From Amoebophrya sp. A120 (lineage: Eukaryota; Protista; Dinoflagellata): DNA of 64,000 bases. The notes under the pieces are model-generated. The model did not search any database. It had not been told where the DNA came from and worked only from the letters and a program-made list of their open reading frames with translations. The translations under genes were made by a program, and so were the position numbers. Position 1 is the stretch's first letter. Every line of letters begins with the position of its first letter. The stretch is from contig CAJINV010000003.1 of NCBI GenBank assembly GCA_905178155.1, forward strand, positions 3,148,260 to 3,212,259. Reading direction: 5' to 3'. Below, piece after piece: positions 1 to 64,000 of the stretch.

Positions 1-95
1 CGGGACCCGGAGGTCGGAGGTTTCGGGGACCCCGGGACCCGGAGGTCGGAGGTTTCGGGGACCCCGGGACCCGGAGGTCGGAGGTTTCGGGGACC
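1..95. repeat. 32-bp GC-rich tandem repeat (CGGGACCCGGAGGTCGGAGGTTTCGGGGACCC), ~3 copies, cut by the window edge and decaying to ~180
   Basis: Unit starts at 1, 33 and 65; degenerate GGAGGTTT motifs continue to ~185. Confidence 0.9.
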
Positions 96-612
96 GCGGG
101 GAAAGGTCGCAGAGGTTTTGGTCGGGAGGTTTCGGGAGTTGGGGTTGGGGGTCGCGGGAGTTGTTGGTGGAGGTTTCTGGAGGTGTGCGTTAAAATTTTT
201 TGTTCTATACTTATCATTATGACGTTTGTCATCATGTATTGATCTGCTACCCTACGCGACCTGATGAGAAGCCTACCCGTGTAACCTTAAGCCCAACTCC
301 TAGATCTGCCTCGCGACATAAGAAAGCTTTACACGATTGCTTTTAACGAGCTACAACCACGATGATGCTAATATTCTCTAGGATACAAGGAAAAGGACCT
401 CGTCGTTTGACTGATTTTATTACTTGTGACGGTTTTCTTGAGAAGCAGAAGCATCACGATCGCGACCCAGCGCACATAACTTATTACCTTTTCTTCATAT
501 CGTTTAACCATGTACTACAAACCGGTAAAATTACTTCGCAAGAAAAATCTACCGCCCAAAACGACCCCACCACCTATCCCCGCAGACATACCCGCGCCTC
601 CTAGAGCTTCAA

Positions 613-3600
613 ATGGATCGCAAGCGCAAGCCGTTTATTGGCTTTTTTGGGTGTAACTGCGGAGAGGACCACGACGGGGACCCTTTGGAGTGCCCCGAAA
701 TTGACTTCGGCGGCGAGTTTCGCTTTGACGCGGGGGGAGAGAAGTTCTGCTCCGCCGCGATTCCCGGCGGAGCCGACGAGTTTGGCTTTTCCGCCGATCC
801 CGTGTTTCAGAATTTGGGCGCGGCGCGCCGGCGCCGCGAGCAAGAGTTTTTGGACAGGAAACAGCAGGAGGACGAAGCTGCGGTGGTGGCCGGACAGGCG
901 GAAGTAGAGAAGAAGCAGCGGTCAACATCGGAGCAATCAAATTATAAATCTGCGCAGGACCACGGGAGCACATCTGCTCCAGTCGTGGCAGTTGAAAAAA
1001 ATACTTCTAAGTCGGTAGCATCAAAAACAGTTCCTCCTGTCTCATTATCCGCTCTAGCGGGTGTACAACCTGCAGTCGATTCGGCTTCCAGCAATCCATT
1101 GTCGAAAATAAAGATGAGTGAGTCGGAAAATAATCATAGTTCCGCAACGGGGCCGGACACGGTCGCGCGTGACCATTTGAAGGCCACTGTGCTGCAAGAA
1201 GGTTCCACGCGAGCCGCCCAGCCCTCCAGTCCGGATTCCCCCGCAAGCACCTCGTCACTGCCCCCAAGCAACGGCGCGGAGCAGTGGCCGGAGGGGGCGG
1301 AGCTTTCCGCCTGGGCTGCCGACCTGCTTTCGGAGGAGGAGGCGGGGACTACTCCGCGGCCGGTGGTCAACATGTCCACCGCAGCAGGCACAAGCTCCGC
1401 CTCGTCTCCGCTGTTGAACAAGAAGCAAGGCGCCCTGTCGTCGTCGGCTGTCGCTGAGCTTTCGAATAAAGTCGCGTTAGTAAGGAGCACGACTCCCACG
1501 AGGACAAAAACATCTTCGCCGTCACGAGGACCTCCAGGGAGCAATAATAAGCCGCTTGCTGTGGCCACAACACCCCGACAGCAGGAGTATCAATCGTTGT
1601 CCGCGTCTTCTCCCACCTTCGGAACAAGTCGGGAAAACAGCGGAACTAACAGCTCGCCCTCAAAATCCAGCTCCGCGTCGGCTGCCTCGACCACCGGCGG
1701 CACGGCGACCACACAGCAAGTCGCGCAACGATCCTCCAGTATCAGTGGGAAGGTGTTTGTGCGCCGCAACAACTACTTCCACCAGGAGAACAACGTCTTC
1801 GTCAGTGAGTACCTGGAAAACTGCCGCGCCTACCAGATCAACATCGACCCGGGCGTCGTGTCATGCCTGCAGACCGACGGACAGGATTTGTACATCCACT
1901 GCGAGGGCCTGCTCGCGGTGGCCAGTATCTTGTGCAACCCGAAGAACCCGCCCGTGACGCGGCTCCACGTCATGGCGCGGTACGAAACGCGCGCGAACCA
2001 GTACGTGTGTCTGATTCTGGAGCAAATTTTGCACGCCAACCGGACGCTGGAAGTGCTCGACTTCGCGGACATAGGGATCAACTCGGACGGCATGGGCTAC
2101 CTGACCAACGGGTTGACCTACCACCCGTCCGTTCGCCAGTTGCTCTTCTCCCGCAACGACCTGGGCCCCAAGGGGGCGAAGTGGGTCATCAAGGTGTGCG
2201 CGACAATACCGCACCTGGAAAAGGTGGACGTGCGGTTTTGCGAGATCGGGGCGACCTATAGCTATGTGTTGGGAAAGCTGAGCCAGAAACACCCCAAGCA
2301 CCCAGAAATGCTCACCGAAGGCAACATCGACATAGAGGAGCTGTGGGGCGCTATCACACACGGGTATATTATAGTTCGTGGACGTGTTTTCTTGGCGTCC
2401 GCATCGGGAAATAAGAAAACATCGTGCACCATATTAAGCCTGTTTTTTTTTGTTGGGGGTATCTTGTCCTTGCGTCTATTCGAATACGAATTCCACCAAA
2501 AAGAGCGTGAAAATAAATTGAAATTAACCAAAACGCAGCCTGGGTCTTCTGTGGTCGATCGTGGCGGGGATCTACATGACGACCGCGGTCCGGAACAATC
2601 CGGGGCACCACGTGATGGCGTGCTTGATTTACTCGGTGTGTCACGTGCTGCTGTTCCTGTTTTCCACCCTGTACCACTCCCTGTTCATGCAGCCCCGCAC
2701 CGCCCAGGTGTTTCAGATCCTGGACCACTGTGGTATTTTCCTGTTTATCGCGGCCAGCTACACCCCGATCGTGGAGATGTCGGACCTGAGCAAGTCGGCC
2801 GCCGTCACCATGCTCGTGTCGCAGTGGTGCCTCGCCCTGTTCGGCTCCGTCGCCTTCATCGTCGCCTTCTATTTTGAGGGCTTCAAGGCGTACTACGGGC
2901 TGATCGAGCCCTATCACAGGAAAAAACTGTTACAGTTACACATTTGTTGGAATTTCTGCATCACAAAGTTGCTCGACATGGCAAAGAAAACCTGTGATGC
3001 GCAGACTATAAGGGAAAACACGCAGGAAATGAGGCTGGTAAGCATTTTCTCCATGACAGAGATTGTCTGTCTTGCTTGTCTTCCATCAGAGTGTGTAAGT
3101 GTAACACTTTTTTCTCACGATACGCCCTTCATTTGTCTCGCCATGGGCTGGATGATCATGTGGCGTTACGAGGACGTGGTCATGCCGATGCCCGACGACG
3201 TGGCGACACTGTTGGTCGTTGGCGGGGTCCTTTACACCGTCGGGGTGGTTTTCCTCTTGACGGACAAATACTACCCGATTTTCCACGTCTTCTGGCACCT
3301 CTTCGTACTGGCGGCCTCGGTATAAAAATACTGAGTTTAGAATTAGAAAAGCTTTTGATTTTTTCCACACCCTGATGTTTGTTTGAAATTCAAACACACA
3401 CGCTTTGAATGTAGGTGTATGTGGTTTGTTTTTGTTTACTCTTCGATGATTTTTGTGTGAAATTAAATTGAAAATCAGATATGCCACTGGTTTTCAATCC
3501 TCTCTTACGCGGAGTACGGAAGAAAGAAGTGGGAGGCCGAGCATCCCCCGGACGCATTTGGGGATCTAGAGTCCAGCATGCTGATCAAGTTCTACTCCGA

Positions 3601-3880
3601 ACATTTCGACAAGCTGAAGGAATCCATAACGTTCCTCGTCGGCAGCGCGGCGGCCGGGCGGTCTTTGATCCATACCGCGAGCCATGTGCTGCACCTGGAC
3701 AAAACGGAAACGCCGCAAGCTAAACTGCCTGGGATCGAGCAGAACGACAGAATATCAGACCTAGAATCGGAAGACGAAGGGCCGGGAGCGAGCAAGGTCG
3801 GGTCTCCAACTTCCTCCGATGACGAGGAGATAGATCATCGCTCCAAGAAGCCGCCTGCACAAGAAGACGATGAAATTTAG
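613..3880 (+). CDS. Low-complexity N-terminus + RI-like leucine-rich repeats + hemolysin-III/PAQR 7TM domain
   Basis: Exons 613-2363, 2539-2911, 3128-3319, 3479-3880. LRR-like segments LEVLDFADIGI, VRQLLFSRNDLG, LEKVDVRFCEIG. HlyIII motifs EELWGAITHGLG, STLYHS, LDHCGIFLFIAASYTP, LAMGW, GGVLYTVGVVF, HVFWHLFVLAASICH. GT-AG introns 2364-2538 and 3320-3478, plus an introner at 2912. Confidence 0.85.
2912..3122 (+). mobile_element. Introner (family E), imperfect ~30-bp TIR, direct repeat AGCCC/CGCCC
   Basis: TATCACAGGAAAAAACTGTTACAGTTACAC...GTGTAAGTGTAACACTTTTTTCTCACGATA. Removing the element plus 5 nt (216 nt) gives LIEP|FICLAMGW. Confidence 0.8.
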
Positions 3881-4700
3881 AATGGTTTGCTTACGATGTC
3901 GGTAGGTACTTGCGCATTGCGATTTCGCGTCCGCATGTTCGAGGGGTCGAACAGTGAAGAACAGATAGAGCTTAGATTCTGAGTTAGCCATGCACGCGCG
4001 CATCACTCAGTGACAATACTCTCGCAACTAGTCGGGTAGTGGGAATGCCGGCCCACCGTACCGCATTCCACAAGATGTTTTGTTCGCATGGTGTTTGGCT
4101 CTGCAGCTGATCCCGTTGTCAGAAGTGCCGCTCAAGCTGCAACAGCATCGCAGCATCAAGTACGAGCGATGCATTCGAGCTCGTGGTTATTCATTGACGC
4201 CACTCATTCTATTTAGTGAGGTCACGAACGTTCTAATGTGATGGTTTTTTTTTTCACGTGGACAGCAGAACGGCTGGCAATTTTGAAGTGGCCGGAAGTG
4301 TTTTTTGAAATTAAGGGGCCGAAATTTCGGCTTCGCCATCAACAAGCTCGACTCAATTATAACAATTACCGCTCTTGAGTTTGTTTCTCAAAGAAATTTT
4401 ACTTCTCCAGCAGGAACTGATCCACAGATCCCATGTTTCGCTAAAGGTTCGTCCCGAAATCCAGAACGCATGATACGTACATAGTTAAGGCAGCGCCTTG
4501 GAAATAGAAGAAGTAGAATTTCTGTGCCGGTAACCTAGTGGCTTGAAAGACATCACTTTCTAGACGGTAAAGGTTTTACGTGACCACTTTGTACCCCGCT
4601 CGCAAGGTTTGCAAACCTCTAGTTTCAATCATGAGTACAATTTTGTGAAGTTTCTTTTTTCTGTCTTGCTCGCAGACGAGGAGGCCCCCACCCCAAAAAA

Positions 4701-6033
4701 ATGGAGCCCGTGTTGACTGAGTCCGGCTCGCTCTCGAGGGGCAGTAACCCCTTGCTTTTTCTTGCGCAGACGCCAGGGTCGACCACCTCGGGAGCGGCAG
4801 AAGCTCAGAAGGTATTTGGGCAAATTAACGTCGCGTGCGCTCTCCTGTCTGCCTGCGTGGTTTTCTTGTACCGAATTGGTGTGAGAGTCGCTCCCAAAAG
4901 CCGGATGTCCCTACTGCTCTGCACCAAATGCGCCATCGGATGGGCGATCGGGGACCTCTTCCTGCACGGAGTCGGGATCCAAACAGAATGGCTGATCACC
5001 ATCGGAAACTTGCTGTTCTTTTTCCTCGCCGGGGGGCCCGACTGCGTGGTGATAACCCTGTCCTACGCGTGGCTGTGTGGCAGCGTGGGCTTCCTCGCAA
5101 TAACGAGCGACAAGAGCTATTTGTACTGCAACCCCGAGAAGCATCCGGGCTGGGAAATACACACCGCCGTTACCGTGCTGGGAATCCTTCTAACGCTGGT
5201 TTGCATCAGCATCAGGCCCGTCTTCGTGAATTGGGAGGTGGTCACGCTGCCGCCGCTTGCGGCAACCACCTTGCTTGCGTGCGTCACGCAGGCTCCGGTC
5301 TTCCTGTTTGCAGGTACTAAAAAGTGTGAGTTTTATGTATGAGGTCATGGTCAGGTAGACGTAGAGGTGAATTAATGTCGATAGAGCATGTTTGTTTCTT
5401 GCAGAAAAACAAAAATTCGTTCTGGGAATTTAACCATGCAAAACTCAAGGAGATCCCATACCCGGAGCCTTCGACGTGTCGTTTCCGGCGTCGATTCCAA
5501 TCGTGTGGGCTAGCGTTTATGCCTGCGGAGTCCTTTTGCAGATCCTCTCCCAGACAGCGAGTTCCACCCGAAAGATTGATCTCAGCGACCCATCAGGTAC
5601 ATAAAAATTTTCGCTGGCAATTACTTGTAGATGCAGATGGATGCTCTTGTCCTTTTTTATGGTTGTGTGAAAATTTTTATCGTGTTTGTTTCGGTCCTAC
5701 GTAGTACCATGCTGCATGCTCAAATATAATTTCACAGCGGGGCAGAACGACCTAATGCGACGACTGCTGGCAGATTCAGAAGTGACGCGGACGGACTTGT
5801 TTGAAAGCCGGTTTCCGATTGTGCAGGGAATGGGTGCCGGGAACCAGCCTGGAGACCCTTTCCGTGCCCACATCAATCAGCCTCCCGTGCCGAGCGGGTC
5901 GGGGGGCATTTTAGAGCGAGCGCAGCGAGAAAACAATGGTGTGCTGACAGAGAACGAGGAGAAAATTCTTGCGATTTGTAAAGAGGACGAGGAGCAGCGC
6001 AATCGGATACTTTTCGGCGGCGGACTCTGGTGA
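4701..6033 (+). CDS. Multi-pass membrane protein, hypothetical (possibly TM7S3/TMEM198-like)
   Basis: Exons 4701-5313, 5450-5596, 5738-6033 join in frame via GT-AG introns; 6-7 hydrophobic helices. Start uncertain (an AG acceptor lies at ~4675). Confidence 0.6.
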
Positions 6034-6997
6034 GGCTTGATCGATATTTTATTTGTATTCGCGGCATGATGTTTCTTTATTCACCTAAAAGCCCACTGCG
6101 ACAACAGCGACTGATATTTCACATATTCATAGAGGAAAAGCGACAGATTATTCCTGAGAAAACATAGGAGCCGCGCTGACAGCACCATCGGCGTCACACA
6201 CTTGGTCTTGCTTTTGTGCAGCGTCACAGCAAACCCAAACATTTTGTTTAATCGCGACTTGAAATGATGTCATAAGAAATTCGTTGTAAAACCTTTTTCA
6301 ACAAAACGATAACAAAGAACCAAGAAAATGCCCCCTACTATCGGTTTCCGATGAAGTCATTCATCTTCGTTTATTTTCGATGTGGTGGATGTCTGTACTG
6401 CAAAATGGTTTGTGTCGGTTGCGTCTTCGAGAAGCACCAAACTCACTGAGTATCGGTTTCTGCTGCGACGCCAGCTTTTTTATCGCGTGCCGAAGGTTTT
6501 TGTCGTCGTATGCGACGACGACGCCAGCAATGAATCCATAGCTGCGACTGCGTATGAACGTTTCTATGTGCCGAGAACTGGTCTGAAGAGTTTTCTATCG
6601 TGATCTGCAGCGGCCCCACCTCACCCCTTTCTCCCCATTATTCTCGCATTTGTGGCGTGATTCTGTTTCTGCCCCATCGCTCATTATTCTATTACCACCC
6701 GCGCATATTAGCCATACTTTTTCTTTAGTGATTCCCTTTTTTGCGTCTCCTTTTCGTTCCCCTGGATCCGATCTGCGTGCAAGAATTCGAATCAGTATGT
6801 GTAAACTAAATTTTCATCCTCTCTGACATGATTGTGGATGCGCTTTCGTTTGTGTAAGACCATTTATTATCTGGAGGTCCTCATGATGTTGGTGAAAAGC
6901 CGTTCATTTGTGAAAGCGAAGATAGGTAGTTACCGAGTTCGGTTGAAAAGTAAATTTTGGTTTCCTCCTGAATAAGTAGAAGCATAGATACTCTACG

Positions 6998-9900
6998 ATG
7001 GGTTCTACAGCTGTGATGCGGCCTGGAGAGCAGGTCGTTCCGCAGCCGGCGGTCGGGATCTTGAGCTCGATCAAGCAGAGCGCTCGGGAGTCCTATCGCC
7101 CGTCGGCACCGAGTTCGCGAGACACTTCTTCAAAGGACCGCGACGCAAGCGAAGCCCGGTTCACGGAGCGAGGCGCAGGAGCCGGCACATCCCTGTACGC
7201 GGTCACCGAAGTAGAGCCAAGGACCAGCGCAGTAGTAAGCAGGGTTCGCACCGTGGATAGTGCGGAGAGCGAGCACGGTAGTACCCCAACGAAGAGCCCA
7301 ATCATGCCAAATCAGGAATCAGCAATGAGTCTCCTACCCGGGTCGCCCGTGAAGAAAGTAGACTCGTCCACGTCCCTCCGTATCTACGGCGGGGAAAACT
7401 CCCTGGCCGCGTTGCTGAAGAAGCAAGTGCTGACCAGCCTCGTGGCCTCGGTTTGCGCGGAGCTGGCGACCTATCCCCTCGAGACGGTGAAATTGATGCA
7501 GCAAGTCCGTGGCGGTTCTGCCATGCGGATCATCACGGGGCTTCTGAAGAGCGGGGGGCTGCGCGCGCTGTACCACGGAACGCAGGCCCGGTTGCTGCAA
7601 ACGGTGCTGTCCAACGTGGGTTTCTTCCTGTGGCAGGCGATCTTGCAAGAGGACGATGCGACCTGGGTCAGGAAGCTTTTGCTCAATATGGGGGCGCAAC
7701 AGATCACCCGTGTGTTTACCATGCCCCTGGAAGTGGTTGCGAACATAAATCAGTCGGACCCGAAGTCCGGGGGCGCGTTGCGCGTCATTAACCGGGTCTA
7801 TCGCGAAGACGGCATTTGCGGCTTCTGGAAGGGGCTTGGCATCTCATTAGTGCTCAGCTTAAATCCGGCGTTGATGTTCACGTTGGTTGACAAGCTGACC
7901 GCACTTTTGAAGAAGTTCGCCAACGCAGAGTCGGTGTCGGCGGGGCAGATGTTTCAGGTATTGTTTTGATTATTCGGGTGCTAGCTTAGACTGCTTGCCT
8001 CGGCACTTTCAGACAGATTTAGTGCTCCGAACGACAGCATTGATGATTTCTACTTCTGCGTAATAGATACAACCAACTTACTTTTGCCGGAAAAAACAGA
8101 TCTCGGCTGTTGCGAAAATGATCGCCACGCTTCTCACCTACCCCCTGATTCGGATGAAGACGGTGATGCAAACGAGCAAGAGTTCCGGCGACAGCGCGCC
8201 GATGATGTTTCTGAAGATGTACCAACAGGAGGGCCTCCGCGGCATGTACCAGGGTGTGTGGGTGTTGTCCTACAAAACCGTGCTCTTCAACGCGTTACTG
8301 ATGGCGGTAAAAGAGCGCGTTTCCAAAGCGTATAACGAATATCTGAGAAAGCCGTTGCCGATGGGCATTATCCAGTCCGCGGATAGTACACTGCCCATGA
8401 AGCCGGCGGAACTGCCGTTCAACGTCGCGTCGCCCGACGCGAACCCGCAGGACGAAGGACAAGGCTCACAGGTTCCTTTGATAGAATCGATGCTCATAAT
8501 TTTTGTGGTCACCTGCTGACGTGTAGAAGGAGTCGTCTGCGACGTTTCACGTTGTCTAAGTAATGAGATACACATAGATCTGATCAAACTCAAAGCTGTA
8601 TGTACTAAATCCAAATTCAACACCGCAGGTTGAGGCTCTCCTCGCCGAGTATCCTTGGGAAGCGCGAGCCCATGGGAAGTCCGTTATCTACGTCGCGGGC
8701 GCTTGGGCGTTTCTTCACCCGAGTCATCAACATTTGCTGAATGAAGCCAAATCCCGCGGGCACCACATCTGCGTCGGCGTCCACGACGGGCGAACGCGCA
8801 TCAACAATCACGCCAAAGCGCCGGAGGAGAAGTTTGAAACGCGGCTGGAGAGGATACGACAAGTTAAGGGGGTGCACTCTCTGGTGAAGCGAGCGCCGTG
8901 GGAGATCGACGAAGACTTCATCAACAGACTCGGAATTACAAAGGTATAGTGCGATAAAGAGATTTATTTCTTGCAACGCTGCTACGAGGAAGATAGATTG
9001 ATTGGACAGCACCTTCGTGCAGTAATACGACCATAGTTTTGATTCACGCTGTAGAATTTATCTCTTCTTCTGGAATTTTTAGCTCTTCAAGAGAAACCTC
9101 CCAACTGTATCACTCAGGTCCTTGCGGGTCGTCGCTGTTCTTCCGACCGGCGCGATCCGTATTTTATCGCGGAACAAATGGGAATCTTCGAGTTCGTGGA
9201 GGACCCGTACGCGGGCATGTGGCGGCGCATGATCAAGGTGATGTTCTCCAACATTGATAGCAGCAACATCGGCGAGGTGCCGCTGATCTCCTCCCCGACA
9301 AACAAGCACGCCGCACCGAAAAAGGAAATGCCCCTGTTCCGCCGGGACAGTCGCGGGGACCTCCGAGTCTCGGGGGCGCACAAGGGCACCCTGCGACAGA
9401 CCGGGTCTTGGTACTTTCTGTACCAGTTGGGCGAGGACGACCGCCCCGACCCGAGCACCCGGCGGGCCCGCCACCTGCGGCAGACGGAGCAGCGCCGGGA
9501 TCGCAACTGGAGCAAGGACTGCTCCCCGGACCACCGCCGGTCGCGGGACATGCGGCTGCAGATCGAAACCGCGGACGGGCAGGACGCGAACTCGCTATTA
9601 GACGACAGTAACGAGGGTGGTTCCCGGTCCGGCTCCGCGGGCAGCAAGGGACCAGCCGCGTCGCAGGAGCAGGATGACGGCGAGAAGGACCTGACCCAGG
9701 AACTGGTGTTGCAACTGAGCAATCAGTTTGTCGAGGGCGAGAAAGAGGAGGACTTCTTGCAAGGTGAACTGCACGGCGGCAATATCCTGTGTAAAAACGT
9801 CCCCACCCCAGAGTTGTCATGCAAATCTGCATGCTCGAAATGTTTGTCATGCGGAGCCCTATGAGAAGCATTTTCCAGCCGTGTTTTGGAATTTATAATG

Positions 9901-10679
9901 CGCCAATCAGCATGATATACTAGATCTGCGATGCTGCTGAACTACCTCAAACAGCACGACACTGCGAGTCCAAATTTGTCATGCAAAACAGCCAAAACTT
10001 GTGGACTTGTCTAGCCGATTCCCCGTCTTGACTATGGGGTGGGGACGTTTTTACATAGGATACGCAACCGACCGCGCGGGTTGTCGAACACCATATCCAT
10101 GCCCAACTGCGCCATATCCCCGAGCTCGCGCGTATGGATGTGTCAGAATCGAAAATGACAAAGTCGAAAAATTTGTGATGCACAAAATCGATGTCAGTTG
10201 GAGCCTCAGTTTCCAAGAGGCGCATGACAAATTTGGGTAGAGCCGAAATCCAGCCTGTCATGCTGTTTGGGCAAAGAAGACTCCTCCTGTCATGCTACTC
10301 TGGCAGCGCATTGCATACCCCTAAACAAGATTACAATCGGCCTCATTTGCCTGCTCCCCAATACAGGCCGGCAGTGCCCTCTATTTTATGCATCACAAAT
10401 TTTTCGATTTTGTCGATTTCGATCCTGACACATCCATAGCGCGACGTTTTGCGGTCCCGGGAAGACCAACTGCGGAGGAGCAGCCAGACTTCGACCTCAC
10501 CTGCCGAGCAGAGCAACGGCGCAATATTAAAGGCCTCGCAAATGAGTCCGAACTCTGGTACGCCGAACAAAGGTAGCAGTCCGGGCAGGAGTGCGGGTGG
10601 AAATAAACATGCGGGAACAAATAGTGGCGGAGGTGGTGGACCCCCGGAAGCCTTGCAGGCAAAGCAATCTTCCTACTAG
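6998..10679 (+). CDS. SLC25 mitochondrial/peroxisomal carrier fused to a cytidylyltransferase-like (PCYT2-type) domain and a low-complexity tail
   Basis: Exons 6998-7957, 8100-8471, 8629-8943, 9118-9782, 10068-10132, 10444-10679. Carrier motifs TYPLETVK, TMPLEVV, GFWKGLGISLVLSLNPALMF, TYPLIRMKT, EGLRGMYQG. CT-like motifs VIYVAGAWAFLHPSHQHLLNEAKSRG..ICVGVHD, APWEI, DPYFIAEQMGIF. Confidence 0.8.
9783..10062 (+). mobile_element. Introner (family A), 28-bp TIR, direct repeat GGCAA/CGCAA
   Basis: TATCCTGTGTAAAAACGTCCCCACCCCA...TGGGGTGGGGACGTTTTTACATAGGATA. Removing 285 nt restores GGN|RPRGLSNTISMPN. Homologous to 23845-24123. Confidence 0.92.
10133..10438 (+). mobile_element. Introner (family D), ~56-bp TIR, 5-bp TSD GCGCG
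   Basis: TATGGATGTGTCAGAATCGAAAATGACAAAGTCGAAAAATTTGTGATGCA... is mirrored at 10383-10438. Removal gives SSR|DVLRSREDQ. Confidence 0.92.
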
Positions 10680-11939
10680 GAGTTCTGCAAGTTGACGACA
10701 GTGCTACGACCATCCCGGGTGATGATCGCTGGGTTTGTTTCGTTTTGCCCCTGTTGTTGCGAACGATGAAATCATCGCTGTGCTATTCAGCTGGATGTTG
10801 GTGATCTCATAGTACTTGTCGTAGCCCGGACGCGGAAACCGGTTCTGTGGCTTGGTCATCTGCTGCGGACTACTACAGTGTGTGCAACGAGAGGAGCTGC
10901 GCAAGAACCGGTTGCTTACAAAGCGGGAAGATGACAAATGAACTTCATCATGTTCTACTACCAAATCGATCGGGTAGTTTTGAGCGATGCTTTTATTTTC
11001 CGAAGCTGGTACTAGTTCGAGTCATCTCAACAGCTGCGAGGCTTCTATATGTAAAAACATTCTGATAAGAAGGAAACATAGAGAATATCGAAATATGAGT
11101 CACGACATGAACATATTGCTCGCTCAAAAATTCGCATATCTTCCCCTGTAGAAGTTGTCGGAAAATAAACTACGCACTTTTTATGGGCGGAATAGATCTT
11201 TGTCTTTTTGGCTCCCTCGATTAACATTCCTCATCCACCGTCGCTTGCGCACCTGGCTACCCTCTGAACGATCATCCCACCGCCCTGTCGAGTGGTTCAC
11301 CTCCACAGCCCTTGCACAATTGCTCATAGATTCCTGCTTCGGACGCCAGATTTTGCGGGTAATATTGGTTCTCCTACCCAAAAAAGGAATAATGTTTTGT
11401 ATACCTGTGACACTGTACTTGATATTATACAAGAATCTCCCACGCGCACGACACAGTGCACGTATCCGCCGGTCGACTGCTCGGCGTTCACATGCAGAAC
11501 TGTGCCGTTTTCTCTCGCGGTTTTGCTTCGTTTTTGTACGTCGGTCCAGCACTGGAGAGCGCGACACACATGTACTACAGATCTGATGCAAATTTTGATC
11601 TTTGTGGTTCATGCTTTTAGATCTCGAAAGCCTTGAATTAGCGGTCTCGGCTCCGACGCAAGTTCCTTTGGTCTTTTGCGTATTGCGTACAATCCATTTG
11701 GTTCCGCATCAGTACAACTTTTTGCGTTTTTCCTTTCATCAACGAACTGCCTCGCGCAGACTTCCTCGTCTTGCGGACGTCGTGCAGCCTTGTACAACTG
11801 CTCGTGTAGACACGTTTCCTCGTGGAACTACTCGAAAGTTGGTCTGTAGTTGTGGTGCCGGAGGAGTAGAGCAGCTGAACGGATTATAGACTTTTTCGGA
11901 TTTTGGAACAGCTAACTAGCTAATTGTACGCATGTAACC

Positions 11940-14490
11940 ATGCCGGATCAGCATGTACAGCAGCAGCGAACGAGTGCTTTGGCGGGCGGACAACAGGCGG
12001 GCGCCGACGGCAGACCGCGCGGCAAGGAATGGAACGTACCGCACAGGTACGAACTAGGCAGGTGCATCGGAAACGGCTCCTATGGCTCCGTTTATCAAGC
12101 GTACGACCGGATCGAGAAACGTTCCGTCGCGGTGAAAAAGGTCAAGCGCGTCTTCGAAGACTTGATCGACTGCAAGAGAATACTGAGGGAAATCGCCATT
12201 CTGGGAAGAATTAACGACACCAGGATAGTCAAGGTATCAGCTCTGATATACAGGATTGCGCAGTGTAAAAGCCCTGTTTGAATTTGTGTCATCCATTGCT
12301 ACTTTTGTTCGTATGTAGTCGAGGTCGTAAATTACTTTTGGTGTTTAGAAAGTCGCGAATTCTTGTTTCTCACCGGGTTGCTCTCGCTGATCAACACACC
12401 CAAAAAAACGTGAACTGACACAAACAGCTCTACGACATCTGCGTTCCAAGCGACTTGTCAAATTTTACGGACATTTACCTGGTCTTAGAGCTGTGCGATT
12501 CGGACTTCAAGAAATTGTTCCATCTGCGGGAATATGAACTGCAAAAGTATCGTACTCGTATAAATGCATTACAAATTTTCTCCGCTTGAGAAATGAAATT
12601 TGTCATGCTGATTTACCTTAAGAAAAATATTTGTAATGCAAGAATTGCATTGCGATACTGTTGCACAGGATAGGGAATTTCTCACCGAGTGCCACACGAC
12701 AACGCTTCTTTACAACACATTATGCGGAATCAAGTACCAAACTACTGCTATTCTAATCGACGAGATTCGATTTCATCACAAAGTTGCAGCAAGGGTTTCA
12801 TCGCTTTCTTTTGTGAAGCGAAGTTTGGTGGACCCATCTGGGGTTCTTCTTCTTGCCGATGCATAAAGTGACCGGAAGATTTGTTCTTTCTGAATCAGGT
12901 ACCTCCATTCAGCCGGCATCTACCATCGGGACATAAAGCCAGCAAACTGCTTGGTAAATACGGATTGCGGTGTGAAGATATGCGATTTTGGGCTTAGCCG
13001 AGCGCTGGGCGAAGACCCGCAGTCGATTATGGACGACGAACCACGACAGTCCAAGAACCGCACCCTGAAGAGGCAACTCACAGGGCACGTCGTGACGCGA
13101 TGGTGGGTCATTGTGTTTCTTGGCGGAAAAACGTTTTTTTCGCCTAGTGCGGTTCTCTATGCATTACTTACACCGAAGATCTACATTCTTGCTCAGGTTG
13201 TTGCCCTAGGCGTCCGGGATCAAAAAGATCAACCGTACCCCCACAGGTATCGCGCACCGGAGCTGATCCTGCTCCAGGAAAACTACAACGAGCAAATTGA
13301 CATCTGGTCCCTGGGCTGCATATTCGCGGAGCTATTAGGTATAAGGTTGTCGTCGAGCGTGCTTCTGTGGCAGCAGCGATATATTTTTCGGCCTTAAAAT
13401 TCGATGCAGAGGCGGATAAATCAAAGCCAAAGGCTGTTGCTGTTCTCCATTCATCTATTACGAAATGACAGGTATGGTAAAAGAGAACATCCCCTACCCC
13501 GGCAACCGCGGTCCATTATTCCAGGGCGGTTCGTGCTTTCCCTTGTCACCAGACCGCAAGCAAGGCCAAGACAAGTATTTTATAAGACTTTCTTCGCAAG
13601 CCCAAGCATCGCAACTCCCACTCCGCTGCTTCGGGAACTTTTTTTCAAGACGTAGTTGTTTTGTATTGCCTCCTTCTTACAGCACTATGAATCGCAGTCG
13701 CTTTTCCGCATATACAACCAGGTACAAGTCTTCGGGAAACCGTGACCAGCTAAACATGATTTTTAACATTCTGGGCACCCCGGAGGACGCGGCGGTGCAA
13801 GCTCTGGAAAAGGAGGATACGAAGCGATATGTCCGATGCTTCAAGCACCGAAAGCCAGTGCCTTTGCGCGAAATCGACCGGTTTAAGGTACTGTGAACAT
13901 AAAGGAGTAAGTTTTGAAAAAGTTTTCAGCTTTACAACTAACCTTCAGCTTCACTTTTTTTTTGCAAAACTGAGAAGAGTGGCAGCATTCGACGAGGAGG
14001 CATCTATTACAAAGTATCTTCTCCCCATTTGAAAATAGAACGCCTCTCCCGAGTGCCTGGATCTCCTCGAGAAGATGCTGGTGTTCGAGCCGAAAAAGCG
14101 GATTAGCGTGGAGGCGGCCGTCGAGCACCCACTTTTTAAGAGCATCAGAAAGCTAGAGGAGGAGACAGTATACAGAGATAGAAAAACATACAGTCGTGAA
14201 AACTGCTCCGGTGGCGGGTTACATCGTCATTTTTTATGCATATCGTGTTCGTTTGCACTCCCTCTCCCGCCCAAGACGAAAGTAGTACTAGTGACATTTA
14301 TTCTCGCTGCTCTTTGGATAAAAATAAAGCTGTTTCCAACAAAATACAGGTGGCGCCGGAAAAGATCGTACTGGATTTCGAAGCCGAACCGGAGCTAGAC
14401 GAAGCTCGTTTGCGGAAGTACTTCATCATGGAAATTCAGCGGTACCATCCGGAAGTCGAGATGCCTCCGCATTTGGCCGCGCTGCGCTAG
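11940..14490 (+). CDS. MAP2: Alveolate MAP-2/MAPK3-type MAP kinase with an atypical TGH activation loop
   Basis: Motifs GNGSYGSV, VAVKKV, RILREIAIL, HRDIKPAN, CDFGLSR, LKRQLTGHVVTRWYRAPE, DIWSLGCIFAELL, PLFQGGSCFPLSP. GT-AG introns 12234-12427, 12734-12898, 13103-13246, 13339-13471, 13575-13721, 13888-14038, 14168-14349, plus an introner at 12533. Confidence 0.92.
12533..12672 (+). mobile_element. Short, decayed introner, 5-bp TSD GGGAA
   Basis: TATGAACTGCAAAAGTATCG...CGATACTGTTGCACAGGATA. Removing 145 nt restores kinase sequence FKKLFHLRE|FLTECH; no GT-AG pair at these ends. Confidence 0.85.
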
Positions 14491-15584
14491 TAAATGTACA
14501 AAATGTAATATCGCAGCATTTTCGTTTATTTCAAAGAATAGAATATAGTTAAATTCAGTCAAAGAAACTAGAACTACACGTAGTGTAGCGAATGGCAATG
14601 TTTTGCAGCACTCCTGCAGAAGATTGCGTTTGGCCGCCGACATACAGCTCTGACAATTTTAACAGGCGGATATAACAATTTTGTATTGAGAGTTCTTGCG
14701 GTTTCAAAGAATTCAGATGTAGAGAATTTTCACACAGATTTCAACTGGAGCCTGAGCCTTCTTTTGGTTTTGGCATCGACTTAGTTACAGGTAGTTTTCA
14801 TATCGAGAATCCCTGGTGCAGAAGTTTTTCTGTAGTATGCCACTTATACGTTTGATGCTATTCGAATTTGATTATCGGGTAGAAATGATTCCTTTTTAAC
14901 ACTTTTCGTAGCTTCAAATCACACAGACTCGCAGAATGCTTTTTTGCTAAGGTTAGGATTTTGGTTTTCGTTTTCGTGGTCGCACTGATATCGAGACGCT
15001 CCAAAGCTTTGGGCTTTTTGAGAATTTTCGACCAGAGGATTGTACGTTAGAATTTCCAGATGCCAAGAATGACCTTTTTACTTGTTGTCTTATTTCAACC
15101 TGAGACTACATGGAAATTTTCTTATTCATTGCGGTAAATTGACTTTCAATGTACAACTAATGCTGACAACACTGCTCAATTGTTTCTGCTAAACGTATCA
15201 GATTGCTCACAGCAATTTTCTATCTCGGCTGGAGCACCGGAAGATTGAAATGACAAGCATGTATATCAGAATCAAATCCGCGCACGGGCGGCCACATGAT
15301 CGCTGCGGGAGTAGGATTGTGAATTCCTGCGTACTGTCTGTGCCATCCCCTCAACGTGGCCACGGTTTTCTTCATCCGGCATTGGAAAGAACGCCCCCGT
15401 TCGTACTGACAGGTGCGCCGTGGATAGGGTGTCTTGCAGAAGCAAGCTAGAGCGGCAGTTGGTTCCAGAGGAAATAAACTGTGTTTGGAGCGAAAGGGAA
15501 TGGGAAAACGATAACGATATTGGTAGTTTATCTTTAACATTATGCACCATGTAAAAACTTTTGAGAAAAAAGCCTAGAAAAAAA

Positions 15585-16718
15585 ATGTCGTCTACTGCCG
15601 CTAGCGCCGAAAGCTGTTCTGATTCTGTCGATGGGCAGCTCCTGCAGGTGGATGAAAAGAAGTTGGAGCAGCTTCGACGCGCCAGGTGGAGTGCGGAATT
15701 CTATCGAAAGCTGCCACTTCCGAGTTTCCTGGCTCGCTCCGTGGATGCGGTGGCTCTCTTTCTATGGGGCGGCGTGGGCATTCTGGCACTAGACAACCGC
15801 TACGACTGGGGCGACAGCCGAACCCTTGCGCACAGCATGGCGCTTTCCGACGTCCTTGCTGTGGGTGCATTGGATTGTCTTCTCGTGTCGCTGATGCACT
15901 GGTGTCGTGGTGCGCTGACTGGGGACCCGGAGGACTGGGAAGTTGCTGACGATGCGGTTCTATCCGTCGCGCAGGCTGCGGTTGATGGTGCCGGCGCACC
16001 GCCAGGAACGAACAATGCGTCGGATGGAAATAAAGCGGGCCTGGCGGATGGAAATGAAAATGCAGGGGATCAAGCAGAGGACGGCTGGCAGATACGCTTG
16101 CTGTACATGTGGCTGGCGTACTTTTTTCGGGCCGCAGTTTTTTCGATGGTTCTTGTGCAGTTCGTGGTGATTGGCAGTGCAAACCGCTCGAACGAGCTTC
16201 TCATGATTGCCGAGCGCCTCACGCTTTCGTTTTTCTGCGCGCAAAGTATCATCCTGCGCCTGCACCGCTGCGGCTTGCTCAAGTTTGGGATGGAGGTCTG
16301 CGTCGTGTTTCGCTTATTCGAAATGCTTCTTCTGTTCATGTGCGCCGCCTTTCTTCCAGCCTGGAGAAGCTACACGATTGGGTGCAATGTCGGCCTGTGC
16401 ATCACAGAACTGCTGCATGCCCATGATCACTGGTCACGTGAGGCCACGCGGCAGGCGGTCCTTGCGCGGAAAGAGTGGCGGAAAAAGCGGCGCGAAGAGT
16501 GGAAAACCTGGCGAACCGCAGAGCGGCCGAAAGGAGAGGATGGTAGAAGCTGCGCCGTTGAATCTTCCGAAGAGAAGAAGGAGCAGCACCACGTTTTGGA
16601 CACGCAAAGCCCGAATGATTCACCGAGTAAGACGCTCTGCGAGGGCGACATTATTGAAACAGAATCAGGCCTGAGGGGAAGGATTCTGTCGCCCGCCATG
16701 CTCGAAGAGCTTGACTAA
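15585..16718 (+). CDS. Hypothetical multi-pass membrane protein
   Basis: Intronless 377-codon ORF from ATG 15585 with ~6 hydrophobic segments and a charged C-terminus; family not recognised. Confidence 0.6.
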   Translation: MSSTAASAESCSDSVDGQLLQVDEKKLEQLRRARWSAEFYRKLPLPSFLARSVDAVALFLWGGVGILALDNRYDWGDSRTLAHSMALSDVLAVGALDCLLVSLMHWCRGALTGDPEDWEVADDAVLSVAQAAVDGAGAPPGTNNASDGNKAGLADGNENAGDQAEDGWQIRLLYMWLAYFFRAAVFSMVLVQFVVIGSANRSNELLMIAERLTLSFFCAQSIILRLHRCGLLKFGMEVCVVFRLFEMLLLFMCAAFLPAWRSYTIGCNVGLCITELLHAHDHWSREATRQAVLARKEWRKKRREEWKTWRTAERPKGEDGRSCAVESSEEKKEQHHVLDTQSPNDSPSKTLCEGDIIETESGLRGRILSPAMLEELD

Positions 16719-17283
16719 CGCTAAAGTTTTACTAGCAATACACCATAGGAGATGATTGAAGATGCACATAGAATATTAAAAGATACAAACCCGTCGTTAG
16801 TCTTTGATATTAAAGGTGATTGATGATTTTGTTTTTCATTTCCAAAAAGCAACAATCGGACAGACAGATCGGATTTCCTCTGGTGTGCTTCTGGATCATC
16901 ACGTTGGTTGTTGCAGTTCAGGCGCCCACGTTCTAGAAGATCCCATGATTTGCCACGACCACAACTCGGATCTATTTTGAAGCACGACGTAGGCAAGATA
17001 GTGCGATCGAGGCATTTCGTGAACTCATCAGCGGTTCTTGGAAAGGAGATCGTGGCTTCGTTGTATCACCAGACACAGGCCTATCTTCTGTTGCTCAATC
17101 ACTGCACTGCATATCAGCGAGTCGATCTGTGTCGTTTTGGGGCAATGACTGATTTCTGGTTCGGTCACTTACTTGCTTGTCGATCAGGGTTATCCATGTA
17201 TAACGGCGTAACTTAAGTTGTTGTACTTGCATTTATTCGAGGAGCAACAAGAGGTAACATCTTCGCCAAGAAGTGATTACAGC

Positions 17284-19983
17284 ATGGATGCGCAATTACA
17301 GAGTCGCATTGCCGCGACCACTCCGACAAAGACCGGCCCGGCGACAAGTTCTGACTTCCAGATTCAGCGGGCACTGGCTTTTTTGGCAAATCAGAAGAAC
17401 CAGGAACTACCGCATCCGAAGCCGAAGGCCGAGCAGGAACAGATATTGGCGCGTCTACGTGAGAATGCCCGCGCCGAACGCCTGCCGCCCGAGCGATCGC
17501 GGGACGCAGAGTTTGAGGACAAGCTGCGGAGAATGCATGCCAAGGAAACGTCCGACCAGGATTACGAGCATGCAAAAAAGGAGGCGGACTCGTGGGTCTC
17601 AGCGTACTGCAAAAACTTGTTGCACCAGCAGAAACATCACGCCGAACAACGAACGACAAACGAAGACACCGCGACCTCAGCTCCGACGACCGTGCAAGGC
17701 ATGATGAGCAGTTTGCTGGAGCAGAAAAAAGCGAGTACGAAGACGCTGCCGGAACTGCGGAAAGACACGGCGAAGACGGCGAAGCTGTGCGAGGAACAGG
17801 TGACGGAGTACCACAAATCGACGGTAGGCAACCGCCTTTGTGTCGTTTTGGACATGGACTGCTACTTTGCCTCCGCCGAGCTGCGCGACCGCGACCAGAA
17901 CCTGCACAAGGTCCCCGTGGCCATCGTGGACCTCGGTGCGGTTTGCACCGCGAATTACGTGGCACGGAAATACGGTGTGGGCGTGATGCGGGTGCAGTAC
18001 GCGCGCGAGCTGTGCCGACTCCAAAACGTGCCCCTGGTCGAGCTCCGGTGCGACTACGCGAAGTACGGCGAGAGCTCGAAAGACGTCCAGCGTATTTTGC
18101 GCAAGGACTTTCAGATTCCGAAGAGTGCGATTCAGGTACCCAGCATGGACGAGATGTACCTGGACCTGACGGAGGTGGTGCGCGGCGAGATCAAAAGGCA
18201 AAAGGCGTCGCAGGACGATCTGGAGTGGCAGGTTGTGGCCGACCTGGTCGCGGAGATCCGGAAGCGCGTGAAAGAAAAGACAAACATGTCTTGTTCCGCC
18301 GGCATCGGCCCGAATTTTGCGATCGCGAAGATGGGCAGCAACGTGAACAAGCCGAACAACCAGTTCTGTGCGTGTCTGCGGACGGACGTCGCGGCCGCGC
18401 TGCGGAAGGCCGGAGCGGGCAAGGGCGCGCAGCTCTTTCACGACCCGATGGGAAAAGGACGGACCGGGGCGGCGGCGGGCACTGCTGCAACTAAAAATAC
18501 GGTGAGTGATCACGGGCACGACACGGGTCTTGCGAATCTGTCCAATGCGGCCATGCGCGTGCGCTTGCACAAGAAGCTCCGGCGGGCTGGTGGTGCTGGG
18601 CCAAATTACGCACATCAGCAGGCACGACCAGTAGAGGCGTTTCACAAGACGGACTACTTTTCCGAGAACAGCCTCGGGGCCGAGAAATCGGCGGCGAGTG
18701 CAGTGCTGGCAGAGGAGGAAGACGAGAACGTTGTCAAGCTCGAAGACAAAAAGCTGCTACTATTGGAGGAGGAGTGCGCGCACGACGGGCCCCTAGTGGG
18801 AATCGATTACTGGCTACCGACGCTACCTGCCCGCGCGTGGCCGGGCATCGGGCCGGTTACCGCGAGGCTTTTGGATCAGTACGGGATTCAAACCATTGAC
18901 AGTCTGCATAGCCACCGAGGCCTGCTGTGGCGGTTGTTCACACCTGCGCAGGCGCAGCTGATGGCTCTTGCCGGCTACGGCATCGAAAAAGTGGTCGAAA
19001 AAAAAGTTCAGCATAAGCAGTCCGTGGGTCAGGAGCGAAGTTTTGGGAGAGAGGTTACTGATGTGGCCACGGTAAAGCAACGCTTGCAAGAGCTGGCGCT
19101 GCGCATTTCCGAGGAACTCAAGGCCGAGAGGCTGCAAGGGCGGACGCTAACGTTGCGATTGAAGAAGGCTAAGACGTTTGACTACAAGGCTTGGAGCCAG
19201 GCACTGAGGGCCATCACTGCTGCTTCTGGAGTCGCGCAACAGGGCGGGCCTACTGGTTCTTTGAAGGGCAACTCCAGTGCGCATTTTTCTAGTGATTGGA
19301 AGACCATTTACGCAAACAGCGTGGAACTTCTGGATACTGCTTGGAAAACCTGCCCCCACGGCGTGTGGCTCGCCGGCTTGACGGTGACCAATTGCAAGCC
19401 ACTATCAGAGATAGACCTCACTAGTTTATCCTCCGCCGGAGCGCGACCTCTCACGGCGAGCATCGCCGGGGGCCCGAGTGTGCGGGAATTTTTCAAAGGC
19501 GAGCAGGCAGGCGCTGGCGTCGTCCTCGCTGCTGATGACGGAGATAGTTCCAAGGCCGGTCGCGAAGACCAAGATGGGTTCTCTACCGATCAAATAGATG
19601 CCTCCCAGATGAACAATCCCGACCTTGCCGACGCTATCCGCGAGAATCTTGGACGCGGAAACTCATCACTGTGCGCGCGACTCTGGAAACTAGACTCAGA
19701 CGAGGAGGACGAAGTCAGCGGTCGCGGACGTCGTTCTTCTGCGAAAAGCGTGGCAGTAGTGGATTTGGATGGAACATCCGACCACAACGATAATGCGCAG
19801 CTGGAAAGCGACCACTCGCCGGATACGAAACGACAAAGAATTGACGAGGAAACTGAGGATTTTTTGGGGGATGATGTTGCCCTCCGCAACTCGTCTCACA
19901 GAGGCAGTCAGGAGATCCTTTTTGGAGGAGAGATCGTCGCTGGTTTCGACTGTGACGACTTACTCCTAGAAGAAGAAGACTGA
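17284..19983 (+). CDS. POLK: Y-family translesion DNA polymerase (kappa/DinB-like)
   Basis: Motifs VVLDMDCYFASAE, CTANYVARKYGV, SMDEMYLDLT, SAGIGPNFAIAKMGSNVNKPNNQF, HhH WPGIGPVT, little finger QSVGQERSF and GRTLTLRLK; a Pol-kappa-like N-clasp region precedes the core. Confidence 0.9.
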   Translation: MDAQLQSRIAATTPTKTGPATSSDFQIQRALAFLANQKNQELPHPKPKAEQEQILARLRENARAERLPPERSRDAEFEDKLRRMHAKETSDQDYEHAKKEADSWVSAYCKNLLHQQKHHAEQRTTNEDTATSAPTTVQGMMSSLLEQKKASTKTLPELRKDTAKTAKLCEEQVTEYHKSTVGNRLCVVLDMDCYFASAELRDRDQNLHKVPVAIVDLGAVCTANYVARKYGVGVMRVQYARELCRLQNVPLVELRCDYAKYGESSKDVQRILRKDFQIPKSAIQVPSMDEMYLDLTEVVRGEIKRQKASQDDLEWQVVADLVAEIRKRVKEKTNMSCSAGIGPNFAIAKMGSNVNKPNNQFCACLRTDVAAALRKAGAGKGAQLFHDPMGKGRTGAAAGTAATKNTVSDHGHDTGLANLSNAAMRVRLHKKLRRAGGAGPNYAHQQARPVEAFHKTDYFSENSLGAEKSAASAVLAEEEDENVVKLEDKKLLLLEEECAHDGPLVGIDYWLPTLPARAWPGIGPVTARLLDQYGIQTIDSLHSHRGLLWRLFTPAQAQLMALAGYGIEKVVEKKVQHKQSVGQERSFGREVTDVATVKQRLQELALRISEELKAERLQGRTLTLRLKKAKTFDYKAWSQALRAITAASGVAQQGGPTGSLKGNSSAHFSSDWKTIYANSVELLDTAWKTCPHGVWLAGLTVTNCKPLSEIDLTSLSSAGARPLTASIAGGPSVREFFKGEQAGAGVVLAADDGDSSKAGREDQDGFSTDQIDASQMNNPDLADAIRENLGRGNSSLCARLWKLDSDEEDEVSGRGRRSSAKSVAVVDLDGTSDHNDNAQLESDHSPDTKRQRIDEETEDFLGDDVALRNSSHRGSQEILFGGEIVAGFDCDDLLLEEED

Positions 19984-20439
19984 AACTCGAAGAGTTAGGA
20001 CTTCTGTCTCGTGTAATTTCATTTTTCGCAAGAAGTCGGGCTCGTGTAGAAGTGCGCTAGAGGTCGAAACCAAGTTAGTATGTCATGCTGATGTTCCACT
20101 CTTTTGTTTTTTTGGAAAGGTCGTGCTGGTCTTTTTCTCTTCCCTCTTTGAATCAATGTGTTCTCTCTAGTCAAGACCGGGTATAATTTTACCGGGATGA
20201 TCATGAACAATGCAGCAGCAGCAAAGCAGCACGGTGTCCAGTCGCAACATGCATGGTGCTGGGCGTCGCTTATCGCAGACGCCTCGGACAACTAGCTACC
20301 TCGCTGGTGCCTCTCACTATCCATAGTGTTACTTTGAAACTAAATGCAGTGCAGAATATGTGTACAAAGATGCTGTTGCTTTCTGTGTGTTAGTTCGTTC
20401 TTGTGAAAGCAGGGAAGCCACCGGATAGTTACAGGCAAG

Positions 20440-21785
20440 ATGTCTTCCTGGTGGGGTCCGTTTCTGTGGTCGCTGGCAGTCTTATGCTCGGTACTTTTAA
20501 ATTGGCGAGGCTACGTGACCGGCTGGTTTTGTATCAATGTGACAGTCGTCGCATTTTGCGACGTTTTCTTTCTCAGCGCATACGATTCTGCATTCGAAAA
20601 ACTGGCCAAACAGCGACAGAAGCTTGAGAAGAGAAAGAAGCAGGCCGCCGCCAAATTTAAGAGGAAAATCGAGGCATTATCGGCATCGTCGTCCTCAGTT
20701 TCACGAGACTACGGAAATACTCCGCGCTCCTAGAGGAGACACGGGAGAATGTGGTATAAGTACATTCATGATGATCAAGACACGGAAAGTAAATGCGTGC
20801 CTTGTGCACTTTCTATTTTCATGAAAAAATATTCTTTAGTGTTTTCATCCTACGTGCCAAAAAAATCTTCAACTGCACCTCAAACCATAAAATATTTTGA
20901 CAGCTTTTTCTCATCGCGCCGCTCGCACTGACTCTTCTCCCAGCCACGTGGACAGACCAGTATCCCGCCCCGCCGGCGAAGGTGAAGGCAATTCCGGTGT
21001 CGCCAACGGAGATTAGGCTCGTATGGAGCAGCGGAAGTCGGATGTACGGACCGCTGCACACGGAGCAGTACCGTGTGGAAATGCGGAACGTGTGGAAGCA
21101 GAACACTGTGCCATTGACCGAAGCGCAGGAAAAGGCCACCAAGTGGCGCGTTGTCGGGGACGACTTCGAGGTGACGGGCGCCGACGGGTGGACCTGTAGC
21201 ACGGTGGTGGACAACCTGGAGGCCGGCGGGGAGACTGAGTACCGGGTCACGGCGTGGAATTCCCGCGGGGAGACGCCCATGCTGCAGAATCCCGTGCGCG
21301 CAAAAACGAAGCTGATGCCCAACGACGAAGACGGCGGCTCCGGGCCCAACTACGTCTGGGGCCAGACAAAGGAGCGCGTCACGGTGGTCGTGAAACTGAA
21401 AACAGAGGAAGACGACGATCATACAACTGTAGATCCTGCGACAGGAGAAAAAAGGAACCCTGGAGCTCGTCCACCTCTCATCGTGACCAGTAAGCAGATA
21501 GATGTAAAGTTGAAACCGAAGGAGCTGCTGGTCAAAGTGGCCGGAAAAGAACGATTGAACGGGCAGCTGCCGTTTTTCGCCGTTCCGGACGATTTGACGT
21601 GGACTCTGGAGGCTGAGAAAAACGCTTTGGAGCTGGAATTCGCGAAGCGGGACCCGGGAACCAAGTGGCCCACTCTGCTGCAGGGACATCCGGAAATCGA
21701 CGTCGAGGAAGTGGTGTTTTCGTCGCGGATGTTTGGCGGTAAGGGCAAGTTCAAACCGGAATTGATGAAGCTGGGTCTGACGTGA
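20440..21785 (+). CDS. Fibronectin type III + CS (p23/NudC-like) domain protein; the 5' exon with a hydrophobic segment is uncertain
   Basis: Exon 20944-21785 has FN3 motifs (PAPPAKVKAIPVSPTEIRLVWS, VDNLEAGGETEYRVTAWNSRG) and CS motifs (YVWGQTKERVTVVV, LTWTLE, LELEFAK, WPTLLQGHPEIDV). The junction with ORF 20440-20733 is not resolved. Confidence 0.7.
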
Positions 21786-22555
21786 GCTTGGGATCTGCAT
21801 TTTGAAACTGCTTGATTTGGATAGAAATTTTTATCTTTCTTGTTGGCTACGGCGAGCGCGAGACGAAGAAGTCTTCGTGTAAAAACCGCAAAACGCAGAA
21901 AATTTTCTACGCGCGTACGATAGAATTTCATCAGGGGGACTGCGATGTTGCCTAGTCCAACCTAAGGAAATTAGGTTAAGTACGCTGGTGCTACATCGCA
22001 ACTAAGAAAGCGAAAGCATAAAGGCAGAGTGTCTGCGATAAAATGTATGGCGCGCTGGATTCTCCGTTGTATCGGAGAGGCTCTTTTGGTTTGACAGGAA
22101 AATCAAGAGAAACTTGAGTGGGTGTTTCATTCGAGAGCAGAATGTCAACATGGTGGGTTGACTGTGTCGGTCTATACTGGCTGTATGTGCGATAGTGGTA
22201 CGACGTCTAGCTAAGATAAAGACGAGTGATGTCGAGTCCAGTACAACTTCTATCAGAACGATTTTTCATTGCCGGGGCTCTTTGGGGTTTAGCGCTAGCT
22301 TTTTTCGACTGTCAATCTTTCCACAGGATGTTGATGACTTTTGAACCCTGGATGGACTGCAAGGGAAGTCAAACAAAATTTTGATTTTCCGACTAAATGG
22401 AGTTACCGTGCCAATACAAAAAAAATGGCCTTCGTTCTTCATCCGCGGTGCAGCAGGTTGCTTCGTGGCACCGCGGAGGTGGCCCCCTACCAAAGACCAT
22501 CAGCCGTTTTCTTTGTTAGAAATCCACAGCAGCGGCGTTAGCCTCAAGAACAAGT

Positions 22556-25500
22556 ATGAGCACAACTACGCCGGCTGCTAAACCGCCCGCAGGTGCCGTC
22601 ACGAAGCTGGTTTCAGCCATGATGGGCACGAGTAAAAAGAACAGTGGCGACCCCCTGACCGCCAGTGGCGGGGGGGCGGACGGCGGTGGAGGGGATATCA
22701 ATGCCAACACTGCGGACAGTATGGTGGATGTTGAAATCGCGCCGGGCGAGCACGCGCTGCGCCGTATGGGCACGAAGGACGTGAAGCGCGAGCAGGAAGC
22801 TGATAAAATGATGGAACGGGTCCTGATCGAGAAGAAGGTGCTGCAGGTGGCCAAGGACCGCATGGTGGAGCGGCTGGTGCTGGAACAAACCATGGAGGAG
22901 GAGTTTATCCGGTGCGTGCTCTTCTTCGTGGGGTTCATGTCGTTTTTGATGATGCTGTACACCGCCTACCCGGCGGACGCATTATTACCCGTGCACGAAA
23001 CCATCTCCAACGCGTACAATTTAGGCGACATTTCCGACGTGGCTACGTTGGACGACGTGAAGGAGTTTTTGGCCACCATGGCGAGGCAGAGTCGGTATTT
23101 TTCGCCCGGGTCAAGGGACTACGTGTCCGACCCGCTGGGGCGGGCCTATTTGCCGGAAGTGGTAAGAACCCCGCCGTTCTACCACGTGCGCGACGACAAC
23201 CAGCCAAAATTGACGAAAGAGTTCACTTTGACCGTGTGGCTGAAGACCTCCGTCCGGTACGAAACCATCATCACGAAGCGGAAAACCTCCGACGTCGGTG
23301 GGGGGTCGAAAACGTGCTACGACTTCAGCTTGGAAAACGTGCGGTACGGGCAGCACGAGACCGCGTCCTCCTCCATGGTGATCAACCCCTCCGCAGCGTC
23401 GATCTACAAAACCGTGGACCAGCAGACGGAGTGGCGCCGGAGCACGCTGAAGTCGGAAATGGAGGACGGGCAGTGGCACCATTTGGCAATTATCGTGAAC
23501 CAAACGCATTTGGTTTATGCCCACGACGTATCAACTGCAAAAATGTCTGGGTCTGGAAACTTGTAATGCTGCGTTGGGAACAGTGAATGCTCTGTCATGC
23601 ACCATCAAGCATGAGAAATATCTGCGCTTCTTTGTGTTGCGTTTTTCGCATGACAAACTGCGTTTTTGTATGACAGGCAAAAGGGTCTCTTGTTGGACAC
23701 GCATCGCAAACTTTTTGGTCATGCCAGACACGCATGACAAGTCTCGCACTCTTCCAGACCCAGACATTTTTGCAGTTGATACGACGCGGTGCTGCAGGCC
23801 GCGGTGAGTCTACCGCGCCCGATCACAGACTGCCTCGGGGGGCATATCCCAAGTAAAAACGTCCCCACCCCATAGTTGTCATGCAGATTTGCAATGACAA
23901 ACAAACTTGTGATGCGCATCCCCATGAAAGGCATTTGCAATCGTGTTTTGAAATTTGTGATGCTGTAAACAGGATGAGCAGCTGGGTTTGTAATGCGGGT
24001 GACCTTGCTAACCTGCACTACACTACAGACGGCAAATTGTCATGCACTACAGCCAAAACTTCTGGATTTGTGTTGCGAGATCCCCATCTTGACTCTGGGG
24101 TGGGGACGTTTTTACACAGGATAGGGCACGTGGTGCTGGGCAGTGAGAAGACGGCCGGCGAACTGGTCTCCTTCCGCTGGTTTCCGCGGGTACTCACGGC
24201 GTCGGAGCTCGGGGACGCCAAGTCTGCGGGGAAACCCTTGGAGGATCTGCTGGCCTCGTCCGGGGCGGAGGCACTGATTCCGTCGGATGTGCAGGTGGTG
24301 CAGAACCAGCTGGGCGGGCTCGGCGCGACCTCCACACGGCAGCACAACAGTCTCATGCTGGAGGCCACGAACAACACGCGAAAGCTAAGTATCAATCTAT
24401 TGTTGCATAAAGAACAAAATCCTGGTGCCTTTTTTTACATCTGACGCTTCCTTGTTGTGAAAAAAGCAAGGGAAGATTTTATTTCGAGTTGTTTGGGATT
24501 GCTATGTGTCGTGAGTGTTGTAGTGACAAGAAGTGCATTGGCTTTGTCCCTCGAGTTGTGCAACATCTGTAGCTAGAGTTCTTCATTGTTCTGATTCACA
24601 GGTAGCTTGTTGCTGAACACCCTTGCTTCATCCTCGAGCACCTCTGCGTCGACCACACGCAGAAGGCGTTTGCAGGAGGAGGAAGAGGCAAGACGGAGGC
24701 TGCTCGCGGGCACCCCGATACCCGAGAGCCAGAAGAAAAGGAACAAGCACCTGCGGTATGGGGTCCATGGCAACCGCGAACTCGCGGAGTACCGCTTTGT
24801 CGACGGAGGACATCAAGTGGCCACAGTGGCAAAGCCAACAAGCCATCCAAGCCAACTTCACGAGCCGCAGCAACGTCGGCTAACCGCGCCCGACCCGAAC
24901 GCGGGGCAGAACCCTGGTCCGAGCAGCCCTGACCCAAACAACCCTGACCCAAACAACCAAAGTCCCGACCCGAATGCAAATCAAAGTCCCGACCCGAATG
25001 CAAAACAAAGTCCCGACCCGAATGCAAACCAAAGTCCCGACCCGAATGCAAATCAAAGTCCCGACCCATACCAGAGCAGCCCGGGGATGGCTGGCGCAAA
25101 GGAGGAAAGCGGGCCTCCAGTGATCATAAACGGGAACCTCCAGATTTCGCTGGGAATGGACCTCCCCGAGTCAGAAATGACGCCGGAGAGTACGTTTGCG
25201 CAAGGCGTCTGCACCGCTGCCGTGCAGGCACTGGTGCAGAACGCGGCAGACACGGCCACAGCGGCAACGCAACTCCAGTGCAAAGTGCAGTCCATGTATT
25301 CATTTTTTCGTATCATGTGCTCCTTTCTTGTTCCTACCTCTTCACGTGGTGATTTTCAAAGTGGCTCGAGGTGGTGGTCTCTCATCGTAAAAGATAAACT
25401 GGGGCACTATTTGCGGTAAAAATTTGTTGTTTAACGAACTGTCGCAGTCCCTGCACTGGATGAGCGCTATTTTTTCCGGACTCAACTACATTTCACTCTA

Positions 25501-28500
25501 ATACAGCGAAGCGGCACGACGCCGGGAACTGGCTGCAGACGACGCGGTGGACGCCTCTGCGGACACTCAAATTGCTGAAAAACTCCGTAGACTGGCGATG
25601 AATATCGTGGTCACGTACCAGATTAACGTGCCTGGCTCTCTAACCCCGACGGTGATGCCAAGCGTCGACCCCGCAATGTTTGACAGCTCCTTTTCCTCGG
25701 CGCTCGCAACGGCCACAGGGTACACCGTGTCCAGCCTGGTCTCGGAGAACCAGCCCCAGCAGCAGTCCGCGCCCCAGGCCATGGTGGACTTTTCGGCTTT
25801 TTTCTCCAGTCTGGACTTCAGCCAGGAGTCCACGTGCGGGAACACGAACACCACCTGGTGCTTGAGACACATCGAGGGCGTGATGGGCATGCAGGTGGTG
25901 TTTCCCGACCTGGCCGAGGCGGTTGCCTCGCTGCAGGCGAGTTTGGCGGCCGGCATTCCGCAGCCGACCTACATGCCCTTTTGCGACGACTACATCATCA
26001 GCGACAGCGACACCCGCCTGGTGAACGCCGCGGACTGTTTGGCGCTGTTGCAGCAATTTGCCTACCCGCTCATGACATGCTACATGACGCGGGGCGTCAC
26101 GATGGTGGTGGACAACCCGGATAAGCTGACGGACTGGATTATATTCCGGTCCGTGAGCGACAACGACAAGCTGGCGAATCCCCACGGGCCGCCGAAGTAC
26201 AATTGCGAGCAGGACGTGGCCGCGGCAAGCGGGCTGTCGATCACTGACCTGTCCTGGTCCAACACGTACAACGGGTTCGACAAGTGGTTCGTCGGCGCGT
26301 TCCGGCGCGCGGAAAACCTGGCGTGCAAGTCGGGCGTCGCGCAGGTGTTGACGGACTGCCAGCGGCTGTGCGCGCAGTGCGGCGTGCAGTACTCACCGGT
26401 GGTGTCCCAGGTGCTCGACGCCGTCCAGGAGTGCGCCGACGCCGCGGGCTACACCGACTGGCAGGGCAACGGGTGCGCGTGGTACCACAAAAACGACCCC
26501 ACCTGCACGCTGTACGCGGACACCGCGACCAGGTATCAAATGCAAATATGTCTGGGTCTGGAAGGATGCAACTTGTGATGCTACCTTTGGACTCTACATA
26601 AAATCTGTATTGCATCAACAGCAAAAGTGGCACAATTTGCGCTACGCGGAGAGGGCATTTCTCATGCTGTATGAGCATCAAAAAGCTCTCGCAGAATCTC
26701 TGACGCTAGGGCATGCATCACAGACCTCATGGGTCATGCAAAATCTGCGTGAGAAACCCCTGCGTTCGTCCAGAGGACCCAGACATATTCGCAATCCATA
26801 CCAGGGGCAACTGCACCATGACCTGCAACACCTGCGGAAAGACGCACCTGATGGTCAGCAAGTTCGACATCACCACCGACGAAAACATCGAGCCCAACGA
26901 ACTGAACGCGCTGCTCGTCTCCACAAGGAAGGAGTCCATGCGCGTCAGCTACCACGACCTCACCCGCGTCATCGGCTGGCTCTGCTGCTACGAAAAGCTG
27001 CCCACCGCATTCGTCGCCCAGAGTCCAGCCTGCCAAGGGCTGGCGATGGGTATATTCATACAAGCATGATCGTGGTCTTGACTTGAAGATGGTGCCCCTC
27101 TGATCGTGGTTTTTACTTTTTTGTGCACTTGTTTCTGCATGCACATGCAGTTGCAGTCCCAGTCGTCCCCTGCCTTGAGATCGTTTTTGAATCTGAGCTA
27201 GTAGCTCGTGTCTATTCAATCCTTTCAGGTAAGTTTGACGACGGTGTTGCGTACAAGTTGCTGAAGACGATCGAGTTGACCTCGGCGAACGCACCCTGGT
27301 CAACCGCGAGCACGGCAAAGAAGAAGTGGACCGAGTGGGGGTTTGAGGCCATGATGAAGAAGTACATGCCGGAGTTTTTTTACGACAGCCAGTACCAGGA
27401 CTGGAAGTTGGAGGTTTTGGTCGACACCATCTGGAAGGAGGAGTGCGTGAACGTGTACAGCGACCGGCAGAAGATGGCGCTGCCTTTGCTGACCAACCCC
27501 ACGAGTCCGCTGAACATGCCGCTGCTGGATTGTTTAACAGTTTTCGAGTCGTCCATGACCCCGCGGGCCAGTTTGATGCTGGGCCGGGCGAGCGACTCCG
27601 AGGTGGTCTACGGGTTCGCCTCGGACATGTCCACCACCCAGATGAAGAACGCGAACCTGGAGCGCAGCTGGCTTACCTTCGACCAGTGCTCGACGCACGC
27701 AAATTGCACGTCCGTCTTCCCCTACGCCTGCCAGTACGTGGAGGACAGCAACAACCCGTTTGAGCTGTACCGCCCTGCGTGGAAGGACGGCACCGGGTAC
27801 GCAAATGGTGCTACGTGCGACCCCTACTCCACCACAAAAAGACAGCCGATGTACTGCGCGAAGCGGTGTTTGACCGGCGGCTGCGGCGCCACGTCCGACG
27901 TGGTCTGGGGCGCGCAGGCACCCGCGAACTTCGGCTACTGCCAGCCCTGCAACGGGTGTTTGACCACCGAGACCTTCGACGGCAGCGCGTGTCCGAGCCA
28001 CTGCCGCACTGGCATGCCGGCGACGGTTACTCTCGCGGCGGGGGAGTTCACGGTGGAGGAGAATCCGAACGCCATCGGGGGGTTCACACTGGACGCGTGG
28101 GTGAAGATGTTCAACTACCAGTTCGTGCTGAAAAAAACCAAAACGGTGTCGGGTCTGTACCCGAACCACCGGTGGATGGGGTACGAGGTGTCGGAGGTTG
28201 CGGTCGCGAACGTGGACAAGTACTTTCCCGCGGCCTGCCGCGAATTCGACGGCGTCTACGCCAGCACGAGTGGGGCCTTCGACTGGCGCAACGTGCAGAT
28301 GTTCCAGGCGCTGGAGCATAAAATCAACAAGCACCAGCTGGTGATCTCGGTGGAGTTCGCCGTTTCCCAGTCGACCACCCCGCTCTGGATCCTGCACGTT
28401 TCCTCCTCGTCCGGCGTCGCGCGAAATCCCGAGTGCTACGGCCACTTCGGCGGCACTTCGGCGAAGGTTGTTTTTGGTTACAAGCACAGCACGTCGCACG

Positions 28501-31500
28501 GCCCCTTCAGTACCGGAATCGCCGCCCCCGTGCAGCAGCAGCGCTCTGCGTCTAACGTGCTGTTTTTCCCAGCAAAAACACCCGCGGCGACCGGGTCGAC
28601 GACCGAAGTCGGCGCGGGCATCAGCTCCCTCCAGACGGCGTATGCAAGCGACATCAGCATCCAGCCGCACAAGGGCGAACTGGCGTGCTTCCGCTTGGAC
28701 TACAACCAGTTCTGCTTCCGGCAGAAGTGGTGGGAGGCCACGTGGACGTGCGTGTCGAACCCGTACGCCGGCCAGCTGCTCGGGGACGAGGACTGGCACC
28801 ACTACGTCGTGGTGAAGCGGAGTTCCATGAGCTACAAGAAGGCCAACGCGGACGGCGCACTGCACGACGTGGCCCGGACCGACAGTCTGGAGGTGTTCGT
28901 GGACGGGCAGGTGGCCTCGTCGCTGCCCGGACTCGAAGCCGGCACCAATCCGGTCCCGAAGTGGGGCGCGGTGGACTGCGGGGGCGTGATGATGAGCATA
29001 TCAAATGTAGTAAAAATGTCTGGGTCTGGAAGAGTGCAAACTTGTGATGCGCATTTCACAACACATAAAAATCTCTCATGCATAGGCAGCAAAAGGTACC
29101 CACTTTCTGTCACCAAAATCGGGCATTTGTGATGCAGATTCGGCATTGCGGAAGCTTCTCCAAACCTGTGACGCTAGAGCTTCCATGCCAGACCTTGCGT
29201 GTCATGCAAAAGCAGCATGACTCTTCCAGACCCAGACATTTTTGCATTTGATAGAGCACGAGCCTGATCAACTCGCCCACCATGGACGGCGCTAATGCCT
29301 TGGTGTACCAGAATATCGCCTGGAATCAGGCCGACGTGGAGTACGCCACGACCGGCAACACCACCGCGGGGGTGGCCGCGGATGTCACGGTGCGCACGTT
29401 CCGCGAGGACATGGGCAAAATGTTCCCGATGACCGGGACGCTGCCTTTAGGTGGAAACATGACCATCACCGCCTTCACCTTCCCGGCCGTCGAGGTTCCG
29501 CGGAGCGGGTACGTGTGGAGCGCGAAGCTGGTGCTGTGCGCGGCGGATTTATTGGCCAACCTGCGGTACTGGCAGATCGGGTGCACCAGCACCACGGAGA
29601 AGGCCGCGAAGGAAAGGGTGGAGCTGGAGATTTTCGCGGTCGCCGCGTCCGTGATAAGTTTGGACGACACGCAGAAGGTGTCGGATCCCTGCTACTACCA
29701 CAACCTGGCTCGAGGGACGAAAAAGGTCACGATGACCGTGCAAGGAGCTTTATGGCGGGAGAAGGCGGTGTTCCACCAGCCCAACGGCACCCGGAGTGCG
29801 AACTTCGTGCCGCGGTGGAACCCGGCGCTGGACTGCCAAGAGCAGTCGGTGGACATCATATTACAGTGAAAAATGCCCCCACCCCCAAAGTTGCAATAAT
29901 TTGCGATGCGAAGTTTCCAACTGAAAACTTTTTGTCATGCATGAAAGGAGCACGAATCTTTCTGATGCAGAGTCTCGGCGTTTATAGCATCGCTTGCATG
30001 ACGATGACAGGCGCCGCATCTGCTGGGATCTTTTGCAATACAAATCTTTGCTATTCAGGATTGAAAACCTGTGATGCTGATAGATGCAAGAGGGCGAGTG
30101 CTTCATTTGGAAGGGTTTGCAATGCAAATGCTGTCAAGTTCTGGGTTGGGGGCATTTTTCATTGTAATGCATCAAAGAAGTGATCGACGAGATCACGAGC
30201 GACCCGGGTTGGACGTGGGGCCGGCAAATGACTTTACTAGTTGCGGAGAAGGGCATGATTGACCAGACCTGTTCGGCGAGCCTGATGAGCCAGGAGGTGG
30301 TGACCGGCGCGGACATGGTGACGGCGTTGCAAAAGGCCTCGGTGAGCCCCTGCAAGACCATTGAGGACATCAAGAACAAGCTGAACGACCATTTTCCGCT
30401 CTGGGTGGCACCCTTCGAGGACGCTTCGAACCAGGACATGACGCCGGCGATGCTGAACGTGGAGTGGTGTCTGAACAAGGAGTGCACTAGTCCCCACTTC
30501 AACGGCGCGGGTGCGGACGTGAAGTTTGGGGGCACCTCGGCCACGGCCACCACCACGCCACCGCCGACGACCCCACCACCGCCCATGGGTGGTGGTCCCG
30601 GGGGGGGCCCAGGCGGTCCTCCACCCCCCATGCCGAGGCGGAGTTTGGGGGAGCGAGATCATGATGAGTACGACGACCATAGTGCCCCACCTCGCGTTTT
30701 CTCGTCACCGCACGAGGCGTACGCTCTGCGCCGGCCCGACGACGAGTGGCCGCCAAGAAGTCAGGTGATGTTCGTGCCGGAGAACGTCGTAGACCACGAC
30801 GACTTTGTCCGGGATCAAGCGCACCGGAGAACCGAGGAAGAGCAGGAGATTGGGTATAATCAAGGCCGCTCCGTTGCCGCTCACGCAAGGGCTGCGGCCT
30901 CGCTCGCGAGCGAGAAGATAGAGCAGATGAGCGCGTTGGCGCGACCAGAAGGACAGCTGCCGGCCTTGCGGAAGGCCAATGTGCGCACAACGAACGGAAT
31001 CACGCATCATCCCGATACACGGGTTTTAGAAGACGCGGCTCGACGTGAAACGTCCGATAATTACAGTGTTGTCGACAGTTTTTTTAGAAGCCCTGAAGAT
31101 CTTTCGCCGGGGGTAGCGATAGAAGCAATTGGGAACAGCGGTAAACGACCTCGAAACATTTTCGAAGAATTGAACTTAGCAACCAGTGGGTACTACGACC
31201 AGGCTACTTCCGTCGAAAAGAATGCAGGTTCTGTGCCCGCAGCCGTTCCAGTTGTGCTGCCAGCTCATCATGAAGACACTTTTTACGGGCCAACGGGGGC
31301 GTTGTCGGCTTGGGATCATGAAAGAGTGACTTCTTCGGAAAGTAGTACATCATCAATCTCCGCCGGTGCAGCTGCACAACTACTTGCGGCCGATATTTCT
31401 CCAGTGCAGCGTCAGCTGACTTCGAACGGCACCAGTGCCACGAGCGCTACGCTTCTCGGTGTCCGCCCTGCGACGAGCGCGGTGACGTCCGGAACGCTGC

Positions 31501-34141
31501 AGCTCGCGGGGCTCCCGCGCGACGGCAAAATGTACGGTCTGAAGTTCACGAACCGGGCCATGAAATCGTCCGAGGTGCAGTTCAACTTCTACAAGGACCG
31601 CGACACGGTGAACCAGCTGGCCGGGCCGGTGGACGTGATCCTGCCGGTCGAAGGCAACGACGACGCCACGCTGGAAATCGACCAGTTCCCGCAGGAGGTG
31701 GTCTCGATTGTGCCGCCGGTTTTGTTGCAGTCCCGCACCGACTTCAAGCCGTGCACCGAACAGGTGCCCGGGCTGGCGCGGAACCTCCTCGCCTACTTCG
31801 AGGCGCAGGTGGAGCAAAAGTGCTCCCGGACCTACAACTGCGACTACCCGCAGGACTCCTCGCGCAGCGGCTTCGCCTGCATCGATCGCGAGGACGACAA
31901 CTTGTCCACCGGGCGGTGGTTCAGCCGCGAGTCGTTGGAGGCGGAGGGGTTGATGATCCAGGGGTCCGTGTTCCCGGAGTTTTTGGACACGCTGACCATC
32001 CCGACGGTGTACAAGGACCGGCAAATTTTGTCCTCCGACTCCTACATCGACATGCGCACCAAGGAGGTCTCCGTGATCAACGTGTTTCTGAATTCCAAAC
32101 TCCGCAGCGGCACGATCTTGGAGGTGAATTTCAAGTACGGCGGCCCGGGCAAGATCGAGGCTCAGTACAAGATGCTCTCCTCGAAGCAGATGGACCCGGA
32201 CACGCAGGCGACGTGGAGTGTGTGGGTCACCCTCGTCTACACGCTCTCGATCCTGGACCTGTTCCTCCTTGCCCTGGGCACCATCCAGACCTACCGCGAG
32301 CGGCAGAAGTGGAAGCACAACATCGAGATGGACGGGGCGATCCCGTTGAACACGCCGGGCCGCGTGGACGTGTGGAAGCGGATCGACTACGGCCTGCGGT
32401 CCGAGCTGCCGCTCTGGTCCGGGTGGGACGTGTTCGACGTGGCGCTGCGGATCTTTAACCTGATCTTCACCGTGAACCACTACAACCACTACTACTCCCC
32501 GAAGCTGGGCGTGGCGGGTGTGGAACGAGGCGAGTTCGAGGAGCTGCTGAACAAAATTCTCGTGGTCCCCTGGCCCAGCGCGACGCTGCGGTACGAGGAG
32601 AAAGTCACCATTTTCATGCAGCAGCTGGCCAACTTCGCGGTAATGCTGGACCAGGACTCCGCGATCCGCACCACGGGGTATCTGCTGGTTCTGCTTATGT
32701 TCTTCCGCATCGTGGCCTACCTGCGCGTGCACCCCCGCATCGCGGTGCTGTACAAAACCATCGAGGTGGCGCTGGATGATTTGTTCCACTTCTTCATCGT
32801 CTTCGGCCTCCTCTACGCGGTGCTGGCCTTCATCGGGGTCTGGATGTTCGGGGCGATCAATCCGAAATTCGCATCCTTTATGGACAGTTTCATCACGCAG
32901 TTCGAGATGCTGATGGGCGAGTACCCCTGGCCGGAGTCCACGCTGGACCAAAACTTCGGGCTGTTCTTTTCCTACCTGAACATCTACTCGCTCGTCGTGT
33001 TTTTTATCCTTCTCAACTTCCTGCTCGCCATCATCGTCGACTCCTACGCGAGTGTGAAAGAGATGGTGAACACCTGCGAGGTGGAGTGCAACATTTTGAC
33101 CGACATCGTCGCGTTGCTCTGCTATCCCTACATGCGGGTGGTGTACCAGTGGCCGGAGCGCGGCGAGCTGATCCGCAAATTACTCGCTTTAGACGTGAAC
33201 TTCGACTTCATCAACGACGAGGAGGAGGAGGAGGACAGCGTCGCGGTGACGGAATCTGCTTTAGTCCGCGGCAAGGTGTTCCCGAGCGCGGTGCGCGCGC
33301 GCCAGTTTCTCAACTACTACCTCTTCCTCGCCCCGGCCCTGGACGTGGACCGGGAGGAGGACGCCGGGGCGCTGGAGCACCAGCGGAAGCTGCGGGCTTT
33401 GCGGAACCTCGACATCCTGCGCGAACGCCTCCTGGAGGCCGCGCTGAACAGCGGGCTGATCGAGCTCTACCGGCCGCCGCCGTCCAAGCCGCCACTGGGG
33501 TCACAGTTGGAAACTTTGAAGTCCGAAGTGACGAACCAACTCGACGAAATATTACAGTGAAAAATGCCCCCCACCCCTGAAATTGCAAAAATTTGTGACG
33601 CGAAGTTTGCAAATGAAAACTTTTTGTCATGCATAAAAGGAGTATGAATCTTTCTGATGCAGAGTCCAGGCGTGTATCGCATCGCTTGCATGGCAAGCGC
33701 CGCTCTTGCTGGGGTCTTTTGCAATACAAGTTTATTCTATTCACGACTGGAAACCTGTGATGCTGATAGATGCAAGAGGGCGACTGCTTCATTTGGAAAG
33801 GTTTGCAATACAAATGCTCCCAAGTTCGGGGGTGGGGGCATTTTTCATTGTAATACGAAATGTCGAAGGAAGCAACCTTGATGGAGACTAAGCTGAAGAA
33901 ACTCGAGGACGGCGGCTCGCTGGCCGTGCAGGATGAGACGCAAAAGCGAAACGAACTCATCAAGAAGGCGGTGGTGGGCGTGGCGAAACTGCACACCGAC
34001 GATGAGCAGAAGGAAGCCGCGGACAAGATTTTCGGGCACTTCCTGAAACCCGGACCAGAAGCCATGAAGGCGAGTCTCGCGGCGCTCAAAAAGGGGACGG
34101 GAAGAACGTCGCAAAAGGAAGACAAAGTAAACGAAGTCTGA
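22556..34141 (+). CDS. Giant polycystin-2/TRPP-like cation channel (~3,093 aa) with LamG-like, Cys-rich/ShK-like and EF-hand-like modules in the S1-S2 ectodomain
   Basis: Exons 22556-23528, 23787-23844, 24129-24388, 24602-25295, 25507-26533, 26806-27049, 27229-28998, 29259-29858, 30175-33549, 33861-34141 sum to 9,282 nt, in frame. S1 EEEFIRCVLFFVGF; TOP-domain end YIDMRTKEVSVINVFLN..EVNFKYGGPGKI; S4-S6 FRIVAYLRVHPRIAVLYKTIEVALDDL, WMFG, FEMLMGEY, FFILLNFLLAIIVDSYASVKE. Confidence 0.85.
23529..23781 (+). mobile_element. Introner (family B), perfect 30-bp TIR, TSD CGACG
   Basis: TATCAACTGCAAAAATGTCTGGGTCTGGAA...TTCCAGACCCAGACATTTTTGCAGTTGATA. Removal gives YAHD|AVLQAAV. Confidence 0.95.
23845..24123 (+). 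mobile_element. Introner (family A), TSD GGGCA
   Basis: TATCCCAAGTAAAAACGTCCCCACCCCA...TGGGGTGGGGACGTTTTTACACAGGATA. Removal gives CLGGH|VVLGSEK. Confidence 0.95.
24958..25068 (+). repeat. Coding 24-bp tandem repeat (QSPDPNAN x ~4.6), preceded by degenerate PDPN units from ~24889
   Basis: CAAAGTCCCGACCCGAATGCAAA(T/A/C) units at 24958, 24982, 25006, 25030 and a partial unit at 25054. Confidence 0.9.
26534..26800 (+). mobile_element. Introner (family B-like, diverged right end), TSD CCAGG
   Basis: TATCAAATGCAAATATGTCTGGGTC...GACCCAGACATATTCGCAATCCATA. Removal gives DTATR|GNCTMTCNTC. Confidence 0.9.
28999..29253 (+). mobile_element. Introner (family B), TSD GAGCA
   Basis: TATCAAATGTAGTAAAAATGTCTGGGTCTGGAAGAG...CTCTTCCAGACCCAGACATTTTTGCATTTGATA. 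Closely similar to 52051-52307. Removal gives VMMS|TSLINSPTM. Confidence 0.95.
29859..30169 (+). mobile_element. Introner (family C), TSD CATCA
   Basis: TATTACAGTGAAAAATGCCCCCACCCC...GGGTTGGGGGCATTTTTCATTGTAATG. Homologous to 33550-33855. Removal gives SVDI|KEVIDEI. Confidence 0.95.
33550..33855 (+). mobile_element. Introner (family C), TSD CGAAA
   Basis: TATTACAGTGAAAAATGCCCCCCACCCC...GGGGGTGGGGGCATTTTTCATTGTAATA. Removal gives QLDE|MSKEATL. Confidence 0.95.
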
Positions 34142-34830
34142 GAGGATGAATGCTTTTGCTTGGTTTTCAGCCAAAATTATTTTTTCCAGGAACCAGCCTT
34201 AGCCTCGCTATATCGTAAAAAATGTGTCTTGCTGCAGAAAGAAGAATCTTAAAAAACCTTGTACACTTTTTGCTTTGAATACTTGCGCCACCAGCTGTCG
34301 CACCTCAATAAAAAGAAAGCATCTCACTTCATGGTCTATGAAGAAATTTTGTGTCACCCACCCTAAACTAGATGAATGAAAGAAACATCTGAACAGACAT
34401 GTGATACCGAAGTAGAATTACAAGTTCCGTATCACCGCTAGAGCATTTGTCCAAGAGAACGGGAAGAAAATGCTGATTACTTTGCTGAATGTCTAGAACA
34501 AGGCATCCGCTTGAAATTTTCTGCGAAATGCAACATTGCGGACTTCAATAGTGTCATTCTCGCACACCAATTCCTGAAGCTGGGATTTCCTACAAAGATG
34601 AGAATGAGTTGCTGCTGTTGCGGCTCATCTTCCGTTTTTCGTGGCCTCTGGGCACTAACCTGAAGAAAAATAAAAGTACAGCGGTTCAATAGTCAAGCCA
34701 AGCAGTGAAAGCCCGGCACAGCATCGGAAGCGACGTAGCTACAATTTCGAACGCCTCTAATCAGCAGCATGATCCAAAATAAATAGCTGACTAGTGATGG
34801 CATAGTTGCGTACACGTGACAAACTTCAAC

Positions 34831-37800
34831 ATGGAGGGCCGGGAATCGTCGGAATCGTGGCGCGACGTTCAGATTTCTCGAGCACTATGGCTGGCCGCGA
34901 ATGGAGGAGCTCGCGGACGGGGGTGTGACGCCCTAGTTCTGCCCCAGTTTCGCTACGATGTCAGCACGGCCCAAATCGTATACGCATGGCCTGCAACAGT
35001 GGAGAAAAGTCTTTTTTCGGAGTTCGTCCGCGCTGACAAGAAAGACGAGCTTCGTGAAAACTACTTCGTGCTCCAAATGATTGACAGGAGCGCGGACGAT
35101 GCCGTCTGCGGGTTCCCGGCGTATAGCTACCAGACAGATCCAAATCGAGAAGGTATTCTACGCCATGGAGTTTACGCCCCGACAGGCTCTAGCGGGACGA
35201 GGTCGCACTACAACGTGATCGGGTGTAGCAACTCGCAGTTGCAAAAATCCACTTTTTTGTTCCGTCGTGGAACCTTGCAGGGGAACGCGAAGTTTTTTCG
35301 GAGGCTCGTGGGCGTGCATCTGGAAAAACTGGAGGAGAAAAAAGGTATCCCGAAGCGCATGAAGTACGCCGGTCTACTGTTTTCAGGCTGTCAAGTCATC
35401 GCCGATTTGCCCCCGGAAACTGAAGTTGTGGAGATTACGGATACCAAGTTCACTGACGGATGCGGACTGATTAGCCACAAACTCGCACTTTGCTTGTCGA
35501 AGCAGATGAAACGCTCGGCGGGCGGAACAGAGCGCGACTCGCTGCCGAGCGTTTTTCAGATTCGGTTTGCCGGAGAAGTTTTGGAACTGTCAAAAGAGAT
35601 TGAGGAACCACGGAAGACGAACAGCTATGTCTGCAAAGGTATTCTCGTTGTTGATCCCGATCAGAAGGACTCCTTCAGAATTTCGTTTCGGAGATCCATG
35701 CTGAAAATGCGACTAAGCGACACCAGCGCGCTGCAGAACAAAGTCGGAATACTAGCAACCAGCAGGCGCAATATCGGCAAAATGTCGAAGCAGTTTATTA
35801 CGCTGCTTAGCGCAACCGTACCGGCCCGAGACCTCCTTGCATTGCAGAAGACGCATCTGGAGGCTCTGCGTGATTTTCCACACCGCCCCCTTGCTCTGGC
35901 GTATCTTGCAGCCATGGACCACCGCCCCCTCACCTGGCAGAAGTATCTGAGACTGATCGACCTCATCGTGGAAAGCAGCGGCATGCAAGAAAAACCTGAG
36001 CGAGTACCTGCGCTGTACGACGCGCTCATTTCTTGCCTCCGAGGGTTCTACGATGAAAAAAAGTTCCAGATTCATCTCGGCTGTTCGCGCATGGTACTCG
36101 GAGCAGCCTGGCCCGAAGCGCTCCACGAGAACTTGGAGGAAGGTGAGTGTGTTTTTTTTACCGACCAGGGCCTATTTGAGGGCGAGGTAATTCTTTACAG
36201 GAGTCCATCCTACTCTCCGGGCGACATTCGCCCGCTCCGTGCGGTTGGTCTCCCCGAGAACCACCCCGCTCGGTCCCTACGCAACGTGATCTTCTTCGCG
36301 ACCAAAGGCGAACGCCCCGAGGCAGACAAGGCGAGTGGTGGCGACCTGGACGGCGATCTTTTTTTGGTAACGTGGGACTCGCGGCTGGTGAAGTATTCCA
36401 GCGAGATTGCAAAATGGAAACCCGCAGACTACGATGGTCCTGTAGTAGCCGGAATTTCCGGCGGCGCCGTACATCGCCCAAAAGAAGACTGGATTCTGTA
36501 CGCGTCGCGTTGGAACAATGACATGCTTGGCATCGTAGACAGTGCGTTTTATTCCATTGTGCGCGAAAGTGGCCTCGACGGCGAGAACGCCCGGCGCTTG
36601 AACCTGCTCTTCAGCAGCGTGGTGGACAACAACCCGGCATCTATTCGAGAGTTCAACAAACTCGTCACGTCTACATACGTGCGCTGCGCGGATCCGCTCA
36701 AGAGCGGCACGGTGGATCTTCTGAACGACAACGTGAACGACGCTGCTCCTTGGGAAAAAGCGCTGCACATTCACAAGGCTTTTGCAAAGACGTTCAACGG
36801 TACAGAGCGAAATAAAGAACAGCGACTTGACGACTACAAAACCTTCTACGAAAATGTGCTGACTTGTCGCGATGCTTTGTCCGCGGAGGAGAGAAGCCAC
36901 TTTTTCGCTGTACTTGGAGAGCACGGTATGAGCGACTGGGACGAACGCATTTCAGAAGCGATGAAGCGCCTTCTTTTCCTGCAGGAGAGGAGCCCGCGGC
37001 ATGCAGTGGCGTCCATTTCGGATTGTAAACATAACAAAAAATGCAGACTTGCTGTGCAAGAGTTGGAAGTCATCCGAAACCAAGAGATACCAAACCTGTT
37101 CAAACAAGGAATCATCAACCTTGACGTGCAGCGTTTGGAAGCACAAGAGAAGATCAAAGAGCAGAACGAAAAGTGGCTCCGCAAGCTGGACGACTACGAA
37201 GCAAGGCGACGAGACTGCAACGGAGCGCATCAGGTAAAGCAGCAAGAACTGATATCTGCTTTGGAAAATATGGATCGAACTTACGAGGTCGCACGAGACG
37301 AGAGAAGAAAGAGGCGAATGGAGCTTGAAGGGCAGATGGAAATCATGGAAGAGACGATTCGCTGTCTGGACGATGAGAAACGGAAGAGAGAGACGGAGGT
37401 GGATTCGTGCACAGAAGAGCTCCGAAGGATGGGGCGATTAGATAGATATGTGCTCAAGCGTTCCCTAGCCGCCCAGCTTGAGGAGCGAAAGAGCCAAGCA
37501 GTGGGGGAAATACAGCGGATTGAAGAAAGGATATCGCGAAGGAGAAGCGAATTGCGGAAGCTCGAAGCTAACAGAAGGGAGTACTTCTCTTGGCGGAAAG
37601 AGCAGAGAGACCGTCTCTCGGAACAGAAGGAAACCTACAAGAGTAAGGCATTAGCTGATACCGATTCTCTCATGGCGAAAATCGATAAAGAAGAAGAGGC
37701 CTTCAGGTCCGGCGAGCGGCGGGAAATATTGAAAAGTGAGCACGACGTTCTGGCTGTAGAACTCAAGCTGATCAAGGATGAGCGCGAACGAGAAGACGCC

Positions 37801-40800
37801 GAAAGGAAGCAGTTGCAGAATGATATACGCGACTGCAAAGCGGAGCTTGTACAGGCAAAGAATCGCGTTGCAGAGTTGCAAAGGGAGCACGAAGAAGTCT
37901 CCAATGTCCTGCAAATGTGTCGACTGGCGGAGCGAAAAAGTGAGAATGCGGAGGAATTTGGGGACAGTGATTTGTGCTTTTCCACTTACGCAAGGTTTAA
38001 GAAGCTTCTCGCTGCAGTCAGTCCTGCTTGTGAGTGTTTCGGGACCCAGGTACCGGAGCCGCGTACTTGTCAGGAGCTGAGTAATCCCAACCTTCTCAGA
38101 CAGTTCCGGTCCGACGTTAGGGCTGCGCGAAAAGCAGTGGCGCAACATGCAGAAGATGTCGACGAGGATGTCCGAGCTGCCGACGAACTGCTTGGCGAAA
38201 GAAGGAAAGAGTATGGGAAGAGCGAAAGGAAGAAGCACCGTACGCGCATCGAAGAAGCAGAGTCAGCGCTCAAACTTACAACAGCAAATCGTACGCGCTT
38301 CAACGCGAAACGGAAGGAATTTGAGGAGCTCTACAAGCAGACACGCGGCGAGCTCTTGGACGGAATGACTCCTACCACATTTGCGAAATTTTCCGGGTGC
38401 TTTAAATGCGTGAATCAGCCACCACAATCTCAATCTGCGGCTGGCCAGACAAGGGGCATCGAATGTGAAGCGGATTTTTCTTGCAAAGTCTTGAGGGAGT
38501 TCAGAATGGAATTCGAAAGCGTTGATGCCGACCTTCGAAGTGAAAGTCCGTTTCTCGACCATAGCGATGTTTTCCGGCGTAGTAAGAAGTTGGTGACCAC
38601 CATGCTAGAAGAACTGCCGAAATGCAAAGTGGAGATCGAAGCTAGCATCGTCACACAGAAAGAGAAGCGAAATGAAATCAAGCACCAACTTGGAGACTTT
38701 AACAGCACGCTCGAGGAAGCGGACGCCACTATCGCGCAGCTGGACAAAGAGATCGAAGACAAAACTGGAGCGGATGTACGAAAGAGAGCGGAGCTAGCAG
38801 ATCTCTACTCTGCGGAGATTGTCCTCGAGGAGGAAGGCAAGCTGGCATTGCTGGAAGCGGAGGAGGAATGTACTCACCTGGCCATGACGCATCTGCGATT
38901 TCGCGTTGACGAAGTGAGTCGGTTCGTAGACCAGCAACTGGACCTGCTCGACGAGGCAAACAACTCGCTCTTTGCGGCGGAGTTTCACAAGCGGCGCCTC
39001 GGTATTCAACGGGCAATGGCGACGGAGGAAAATCGGCTGTACGGAATGAAAAGGGCGGATGGCAAGCGCGGCGGCCCCATGCCTGTGTACAACAAGCGGG
39101 CGGAGCTGAATCGTGTTTTGCGCGAAGGAGATGCAGTCATTGTCACGGCTGGGACGGGGTGCGGAAAGAGTACACAAGTCCCACAGTATCTCGCCGATGA
39201 TCTTCGCAGCCTGGTGGCATCGAAGGAAGGCAGCAGCGGCGACCCCGATCGTTCGTTTCGCGTATGCTGCACACAGCCACGTCGCCTAGCCGCGCAGTCC
39301 ATCGCGCAACGGGTGGCGCAGGAGTACGGGACGGAAGTGGGAAAACTGGTTGGGTTTCGTGTCGGCAACCGCGGCTCAGAGAAAACGGCAAGCTCCAAGC
39401 AGATCTCGAGGGAAACTGTCATCGAGTTTGCCACCGAGGGACTGCTTTTGCACCAGCTATCACGGTCGCCTGATAGCATCGCAAACTACGACTGCATCAT
39501 CATTGACGAAGCGCACGAGCGTAACAAAGAAACCGATTTGCTCTTGACTATTTGCCGCAATCACCTGCGAAAGTCTGATCGCAAACCCTTGAAGGTGGTA
39601 GTCATGTCGGCATCGATCGATCCGTCACGCTTCTGTGCCTACTTCGACAACTGTGCGACAGTGGACTGCCCGGGAAAAAACTTCCCTGTGGAAGAGATTT
39701 ATCTCCCCATCGAAGTAGCGTCGTCTCCCGGTGAGAATCATAGCGGGTCCTTTGATAATTTGGTCGAGCATGCGGTGGAAGTTCTTTTTGAGGAGATCGT
39801 AGGCAAGCGGGCCGAAGAGAAAGGGGACGTGCTGATCTTTCTGGCTGGGGCAAAACCCATTAGCGAGTGTGTGCAGAGCATTAAAAGTCGGGCTATGGAT
39901 GAGGGGCTCGATGACCGCGTGGTTGCTTACCCGCTTTACGCCAGTATGCCAGAGGAGGACAAGGATCACGCAAAAGACCCGGAGCACCGAACTGGACTCG
40001 TTGAGCGAGACCCTGACGACATCGGCACCAGCGTTGGAAAGACGAAGAAGAAAAAACCACGACTGCCTTCAGTAGCGACGTACCGACGTAAGGTGATTTG
40101 TTGCACCAACATCGCGGAGACGTCTCTGACCATTGACGGGGTATGCTTTGTATTGGACGGTGGAACGTCGAAGCAGCTGTCTTACAACCATGACCTTCGA
40201 TGCAGCGCCCTGCGTGAAGAGAGGATTTCGCAGGCCTCAGCGAAGCAGAGGCGCGGGCGAGCGGGTCGAACGCGGCCTGGAGTATGTTTTTATCTGTACT
40301 CGAAAGATACACACGAAAATGTGATGCCGGACTACGACCAGCCACAGATCCTTCGCGTATCCGTCGACTCGCTCGTGCTGTATGCCTTACACGTTCAAGG
40401 TTGCAGTATCGAGGATCTCGGTTTGTTGGACTGTCCAACGGAAGCACACATAGCTGCAGCGAAGCAGCGGCTTCTCGACTTGCGGATGGTGCAACTGAAG
40501 GAAGAAAATTTTGTTTTGTCGCGTTTGGCACTGTCACCTCCTACGACAGTAGAGCTGACAGCGGACGGCGAGATTGCGGCAACGCTGAGTTCCAGTATTT
40601 CCGCCGAAGGTGTGCGGATGATTTTGGAAGCGCGCGAAATCGGCCATTTGCAGGCCGCGATGAAACTTGCCGTGTTGTTGTCCCTTGACGACGACGTGTA
40701 CGCACGGAAGAAGAAAAAAGACGCGAACGGCGCTCAAGAAGGTACTGAGGAGCCTGCAAATAGGAGCGAGTGATTTACGTACACTCATTTTACAACGATG

Positions 40801-43800
40801 CGATAGCGATATTCGTATCTTTTTAGTGTTTCGAATGCACGGTGCGTGGACTGTTTCGCTTTTGACGGTTGTCCAACTACTTCATTGACTAATCTATCTT
40901 CCGTTTCACACCAATCAGGTCAAGATGATGAAGGAGTGAGGCATAACGCTCTCGGTGACCATTTGGCCACGTTGGGCGACGTCGAAACTTTTGAAAGAGA
41001 AAGACAACGCCAGAGGAAGGACAAGAATAGCAAGCAGCTGCGGAATTGGTGTAAGCGCAAGAAGCTCATCTACTACGTCGTCGAAAGGGTTCTTCAAAGC
41101 GTCGAGCAGTGCCACAGCGAGTTAAAGAAGCGGAAAATGATCGGGCAGCAACATCCTGATGCTCTGCCGAATTCCCGGATATTCTCGAAGAACGAAAGTC
41201 TTCTGCGAGCAGCAATCTGTGGCTATTTTGATCAAATCGTCGAGTGCGTGAACCCTGGGTCCACCAAGCTCAGTTTCGTGCGGATATCTGAAATAAAAAA
41301 GTCCAAGAGCACAGAGTTTGAAACTGCAACGCAGCCTGGCAAAGAAGCCCGCGACAGGCCGACGCTAATTCTCGACAAAGAGTCATGTCTGTTTGAGGTG
41401 TTGCAGGAGCGCGACGAAGCGGAGGAAAGCGAGAGCGATGAGGAGAATACGACGGGCGCTTTAGCTGCGGGCAACAGCGACATGGAAGCCGAACCTCCGT
41501 GCTCGCACCACCTCGCCTTTCTGTTTTTCAGCCAATTGCTGTCGATCCAGACCAAAAGGGGCGGAGTCTTGACCATAATGCGCGGTGCGAGTTTGATCCA
41601 AGGAACATGGATCGAGCAGCACGCACCACAGCAATGGATGGCGCGGCTTGACTTCGATCCGAAGAAATCAAGCGTGTGCCGCGAAACTATCCGCTTCGTC
41701 GGACGCACTGTTTTAGCACAGCTGAAGGACAAGCTGCCAAACCGCGACACTTACCCTGGGCTCATGGATACGAAGGTCTTCTGGAACAGCGCAATGGTGC
41801 GGATGCTCGGTACACAGGAAGCGACTTCGACTGCGAAGGAAGACCTGCGAATGCGAATACGGGAGATTCGCGACAAGCTCACGCAGGACGAACAAACTTT
41901 TCCCACGATTGAGGTCTACAGCAAGGGATACAAGCTGAAGTTTAATCATGGCCTCGTCCTGGCAGACCTGCAAAGCATCGGGAAAACGCGTAGTGCCCAC
42001 GACTCCGGCGCAAGCGATCCTGTGATAATGTGCGCCGGCATCACTCTCCCATGTCATGCTTTGAAGTTTTCGCCTGCAGCTGCTGTGTCATCAAAGCGCG
42101 GAGGCAACGCCGACGGAGACTATTCTCGGCACGACGGATGCTGCTTCGCCGACATGGAGTTTCTCAAGGATCATTATCGCTTCCGCCTTTCGCAAGATGG
42201 TCGTGAACTAACACTATTTCTCAATGCCGGTCTGAGAAGTGATGTGTTTGAAGCGCGGATACGTAAAAATGCTCTGCCGCAGGGTATCACCATGGTGACC
42301 GAGACGTCCCTCCCGAAACTTACCTTTCGTCACTGTAAGGATTCTGCGGAAGACTCGGATGCACACACCGAATACAACACCGACGTTAGCGCGTCTAGTT
42401 TGCCAGTCGCAACTTCTAGCGGCGGTGGCGGTTTTGGAAAAAGTAAGACAGGTAAAAAAAAGGGAAAAGGTAAAGGTGAAGGAAAGAAATCTTCCAAGCC
42501 CGTGAAGCTCAAAAGCCCTCCTAACAGTGCGGGAAGAAAAGGAAAGGGAAAAATGAAAGAGTCCGGTGTGGTTGCGTTTCACGCGCTCGAGAACTTCAAA
42601 TCGACACTGGAATTAAGTGGTGCTCTCGAGCCGTACCGCGTTGATGTCTTGCAAGTATTGATGAAGGTGTATAACCAGGGAGGCTCGTTGGCGGACCGCA
42701 GCGTAAGCGTGAGCGAGGAGTTGCAGGCGATACAATCGGAGTTGCGGCAAAGTTACCTGTTCTGGCACACTTTCGTCACGGAATCGCTGGCGCGCATGGG
42801 AGTGGTACAAACATCACTTGCGCTCCGTCTGCATGCGGAGCAAAAAAAGAAAGACCACTGGGATATTTTCGTACGACTGAGGTCGTCCACCCCACCGGTG
42901 TTTGAGGTCTTCGGAGAGAAAGCGGACCACGCCAAGACCGTGCTCTTCGACGCGTTGCGCAACCTCCTTCGCCCTAGCTCCGTGGCAACGGCATACTACA
43001 GACCGACACTGCTGAAGAATGCGAAGTTGCATGTCGCGCGACTGTGTGCAGTGGTGCAGGAGGTCCGCTGTTTGTATCCGCGGGTGAGGATTTTTATCCG
43101 GCTGGAAAGTGCAACATGTCGTGCCCGACGCGGAGTCGGAGGCGTCGACACAAGCGATGGCGAATGCGACATGGGGCCTAGCGAAATAAAATCCGCTGCA
43201 TGTAGTCTCGACACGATCACGAAGGAGCAGTCGGAGGTGCTAGACAACGACTCGTCTTCAAGTAGCGACTGTTCATCGGACGAGGCTCCAAGTCTGGACA
43301 CCGCGCGCGCCGCCAGTTCTGCGTTTGTTCCATTTCGATGTGAACTAGAGCGCCTTCTTGCTCTTTCATCGGATTGCTCGTCTACCGGGGCGGGTGCCCT
43401 AACCGTTGTACTTCAGGAAGTATCTCCCTGCTTGGGACGCACAAAGCAGACTGCCGCAACCGCTAGTGACCTCGAAACTCAAGAAGTGCGCAAAGCTTGC
43501 GCACTCGTACGAAACAGATTTCGACTTTCAGGTTCAGCCCCAGCGCTCGCAACTGCAGATACTCTCCATCAAGAATCACGACCACTAGAGGAGGGGGAGC
43601 CGGACCCAAAACAGGGACACAGTAGAAGGCGGTGTGTCATGTGTGGGCGTTGCACGACCCGCAGTGAGCGCAAAGATAGAGGACGCAAGTTTGAAGCTCT
43701 TCGTGCGTCGGAGAATAAGCAGGATCCACGTAACAAGCCCTGCGACGCACTGGTAGAGCCCCAAGGCTACGAGCTGACTTTGTGCGGATGCAAATATTGC

Positions 43801-44292
43801 AAACCATGTTTTTTACAATGCGTAATGCTGTCTATCATCGAAACCGGAATAGCAAAATGCAGACGGTGCGAAACGGACATTCTAGCGAAGGACTGTCGAA
43901 ACATAATCTGTCAGCGCGGAGGAGAGTTGCAGCAGGAATTGGACTGGCAGCTCGTTTGCGATCTGGCTGTTTCCGAGCACTTAACAAGGGATGCTGAAGA
44001 CAGCCGCGAGAATGTTATTGCTTTTTCCCGAGCAGCTAAGGAAGACGCATCAATGGGCAGATTGTCAGGCCAATCAGTCACTGTGACCGACAACGTGACG
44101 TGCCCGGAGTGCAACACGACAAGTGCGTATCTTGCTGGGCCTGCGCAACGGGCGGGGCTTCGATTCGTTCGATGCAGGAACGAAGCTGCTTGTGGCAGTG
44201 TAATTTGCACTCTCTGTAATCGTGTCGTGCGCAACAAAAACGACGTTCAGCGATGCAGTGGCGGGTTCTGTTCCGGTGACACACAGGATTGA
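34831..44292 (+). CDS. Fusion protein (~3,094 aa): cellular RNA-dependent RNA polymerase + coiled coil + DEAH/RHA RNA helicase (with HA2/OB-like region) + RING/IBR-like zinc fingers
   Basis: Exons 34831-40741 and 40919-44292; GT-AG intron 40742-40918 with TGACTAAT branch site; 9,285 nt, in frame. RdRP motifs SNSQL, FTDGCGLIS, PSVFQIRFAG, CKGIL, RSPSYSPGDIR, SGGDLDGDLFLVTWD (~36343). Helicase motifs GTGCGKST (~39151), TQPRRLAA, DEAH (~39505), MSAS, LIFLAG, TNIAETSLTIDGV, QRRGRAGR (~40246), GDHLATL. C-terminal CVMC..CGCKYCKPC..CRRC and CPEC..CRNEAAC..CTLC. Confidence 0.9.
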
Positions 44293-44812
44293 GTAGTTCG
44301 TCAAATTTTCGGCAACGGTAAAGACCGGAAATGATCGTATAAGCAAGAAATTTCCACCGCTGATTCCCATTCCACCGATCCGGCGACGGATCCTCATTCA
44401 GGAACATAAAGAAATTTCTACTGCGAAAATTCTGCTGAAGTGCAGTCTCGTATTTTGTCTCAGAAGCTGGATGTTCTTGTTCTTCATGCAACTAAGGATG
44501 TCAGGAAACTTTTCCACGTCGCGTGGAGGAAGCAGTGGAGAGTCACTGTGAAGGGCCCGGGCCGCGTTTTTCCTTATCCGAAAAATGGTGCAACTGAGAG
44601 AAAAATAACTGACCCCGTGCTATAGCCGAAATTCCCGTTCCTCTGTGACTCATTTGTACGTATTCTTAAGTAGGCAAGAGTAGTATAGTTCAGCCTCGTC
44701 AATTCCTCTTGTTCCTTCGTTAGCCTCAATAATGAGGAAAAGCCGTACAACAACGAGCCACGGTTGTGGAGGGGAACCTTCCTGTGGCCCGCTGCAGCAC
44801 TGCTCGCACTGC

Positions 44813-45382
44813 ATGGAGCCTTTGGCTGCATTTTTATCGTTTTTTCTCTACTTTGCCGTGCTCTGTAACGCTCTGAATGTCGGGGAGTTGGATCCTCGCG
44901 TAATTGGTGCCGGTACAGCAGGAAGCCCGTTGCAAGCTATCACAGTGGCTGTTGATCATGATGCAGAGACGCAGGAGTTTTCACCGGAATCGGAAAGCAC
45001 CGCCGATGTTTCTGAGTTCGAGTCGTCTGGTCTCTCTGACGACCGCAAAACCTCCGACCGTGCGCCCTCGGATCCATCGAGTCGTATCAAAACTACAGCA
45101 GCGAATGAAAATGGTTCTTCAACGTACTTGGAAAGCCAGTCTCGACGTGGAGAACAAGCTTCGCAGGAACAAGATATTCCTGGCGCACCACATGCATTGC
45201 GGTCAACATCATCTTCCGACATTGCGGTGCAAAGTTTGCGACAGTATTTGGCCCGATTCGAGATTGAAGTGAATGCTAGAATGAAGAAATTGGAAGCGGA
45301 AAAAGAACACGTGAACACCAGAATGCACGAGCTGGGGGAGGAAAACAAGATGCTAAACAGAGAACTCGCCGACCAAAAGTAG
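44813..45382 (+). CDS. Hypothetical secreted Ser-rich/coiled-coil protein
   Basis: Signal-peptide-like MEPLAAFLSFFLYFAVLCNA, an acidic Ser-rich middle and a C-terminal heptad region. Confidence 0.5.
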   Translation: MEPLAAFLSFFLYFAVLCNALNVGELDPRVIGAGTAGSPLQAITVAVDHDAETQEFSPESESTADVSEFESSGLSDDRKTSDRAPSDPSSRIKTTAANENGSSTYLESQSRRGEQASQEQDIPGAPHALRSTSSSDIAVQSLRQYLARFEIEVNARMKKLEAEKEHVNTRMHELGEENKMLNRELADQK

Positions 45383-46048
45383 TACAACTCCCTGCCTCTA
45401 ATAAATAAAAAGGATAACAAATCAAAGCAACAAGAGCTGAGTCCAGTAAAGCTTTCCTGTGTCCGTCTCTCTATAACAGCGCCAAACAGCAACGCGGCCC
45501 GTTCGGATGCACGTAGCATCCATTGATATCCCCCTAGAGTCCACAAAATCGCAAAGATCTCTCTGATCATTTTTTCCGCCCTTTAGGCTAGATAGGAGGT
45601 GTCAGGGGGCGAGGTAGTGATATAGGCTCGCACACCTGAGGATGTAGGCTGCCTTGCTAGTTGCAAGTGAGTCATTCCCGACGGTGGGGCGTGATTTTAT
45701 ATGCGAACAAGGTAAGGCTTCACTGCCGAAACGACGAAGAGACGTTGGTTCAGCGTAGCACTGTCAAATGGCAACCGAACCTATGCACAGCTAAGTTTTT
45801 CTAGCCACGGCAGTGTTGCTCACTCCGTACCGGGTCCCGTGCGAGCAACCGTAGCCAGCGGAGTGGAGAGGGAAACCACTGTTCAGACGTTACCGGAGAA
45901 ATTTGGTAACGATTGGATCCCGGGAGCGCACCCACAGAACTTGTCCATGGACCTGTGAAGAACACGACGGCAGCGATCTCCGATCATTCTCATCATCACT
46001 CCGATCTGAAGTTGCTTTTGTGATCTTTATGAGTTTAAGGCTAAGATT

Positions 46049-48017
46049 ATGTTTTCAAAAAAAAAAAAAAAGTCGTACAACTCCCGGGCTTTCCGCCGGA
46101 TCCGGTGGTGTGGTACGTTGACCTACGCCCTCATAAAACTCATCTGGACAGTGCTCTCCGGGAATTTCCGAACGGACCACCACTTCGCCCTGAGTCTCCT
46201 CTGCATTGCAAACCTCGCGTGGTTCTGCGGCACATTGCTACCCTGGTGGTTGGTGTTGTTTGGTAGAGTGGCACCGAGACCAAAGCCTGAAGAAGTATTG
46301 CAAGAACTGGGCGAGAACAACGCGAGAGAGCGGGGCGGCGGTTCAGCAGATGCAGCAGATGAACTTCGTCAACATGACCAAAAAGACGAAAAATCCCGTC
46401 GAATCGGAACAGACGAGAGACTTAATACGGACGCGGCTTCGACGACCCCAGGAGTGATGACTTCTCGTCAGCACTCGCGAGACATCAAAGTCGGACTGGC
46501 TGTGCCACAGTTTCGCCTGCACTGGGACTTCCAGTTTACGGGCACTCTTTCTTCGGTCTGCGGAGGGTAAAATGTTTGCCATTTGCTTGATACTCTACAT
46601 GATCGCATCCCTGCTTTCGCGGTATCCTTTCGAGTGCTACGAGACGTGGTGCGCGTTTCACTTGGACGAAGCAAATCTGGTTCTTGGAATGCCGCGCCTG
46701 CCGCGTCTCAGTTCGCGGACAGAGGTTTTGGCGCGGAGTCTTTGGTCCGTGCTTCCAGTGTTCGGATTCGTAATCGTTGCCAGTGTGCCCTCGCAGTCGC
46801 GACACCGGGTCCGACATCTTTCGCAGGCCGGCGTACTCACTCACTCTGACGAAGAAGAGATGGACGAGCAGGCCCGGGAATCATTGGAGGAAGCGAGACG
46901 CAGCGACTCGAATCAACTACCGGAAGACACCAGGCCAACAAGCGCAACAAGGACTGCACGCGACACGCATCTGTCTGAGCCCTCCGCTACCGCGCACATG
47001 ATCACGAGAGGCTCCGAGGACGTGGTGTTGCTCGAGCGCGCAGAGTGGACGAAAACCTTGCAGGATTTCATTCACTCGGCCGCCGCGTGCGTGTCCTTTT
47101 CTGTGCTTCTGCTCTTCGAGTCCATTCAACTGTTTTGGGGGGAAAACGTCCCCGTGTCGTACATAACTGCCGTGTTCGACTCGAACGCGACAGCGTTCGG
47201 TACCGAAGCAGTGGCGTCGCGTGAACTAACGCCGCGATCCCTGCAGGCATACCACGTTGGGTGCATCGACTGGACCACATCCCCGCGACCGTGGGACCTT
47301 TTCGTTTGGCTCCGCCTCTGCACGCTCCTGACCACGTTGTTGGCTGGGTTGACCCTGGCTCCCATCATGTTCCATAGATCGTTGGCAGTGTCGGGCTCTT
47401 GCAGACAGCGCGAGTCAGTCTTGTTCAAAAGCAAGAAAAATCGGCTGCGAGTGGCTCGATTGAGTTTCGCTCTGGAGGTGTTTGCGTCGTATGGGGTTTT
47501 TCTCCTGCCTCTCCTCGCAGCGTATCAGCAGTCCCTCACCCTGAAATTCGACAACAACAGTTTCTTCACGGAGGAGGTCGCCTGGCCAGCCTACCGCAAG
47601 TTGACTAGGATCCTGCCGCCGGAGAAGCTGTATCTGGAAGAAAGTGTGCCCTTTGACACCACGAACGATCTGGACGCAACGGGTCCCGACGTGCTGCAAG
47701 AGATGGAGATGTTCTCTGCGTGGGACATGGTGCCATTTCCGGTCTTGTGGGAGAAGATCGGCGTCACGGTTGCTAAGGCAGACTTGGCGCTCACCCGGAG
47801 GCAAGTGGCGCAGCAGCACAACGCGCAAACGCAAAAAGCACTGCTGTACGACATGGAGCCGGTTGTGCGGGCGAAGAACAGAACCATGCACGAATTCAAA
47901 GAGACGGGAACAGAAGAGTGGAGCCTACTGGATTTCAAAAAATTGGGGAAGCAATTACTGAGCGATGAGACAATGCTGCAATTGATTTCGGATGAAGCAG
48001 CTGTAATGGAAAAGTGA
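46049..48017 (+). CDS. Hypothetical multi-pass membrane protein (5' structure uncertain)
   Basis: The 481-aa ORF extends upstream to an AG acceptor at 46471 (..SAEGKMFAICL..); the upstream ORF at 46049 supplies further TM segments. Start and first intron are not resolved. Confidence 0.55.
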
Positions 48018-48613
48018 AGAAGACCGCATGTGCTACGTACACTACAGATGACCAGTGATAGCTGTAAAACTTTGAATTCTTGATTGTCTACATACAGCGC
48101 AGAGCGCAACTTTCGTTTGGAGGCACTTGTACAACACCCCTCCTTCGATCTTCAGCAATGCTGCGCCATTTGAAGATTCTCTTAGCTGACGTTGTCGCGG
48201 CCTCGTAGTGTCTAGAAGATCAATCACAAAAGAAAAGAAACAACAATTGCTCCTCAGGTCGGAAGTTCATGAAAAATCGATACTGGTTTACAATGATGCT
48301 GGTGCTCGTACTAGATCATTCGCGCGACATTGATTGCCCACGGACGGTGCGTCCGACATTTCTGTTTGAAAAAAGGTTGTCCTTCCCTGTTGGATTCCTT
48401 GAAATTGGAGTCTTTATCTTATTGCTTTTTTCAAATTGCAAATACCCTAGAGATACGTGTTCGAGAAGCCTCTGTCTTGGACTCCAAGCATTTAACTGTA
48501 ATTGTAAACGAGATTTGATGTCCATGTCACCGATGGACAATAAGATTTAGAGTCGAACAGGTTCAACTTAACCGCCCTTCCTGTGCTACAACGTTTCGTC
48601 GGTCGTAAAAAAG

Positions 48614-51499
48614 ATGGGGCTTATCCGGATAATTTCGGGGGAGGAGGTCCAGGCGACCATTCCAGCCGGTTTCGCAAAGCGGCTTCCACTGGTGAAGCGG
48701 TTGCTGGAAGGTGACGCCGGGCGCGTACCCGGTGTCGGGCGCAAGCAGGAGCTCAATTTGGATAGCTTGGGTCAGTCTTGGGGTTGCTTTTTGTTGGCGC
48801 TGAATAAAATCTCGCCCATCCCATTCCTGACCGGAGCTGAGGAAGACAAGCTTTGTAAGCAGGAGGGGGTGCTGAATCTGGATGGACAGGATCTGAATTA
48901 CTTTTGGTTCTCTGAGGATCCCCAGACCGGAGCACTGTCGACGGTCCCGACTGTCTATGAGGTGTGCGAGTTCTTCGGCGGAGGCATGAAAAAAATCCAG
49001 AGAAGTCACGATCTCCTCTTTGGCACTCGGGACGAGCGTGCCTTGTTTTCTGTCTTACAGGCGAAGGACCGCGATCAAATGCAAGCTTTTCACCCGAGCA
49101 CAGCAGATTCCGATGAGATTCAGCAGTACAACTTCGAGGATGCGGGGGCTTCCGGGGGTGGAGGCCATCCGCCGGCAAAGCGGCCGCGGATCTCGACTGG
49201 CGGGACGAGTGGGGGGCAAGAACCCAGTAGTTGTAGTGCCGGCGCGTCGCGGCCAGATGAATTTGCTTGCAGTACTAATGCTCGCTTTGTGAAACACCCT
49301 CGGGAGATAATCAACATTCATCCAGACCCTGTCACCGGGGCCGCGTTGCCTGTTGTGCGCGATCCTGCTTTCCAAGATGATGGGCACGGATGTTTCCCGC
49401 AGGACGTTCGGTTATTTGCGCCAGCGAAGGGTGCCAAGCAGGTGGCGCACTACGATAAGCTCGCCTCTTTGAGGGAGGCACGCGAGGCAGCTGGGCCTGC
49501 GTTGGCGGCCGAGTTGCTACGAGATATGGAATTTGATTCATCCATGCCGAAAGGCGTGCGGTGGGTCATGGCAGGCGGTAGCGTAGTAAAGGCTCTAACG
49601 CAGCCGCTGGCTAGCTTGGGGGGCAGCGATTTGGATCTCTACCTCGTCATTCCGGAGAAGGGCGTCGATGGCAATTATACGGGAGTAGAGCCTACTAATC
49701 CGACCGAGATTTGGAGGCGCGCTGTCCTTGCGCTGTATGCAAACATTCAGCGAGACGCATGCAAATTCAAGGTCGACACCATACACCGAACTGCGCACGC
49801 CGTCACGCTGCACCTAGTGGAGCGGCGCGTAGCGAAAACTTTGAACGTGCATGAAAAGCGGCTCGCACCAACACACTCGGGTGGCCTCCTTTGGCCTGAC
49901 GACGAGGAAGAACAATTGCCTACGACACGAATTGATATTGGCGGTCAGTGGTACTGCGCGCGACATGAACATGATCTGTTGGTGTACCGGGTCCAGCTAA
50001 TGTCAACGTACTACCCAAGCGTCTTCGAGATTCTCCGGAATTTCGATTTGCCGTGCTGCCAAGTGGCGTGTGAGGTAATGCCACAGCAACGTGGGGACGA
50101 GCAGCAAGAAAGCTTTTACACGACCGCACGGGGGAAGCTTGCACTGACGACCCGAAGCAATCTTTTGGCGCAGGATGACTCCGTCTGCATTTTGCGTGCC
50201 CGAAAGTACTGGCTCCGAGGCTTCGGCTTTGCTATTCCCACCTGCGGGCCGAGTGTGTCTGCGAAGTTTGACGAGCTGCGGGCTTGGTACAGCGACTACG
50301 CAGCCCAGAGCGAGTCTGTGTTTGCGGACACGGCGAAAAAATACCGTGGTGCGGAGTTGGCGGAAGCCGATCGAGTATGCGATTCGGAATTCTATCAGAG
50401 AGCCCGTGACGAAACTGACGAAATGTTCCGAAAAATCATATTGGACGACGCTTTCCAGTACAGCCAACCCAAGACCCCAGGGTTTCGTGAAGCCTATGCT
50501 CTTGCACGAGTTATTCGGGAAGATCAACGGGCGTTGCAAGCACAGCTGGCGAAGATCACTTTTCCGTGCTTCTGGATTCCCTTGTCAGAGCTCGAGCGGC
50601 TGCTTTGCTTCATGTTTGCGACCGAAGAAGAAAAGCCAACTCGACGTCCCTCTACCGTGGAGGCGGACGCGGAGGGTCTTTCTCTCGACCACTTGCGATT
50701 CGTGAGGGATTTGCAAGCTCATTGCTCTACAGAGAGAAAGATCAAAAATTCACCTTCGATGTCCACGTGCTCTCGAGGTGGGCTTATGGTGCCGCGGCCC
50801 CGCAATTGGCCAAACCATGAGAAACTCGAGTACTGGCCAGACGTGCCCAAACCATTGCAAGACCGCTTGGAGAAAATGTTGAAGGCAATGGGGCTGATGA
50901 AAAGCAGCGAAGCAGTAAATACGTTGGCCTCTGAGTCCGAGGTGCGTGGTCCCGCAGGACTTTCCGCGACAGCAAATGGTAGTCAAGAGAACCTGCGGCA
51001 TTTTCCTGACTACGATACCTCAGTGGCTCCGGAACTTCAGGCCATGCTTTTTCCTTCAGATCATAAGAAATTGCTGTGCCGCACCTTCGGTCCTGCGGAC
51101 AGCGGCGGCGGTATAAGCGTCAAGCGCATCACTGGCGGCGTCGGTTTCTACAAGCGAGTTTATGCGATGTCGCATAGAGTAGAGCCGTGGCTATATTTCA
51201 CGGATAACATTGACCACATATTGTACCCAGGACGAGAAAGCATTCCCCTCGACGGCGAAAAATACTGGGCCTGCAAACAAATCATGAGCCGAGTGCCGAT
51301 ACCGTCGCACCTGCAGACGCTTCATGTGTATAGTCCAGCCGAGGCAGCGAAGGCATTGTGGAAGGCTGGCGATTCGCATGACGCGCCCGGTCATGCATAT
51401 TGGATTTCGATGCGGTCAAAAGTTGGCGCCAAGTGGCACGTGCGACAGGGTATGCCTCTGGACCTGACTGCGCGGGAGATACTTGGTTTGGATTCTTGA
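48614..51499 (+). CDS. Pol-beta-superfamily nucleotidyltransferase (GGS..SDxDxY type) with a possible BTB-like N-terminus
   Basis: Intronless 961 aa. Motifs WVMAGGSVV (~49561-49588), SDLDLYLV (~49625), RTAHAVT, VQLM..SVFEILRNFDLPCCQVA, RARKYWLRGF. Confidence 0.75.
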   Translation: MGLIRIISGEEVQATIPAGFAKRLPLVKRLLEGDAGRVPGVGRKQELNLDSLGQSWGCFLLALNKISPIPFLTGAEEDKLCKQEGVLNLDGQDLNYFWFSEDPQTGALSTVPTVYEVCEFFGGGMKKIQRSHDLLFGTRDERALFSVLQAKDRDQMQAFHPSTADSDEIQQYNFEDAGASGGGGHPPAKRPRISTGGTSGGQEPSSCSAGASRPDEFACSTNARFVKHPREIINIHPDPVTGAALPVVRDPAFQDDGHGCFPQDVRLFAPAKGAKQVAHYDKLASLREAREAAGPALAAELLRDMEFDSSMPKGVRWVMAGGSVVKALTQPLASLGGSDLDLYLVIPEKGVDGNYTGVEPTNPTEIWRRAVLALYANIQRDACKFKVDTIHRTAHAVTLHLVERRVAKTLNVHEKRLAPTHSGGLLWPDDEEEQLPTTRIDIGGQWYCARHEHDLLVYRVQLMSTYYPSVFEILRNFDLPCCQVACEVMPQQRGDEQQESFYTTARGKLALTTRSNLLAQDDSVCILRARKYWLRGFGFAIPTCGPSVSAKFDELRAWYSDYAAQSESVFADTAKKYRGAELAEADRVCDSEFYQRARDETDEMFRKIILDDAFQYSQPKTPGFREAYALARVIREDQRALQAQLAKITFPCFWIPLSELERLLCFMFATEEEKPTRRPSTVEADAEGLSLDHLRFVRDLQAHCSTERKIKNSPSMSTCSRGGLMVPRPRNWPNHEKLEYWPDVPKPLQDRLEKMLKAMGLMKSSEAVNTLASESEVRGPAGLSATANGSQENLRHFPDYDTSVAPELQAMLFPSDHKKLLCRTFGPADSGGGISVKRITGGVGFYKRVYAMSHRVEPWLYFTDNIDHILYPGRESIPLDGEKYWACKQIMSRVPIPSHLQTLHVYSPAEAAKALWKAGDSHDAPGHAYWISMRSKVGAKWHVRQGMPLDLTAREILGLDS

Positions 51500-51859
51500 G
51501 ACATTTCAAGACTTCTTCCTTTTTTCATCATCCCTGCTAGCTAACACATAGTGTGAAAGTTGTAATAAGCGCATGCGCAATTTTGGCAGCGTGCATGTCC
51601 ACGCTTTGTCCTCTTGCAAAAGTGCAAGTCGTCCACCTTTGTTCAACTTACACATCCGATGCTGCCATCGAGAATTCCATGCCCTGGGTGCTTTCTGAGA
51701 GTATTGTCACCGGTTTGATTCCTGCAGTTGATCTGCTCTTTCGGCGGTCGAAAACTACTTGGTTCGTTGTTTGAGAAGATGACTTTGGCGAGCGAAAAAC
51801 GAAAGGCTAAGGTCCATTAACCATCTCAGAGTAGCATTCTCACGATCCAAGCGAAAAAA

Positions 51860-52919
51860 ATGGCAGTGAAAAGTCGCACCGCCCTGACAAGATTGGGCTT
51901 TCCGGGTCCTTCTGCTTCGAAAGGCACCACGTCGTTCTGGCCTTCCAAGGCGTTGGAGCCTTTCGCGACGGCAAATAACGTCGTTCTACCCGCTTCGAGC
52001 ACCCCGACCACCACTCGGATTCCCGATCGGATCGCGACGCGGCACTACCATATCAAATGTAAAAATGTCTGGGTCTGGAAGAGTCCGAACTTGTGATGCA
52101 CATTTCAGAACACAGGAAAATCTCTCATGCATGGGTAGCAAAAGCTGCCCACTTTCTGTCACCAAAGTGGGGGATTTGTCATGCGGATTCGGCATTGCGG
52201 AAGCTTCTCGAAACCTGTAATGCTAGAGCTTCCATGCCAGACCTTCTGTGTCATGCAAAAACAGCATGACTCTTCCAGACCAGACCCAGACATTTTTACA
52301 TTTGATATACCACCATTGCCAGCAACTCCACACGTTGTTCACGAGGCCGTCTTTGCCTTCCGCCACCGCTATCCAAAGTTTGACGCGCTCTACTTCCTCT
52401 TCCGGGCTGCTGCTTCGCGCATCCTCACCTTACCCGGTTTTCTGTGCCTTCCAGACGTTGAGGCGCTCCATTGTCACCGATGTCGAAACCGCCAGTCGCG
52501 GCGGGAAAAACCGGCCGCTGGAAAGCTGGGAAGAGGTGGAAAAGCACCACCTGAAAATTCCCACGCTGGACAACTACAAGCGGCCGAAAAACGCCCCGCT
52601 GCCGACGGAACTGACGAGAGCCGATTACCATCAGTTCATGCGGGGAAAGCCGCGTCGGTGGCAGCAGCAAACGGTTTGTCCGGCGGTAGGCGCGGCGTTG
52701 ATCTGCTTCACGTTTTGCGAGATGGCCTACGCCATGTTCAAACTGAAACCGGACGACTTCGATTGGATCGAGGAGGAGAGAGCACGCGCCAGAGCCGCCC
52801 GAGAGCGGATCGACCTCGAATTGCGGAGGCGCGAAAAGGAATCGAAGACTGAGGCAAAGAAGATTCTGCAAGGCGGCGAAGATGTCCCGGGAATTACGGG
52901 GCCGGTCGCGCCAGCATGA
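51860..52919 (+). CDS. Probable mitochondrial single-TM protein (C-terminus reminiscent of COA3/CCDC56)
   Basis: Exons 51860-52050 and 52313-52919 join after introner removal. Basic, S/T-rich presequence-like N-terminus; TM followed by YAMFKLKPDDFDWIEEERARARA. Family call is weak. Confidence 0.6.
52051..52307 (+). mobile_element. Introner (family B), TSD TACCA
   Basis: TATCAAATGTAAAAATGTCTGGGTCTGG...CCAGACCCAGACATTTTTACATTTGATA. Removal gives RHYH|HCQQLH. Confidence 0.95.
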
Positions 52920-53866
52920 TCTGCGTGAGAACGACAGTATGGATCTTTACGAGACAATCTGTACTATACTTGCAGCCATGGAAGCAGAATGAGAGTTACA
53001 AGCAAGAACTTAGGTATGCAGACTCAGATTCTGCATGTGCCGCGCCAAGAATGCTGCATAGAGCGCATCGGTACTATAGCTGCTCGTACGATGGTCGCCC
53101 AGAGCTATGGAGAATATCGGTCTCAGATAAATAGATTCGAGCTCTTGTTTTCAGTAGATAGGATCAGGTGGGTTCATTCAAGTCTGTTCGACTGATTGAT
53201 CTCTATAACGCAACCAGATCATAAAGCGATCTCACGGCGCCGCCGTTTTTCCCTGCATCGGCGGACCAAAAGAAGCAAACTTTGTCTTCTGGTCTAGTGC
53301 AACGCCCTTTGTGTTGGCGCACCTTTTTCCAAGATCAACTTTCATAATGCCAGCGACTACCGATGTACCCTGGGAACCCCGCAGCAAGTACGCCTCATAA
53401 GGTTTTTTAGCTGTGCTACATTACCAATACCCCGATTGTTTTTCACCCGGAAAAAAAGCTTTGCTTTTGGCTTTGACCATTTTCTTCTTGAAGCAGAAAG
53501 ACAGATCTTTTTGTGTTTTTTCACGATCAACCTCATTTCACAAAGATCTTTTTCAAGGTCGTTTTTGACCCCTTTTTCCCCCGTATTTTATCTCCTCCGA
53601 TTGAAGAATTCTTCAAAACCCTGAAAGCACTACGACCCACCTCGCCACAGACAAGTCCACCACCGAGTACTTAATTTTCTCGGAGACTGTACCAGGACGA
53701 CCCGATACAACAACGAACCCCAATAAACCCCGCTGATTTTTACCTCCTTCGCAAAACACGGCATGGCTCTCCTGCAAGCGGACAGGGTCTTCGTCCCTGT
53801 GGGTTGTAATAACGAACGCCGAATAATTTTTCCCCTCGCCTAGCCCAACATAACATCGGACGGAGG

Positions 53867-56800
53867 ATGGCGCGGGGTGCGAAAGTGGGGAGCGGCACCA
53901 TAGGTGAGAGTGTCGATGCGGCTTTGGGGAGGGCGAGAGTCTCCTCGCCGGCGGTGACCGCGACAGAGAGCACGCGCGCCTTCCAGACAGACTTTGGACA
54001 TCACACGCCGAGCAAGGGGAGCACAGCAGGTGACGAAGCAAGCAGAGTTGGAGGTGCACCGGTACTAGCATCGTCGTCCAGCAGGTCGAAGACGACGATG
54101 GACATGATGGCGTCGGCAGGGAAAAAGCTCCCGGGTGCGACGTTATTTCAGCAGGTGCTGGAATACCTCGAGCTGACACCCTGGCTGCTGGCGCTGCACG
54201 GCGCGGTATTTTTTGGCGTCCTCAGCCTCATCCTACAGGACAAAATTCGCGAAAAGGCGCACGAGGAGGCGTCAATATCCTTTTTCGCGAAGTCAGGCTT
54301 CAAAATCGGCGCGCCGCGGTATTCCTCGCAGTACGAAACGGCATTTGAGTGCTTGTCCTTCGCGAAAATCGTGCTCAGGTATATAAAACGTGCTTCTTCA
54401 GCCTTCGTAGAAAAGTGTGTTTCGAAACAACTATGACATAGTTCGTCTTTATCGTGGGGTCCACGAAAGAAGGAAAAAAAAATGGGTACTTGTAGTGAGC
54501 ATTCTTCTCGCGGATAAATCAAACACAAAACTCAGGTCATTGTGCTTCACTTTTGCCCTTTTTCGCTTTCTCGGGGCGCGCACCCGGGAGGAGAAGAGCG
54601 CCACGGAGCGGGAGAGTTGGCTGGGTTATTTCATTTCGAATGCGTTCACCGCACTGTGGCCCGCGTCGACGCGGGGCGTCCTGGCAATTTTCTGTTTCGC
54701 GGTATCCCGAGGGCTGGTGGAAAACCTGTTTTTCGTGGTGCAGTACCTGGAAATTGTGAACTCCACCACGACACCCGCTTCCCGCCCCGGAAGTACCGCA
54801 GACGCCATCGCCGCCCCTCCACCGGCTCTGGACGACAGCGTGCTGGTTTGCGAAGTGTTCGACGCCGTGCGTTCGGTGTTCCTGAAGTCGATCCTGATTG
54901 TCGGACTGTTTGTGGGACATCGCTACATCCAATCGGAGAACGAGCCCGAGGAGTACCTGTCCTGGGCGACGTATATGGCAACGTTCGGCACCGCCACGGA
55001 GCAATATGATCCCAACGACATCAGGTCGACACACATGATGTCAACGCCGCATCAGGTATAGTGCGTTCATTTTTTTCCTCTGGTTGTCTATCTCGATGAA
55101 ATAGAATGGGTCTTGACTTCGCTGTGCTTGCGGAAGGGCAGGCATGTGGTGCTGGCTGCCTGTCTATACTTCATTTTCTACCCCCGACTACAGCGCCAGG
55201 ACCGAGCGTTTGGCCCAAGTAAAGACTCCCCGTACCATTCGCCGATAGATCGGCCGCTGCCGGATGAGATCGAGATGGAGCCGCTCGACATGTCGGGCAC
55301 GTCTTCGCTGCCACTCTTGAGTGCGTCCGGGGTCCACCAACCGGACTTCGCCAGCAGCACAGCCGCGATGCAGATGTTGCGACCGAGTCCCACGCCCGCG
55401 ACGCCCGACGTGCCAGAGCGCAAGAGGCGGACGCTTAGTGACGAGGCCCCGGACACAATGCTCTACGCACACCTGGCGGACAACAGCGTAGCAACAGATA
55501 AGTCCTCCCGCGGCACCCCCGACCTCCACGGAGGAGGTGACAAGTCTCCCACTAGCAAAGTGTTTCAGAAGAGTTTTTCGGAAACGCTTGAAAGCGGCGA
55601 AGTAGCGGGGGCGGAGCCCATACCGTCGCCGCGCTCGCGCGGGAGCAGCTCGGTGCCATCCCGACCGCCTTCTCCGATGGCCAGTCCAAACGAACCTCCG
55701 CCGGTAGACGAGAAAAGCCCGCCAGCGACGTGGCACGGCGAAAGCACCGGGCGAACGGGACTGGACGGCTTGTTTCCCGGTAGTCTGGATAACAGCGGCA
55801 CGGTTTCCGCCACGGATCAGGAGCTGAACGGCGCAAAGCGAGCGCCCTCGATGGGGAACAAGACAATCGCGTCGTTTGGTTTGCAACAGAAAGCGAGCCC
55901 GCTCAATCCCTCACCAAGTGCGGACGATAACAGCTTCGACGACTTGTTCGCCAAACTGGGGCGCCGCCACGCACACACCGTGATGCTTCCCGCGCCCGAA
56001 GTGCCGCTGCACACGCACGACGTGCTGCTTAGCGGGGCCGGTTTGGACTTTTTGGATCCGCTCGATAGTTCGAACACGTGGAGCCACCCGCACGGGCAGA
56101 AGCTTTTGCAACATGCGATGACCGCGCAGAACCTGTCCTTGGGCACCAGCTCTGGCGCAGCAGCCCAGGGATCAGTGCATCCCGACCGCGAAGTTTCCGG
56201 CGAGTCTTCGAAATCGCCCGGCGCGGCGCAGCGACACAGACCTGCAACAGCAGCGTCGACTTTCAAAAACGTGCCGGCGCTCACAACGGACCGTAATTGG
56301 TTTCTGATCCAGCCGAGAAAACCCTGGCAACCCAGACAGTTGTGGCGGAAGCTGCGGTTCTGCGTGTTCGGGCTGGACCCGTTTTCCCAGTCGCTGAACA
56401 GCTACGCGCAATACTTTGCCGGGTTCATCTTGCTCTGTTCGCTGTTTGAATGTGTTGGAGAGGTCTTTCTGTTCCAAACCGTGGATAGGCAAACGTGGTT
56501 GGGCCGAAGGTTGATAACCGGTAATTGGAGGCACGCGGTCTACGTAGCGCTCTTCTACCCGCTCGAGACGCTGGTGCTCTTCGGACTGCTCTACTTTGTT
56601 CGCACGCGCGTCTTGGTCGTGCGGAACGAAGACAACGGGAGCAGCACGAAGACGCTGAGCAAGATGGGCATCTCAATCACCACGAAAACGAATACGAAGA
56701 CGACGACTGTTGTTGACCATGGCAATCATGGAAGCATTGGAAACACCTCCGCCACAGCGACTGCCTCCACCGGTCTCGTGGCTGCTGGCGCTACCGGGAG

Positions 56801-57566
56801 CAGCACGACGCCGGCGATCCCCGGGCGCAGTCCGGCGTTTTCATCCGCGAATGTCCCGCCGGGCGTCGCGAACAACGACAGACATTGGATTTTCGTCGCG
56901 GTTCCCGCGCACTGGTCGCGGATCTTCAACGACCTCGTCCGCGGTTTGATCTGTTTCGGACTGATCTTGATGTCGCACCGGGTTTGCTCCGGCATGCTGT
57001 CCTTCTTCATCACCATCGAGTGCAAGCACATCGAGAACGACATCAACCAGTTCGTGCTCAAGTGGCGCTCCTACACGCGGAAGCAGCGTCAGGAGCGGTA
57101 CCAGAAGCTGTCCGACCGGGTGCGGATCTTGGACAAGAAGCTGTTCGCGATCTTGCACTTCGTTTTCAGCGAGCACGTGATGTACATCGCGTTAGATGCG
57201 ATTGACGCGCGGTGCGCGCTAACCCGGGCCCGGCACTTGGGGCTCTTCGTGTTGAGGCATCTGATCGGCGTTTGCCTCGCGTGCGTAGCGATGTGGCACG
57301 CGGGGGTCGTCAACTACGCGATCTACGAGGGTGTATGGAGCAAGGTGGAGCGCGAACGACTGCACTTAAGAGACGACCAAGTCCTCTACCGCCGAGAACT
57401 GAAGGACTGGACGTCGTTCCTCGCGCACGCGTCGCGGTGGTCGCGGTCGGTGTGCATCCGGCTGTTCTGGATGCGGTACGCGCTGACCTCCAACGTCGTA
57501 ATGGGCCTTATCGTGTCGTTAGTGCTCTGGCCCGCCATTGCAAAGATCGTGCTGGCAATTGGCTAA
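53867..57566 (+). CDS. Large multi-pass membrane protein with a long disordered loop; C-terminal 7TM-like module
   Basis: Exons 53867-54378, 54536-55055, ~55194-57566 join in frame via GT-AG introns; hydrophobic clusters occur at both ends. Confidence 0.7.
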
Positions 57567-58075
57567 CGTGAGTATCGTAGCTGATGTTCATCATGATGCA
57601 CATAGTCGGCCTCGGCAAACACTGGTTGCTCGGGGACAGGCGCTGCACTGGAAGCGACACTGCGGGCATTGGGTAGCTCTGTTGTCGCCTCTCAACAGAT
57701 ACTCAGTAGTGTAGGAATTAGAACCTTCACACACGTATGAACAACCCGATAAATAGAAGAAAGCGCAAAGTACAAGTAGTAGAACGTAAAGAAACGAAGA
57801 AATCACTGCGGAACTAGGAAGTTTTCCTCTTCCTTTAGCTGCTCCGGTGGTTGTGTTCGATGCGAAAATCGGTCTTTCTGATCTGTCGTTGCGCCGCATT
57901 TTTTCACTAGAATATGAAGATCTCGGCGAAACACGGATCAATCCGAGGCAGCGGAATTCTTTCGAGTGCAGCGTACGTGCGGAAGTTCCCGTATTGGTAG
58001 CGTTGTTGATTATTAGGTGAAAAGTCAGTTACTTCTGAGTTGTGTAAGAACATCTCGAGAATACAGATATCAAAA

Positions 58076-58715
58076 ATGATGCGTGTCTCGGTGCTTGTCT
58101 TGTCAGCCATCGTGCTGAAGGCCTCCGGTTTGTCCGTGAAGAAAGCGTTGAAGTGCTGCGATCCGGAGGCGAAGCCCGACATCGGCGGCGAGGCGGACGC
58201 GGAGGTGGCCACTACTCCGAAGGCGGAAACGGGTACCGGTGATGCGACGGAAGAGAAGAAGGAAGAGGAGATCGCCCCCATTGTCGAGGAGGAGAAGAAG
58301 AAGACGCCGGAAGCCACCCCAGACGCGTCTCCGAACACCGGCACTGCCCCTGGCTCCGATGTGGAGCCGGCGACCACTGGTATTGTTTGTGCTGAGTGTG
58401 GCAATTACGTATGTACTACAAGTAATTTCCCTGCAGATGATGAAACGTAGCCGCCGGCCACATGCAAGTGCGCCTTCCGGATACTCCTCCTCTTGGTGTT
58501 TTCGTATTCATCGCGTTGAAACAGAGCTCGTAATCCTTGTGCTCATTCCCTCCACAGGTGGAGCGACGCCGGCGGCTGCATCCTCCTCCTCGCAGGACCC
58601 GGGGGCAACGGAGGAAACCGCGGTGGTCCCGAATGCGGACACTGGCGCGGCATCTGGAACCGGCGAGTGCAAAACCAAAGGCAAGAACAAGAAGGGCAGG
58701 TGCTCGATCATGTAG
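58076..58715 (+). CDS. Small acidic/Thr-rich protein with a hydrophobic N-terminus and a C-terminal polybasic CaaX motif
   Basis: Exons 58076-58379 and 58558-58715 (GT-AG intron); ends KTKGKNKKGRCSIM*. Confidence 0.7.
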
Positions 58716-59535
58716 AAGGAGACCCGAGGACGGGTCATCTGCCGCTGGGCCTGAAGAAGCTTCTTCAGAACCCAGAGTTGGACTTGGAATAAAGTAGATG
58801 TACATTATGAGACTATAGTTCAACAACTTCTGAAGCTCTACTGTAGACCCAGCCTGCTCACGAGGGAGGCATGCTCCTGTGGTTGTCCACGAGGGCGGAG
58901 GCATATTTACTCCTGATGGCGTTTCGTGCCTTTGGTTTTGCATCTTTCAATGCACCGATTTTGCCAGTTTTGCCGTACCGTACTACAAGGACCTGTGATC
59001 ATTGCTAGCACTCCCTCAGGAGTGCAGCCGCACTGCTTGACGACGCCAGTGACTTTCTTCGTGCTTGTTCTGTCCGGTTCCAGGTAAAAATTGAAGATCT
59101 GCGCAGAAAGCACAGCCATGTGGATGCATCAAGGTTCTGGTGAGTCGTTACGATCTGCGAATCTGCTCGTGGATCTACGAAGGCAGCACTTGCAACCTAG
59201 TCCATGACCACGATCTTCTGATTTTCTTTCCTCTTGTCGATCGGCGTTGACTGCGGTTTTTGCTATCGATCTGCTTTTCCACGCGGCGCCATTTTTTTCT
59301 GGATCTTGGTTTGTTTCAATTTCCCTTAGAAATCCATTATCTTACACGTAAATCTTACCTACTTCGTTTTTTCCAAACCGTAGGGCACAGAGGGGGCAAG
59401 GTGCACTGAAGAAGACTAAGGCATCTTGTCTCAAGTTTCAGCTGTACTGCTTGTGTGCAACTTCTCTGCGACGTTGAACGCCTCGTGTGTGCAACTTCTT
59501 CGCGACGTTGAGCATAAGTTGGTACATTGACAAAG

Positions 59536-60797
59536 ATGGTTCCGCTACCTCGGCTTCTCGACGCCGCTGCGCTCGTGATTGCCGTTCTCCGGCAATCGTG
59601 TGTGATCCAGGAGAACGGTGCGACGCCTTCGGTGTCCTTCCTGCAGAATCACAGTACCGTGTGCGTCCATACGGATAACCCGCTACTGCAACAAGGTATG
59701 AAGTTGTTTCATTTGCTGTGTGTTTCTCGATTCATTGTAATGTTGCAGTCCCGTATATGAGTAACTGTTTCTTGAGCATGCAGCAGAAAACGAAAACGTT
59801 TTTCTCTATGATGTGACAGTGCCTTGGGAATCCGTACTAGAAGTAGTAACCTTCTCAACCCCAGGAACGCGCCTAGCGACCAAAATTTGTTGAACTCAAA
59901 CACAATAGGTCCGCGCGATGCGCGGTTCAGCACTGTGTCCCCCAGCTTGTTGAAGGTTGCCTCAGCACTTTTGACGACAGCGTCCACCACCACCCCGTTG
60001 TCTTGGTCGACAGCCACTACGCTTTCCCCGGTCACTTCTTCGGTTTGGACTGCCAGCCAGCACCGCAACCCCGTAGCCACCGAGGAGCACGCACTGGAAA
60101 CCTCCATGCGGTACCTGCGGGGCCTGCCTATGTCGCGGCCGAGTGACTGGTTCCTGCGCCCCGACCGATTTGAAGCTGATCTGCGTGGACTAGTTCGGCT
60201 GTTGCAAGACGGCGTGGAGTCGGATACTGGAGTGAATTTGCTGCGGAAGACCCGACTTGCGACGGTATTCGGCTGCAGCTCTTTTCTGGATAGTTTGTTG
60301 TTCTTTTCTGGCATAGTTTTACGTTCCGAGCTTCGAAGGAGACAAGTTGAACCAAAGAGCGGTAACCTCGTCGCTTTCCCGACAGCAGATTCGCGTTGTG
60401 ATCATGTGTGCGCTCGGTATCAATACACGAATGTTATCGTATTCCGCTTCTTTCTGAATCTGATATTCAGGTACACGACACTGCCGACGCGCGCGTGACC
60501 TTGATCCGCAAAGACACGCCGCCACAGACCCGGTGTATGGGTGAGTGCGCCATTGGTGCGATCGCCGTGTACTGGGCGTGTGCCCTGGAGTGTGTGCACA
60601 AACTGGCCCCCAATAGCTGCATCACGACGGTGTGCCAGGGCGTGACGGCGGGCGCAGAGGCGAGTTGCCTGAAGTACTGCAAGGATCACTACCCGGATCC
60701 CTACCCAATCGACACAACGACGGTCACGACAACGGCATCAAGAACCGAAGGCACAACCAGTGCCGCGCAGGTCGACGAGGACGCAATGGTAGTCTAG
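59536..60797 (+). CDS. Hypothetical secreted Thr-rich/Cys-rich protein
   Basis: Exons 59536-59695, 59909-60264, 60471-60797 join in frame; signal-like N-terminus; 8-Cys domain CMGEC..WACALEC..SC..VC..SCLKYC. Confidence 0.55.
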
Positions 60798-61169
60798 AGG
60801 TCGTAGTTCCATCGGTAGAGGCGCTTCGTAAGAGGTTAAATATCCGAAATCTGTATGGCAACTCAGTAGGTAGTAGATAAGGCACTTCAACAGAGCACGT
60901 GTCATGACGAAATGCAGACCGTGTCTCTGAGTGAATCCACTAGAGAATACAGGATGTGTCAGCCCTTCCTTTTGCACTCGACAGATTGCTTTCCTTCGCA
61001 GGAGTCGCATCGGTTGGGCGATTGGAGTGGGCTGAAAAGTGTACATAGACTATATTTGTGTATTGGTCGTTTGCTCTTTGTCACCGGTATACGTTCACTA
61101 CTTCTGCCGCAGGAAAGTGTTGCCCTGCTGTAAAAACATTCTGGACACTCCAAAAATGAAGAAAGTGGT

Positions 61170-62735
61170 CTTTCTAGAACTTTCCTGATGTGTTGCTGCG
61201 GCAGCGGAGCTCACTACTACTGCCGCTGCGGCTTCGCGATTGGGTTGGAACATGAAGGGATCCTCTTCTCATCCAGGGGCAGGCTTCGTTACGATTTGTT
61301 GTTCGCACTAGGCGAGGTCGTTCTCGTTCCTAGAACATTTGTTAGCAGATATTTATGGCGGAAATCTCCAGAGGAGAGTTGCTTTCTTGTGTAGCGTTCT
61401 ATGTAGAAATTATCTTGTTTGCATTGCCTTTTCTAACCTTGCAGTTATGTTAGCCAAACCTATCTTTTTCTTGTGCTTTCTATCTCGATGTGCATGTGCG
61501 TTGGAATTGCTCGGAAATTGCAGCAGTAGCAGACCGACTTGCGCGATGGATCGCAGGCCGACTTGAAGTCGAAGGATGCCCACTTATTTCTCGACTAGGT
61601 CGAAATTGCAAAGGGAGACCTTCGTAAGGCTGCCATGTGTCTTATAGGACCCAGCACGCTATCACTATCGGCAACTCTTTGTGTACGTAAATGCATTCGA
61701 TAGGGACGCACTGCAGCTGTTGGCCTTCAATGCATCGCACCACAGCCAAGGTGGAGGGGCGCAGCTGCAAATGTTGCTGCCCCGGAGAGTGATACAGCGA
61801 CCCAATTATAACACGGACGCACTTAATATCAGATTGCGTACGCGCAGTGACTTCTCGTAGAGCGCTAGTTCCTAGAACACGCAATATCTGAGCGTCAATT
61901 GCGGAGGGGCATTCCGTTAAGCCCCGTTTCCTAGAAGCCGCAACGTGTTGTAAGTAACAAGAGTCGCAGTGGTGTCAGTATCTATCAGCTCTGAGAACAG
62001 ACCGAACCTCAGCTGCCTACTAGAAACCTCGCCAGCGCTGCCGCTTACAGAAATGTAGCAGGTCCTTCTAGTGCAACTCTTCTGGTGTGTCGCTGCGGCA
62101 GCGTCGTTCATCACGCCGCTGCGGCTTCGCAACTGGAATGGAAGCTGAAAGGAGCCTCTACGTGTCGAGTTGCGGGCGTTGGTATGATTGTGTTGGCAGT
62201 AGAAGAGGTCGCTCCAAGAACATAGCAGATGTGTGAGGTCTATATTTCCAGAGGAGAGTGTCTAGCACGTGCTCGAAGCTAGTCTTTTTGCTGCCATATT
62301 TCTTGTTTTTTTGCTGCTATGCACTTGCAGAAACTTCTTATCTCGTTATCTTTCAAACGTATCGCTTCGTTTTGCCTCAAAACCACCTTCTTTTTGTCTG
62401 TATTTCCTCAAACTTTTCTTTCTATCGCTCTGTAATGTGGCACTGTGGGGCAACTGCAGCAGACCAACTCGCGCTGCATCGGGAACTATTTGTGTAAATG
62501 CGAGCGCTGGGGTCGGGCTGTGACGGTTGTCTCTCAATGCATTGCAGTGCCTCAAAGGAGCAGGGGTGTATTTGCAAGAATTTGCAAGAACCCCCCTAGA
62601 TCTATCAAGCGCTCCAATTACACAAATGTGTTTGATATCGTGATCTCCCAAAATAGGGAACGTGCGTTGCACTTTCGCGCTAGAAGCCGCAGCATATAAG
62701 AAGCAGCGAAAGCCGCACTGCTATCAATAGCGACC
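61170..62735. repeat. Diverged non-coding tandem duplication (copy 1 ~61170-61985, copy 2 ~62065-62735)
   Basis: Collinear shared blocks GCTGCGGCAGCG..GCCGCTGCGGCTTCGC, TCCAGAGGAGAGT, GCAGACC.ACT, TTTGTGTA, TCAATGCAT, CCAATTA, CTAGAAGCCGCA. Confidence 0.7.
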
Positions 62736-63276
62736 ATTTTCTAGAACAACAACAAGTACTCGTAACATAGCCACCGCAATGTTTTTATCGTGCTCGCGCG
62801 CGACTGCTCATGTCAGTTCTTTTTTGCCATTCGGATTTTGACCTGACAGTGCACCGCCTGTGGTCAACAGACACTGCCAAGGTCTTCGTGCACCTTGCCC
62901 CCTCTATTAGAAAATGAAAATCGGCGGACGGTTCCGGCCTGACCCGGACAAGAAACGACTTCGCTACGCTATGCCCCAAGTAGCATTTCTGCAGTCTGGC
63001 GCGTGTTCTGTCTCTCATGGAAAGTTGGTGACAATACAAGGAATTCTTTGCCCAGGATGCCGGAGAGAAGCAGGAGTGAGTCCATTTCCGCAAAGACAAA
63101 TCGGCGTGACTTTGGTATCTAGGGTGGATGGTAAGTCACGGACAAAGTAGGTTCTTGCGAGACGCAAATAGATAGGCACATGCACAGCCACTGTTACATC
63201 GAAAACAAGTCTCTACCAGTCTGATAAGGCTACGCGGCGATTATGCTACCATTGACATAGACACGCACTACCCAAG

Positions 63277-64000
63277 ATGGCAACCTCCGCTGACGGCCCG
63301 GCGCGGAACGAGCAGGGTTCCCATCCAGTGCGCCTTCCGCCGGTGCAGCTGGAGCTCTTCCTCGCAGAGGATGGAGAATCACGCGTAGTGTCACATGCGG
63401 AGCTCGTCGAGAACGGCCTGCTGTGGTCGAAACGTACCCAAGCGTCCCGCGTGGGCTACCACCCGACCCCTGACGAAGGCGCATACATTCACGTGGCGCG
63501 GCTCAAGGAATATTTGTTCCAAACGCTTGGAGGTGAGCGTGAGGACGCCAAGACCGCGGACGAGATTCCCCGAACGCTCGACGAGATTCGGAAGCGTGAT
63601 CCGCGGCGGATACAGATGACGCGAGTTGGCGTGCCCCTTGAAACTACCGGGCTCAACAAGACGCAGTTCTTGCCACCGATAGCTAAAAGTACCACTAGAG
63701 GAAGTCCACCTGGCTCCGGGTCAGCCTCGCCATCGGGGAGAACCACCTCGGTGTTGAGGCGCGGCTACGACGACAGGTTTGCCGCAAGTGCCGTCACAGC
63801 CGCGAGTTACCTTCAGGTGGAGTCCGTTAATTTTCCGGGAAAGAAATGGATTCCCAGTGCAAGGTTCCTGGATCTGCGGTTTCACCCTGCAACGCATTTC
63901 CGTGACCTGGGTAAAGAATTTCATCTCTCCATCCCTGTTGCGGACCGGGAGTTTTTGTTCATTCCACAGCTGCGACCCAAGACTATGAAGGTACAGAATT
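63277..64000 (+). CDS. Hypothetical protein, 5' part only (open to the window end)
   Basis: ATG at 63277 starts MATSADGPARNEQGSHPVRLPPVQLELFLAEDG..., with no stop for 241 codons; absent from the ORF track because it has no stop. Confidence 0.6.
   Translation, partial: MATSADGPARNEQGSHPVRLPPVQLELFLAEDGESRVVSHAELVENGLLWSKRTQASRVGYHPTPDEGAYIHVARLKEYLFQTLGGEREDAKTADEIPRTLDEIRKRDPRRIQMTRVGVPLETTGLNKTQFLPPIAKSTTRGSPPGSGSASPSGRTTSVLRRGYDDRFAASAVTAASYLQVESVNFPGKKWIPSARFLDLRFHPATHFRDLGKEFHLSIPVADREFLFIPQLRPKTMKVQN

Follow-up and report, generated by a model that had tools for sequence, protein, structure and literature searches.

A cellular RdRP, a DEAH helicase and a RING1-IBR module in one protein of Amoebophrya sp. 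A120, and a small family sharing this layout

The window analysed here, a 64,000-nucleotide stretch of the Amoebophrya sp. A120 genome, carries a two-exon gene that was confirmed to encode one protein, in the order RdRP, coiled coil, DEAH core, HA2/OB, KH-like fold, RING1 and IBR (Table 1). Judged by sequence comparison, this layout is that of a small conserved family spanning stramenopiles, dinoflagellates and animals, and is not peculiar to the Amoebophrya genome. The family defines a conserved and apparently undescribed subfamily of RdRPs, in which the built-in helicase is of a third kind and the RBR module is truncated throughout. As to function, we give a probability of about one half to the reading that the protein is a self-contained, helicase-assisted RNA-copying unit for silencing or defence.

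Gene structure and transcript evidence

The preliminary description had joined two long ORFs into one gene across a GT-AG intron in the HA2 region, and this model holds: the spliced CDS translates into 3,094 aa without an internal stop. ORF1 is stop-free from the ATG at 34831 to the stop at 40773 (1,980 aa; 1,991 aa stop to stop), the length of 1985 aa given earlier having been counted from an in-frame GTG at 34816, and ORF2 measures 1,161 aa stop to stop. The intron contains a branch-like site, TGACTAAT. Transcripts across 40741/40919 had been proposed as a check, and the 177-nt intron was found removed in one contig each from runs X1, X2 and X4, which are three of the four probable RNA runs with contigs at the gene, come from two samples of one study and were classed as RNA by guess, none of the runs listed as carrying the sequence being recorded as RNA. 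Run X5 retains the intron, and its single DNA contig contains the entire stretch; that contig may itself be the source of the window. Three raw-read runs (X8, X9 and X10) gave 1, 0 and 0 reads at the locus and have no bearing either way.

Table 1. Features of the gene and its predicted protein, in window coordinates.
Feature	Positions	Strand	Extent and basis
Exon 1	34831..40741	+	aa 1-1970 plus one base; RdRP, coiled-coil linker, DEAH core, start of HA2; single stop-free ORF and Pfam
Cellular (QDE-1/RDR-type) RdRP domain	35203..36630	+	aa 125-600; PF05183 198 bits, E 4e-58
Catalytic DLDGD	36343-36357	+	residue 505
Predicted coiled-coil linker	37129..38766	+	segments within aa 767-1312; heptad score with shuffle control
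DEAH/RHA helicase core	39112..40272	+	aa 1428-1814; motifs I, II, III, V, VI intact
Intron	40742..40918	+	177 nt, GT-AG, phase 1, within HA2 region; absent from contigs of X1, X2, X4
Exon 2	40919..44292	+	aa 1971-3094 plus stop
HA2 ratchet plus OB module (predicted fold)	40930..41670	+	VIA-align to 3i4u: Z 11.4, rmsd 3.3, 156 aligned
KH type I-like fold (predicted)	41671..41901	+	VIA-align to vigilin and Nova KH: Z 8.3 (common range), rmsd 2.9-3.0, 72-73 aligned
RBR-type RING1	43633..43869	+	C2876-C2954; eight Cys; family alignment, profile-profile match, fold
IBR-type finger	44101..44271	+	C3032-C3088; family alignment

The gene model is also supported independently of the reads, since the exon-2 structural model matches HA2/OB and thus continues the helicase. 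Furthermore, ORF1 by itself encodes PF05183, DEAD (1428-1597) and Helicase_C (1752-1814) by Pfam, so that RdRP and helicase are fused whether or not the intron is spliced. The probable RNA contigs are denser toward the 3' end of the gene, with ends at 44355-44383; their cover is patchy, parts of the RdRP region are bare, and none runs from the RdRP part of this gene into its helicase part. This last point, together with the listing of some relatives as separate halves in databases (P0121, P0255), would fit an artefact of assembly or annotation, or two separate genes. We consider either scarcely credible, given one stop-free ORF, the whole gene on one DNA contig, a junction spliced in three runs, a layout repeated in 12 clusters of relatives, and RdRP, helicase and concatenated trees that are congruent.

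Polymerase, linker and helicase

By profile, by its DxDGD motif and by a predicted fold like that of RDR2 and QDE-1, the window protein is a cellular RdRP, and RNA synthesis is predicted for it. Its PF05183 score of 198 bits stands against a curated cut-off of 23.8, and the predicted structure of the first 700 residues (pTM 0.87) matches RDR2 and QDE-1 at E 2e-27 to 3e-21, the Foldseek match to maize RDR2 being at E 2e-27. The coiled coil of several hundred residues that had been predicted earlier is borne out by our own heptad score, which marked 39% of residues 651-1400 and 0% of the rest of the protein, against 7% (maximum 18%) in a shuffle control (n=20). Comparable segments were present in 12 of the 13 relatives scored.

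The helicase motifs of the spliced protein are GCGKST at 1443, DEAH at 1559, SAS at 1593, TNIAETS at 1759 and QRRGRAGR at 1806, and the closest solved structures are DHX15/Prp43 (E 1e-68). The catalytic DLDGD and the full set of DEAH/RHA motifs, both reported in the preliminary description, are therefore intact, the former inside the PF05183 domain. Across the family, G-G-D-[LM]-D-G-D occurs in all rows covering the site and the helicase motifs are likewise intact.

A Pfam scan, also proposed earlier, matched the RdRP and the helicase-core families DEAD and Helicase_C in exon 1 and was silent on exon 2, where no family appeared even at E<=1; the HA2/OB models gave no match on the window protein itself, and no nuclease or nucleotidyltransferase family was found by Pfam anywhere in it. 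Predicted structure was more informative. According to the model, the helicase is completed by a C-terminal HA2 and OB module, which aligns with DEAH helicases at Z 9-11 and rmsd 3-4 over 130-173 residues (VIA-align). The KH-like fold that follows is without a GxxG loop, the sequence there being GRTV. Confidence in the exon-2 model varies along its length (mean pLDDT 60; 453 of 1,123 residues below pLDDT 50), the middle being poorly modelled; Foldseek with this model gave no match at E<=0.001, and the ESM Atlas gave none with the middle of exon 2. No domain could be assigned to residues of about 2300-2850.

The zinc-finger tail

Because Pfam is silent in exon 2, the assignment of RING1 and IBR rests on family alignment, profile-profile match and fold. 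The RING1 model aligned with 1wim (Z 7.8, rmsd 3.4, 88 aligned) and HOIP RING1 7v8f (Z 7.0, rmsd 3.8, 84 aligned) in VIA-align; Z values of 7-8.6, in which both the RING1 and KH rows fall, are a common range and were counted only alongside sequence evidence. HOIL-1L RING1-IBR aligned with the exon-2 model at Z 7.7 (rmsd 8.0, 135 aligned). Structure prediction, suggested earlier as a check, thus matched the RdRP, HA2/OB, KH-like and RING1 folds to solved structures. In relatives P0005 and P0009, PF01485/PF22191 matches fall marginally under the curated cut-offs, and an ESM Atlas search with the last 534 residues found IBR/RBR clusters at 0.82-0.89, which we take as a lead only. In the alignment the RING1 and IBR zinc ligands are near-invariant, and a Lys/Arg-rich insertion after the second RING1 ligand is common to most members.

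The window protein stops six residues past the last IBR ligand. None of 23 family tails has a RING2 motif (five of these stop before or within IBR and so cannot show one), against 3/3 DEAH12-like control tails, and RING2 was absent from every complete family member examined. A looser pattern flagged one of 42 proteins, P0007; the flagged cysteine is an IBR ligand in the alignment and the candidate was rejected. The earlier view of two C-terminal Cys clusters resembling RING1 and IBR, with no evident RING2, accordingly stands. At the linchpin position after the last RING1 ligand, arginine occurs in 0 of 19 rows and lysine in four. The residue preceding the second RING1 ligand, a position with an E2-contact role, is hydrophobic in 15 of 19 cleanly aligned rows.

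RBR ligases require RING1, IBR and a RING2 bearing the catalytic cysteine (PMC2904391, PMC5758712). The RBR RING1 binds E2~Ub and keeps it open for transfer to RING2, and direct transfer to lysine is suppressed by RBR RING1 domains (PMC5758712). The family-wide lack of RING2 and a RING1 without the linchpin arginine make self-sufficient ubiquitin ligase activity doubtful. By definition the window protein is not an RBR ligase, and a dock for E2 or ubiquitin is the cautious reading of its sequence. Of the ubiquitin-signalling arm proposed earlier, the RING1-IBR module is present and the self-sufficient ligase is what becomes questionable.

The module could nevertheless belong to a ZNFX1-like ubiquitin ligase activated by RNA, in which RNA would switch on RING1-IBR and ubiquitin would be passed to the protein itself or to partners by way of a non-standard cysteine, by direct transfer of the RING type, or with a RING2 in trans. 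We judge this unlikely. Near-invariant zinc ligands over a very wide family are in its favour, as are conserved cysteines that we read as not being zinc ligands (C2015 in 21/22 rows, C2963 in 13/21). The helicase ZNFX1 itself has a cryptic E3 activity and traps viral RNA (10.1101/2025.09.05.674436), and it functions with glutamine at the position of the linchpin arginine (10.1101/2025.10.14.682297). The counts for RING2 and the linchpin arginine argue the other way, as does the suppression of direct lysine transfer by RBR RING1.

Distribution of the layout

Including the window and counting cluster members, 42 of 403 proteins scored on both the RdRP and the helicase profile of the family, and 18 relatives in 12 clusters have RdRP, helicase, RING1 and IBR all together. 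Three of the 42, Porospora P0197 and two members of its cluster, represent an RdRP-DExH fusion of their own, which was rejected as a family member on its position outside the family in both domain trees, and which the concatenated tree left out. The RdRP homologue search covered proteins up to 3,465 aa; among its best 120 of 271 matches, the 17 best with the full layout (P0001-P0014, P0016-P0018) all have a DExH helicase, and ranked beneath these are mainly fungal RdRPs fused to SF1 helicases. An exhaustive search of 1.84 billion representatives returned only 41 proteins at E<=1e-30, indicating that the family is small.

Of the named organisms, Seminavis robusta, Odontella aurita, Clytia hemisphaerica and Convolutriloba macropyga have the complete layout. 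In Prorocentrum cordatum, Polarella glacialis and Aphanomyces stellatus the RdRP and helicase are found together, whether or not accompanied by RING1, and Attheya and Corethron have separate halves. Endostelium P0204 and Cladochytrium P0219 are looser cases, with long branches and uncertain membership. One relative, P0014, is labelled by its source as a complete ORF from one assembled transcript. Among 110 pattern matches in viral contigs there were 0 relatives, and no viral carrier was found. Prokaryote genomes yielded two of 234 matches, both a fragmented, fungal-looking RdRP. In the 22 of 64 metagenome parts scanned, the best 80 of 277 loci included two close RdRP fragments (L001, L002) and none with the helicase or tail.

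Origin of the fusion

Separate phylogenies of the domains had been proposed in the preliminary description, and the RdRP and helicase trees each recover one family clade. In the RdRP tree, a quick tree of 77 rows, the clade holds 26 rows (SH-aLRT 98); in the helicase tree of 51 rows it holds 27 (99/98). The subgroups agree in both, namely the diatom-named proteins plus the window, the animals, and the core dinoflagellates, as would follow from one old fusion. The sequences thus point to an RdRP having been joined once, long ago, to a DEAH11/12-like helicase-RBR protein. In the helicase tree, the family and the DEAH12-like helicase-RBR proteins are sisters at weak support (83/42, five outgroup rows). 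The tail also matches DEAH12-like proteins in a profile-profile comparison (HH 97%, E 9e-11, 191 columns, 22 versus 3 sequences), with homology that starts at the last KH-like unit and takes in RING1 and IBR. The most economical origin would be an RdRP put ahead of a helicase-RBR gene, together with loss of RING2.

The concatenated tree (19 rows) places the window protein with Seminavis, Odontella and two further proteins (100/100). A clade of the window protein with Prorocentrum was rejected (AU p 0.0002), in a test chosen after the first trees had been seen and against a Prorocentrum row that is long and compositionally odd. Grouping with diatoms despite an Amoebophrya-type host may reflect gene transfer or hidden paralogy, and bears on the view of strictly vertical inheritance of cellular RdRPs (PMC6396948).

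Relation to known polymerases, helicases and ligases

Plant RDR2 and Neurospora QDE-1 share the fold and the catalytic DxDGD of the window RdRP, which differs from them in starting ~125 residues in and in the linker, helicase and zinc fingers that extend over some 2,400 residues behind it. Plant DEAH11/12 and animal DEAH12-like proteins have the same order of DEAH core, HA2, OB, KH-like, RING1 and IBR, and belong to a helicase-RBR subfamily that is ancient and frequently lost (PMC2904391). Compared with this type, the family has an RdRP in front and no RING2, most members have a Cys for His in RING1 plus the basic insertion, and the middle RRM/KH block is shorter and unrecognised by Pfam.

Helicases in the same chain as an RdRP are known from elsewhere. 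RdRPs of Dictyostelium, peronosporomycetes, Hydra and Nematostella carry an SF2 helicase (PMC4791657), but there it is N-terminal and Dicer-like, whereas that of the window protein is C-terminal and of DEAH/RHA type with HA2/OB. Assignment to the N-terminal Dicer-like type was rejected, the window helicase lying 933 residues past DxDGD; two proteins with helicase-then-RdRP order (P0217, P0243) lie outside the family in the RdRP tree. Fungal RdRP-SF1 (Upf1/NAM7-like) fusions such as FGSG_09076, and Branchiostoma BL02069, do have an N-terminal RdRP and a C-terminal helicase, and such fusions are the closest RdRP matches after the family among the best 120 of 271. However, their helicase is SF1, they are without RING1-IBR, and their RdRPs fall in separate clades that form an unresolved fork with the family. 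This class was also rejected for the window protein, which has SF2 DEAH motifs and no AAA_11/AAA_12 match.

Rdp1-Hrr1 of S. pombe and EGO-1/ZNFX-1 of C. elegans likewise pair an RdRP with a helicase, but as separate polypeptides. Human ZNFX1 combines a helicase with a ubiquitin-ligase module, as here; its helicase is of SF1, moving 5' to 3', and its ligase of Miz/RZ type rather than RING1-IBR. The likeness in these cases is one of analogy, not homology. In the full-text literature searched, which was mainly open-access, and in passages from the main text of RdRP and RNAi-gene surveys (PMC6396948, PMC4791657, PMC4290597, PMC7659050), no description of RdRP-DEAH-RING1-IBR was found; the published RdRP-helicase fusions found there have N-terminal Dicer-like helicases, with one AAA_12 case. 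The earlier remark that the architecture was not known as a characterised one is to that extent upheld, but the architecture is not unique, being that of a small family in stramenopiles, animals and dinoflagellates.

Possible function

DEAH/RHA helicases move 3' to 5', and RNA polymerases read their template 3' to 5'. In a self-contained copying unit, the helicase would be loaded at a single-stranded 3' end with the aid of its OB and KH-like folds. From there it would travel 3' to 5', matching the polymerase's reading direction on the template, and would either remove structure and proteins in front of the tethered RdRP or free the product. The antisense or double-stranded RNA so made would serve silencing or defence. 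RING1-IBR would be a dock for E2~ubiquitin or ubiquitin through which the enzyme would be regulated or localised, with none of the usual RBR catalysis in cis. There are precedents for RdRPs with a helicase partner: in S. pombe an RdRP works together with Hrr1, and ZNFX-1 is recovered with EGO-1 in co-precipitation (PMC9276528). Counted against the copying unit were the weak sister support for DEAH12-like proteins (83/42), a KH-like fold without GxxG and the poor model of mid-exon 2.

A role in silencing or defence may be supposed, but an intact RdRP does not in itself imply silencing: Branchiostoma has intact RdRPs, one with an AAA_12 domain, for which the authors speculate on an RNAi-unrelated role (PMC6396948). 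RNAi-independent RNA surveillance is accordingly possible, if a good deal less probable; here the helicase would recognise aberrant or foreign RNA, and the RdRP would mark, tail or convert it for decay or sequestration without Argonaute-loaded small RNAs. Intact RdRPs for which no RNAi role has been found in Branchiostoma and Aspergillus nidulans (PMC6396948) agree with this, and so do the next-nearest RdRPs (best 120 of 271), the fungal Upf1/NAM7-like SF1 fusions, some of them annotated as related to nonsense-mediated decay. Conversely, RDR2 and QDE-1, the structural relatives that have been characterised, act in silencing, and the Pfam scan found no nuclease or nucleotidyltransferase family in the protein.

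A broader proposal, which we regard as doubtful, is that of a single-chain RNA defence machine of marine eukaryotes: EGO-1/ZNFX-1-type functions would be built from unrelated parts, the half-RBR would act as a ubiquitin module gated by RNA and made complete in trans or through a non-standard cysteine, and the gene would have passed laterally between lineages, here involving diatoms and a dinoflagellate-like parasite. Clytia hemisphaerica and diatoms are experimentally tractable, and the carriers among them make testable both the role of animal RdRPs outside nematodes and any ubiquitin function of a RING1-IBR lacking RING2.

Genomic context

Introner RNAs had been put forward earlier as a possible target. 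This is unsupported, since nothing links the protein to introners and the family is far older and wider than the Amoebophrya genome. The GC3 of the gene (0.59) is the lowest among the ten ORFs measured (others 0.61-0.80), a gap too slight to be taken as a sign of foreign origin. The recognisable genes of the window all lie on one strand, and the window has 250-310-nt elements with terminal inverted repeats (TIR), one of which is apparently spliced out at non-GT-AG ends within a 7-nt direct repeat. One-strand genes and TIR elements of this kind are features described for Amoebophrya (PMC7789003).

RdRP fusions within and outside the family

Within the family, P0127, from Odontella, carries a TPR block (aa 2052-2127) between the helicase and RING1, and in P0011, one of the Convolutriloba proteins, the IBR finger is repeated several times at the C-terminus. 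A second type of fusion, in which the RdRP is followed by a C-terminal DExH helicase, was found in Porospora cf. gigantea (P0197, P0376 and P0377). Domain trees place both its RdRP and its DExH domain outside the family of the window protein, and it probably represents an independent fusion event.

In a large and mostly fungal set of proteins (P0020-P0120 and P0152-P0238), the RdRP is joined to an Upf1/NAM7-like SF1 helicase, some of these fusions having an additional N-terminal AAA_28 domain; a literature search found no paper devoted to them. The RdRP at loci L081 and L082 (2402-5570), two contigs of one deltaproteobacterial MAG, is broken across three frames in a pattern resembling an intron-containing fungal gene, and the sequence is likely to be eukaryotic contamination.

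Surroundings of the fusion gene

The polycystin/PKD-type channel gene adjoins the RdRP fusion gene directly upstream, and a probable RNA contig of 7,998 nt ends at 34584, about 250 nt short of the RdRP start. The mitochondrial carrier has few relatives, some of which are fused to a cytidylyltransferase-like domain (PF01467 in P0379; by the source's own naming in P0381).

Ten elements of about 230-310 nt, bounded by terminal inverted repeats (TIRs), belong to at least three sequence families. The element at 33550-33855 appears introner-like, since it was apparently spliced out in probable RNA run X1, inside a 7-nt direct repeat, and is without GT-AG ends.

Other genes and TIR elements in the window
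Feature	Position	Basis
HlyIII-family membrane protein	2528-3325	
Mitochondrial carrier gene	6980-8519	
TIR element	9783-10062	
TIR element	10133-10438	
Protein kinase exon	12894-13397	
Y-family DNA polymerase (IMS)	17212-19983	
fn3/CS/laminin-G exons	20901-23566	
TIR element	23521-23789	
TIR element	23845-24123	
Polycystin/PKD-type channel gene	about 26352-34584	PF08016 match
TIR element	26529-26805	
TIR element	29012-29243	
TIR element	29860-30168	
TIR element	33550-33855	
TIR element	52050-52308	
TIR element	58668-58942
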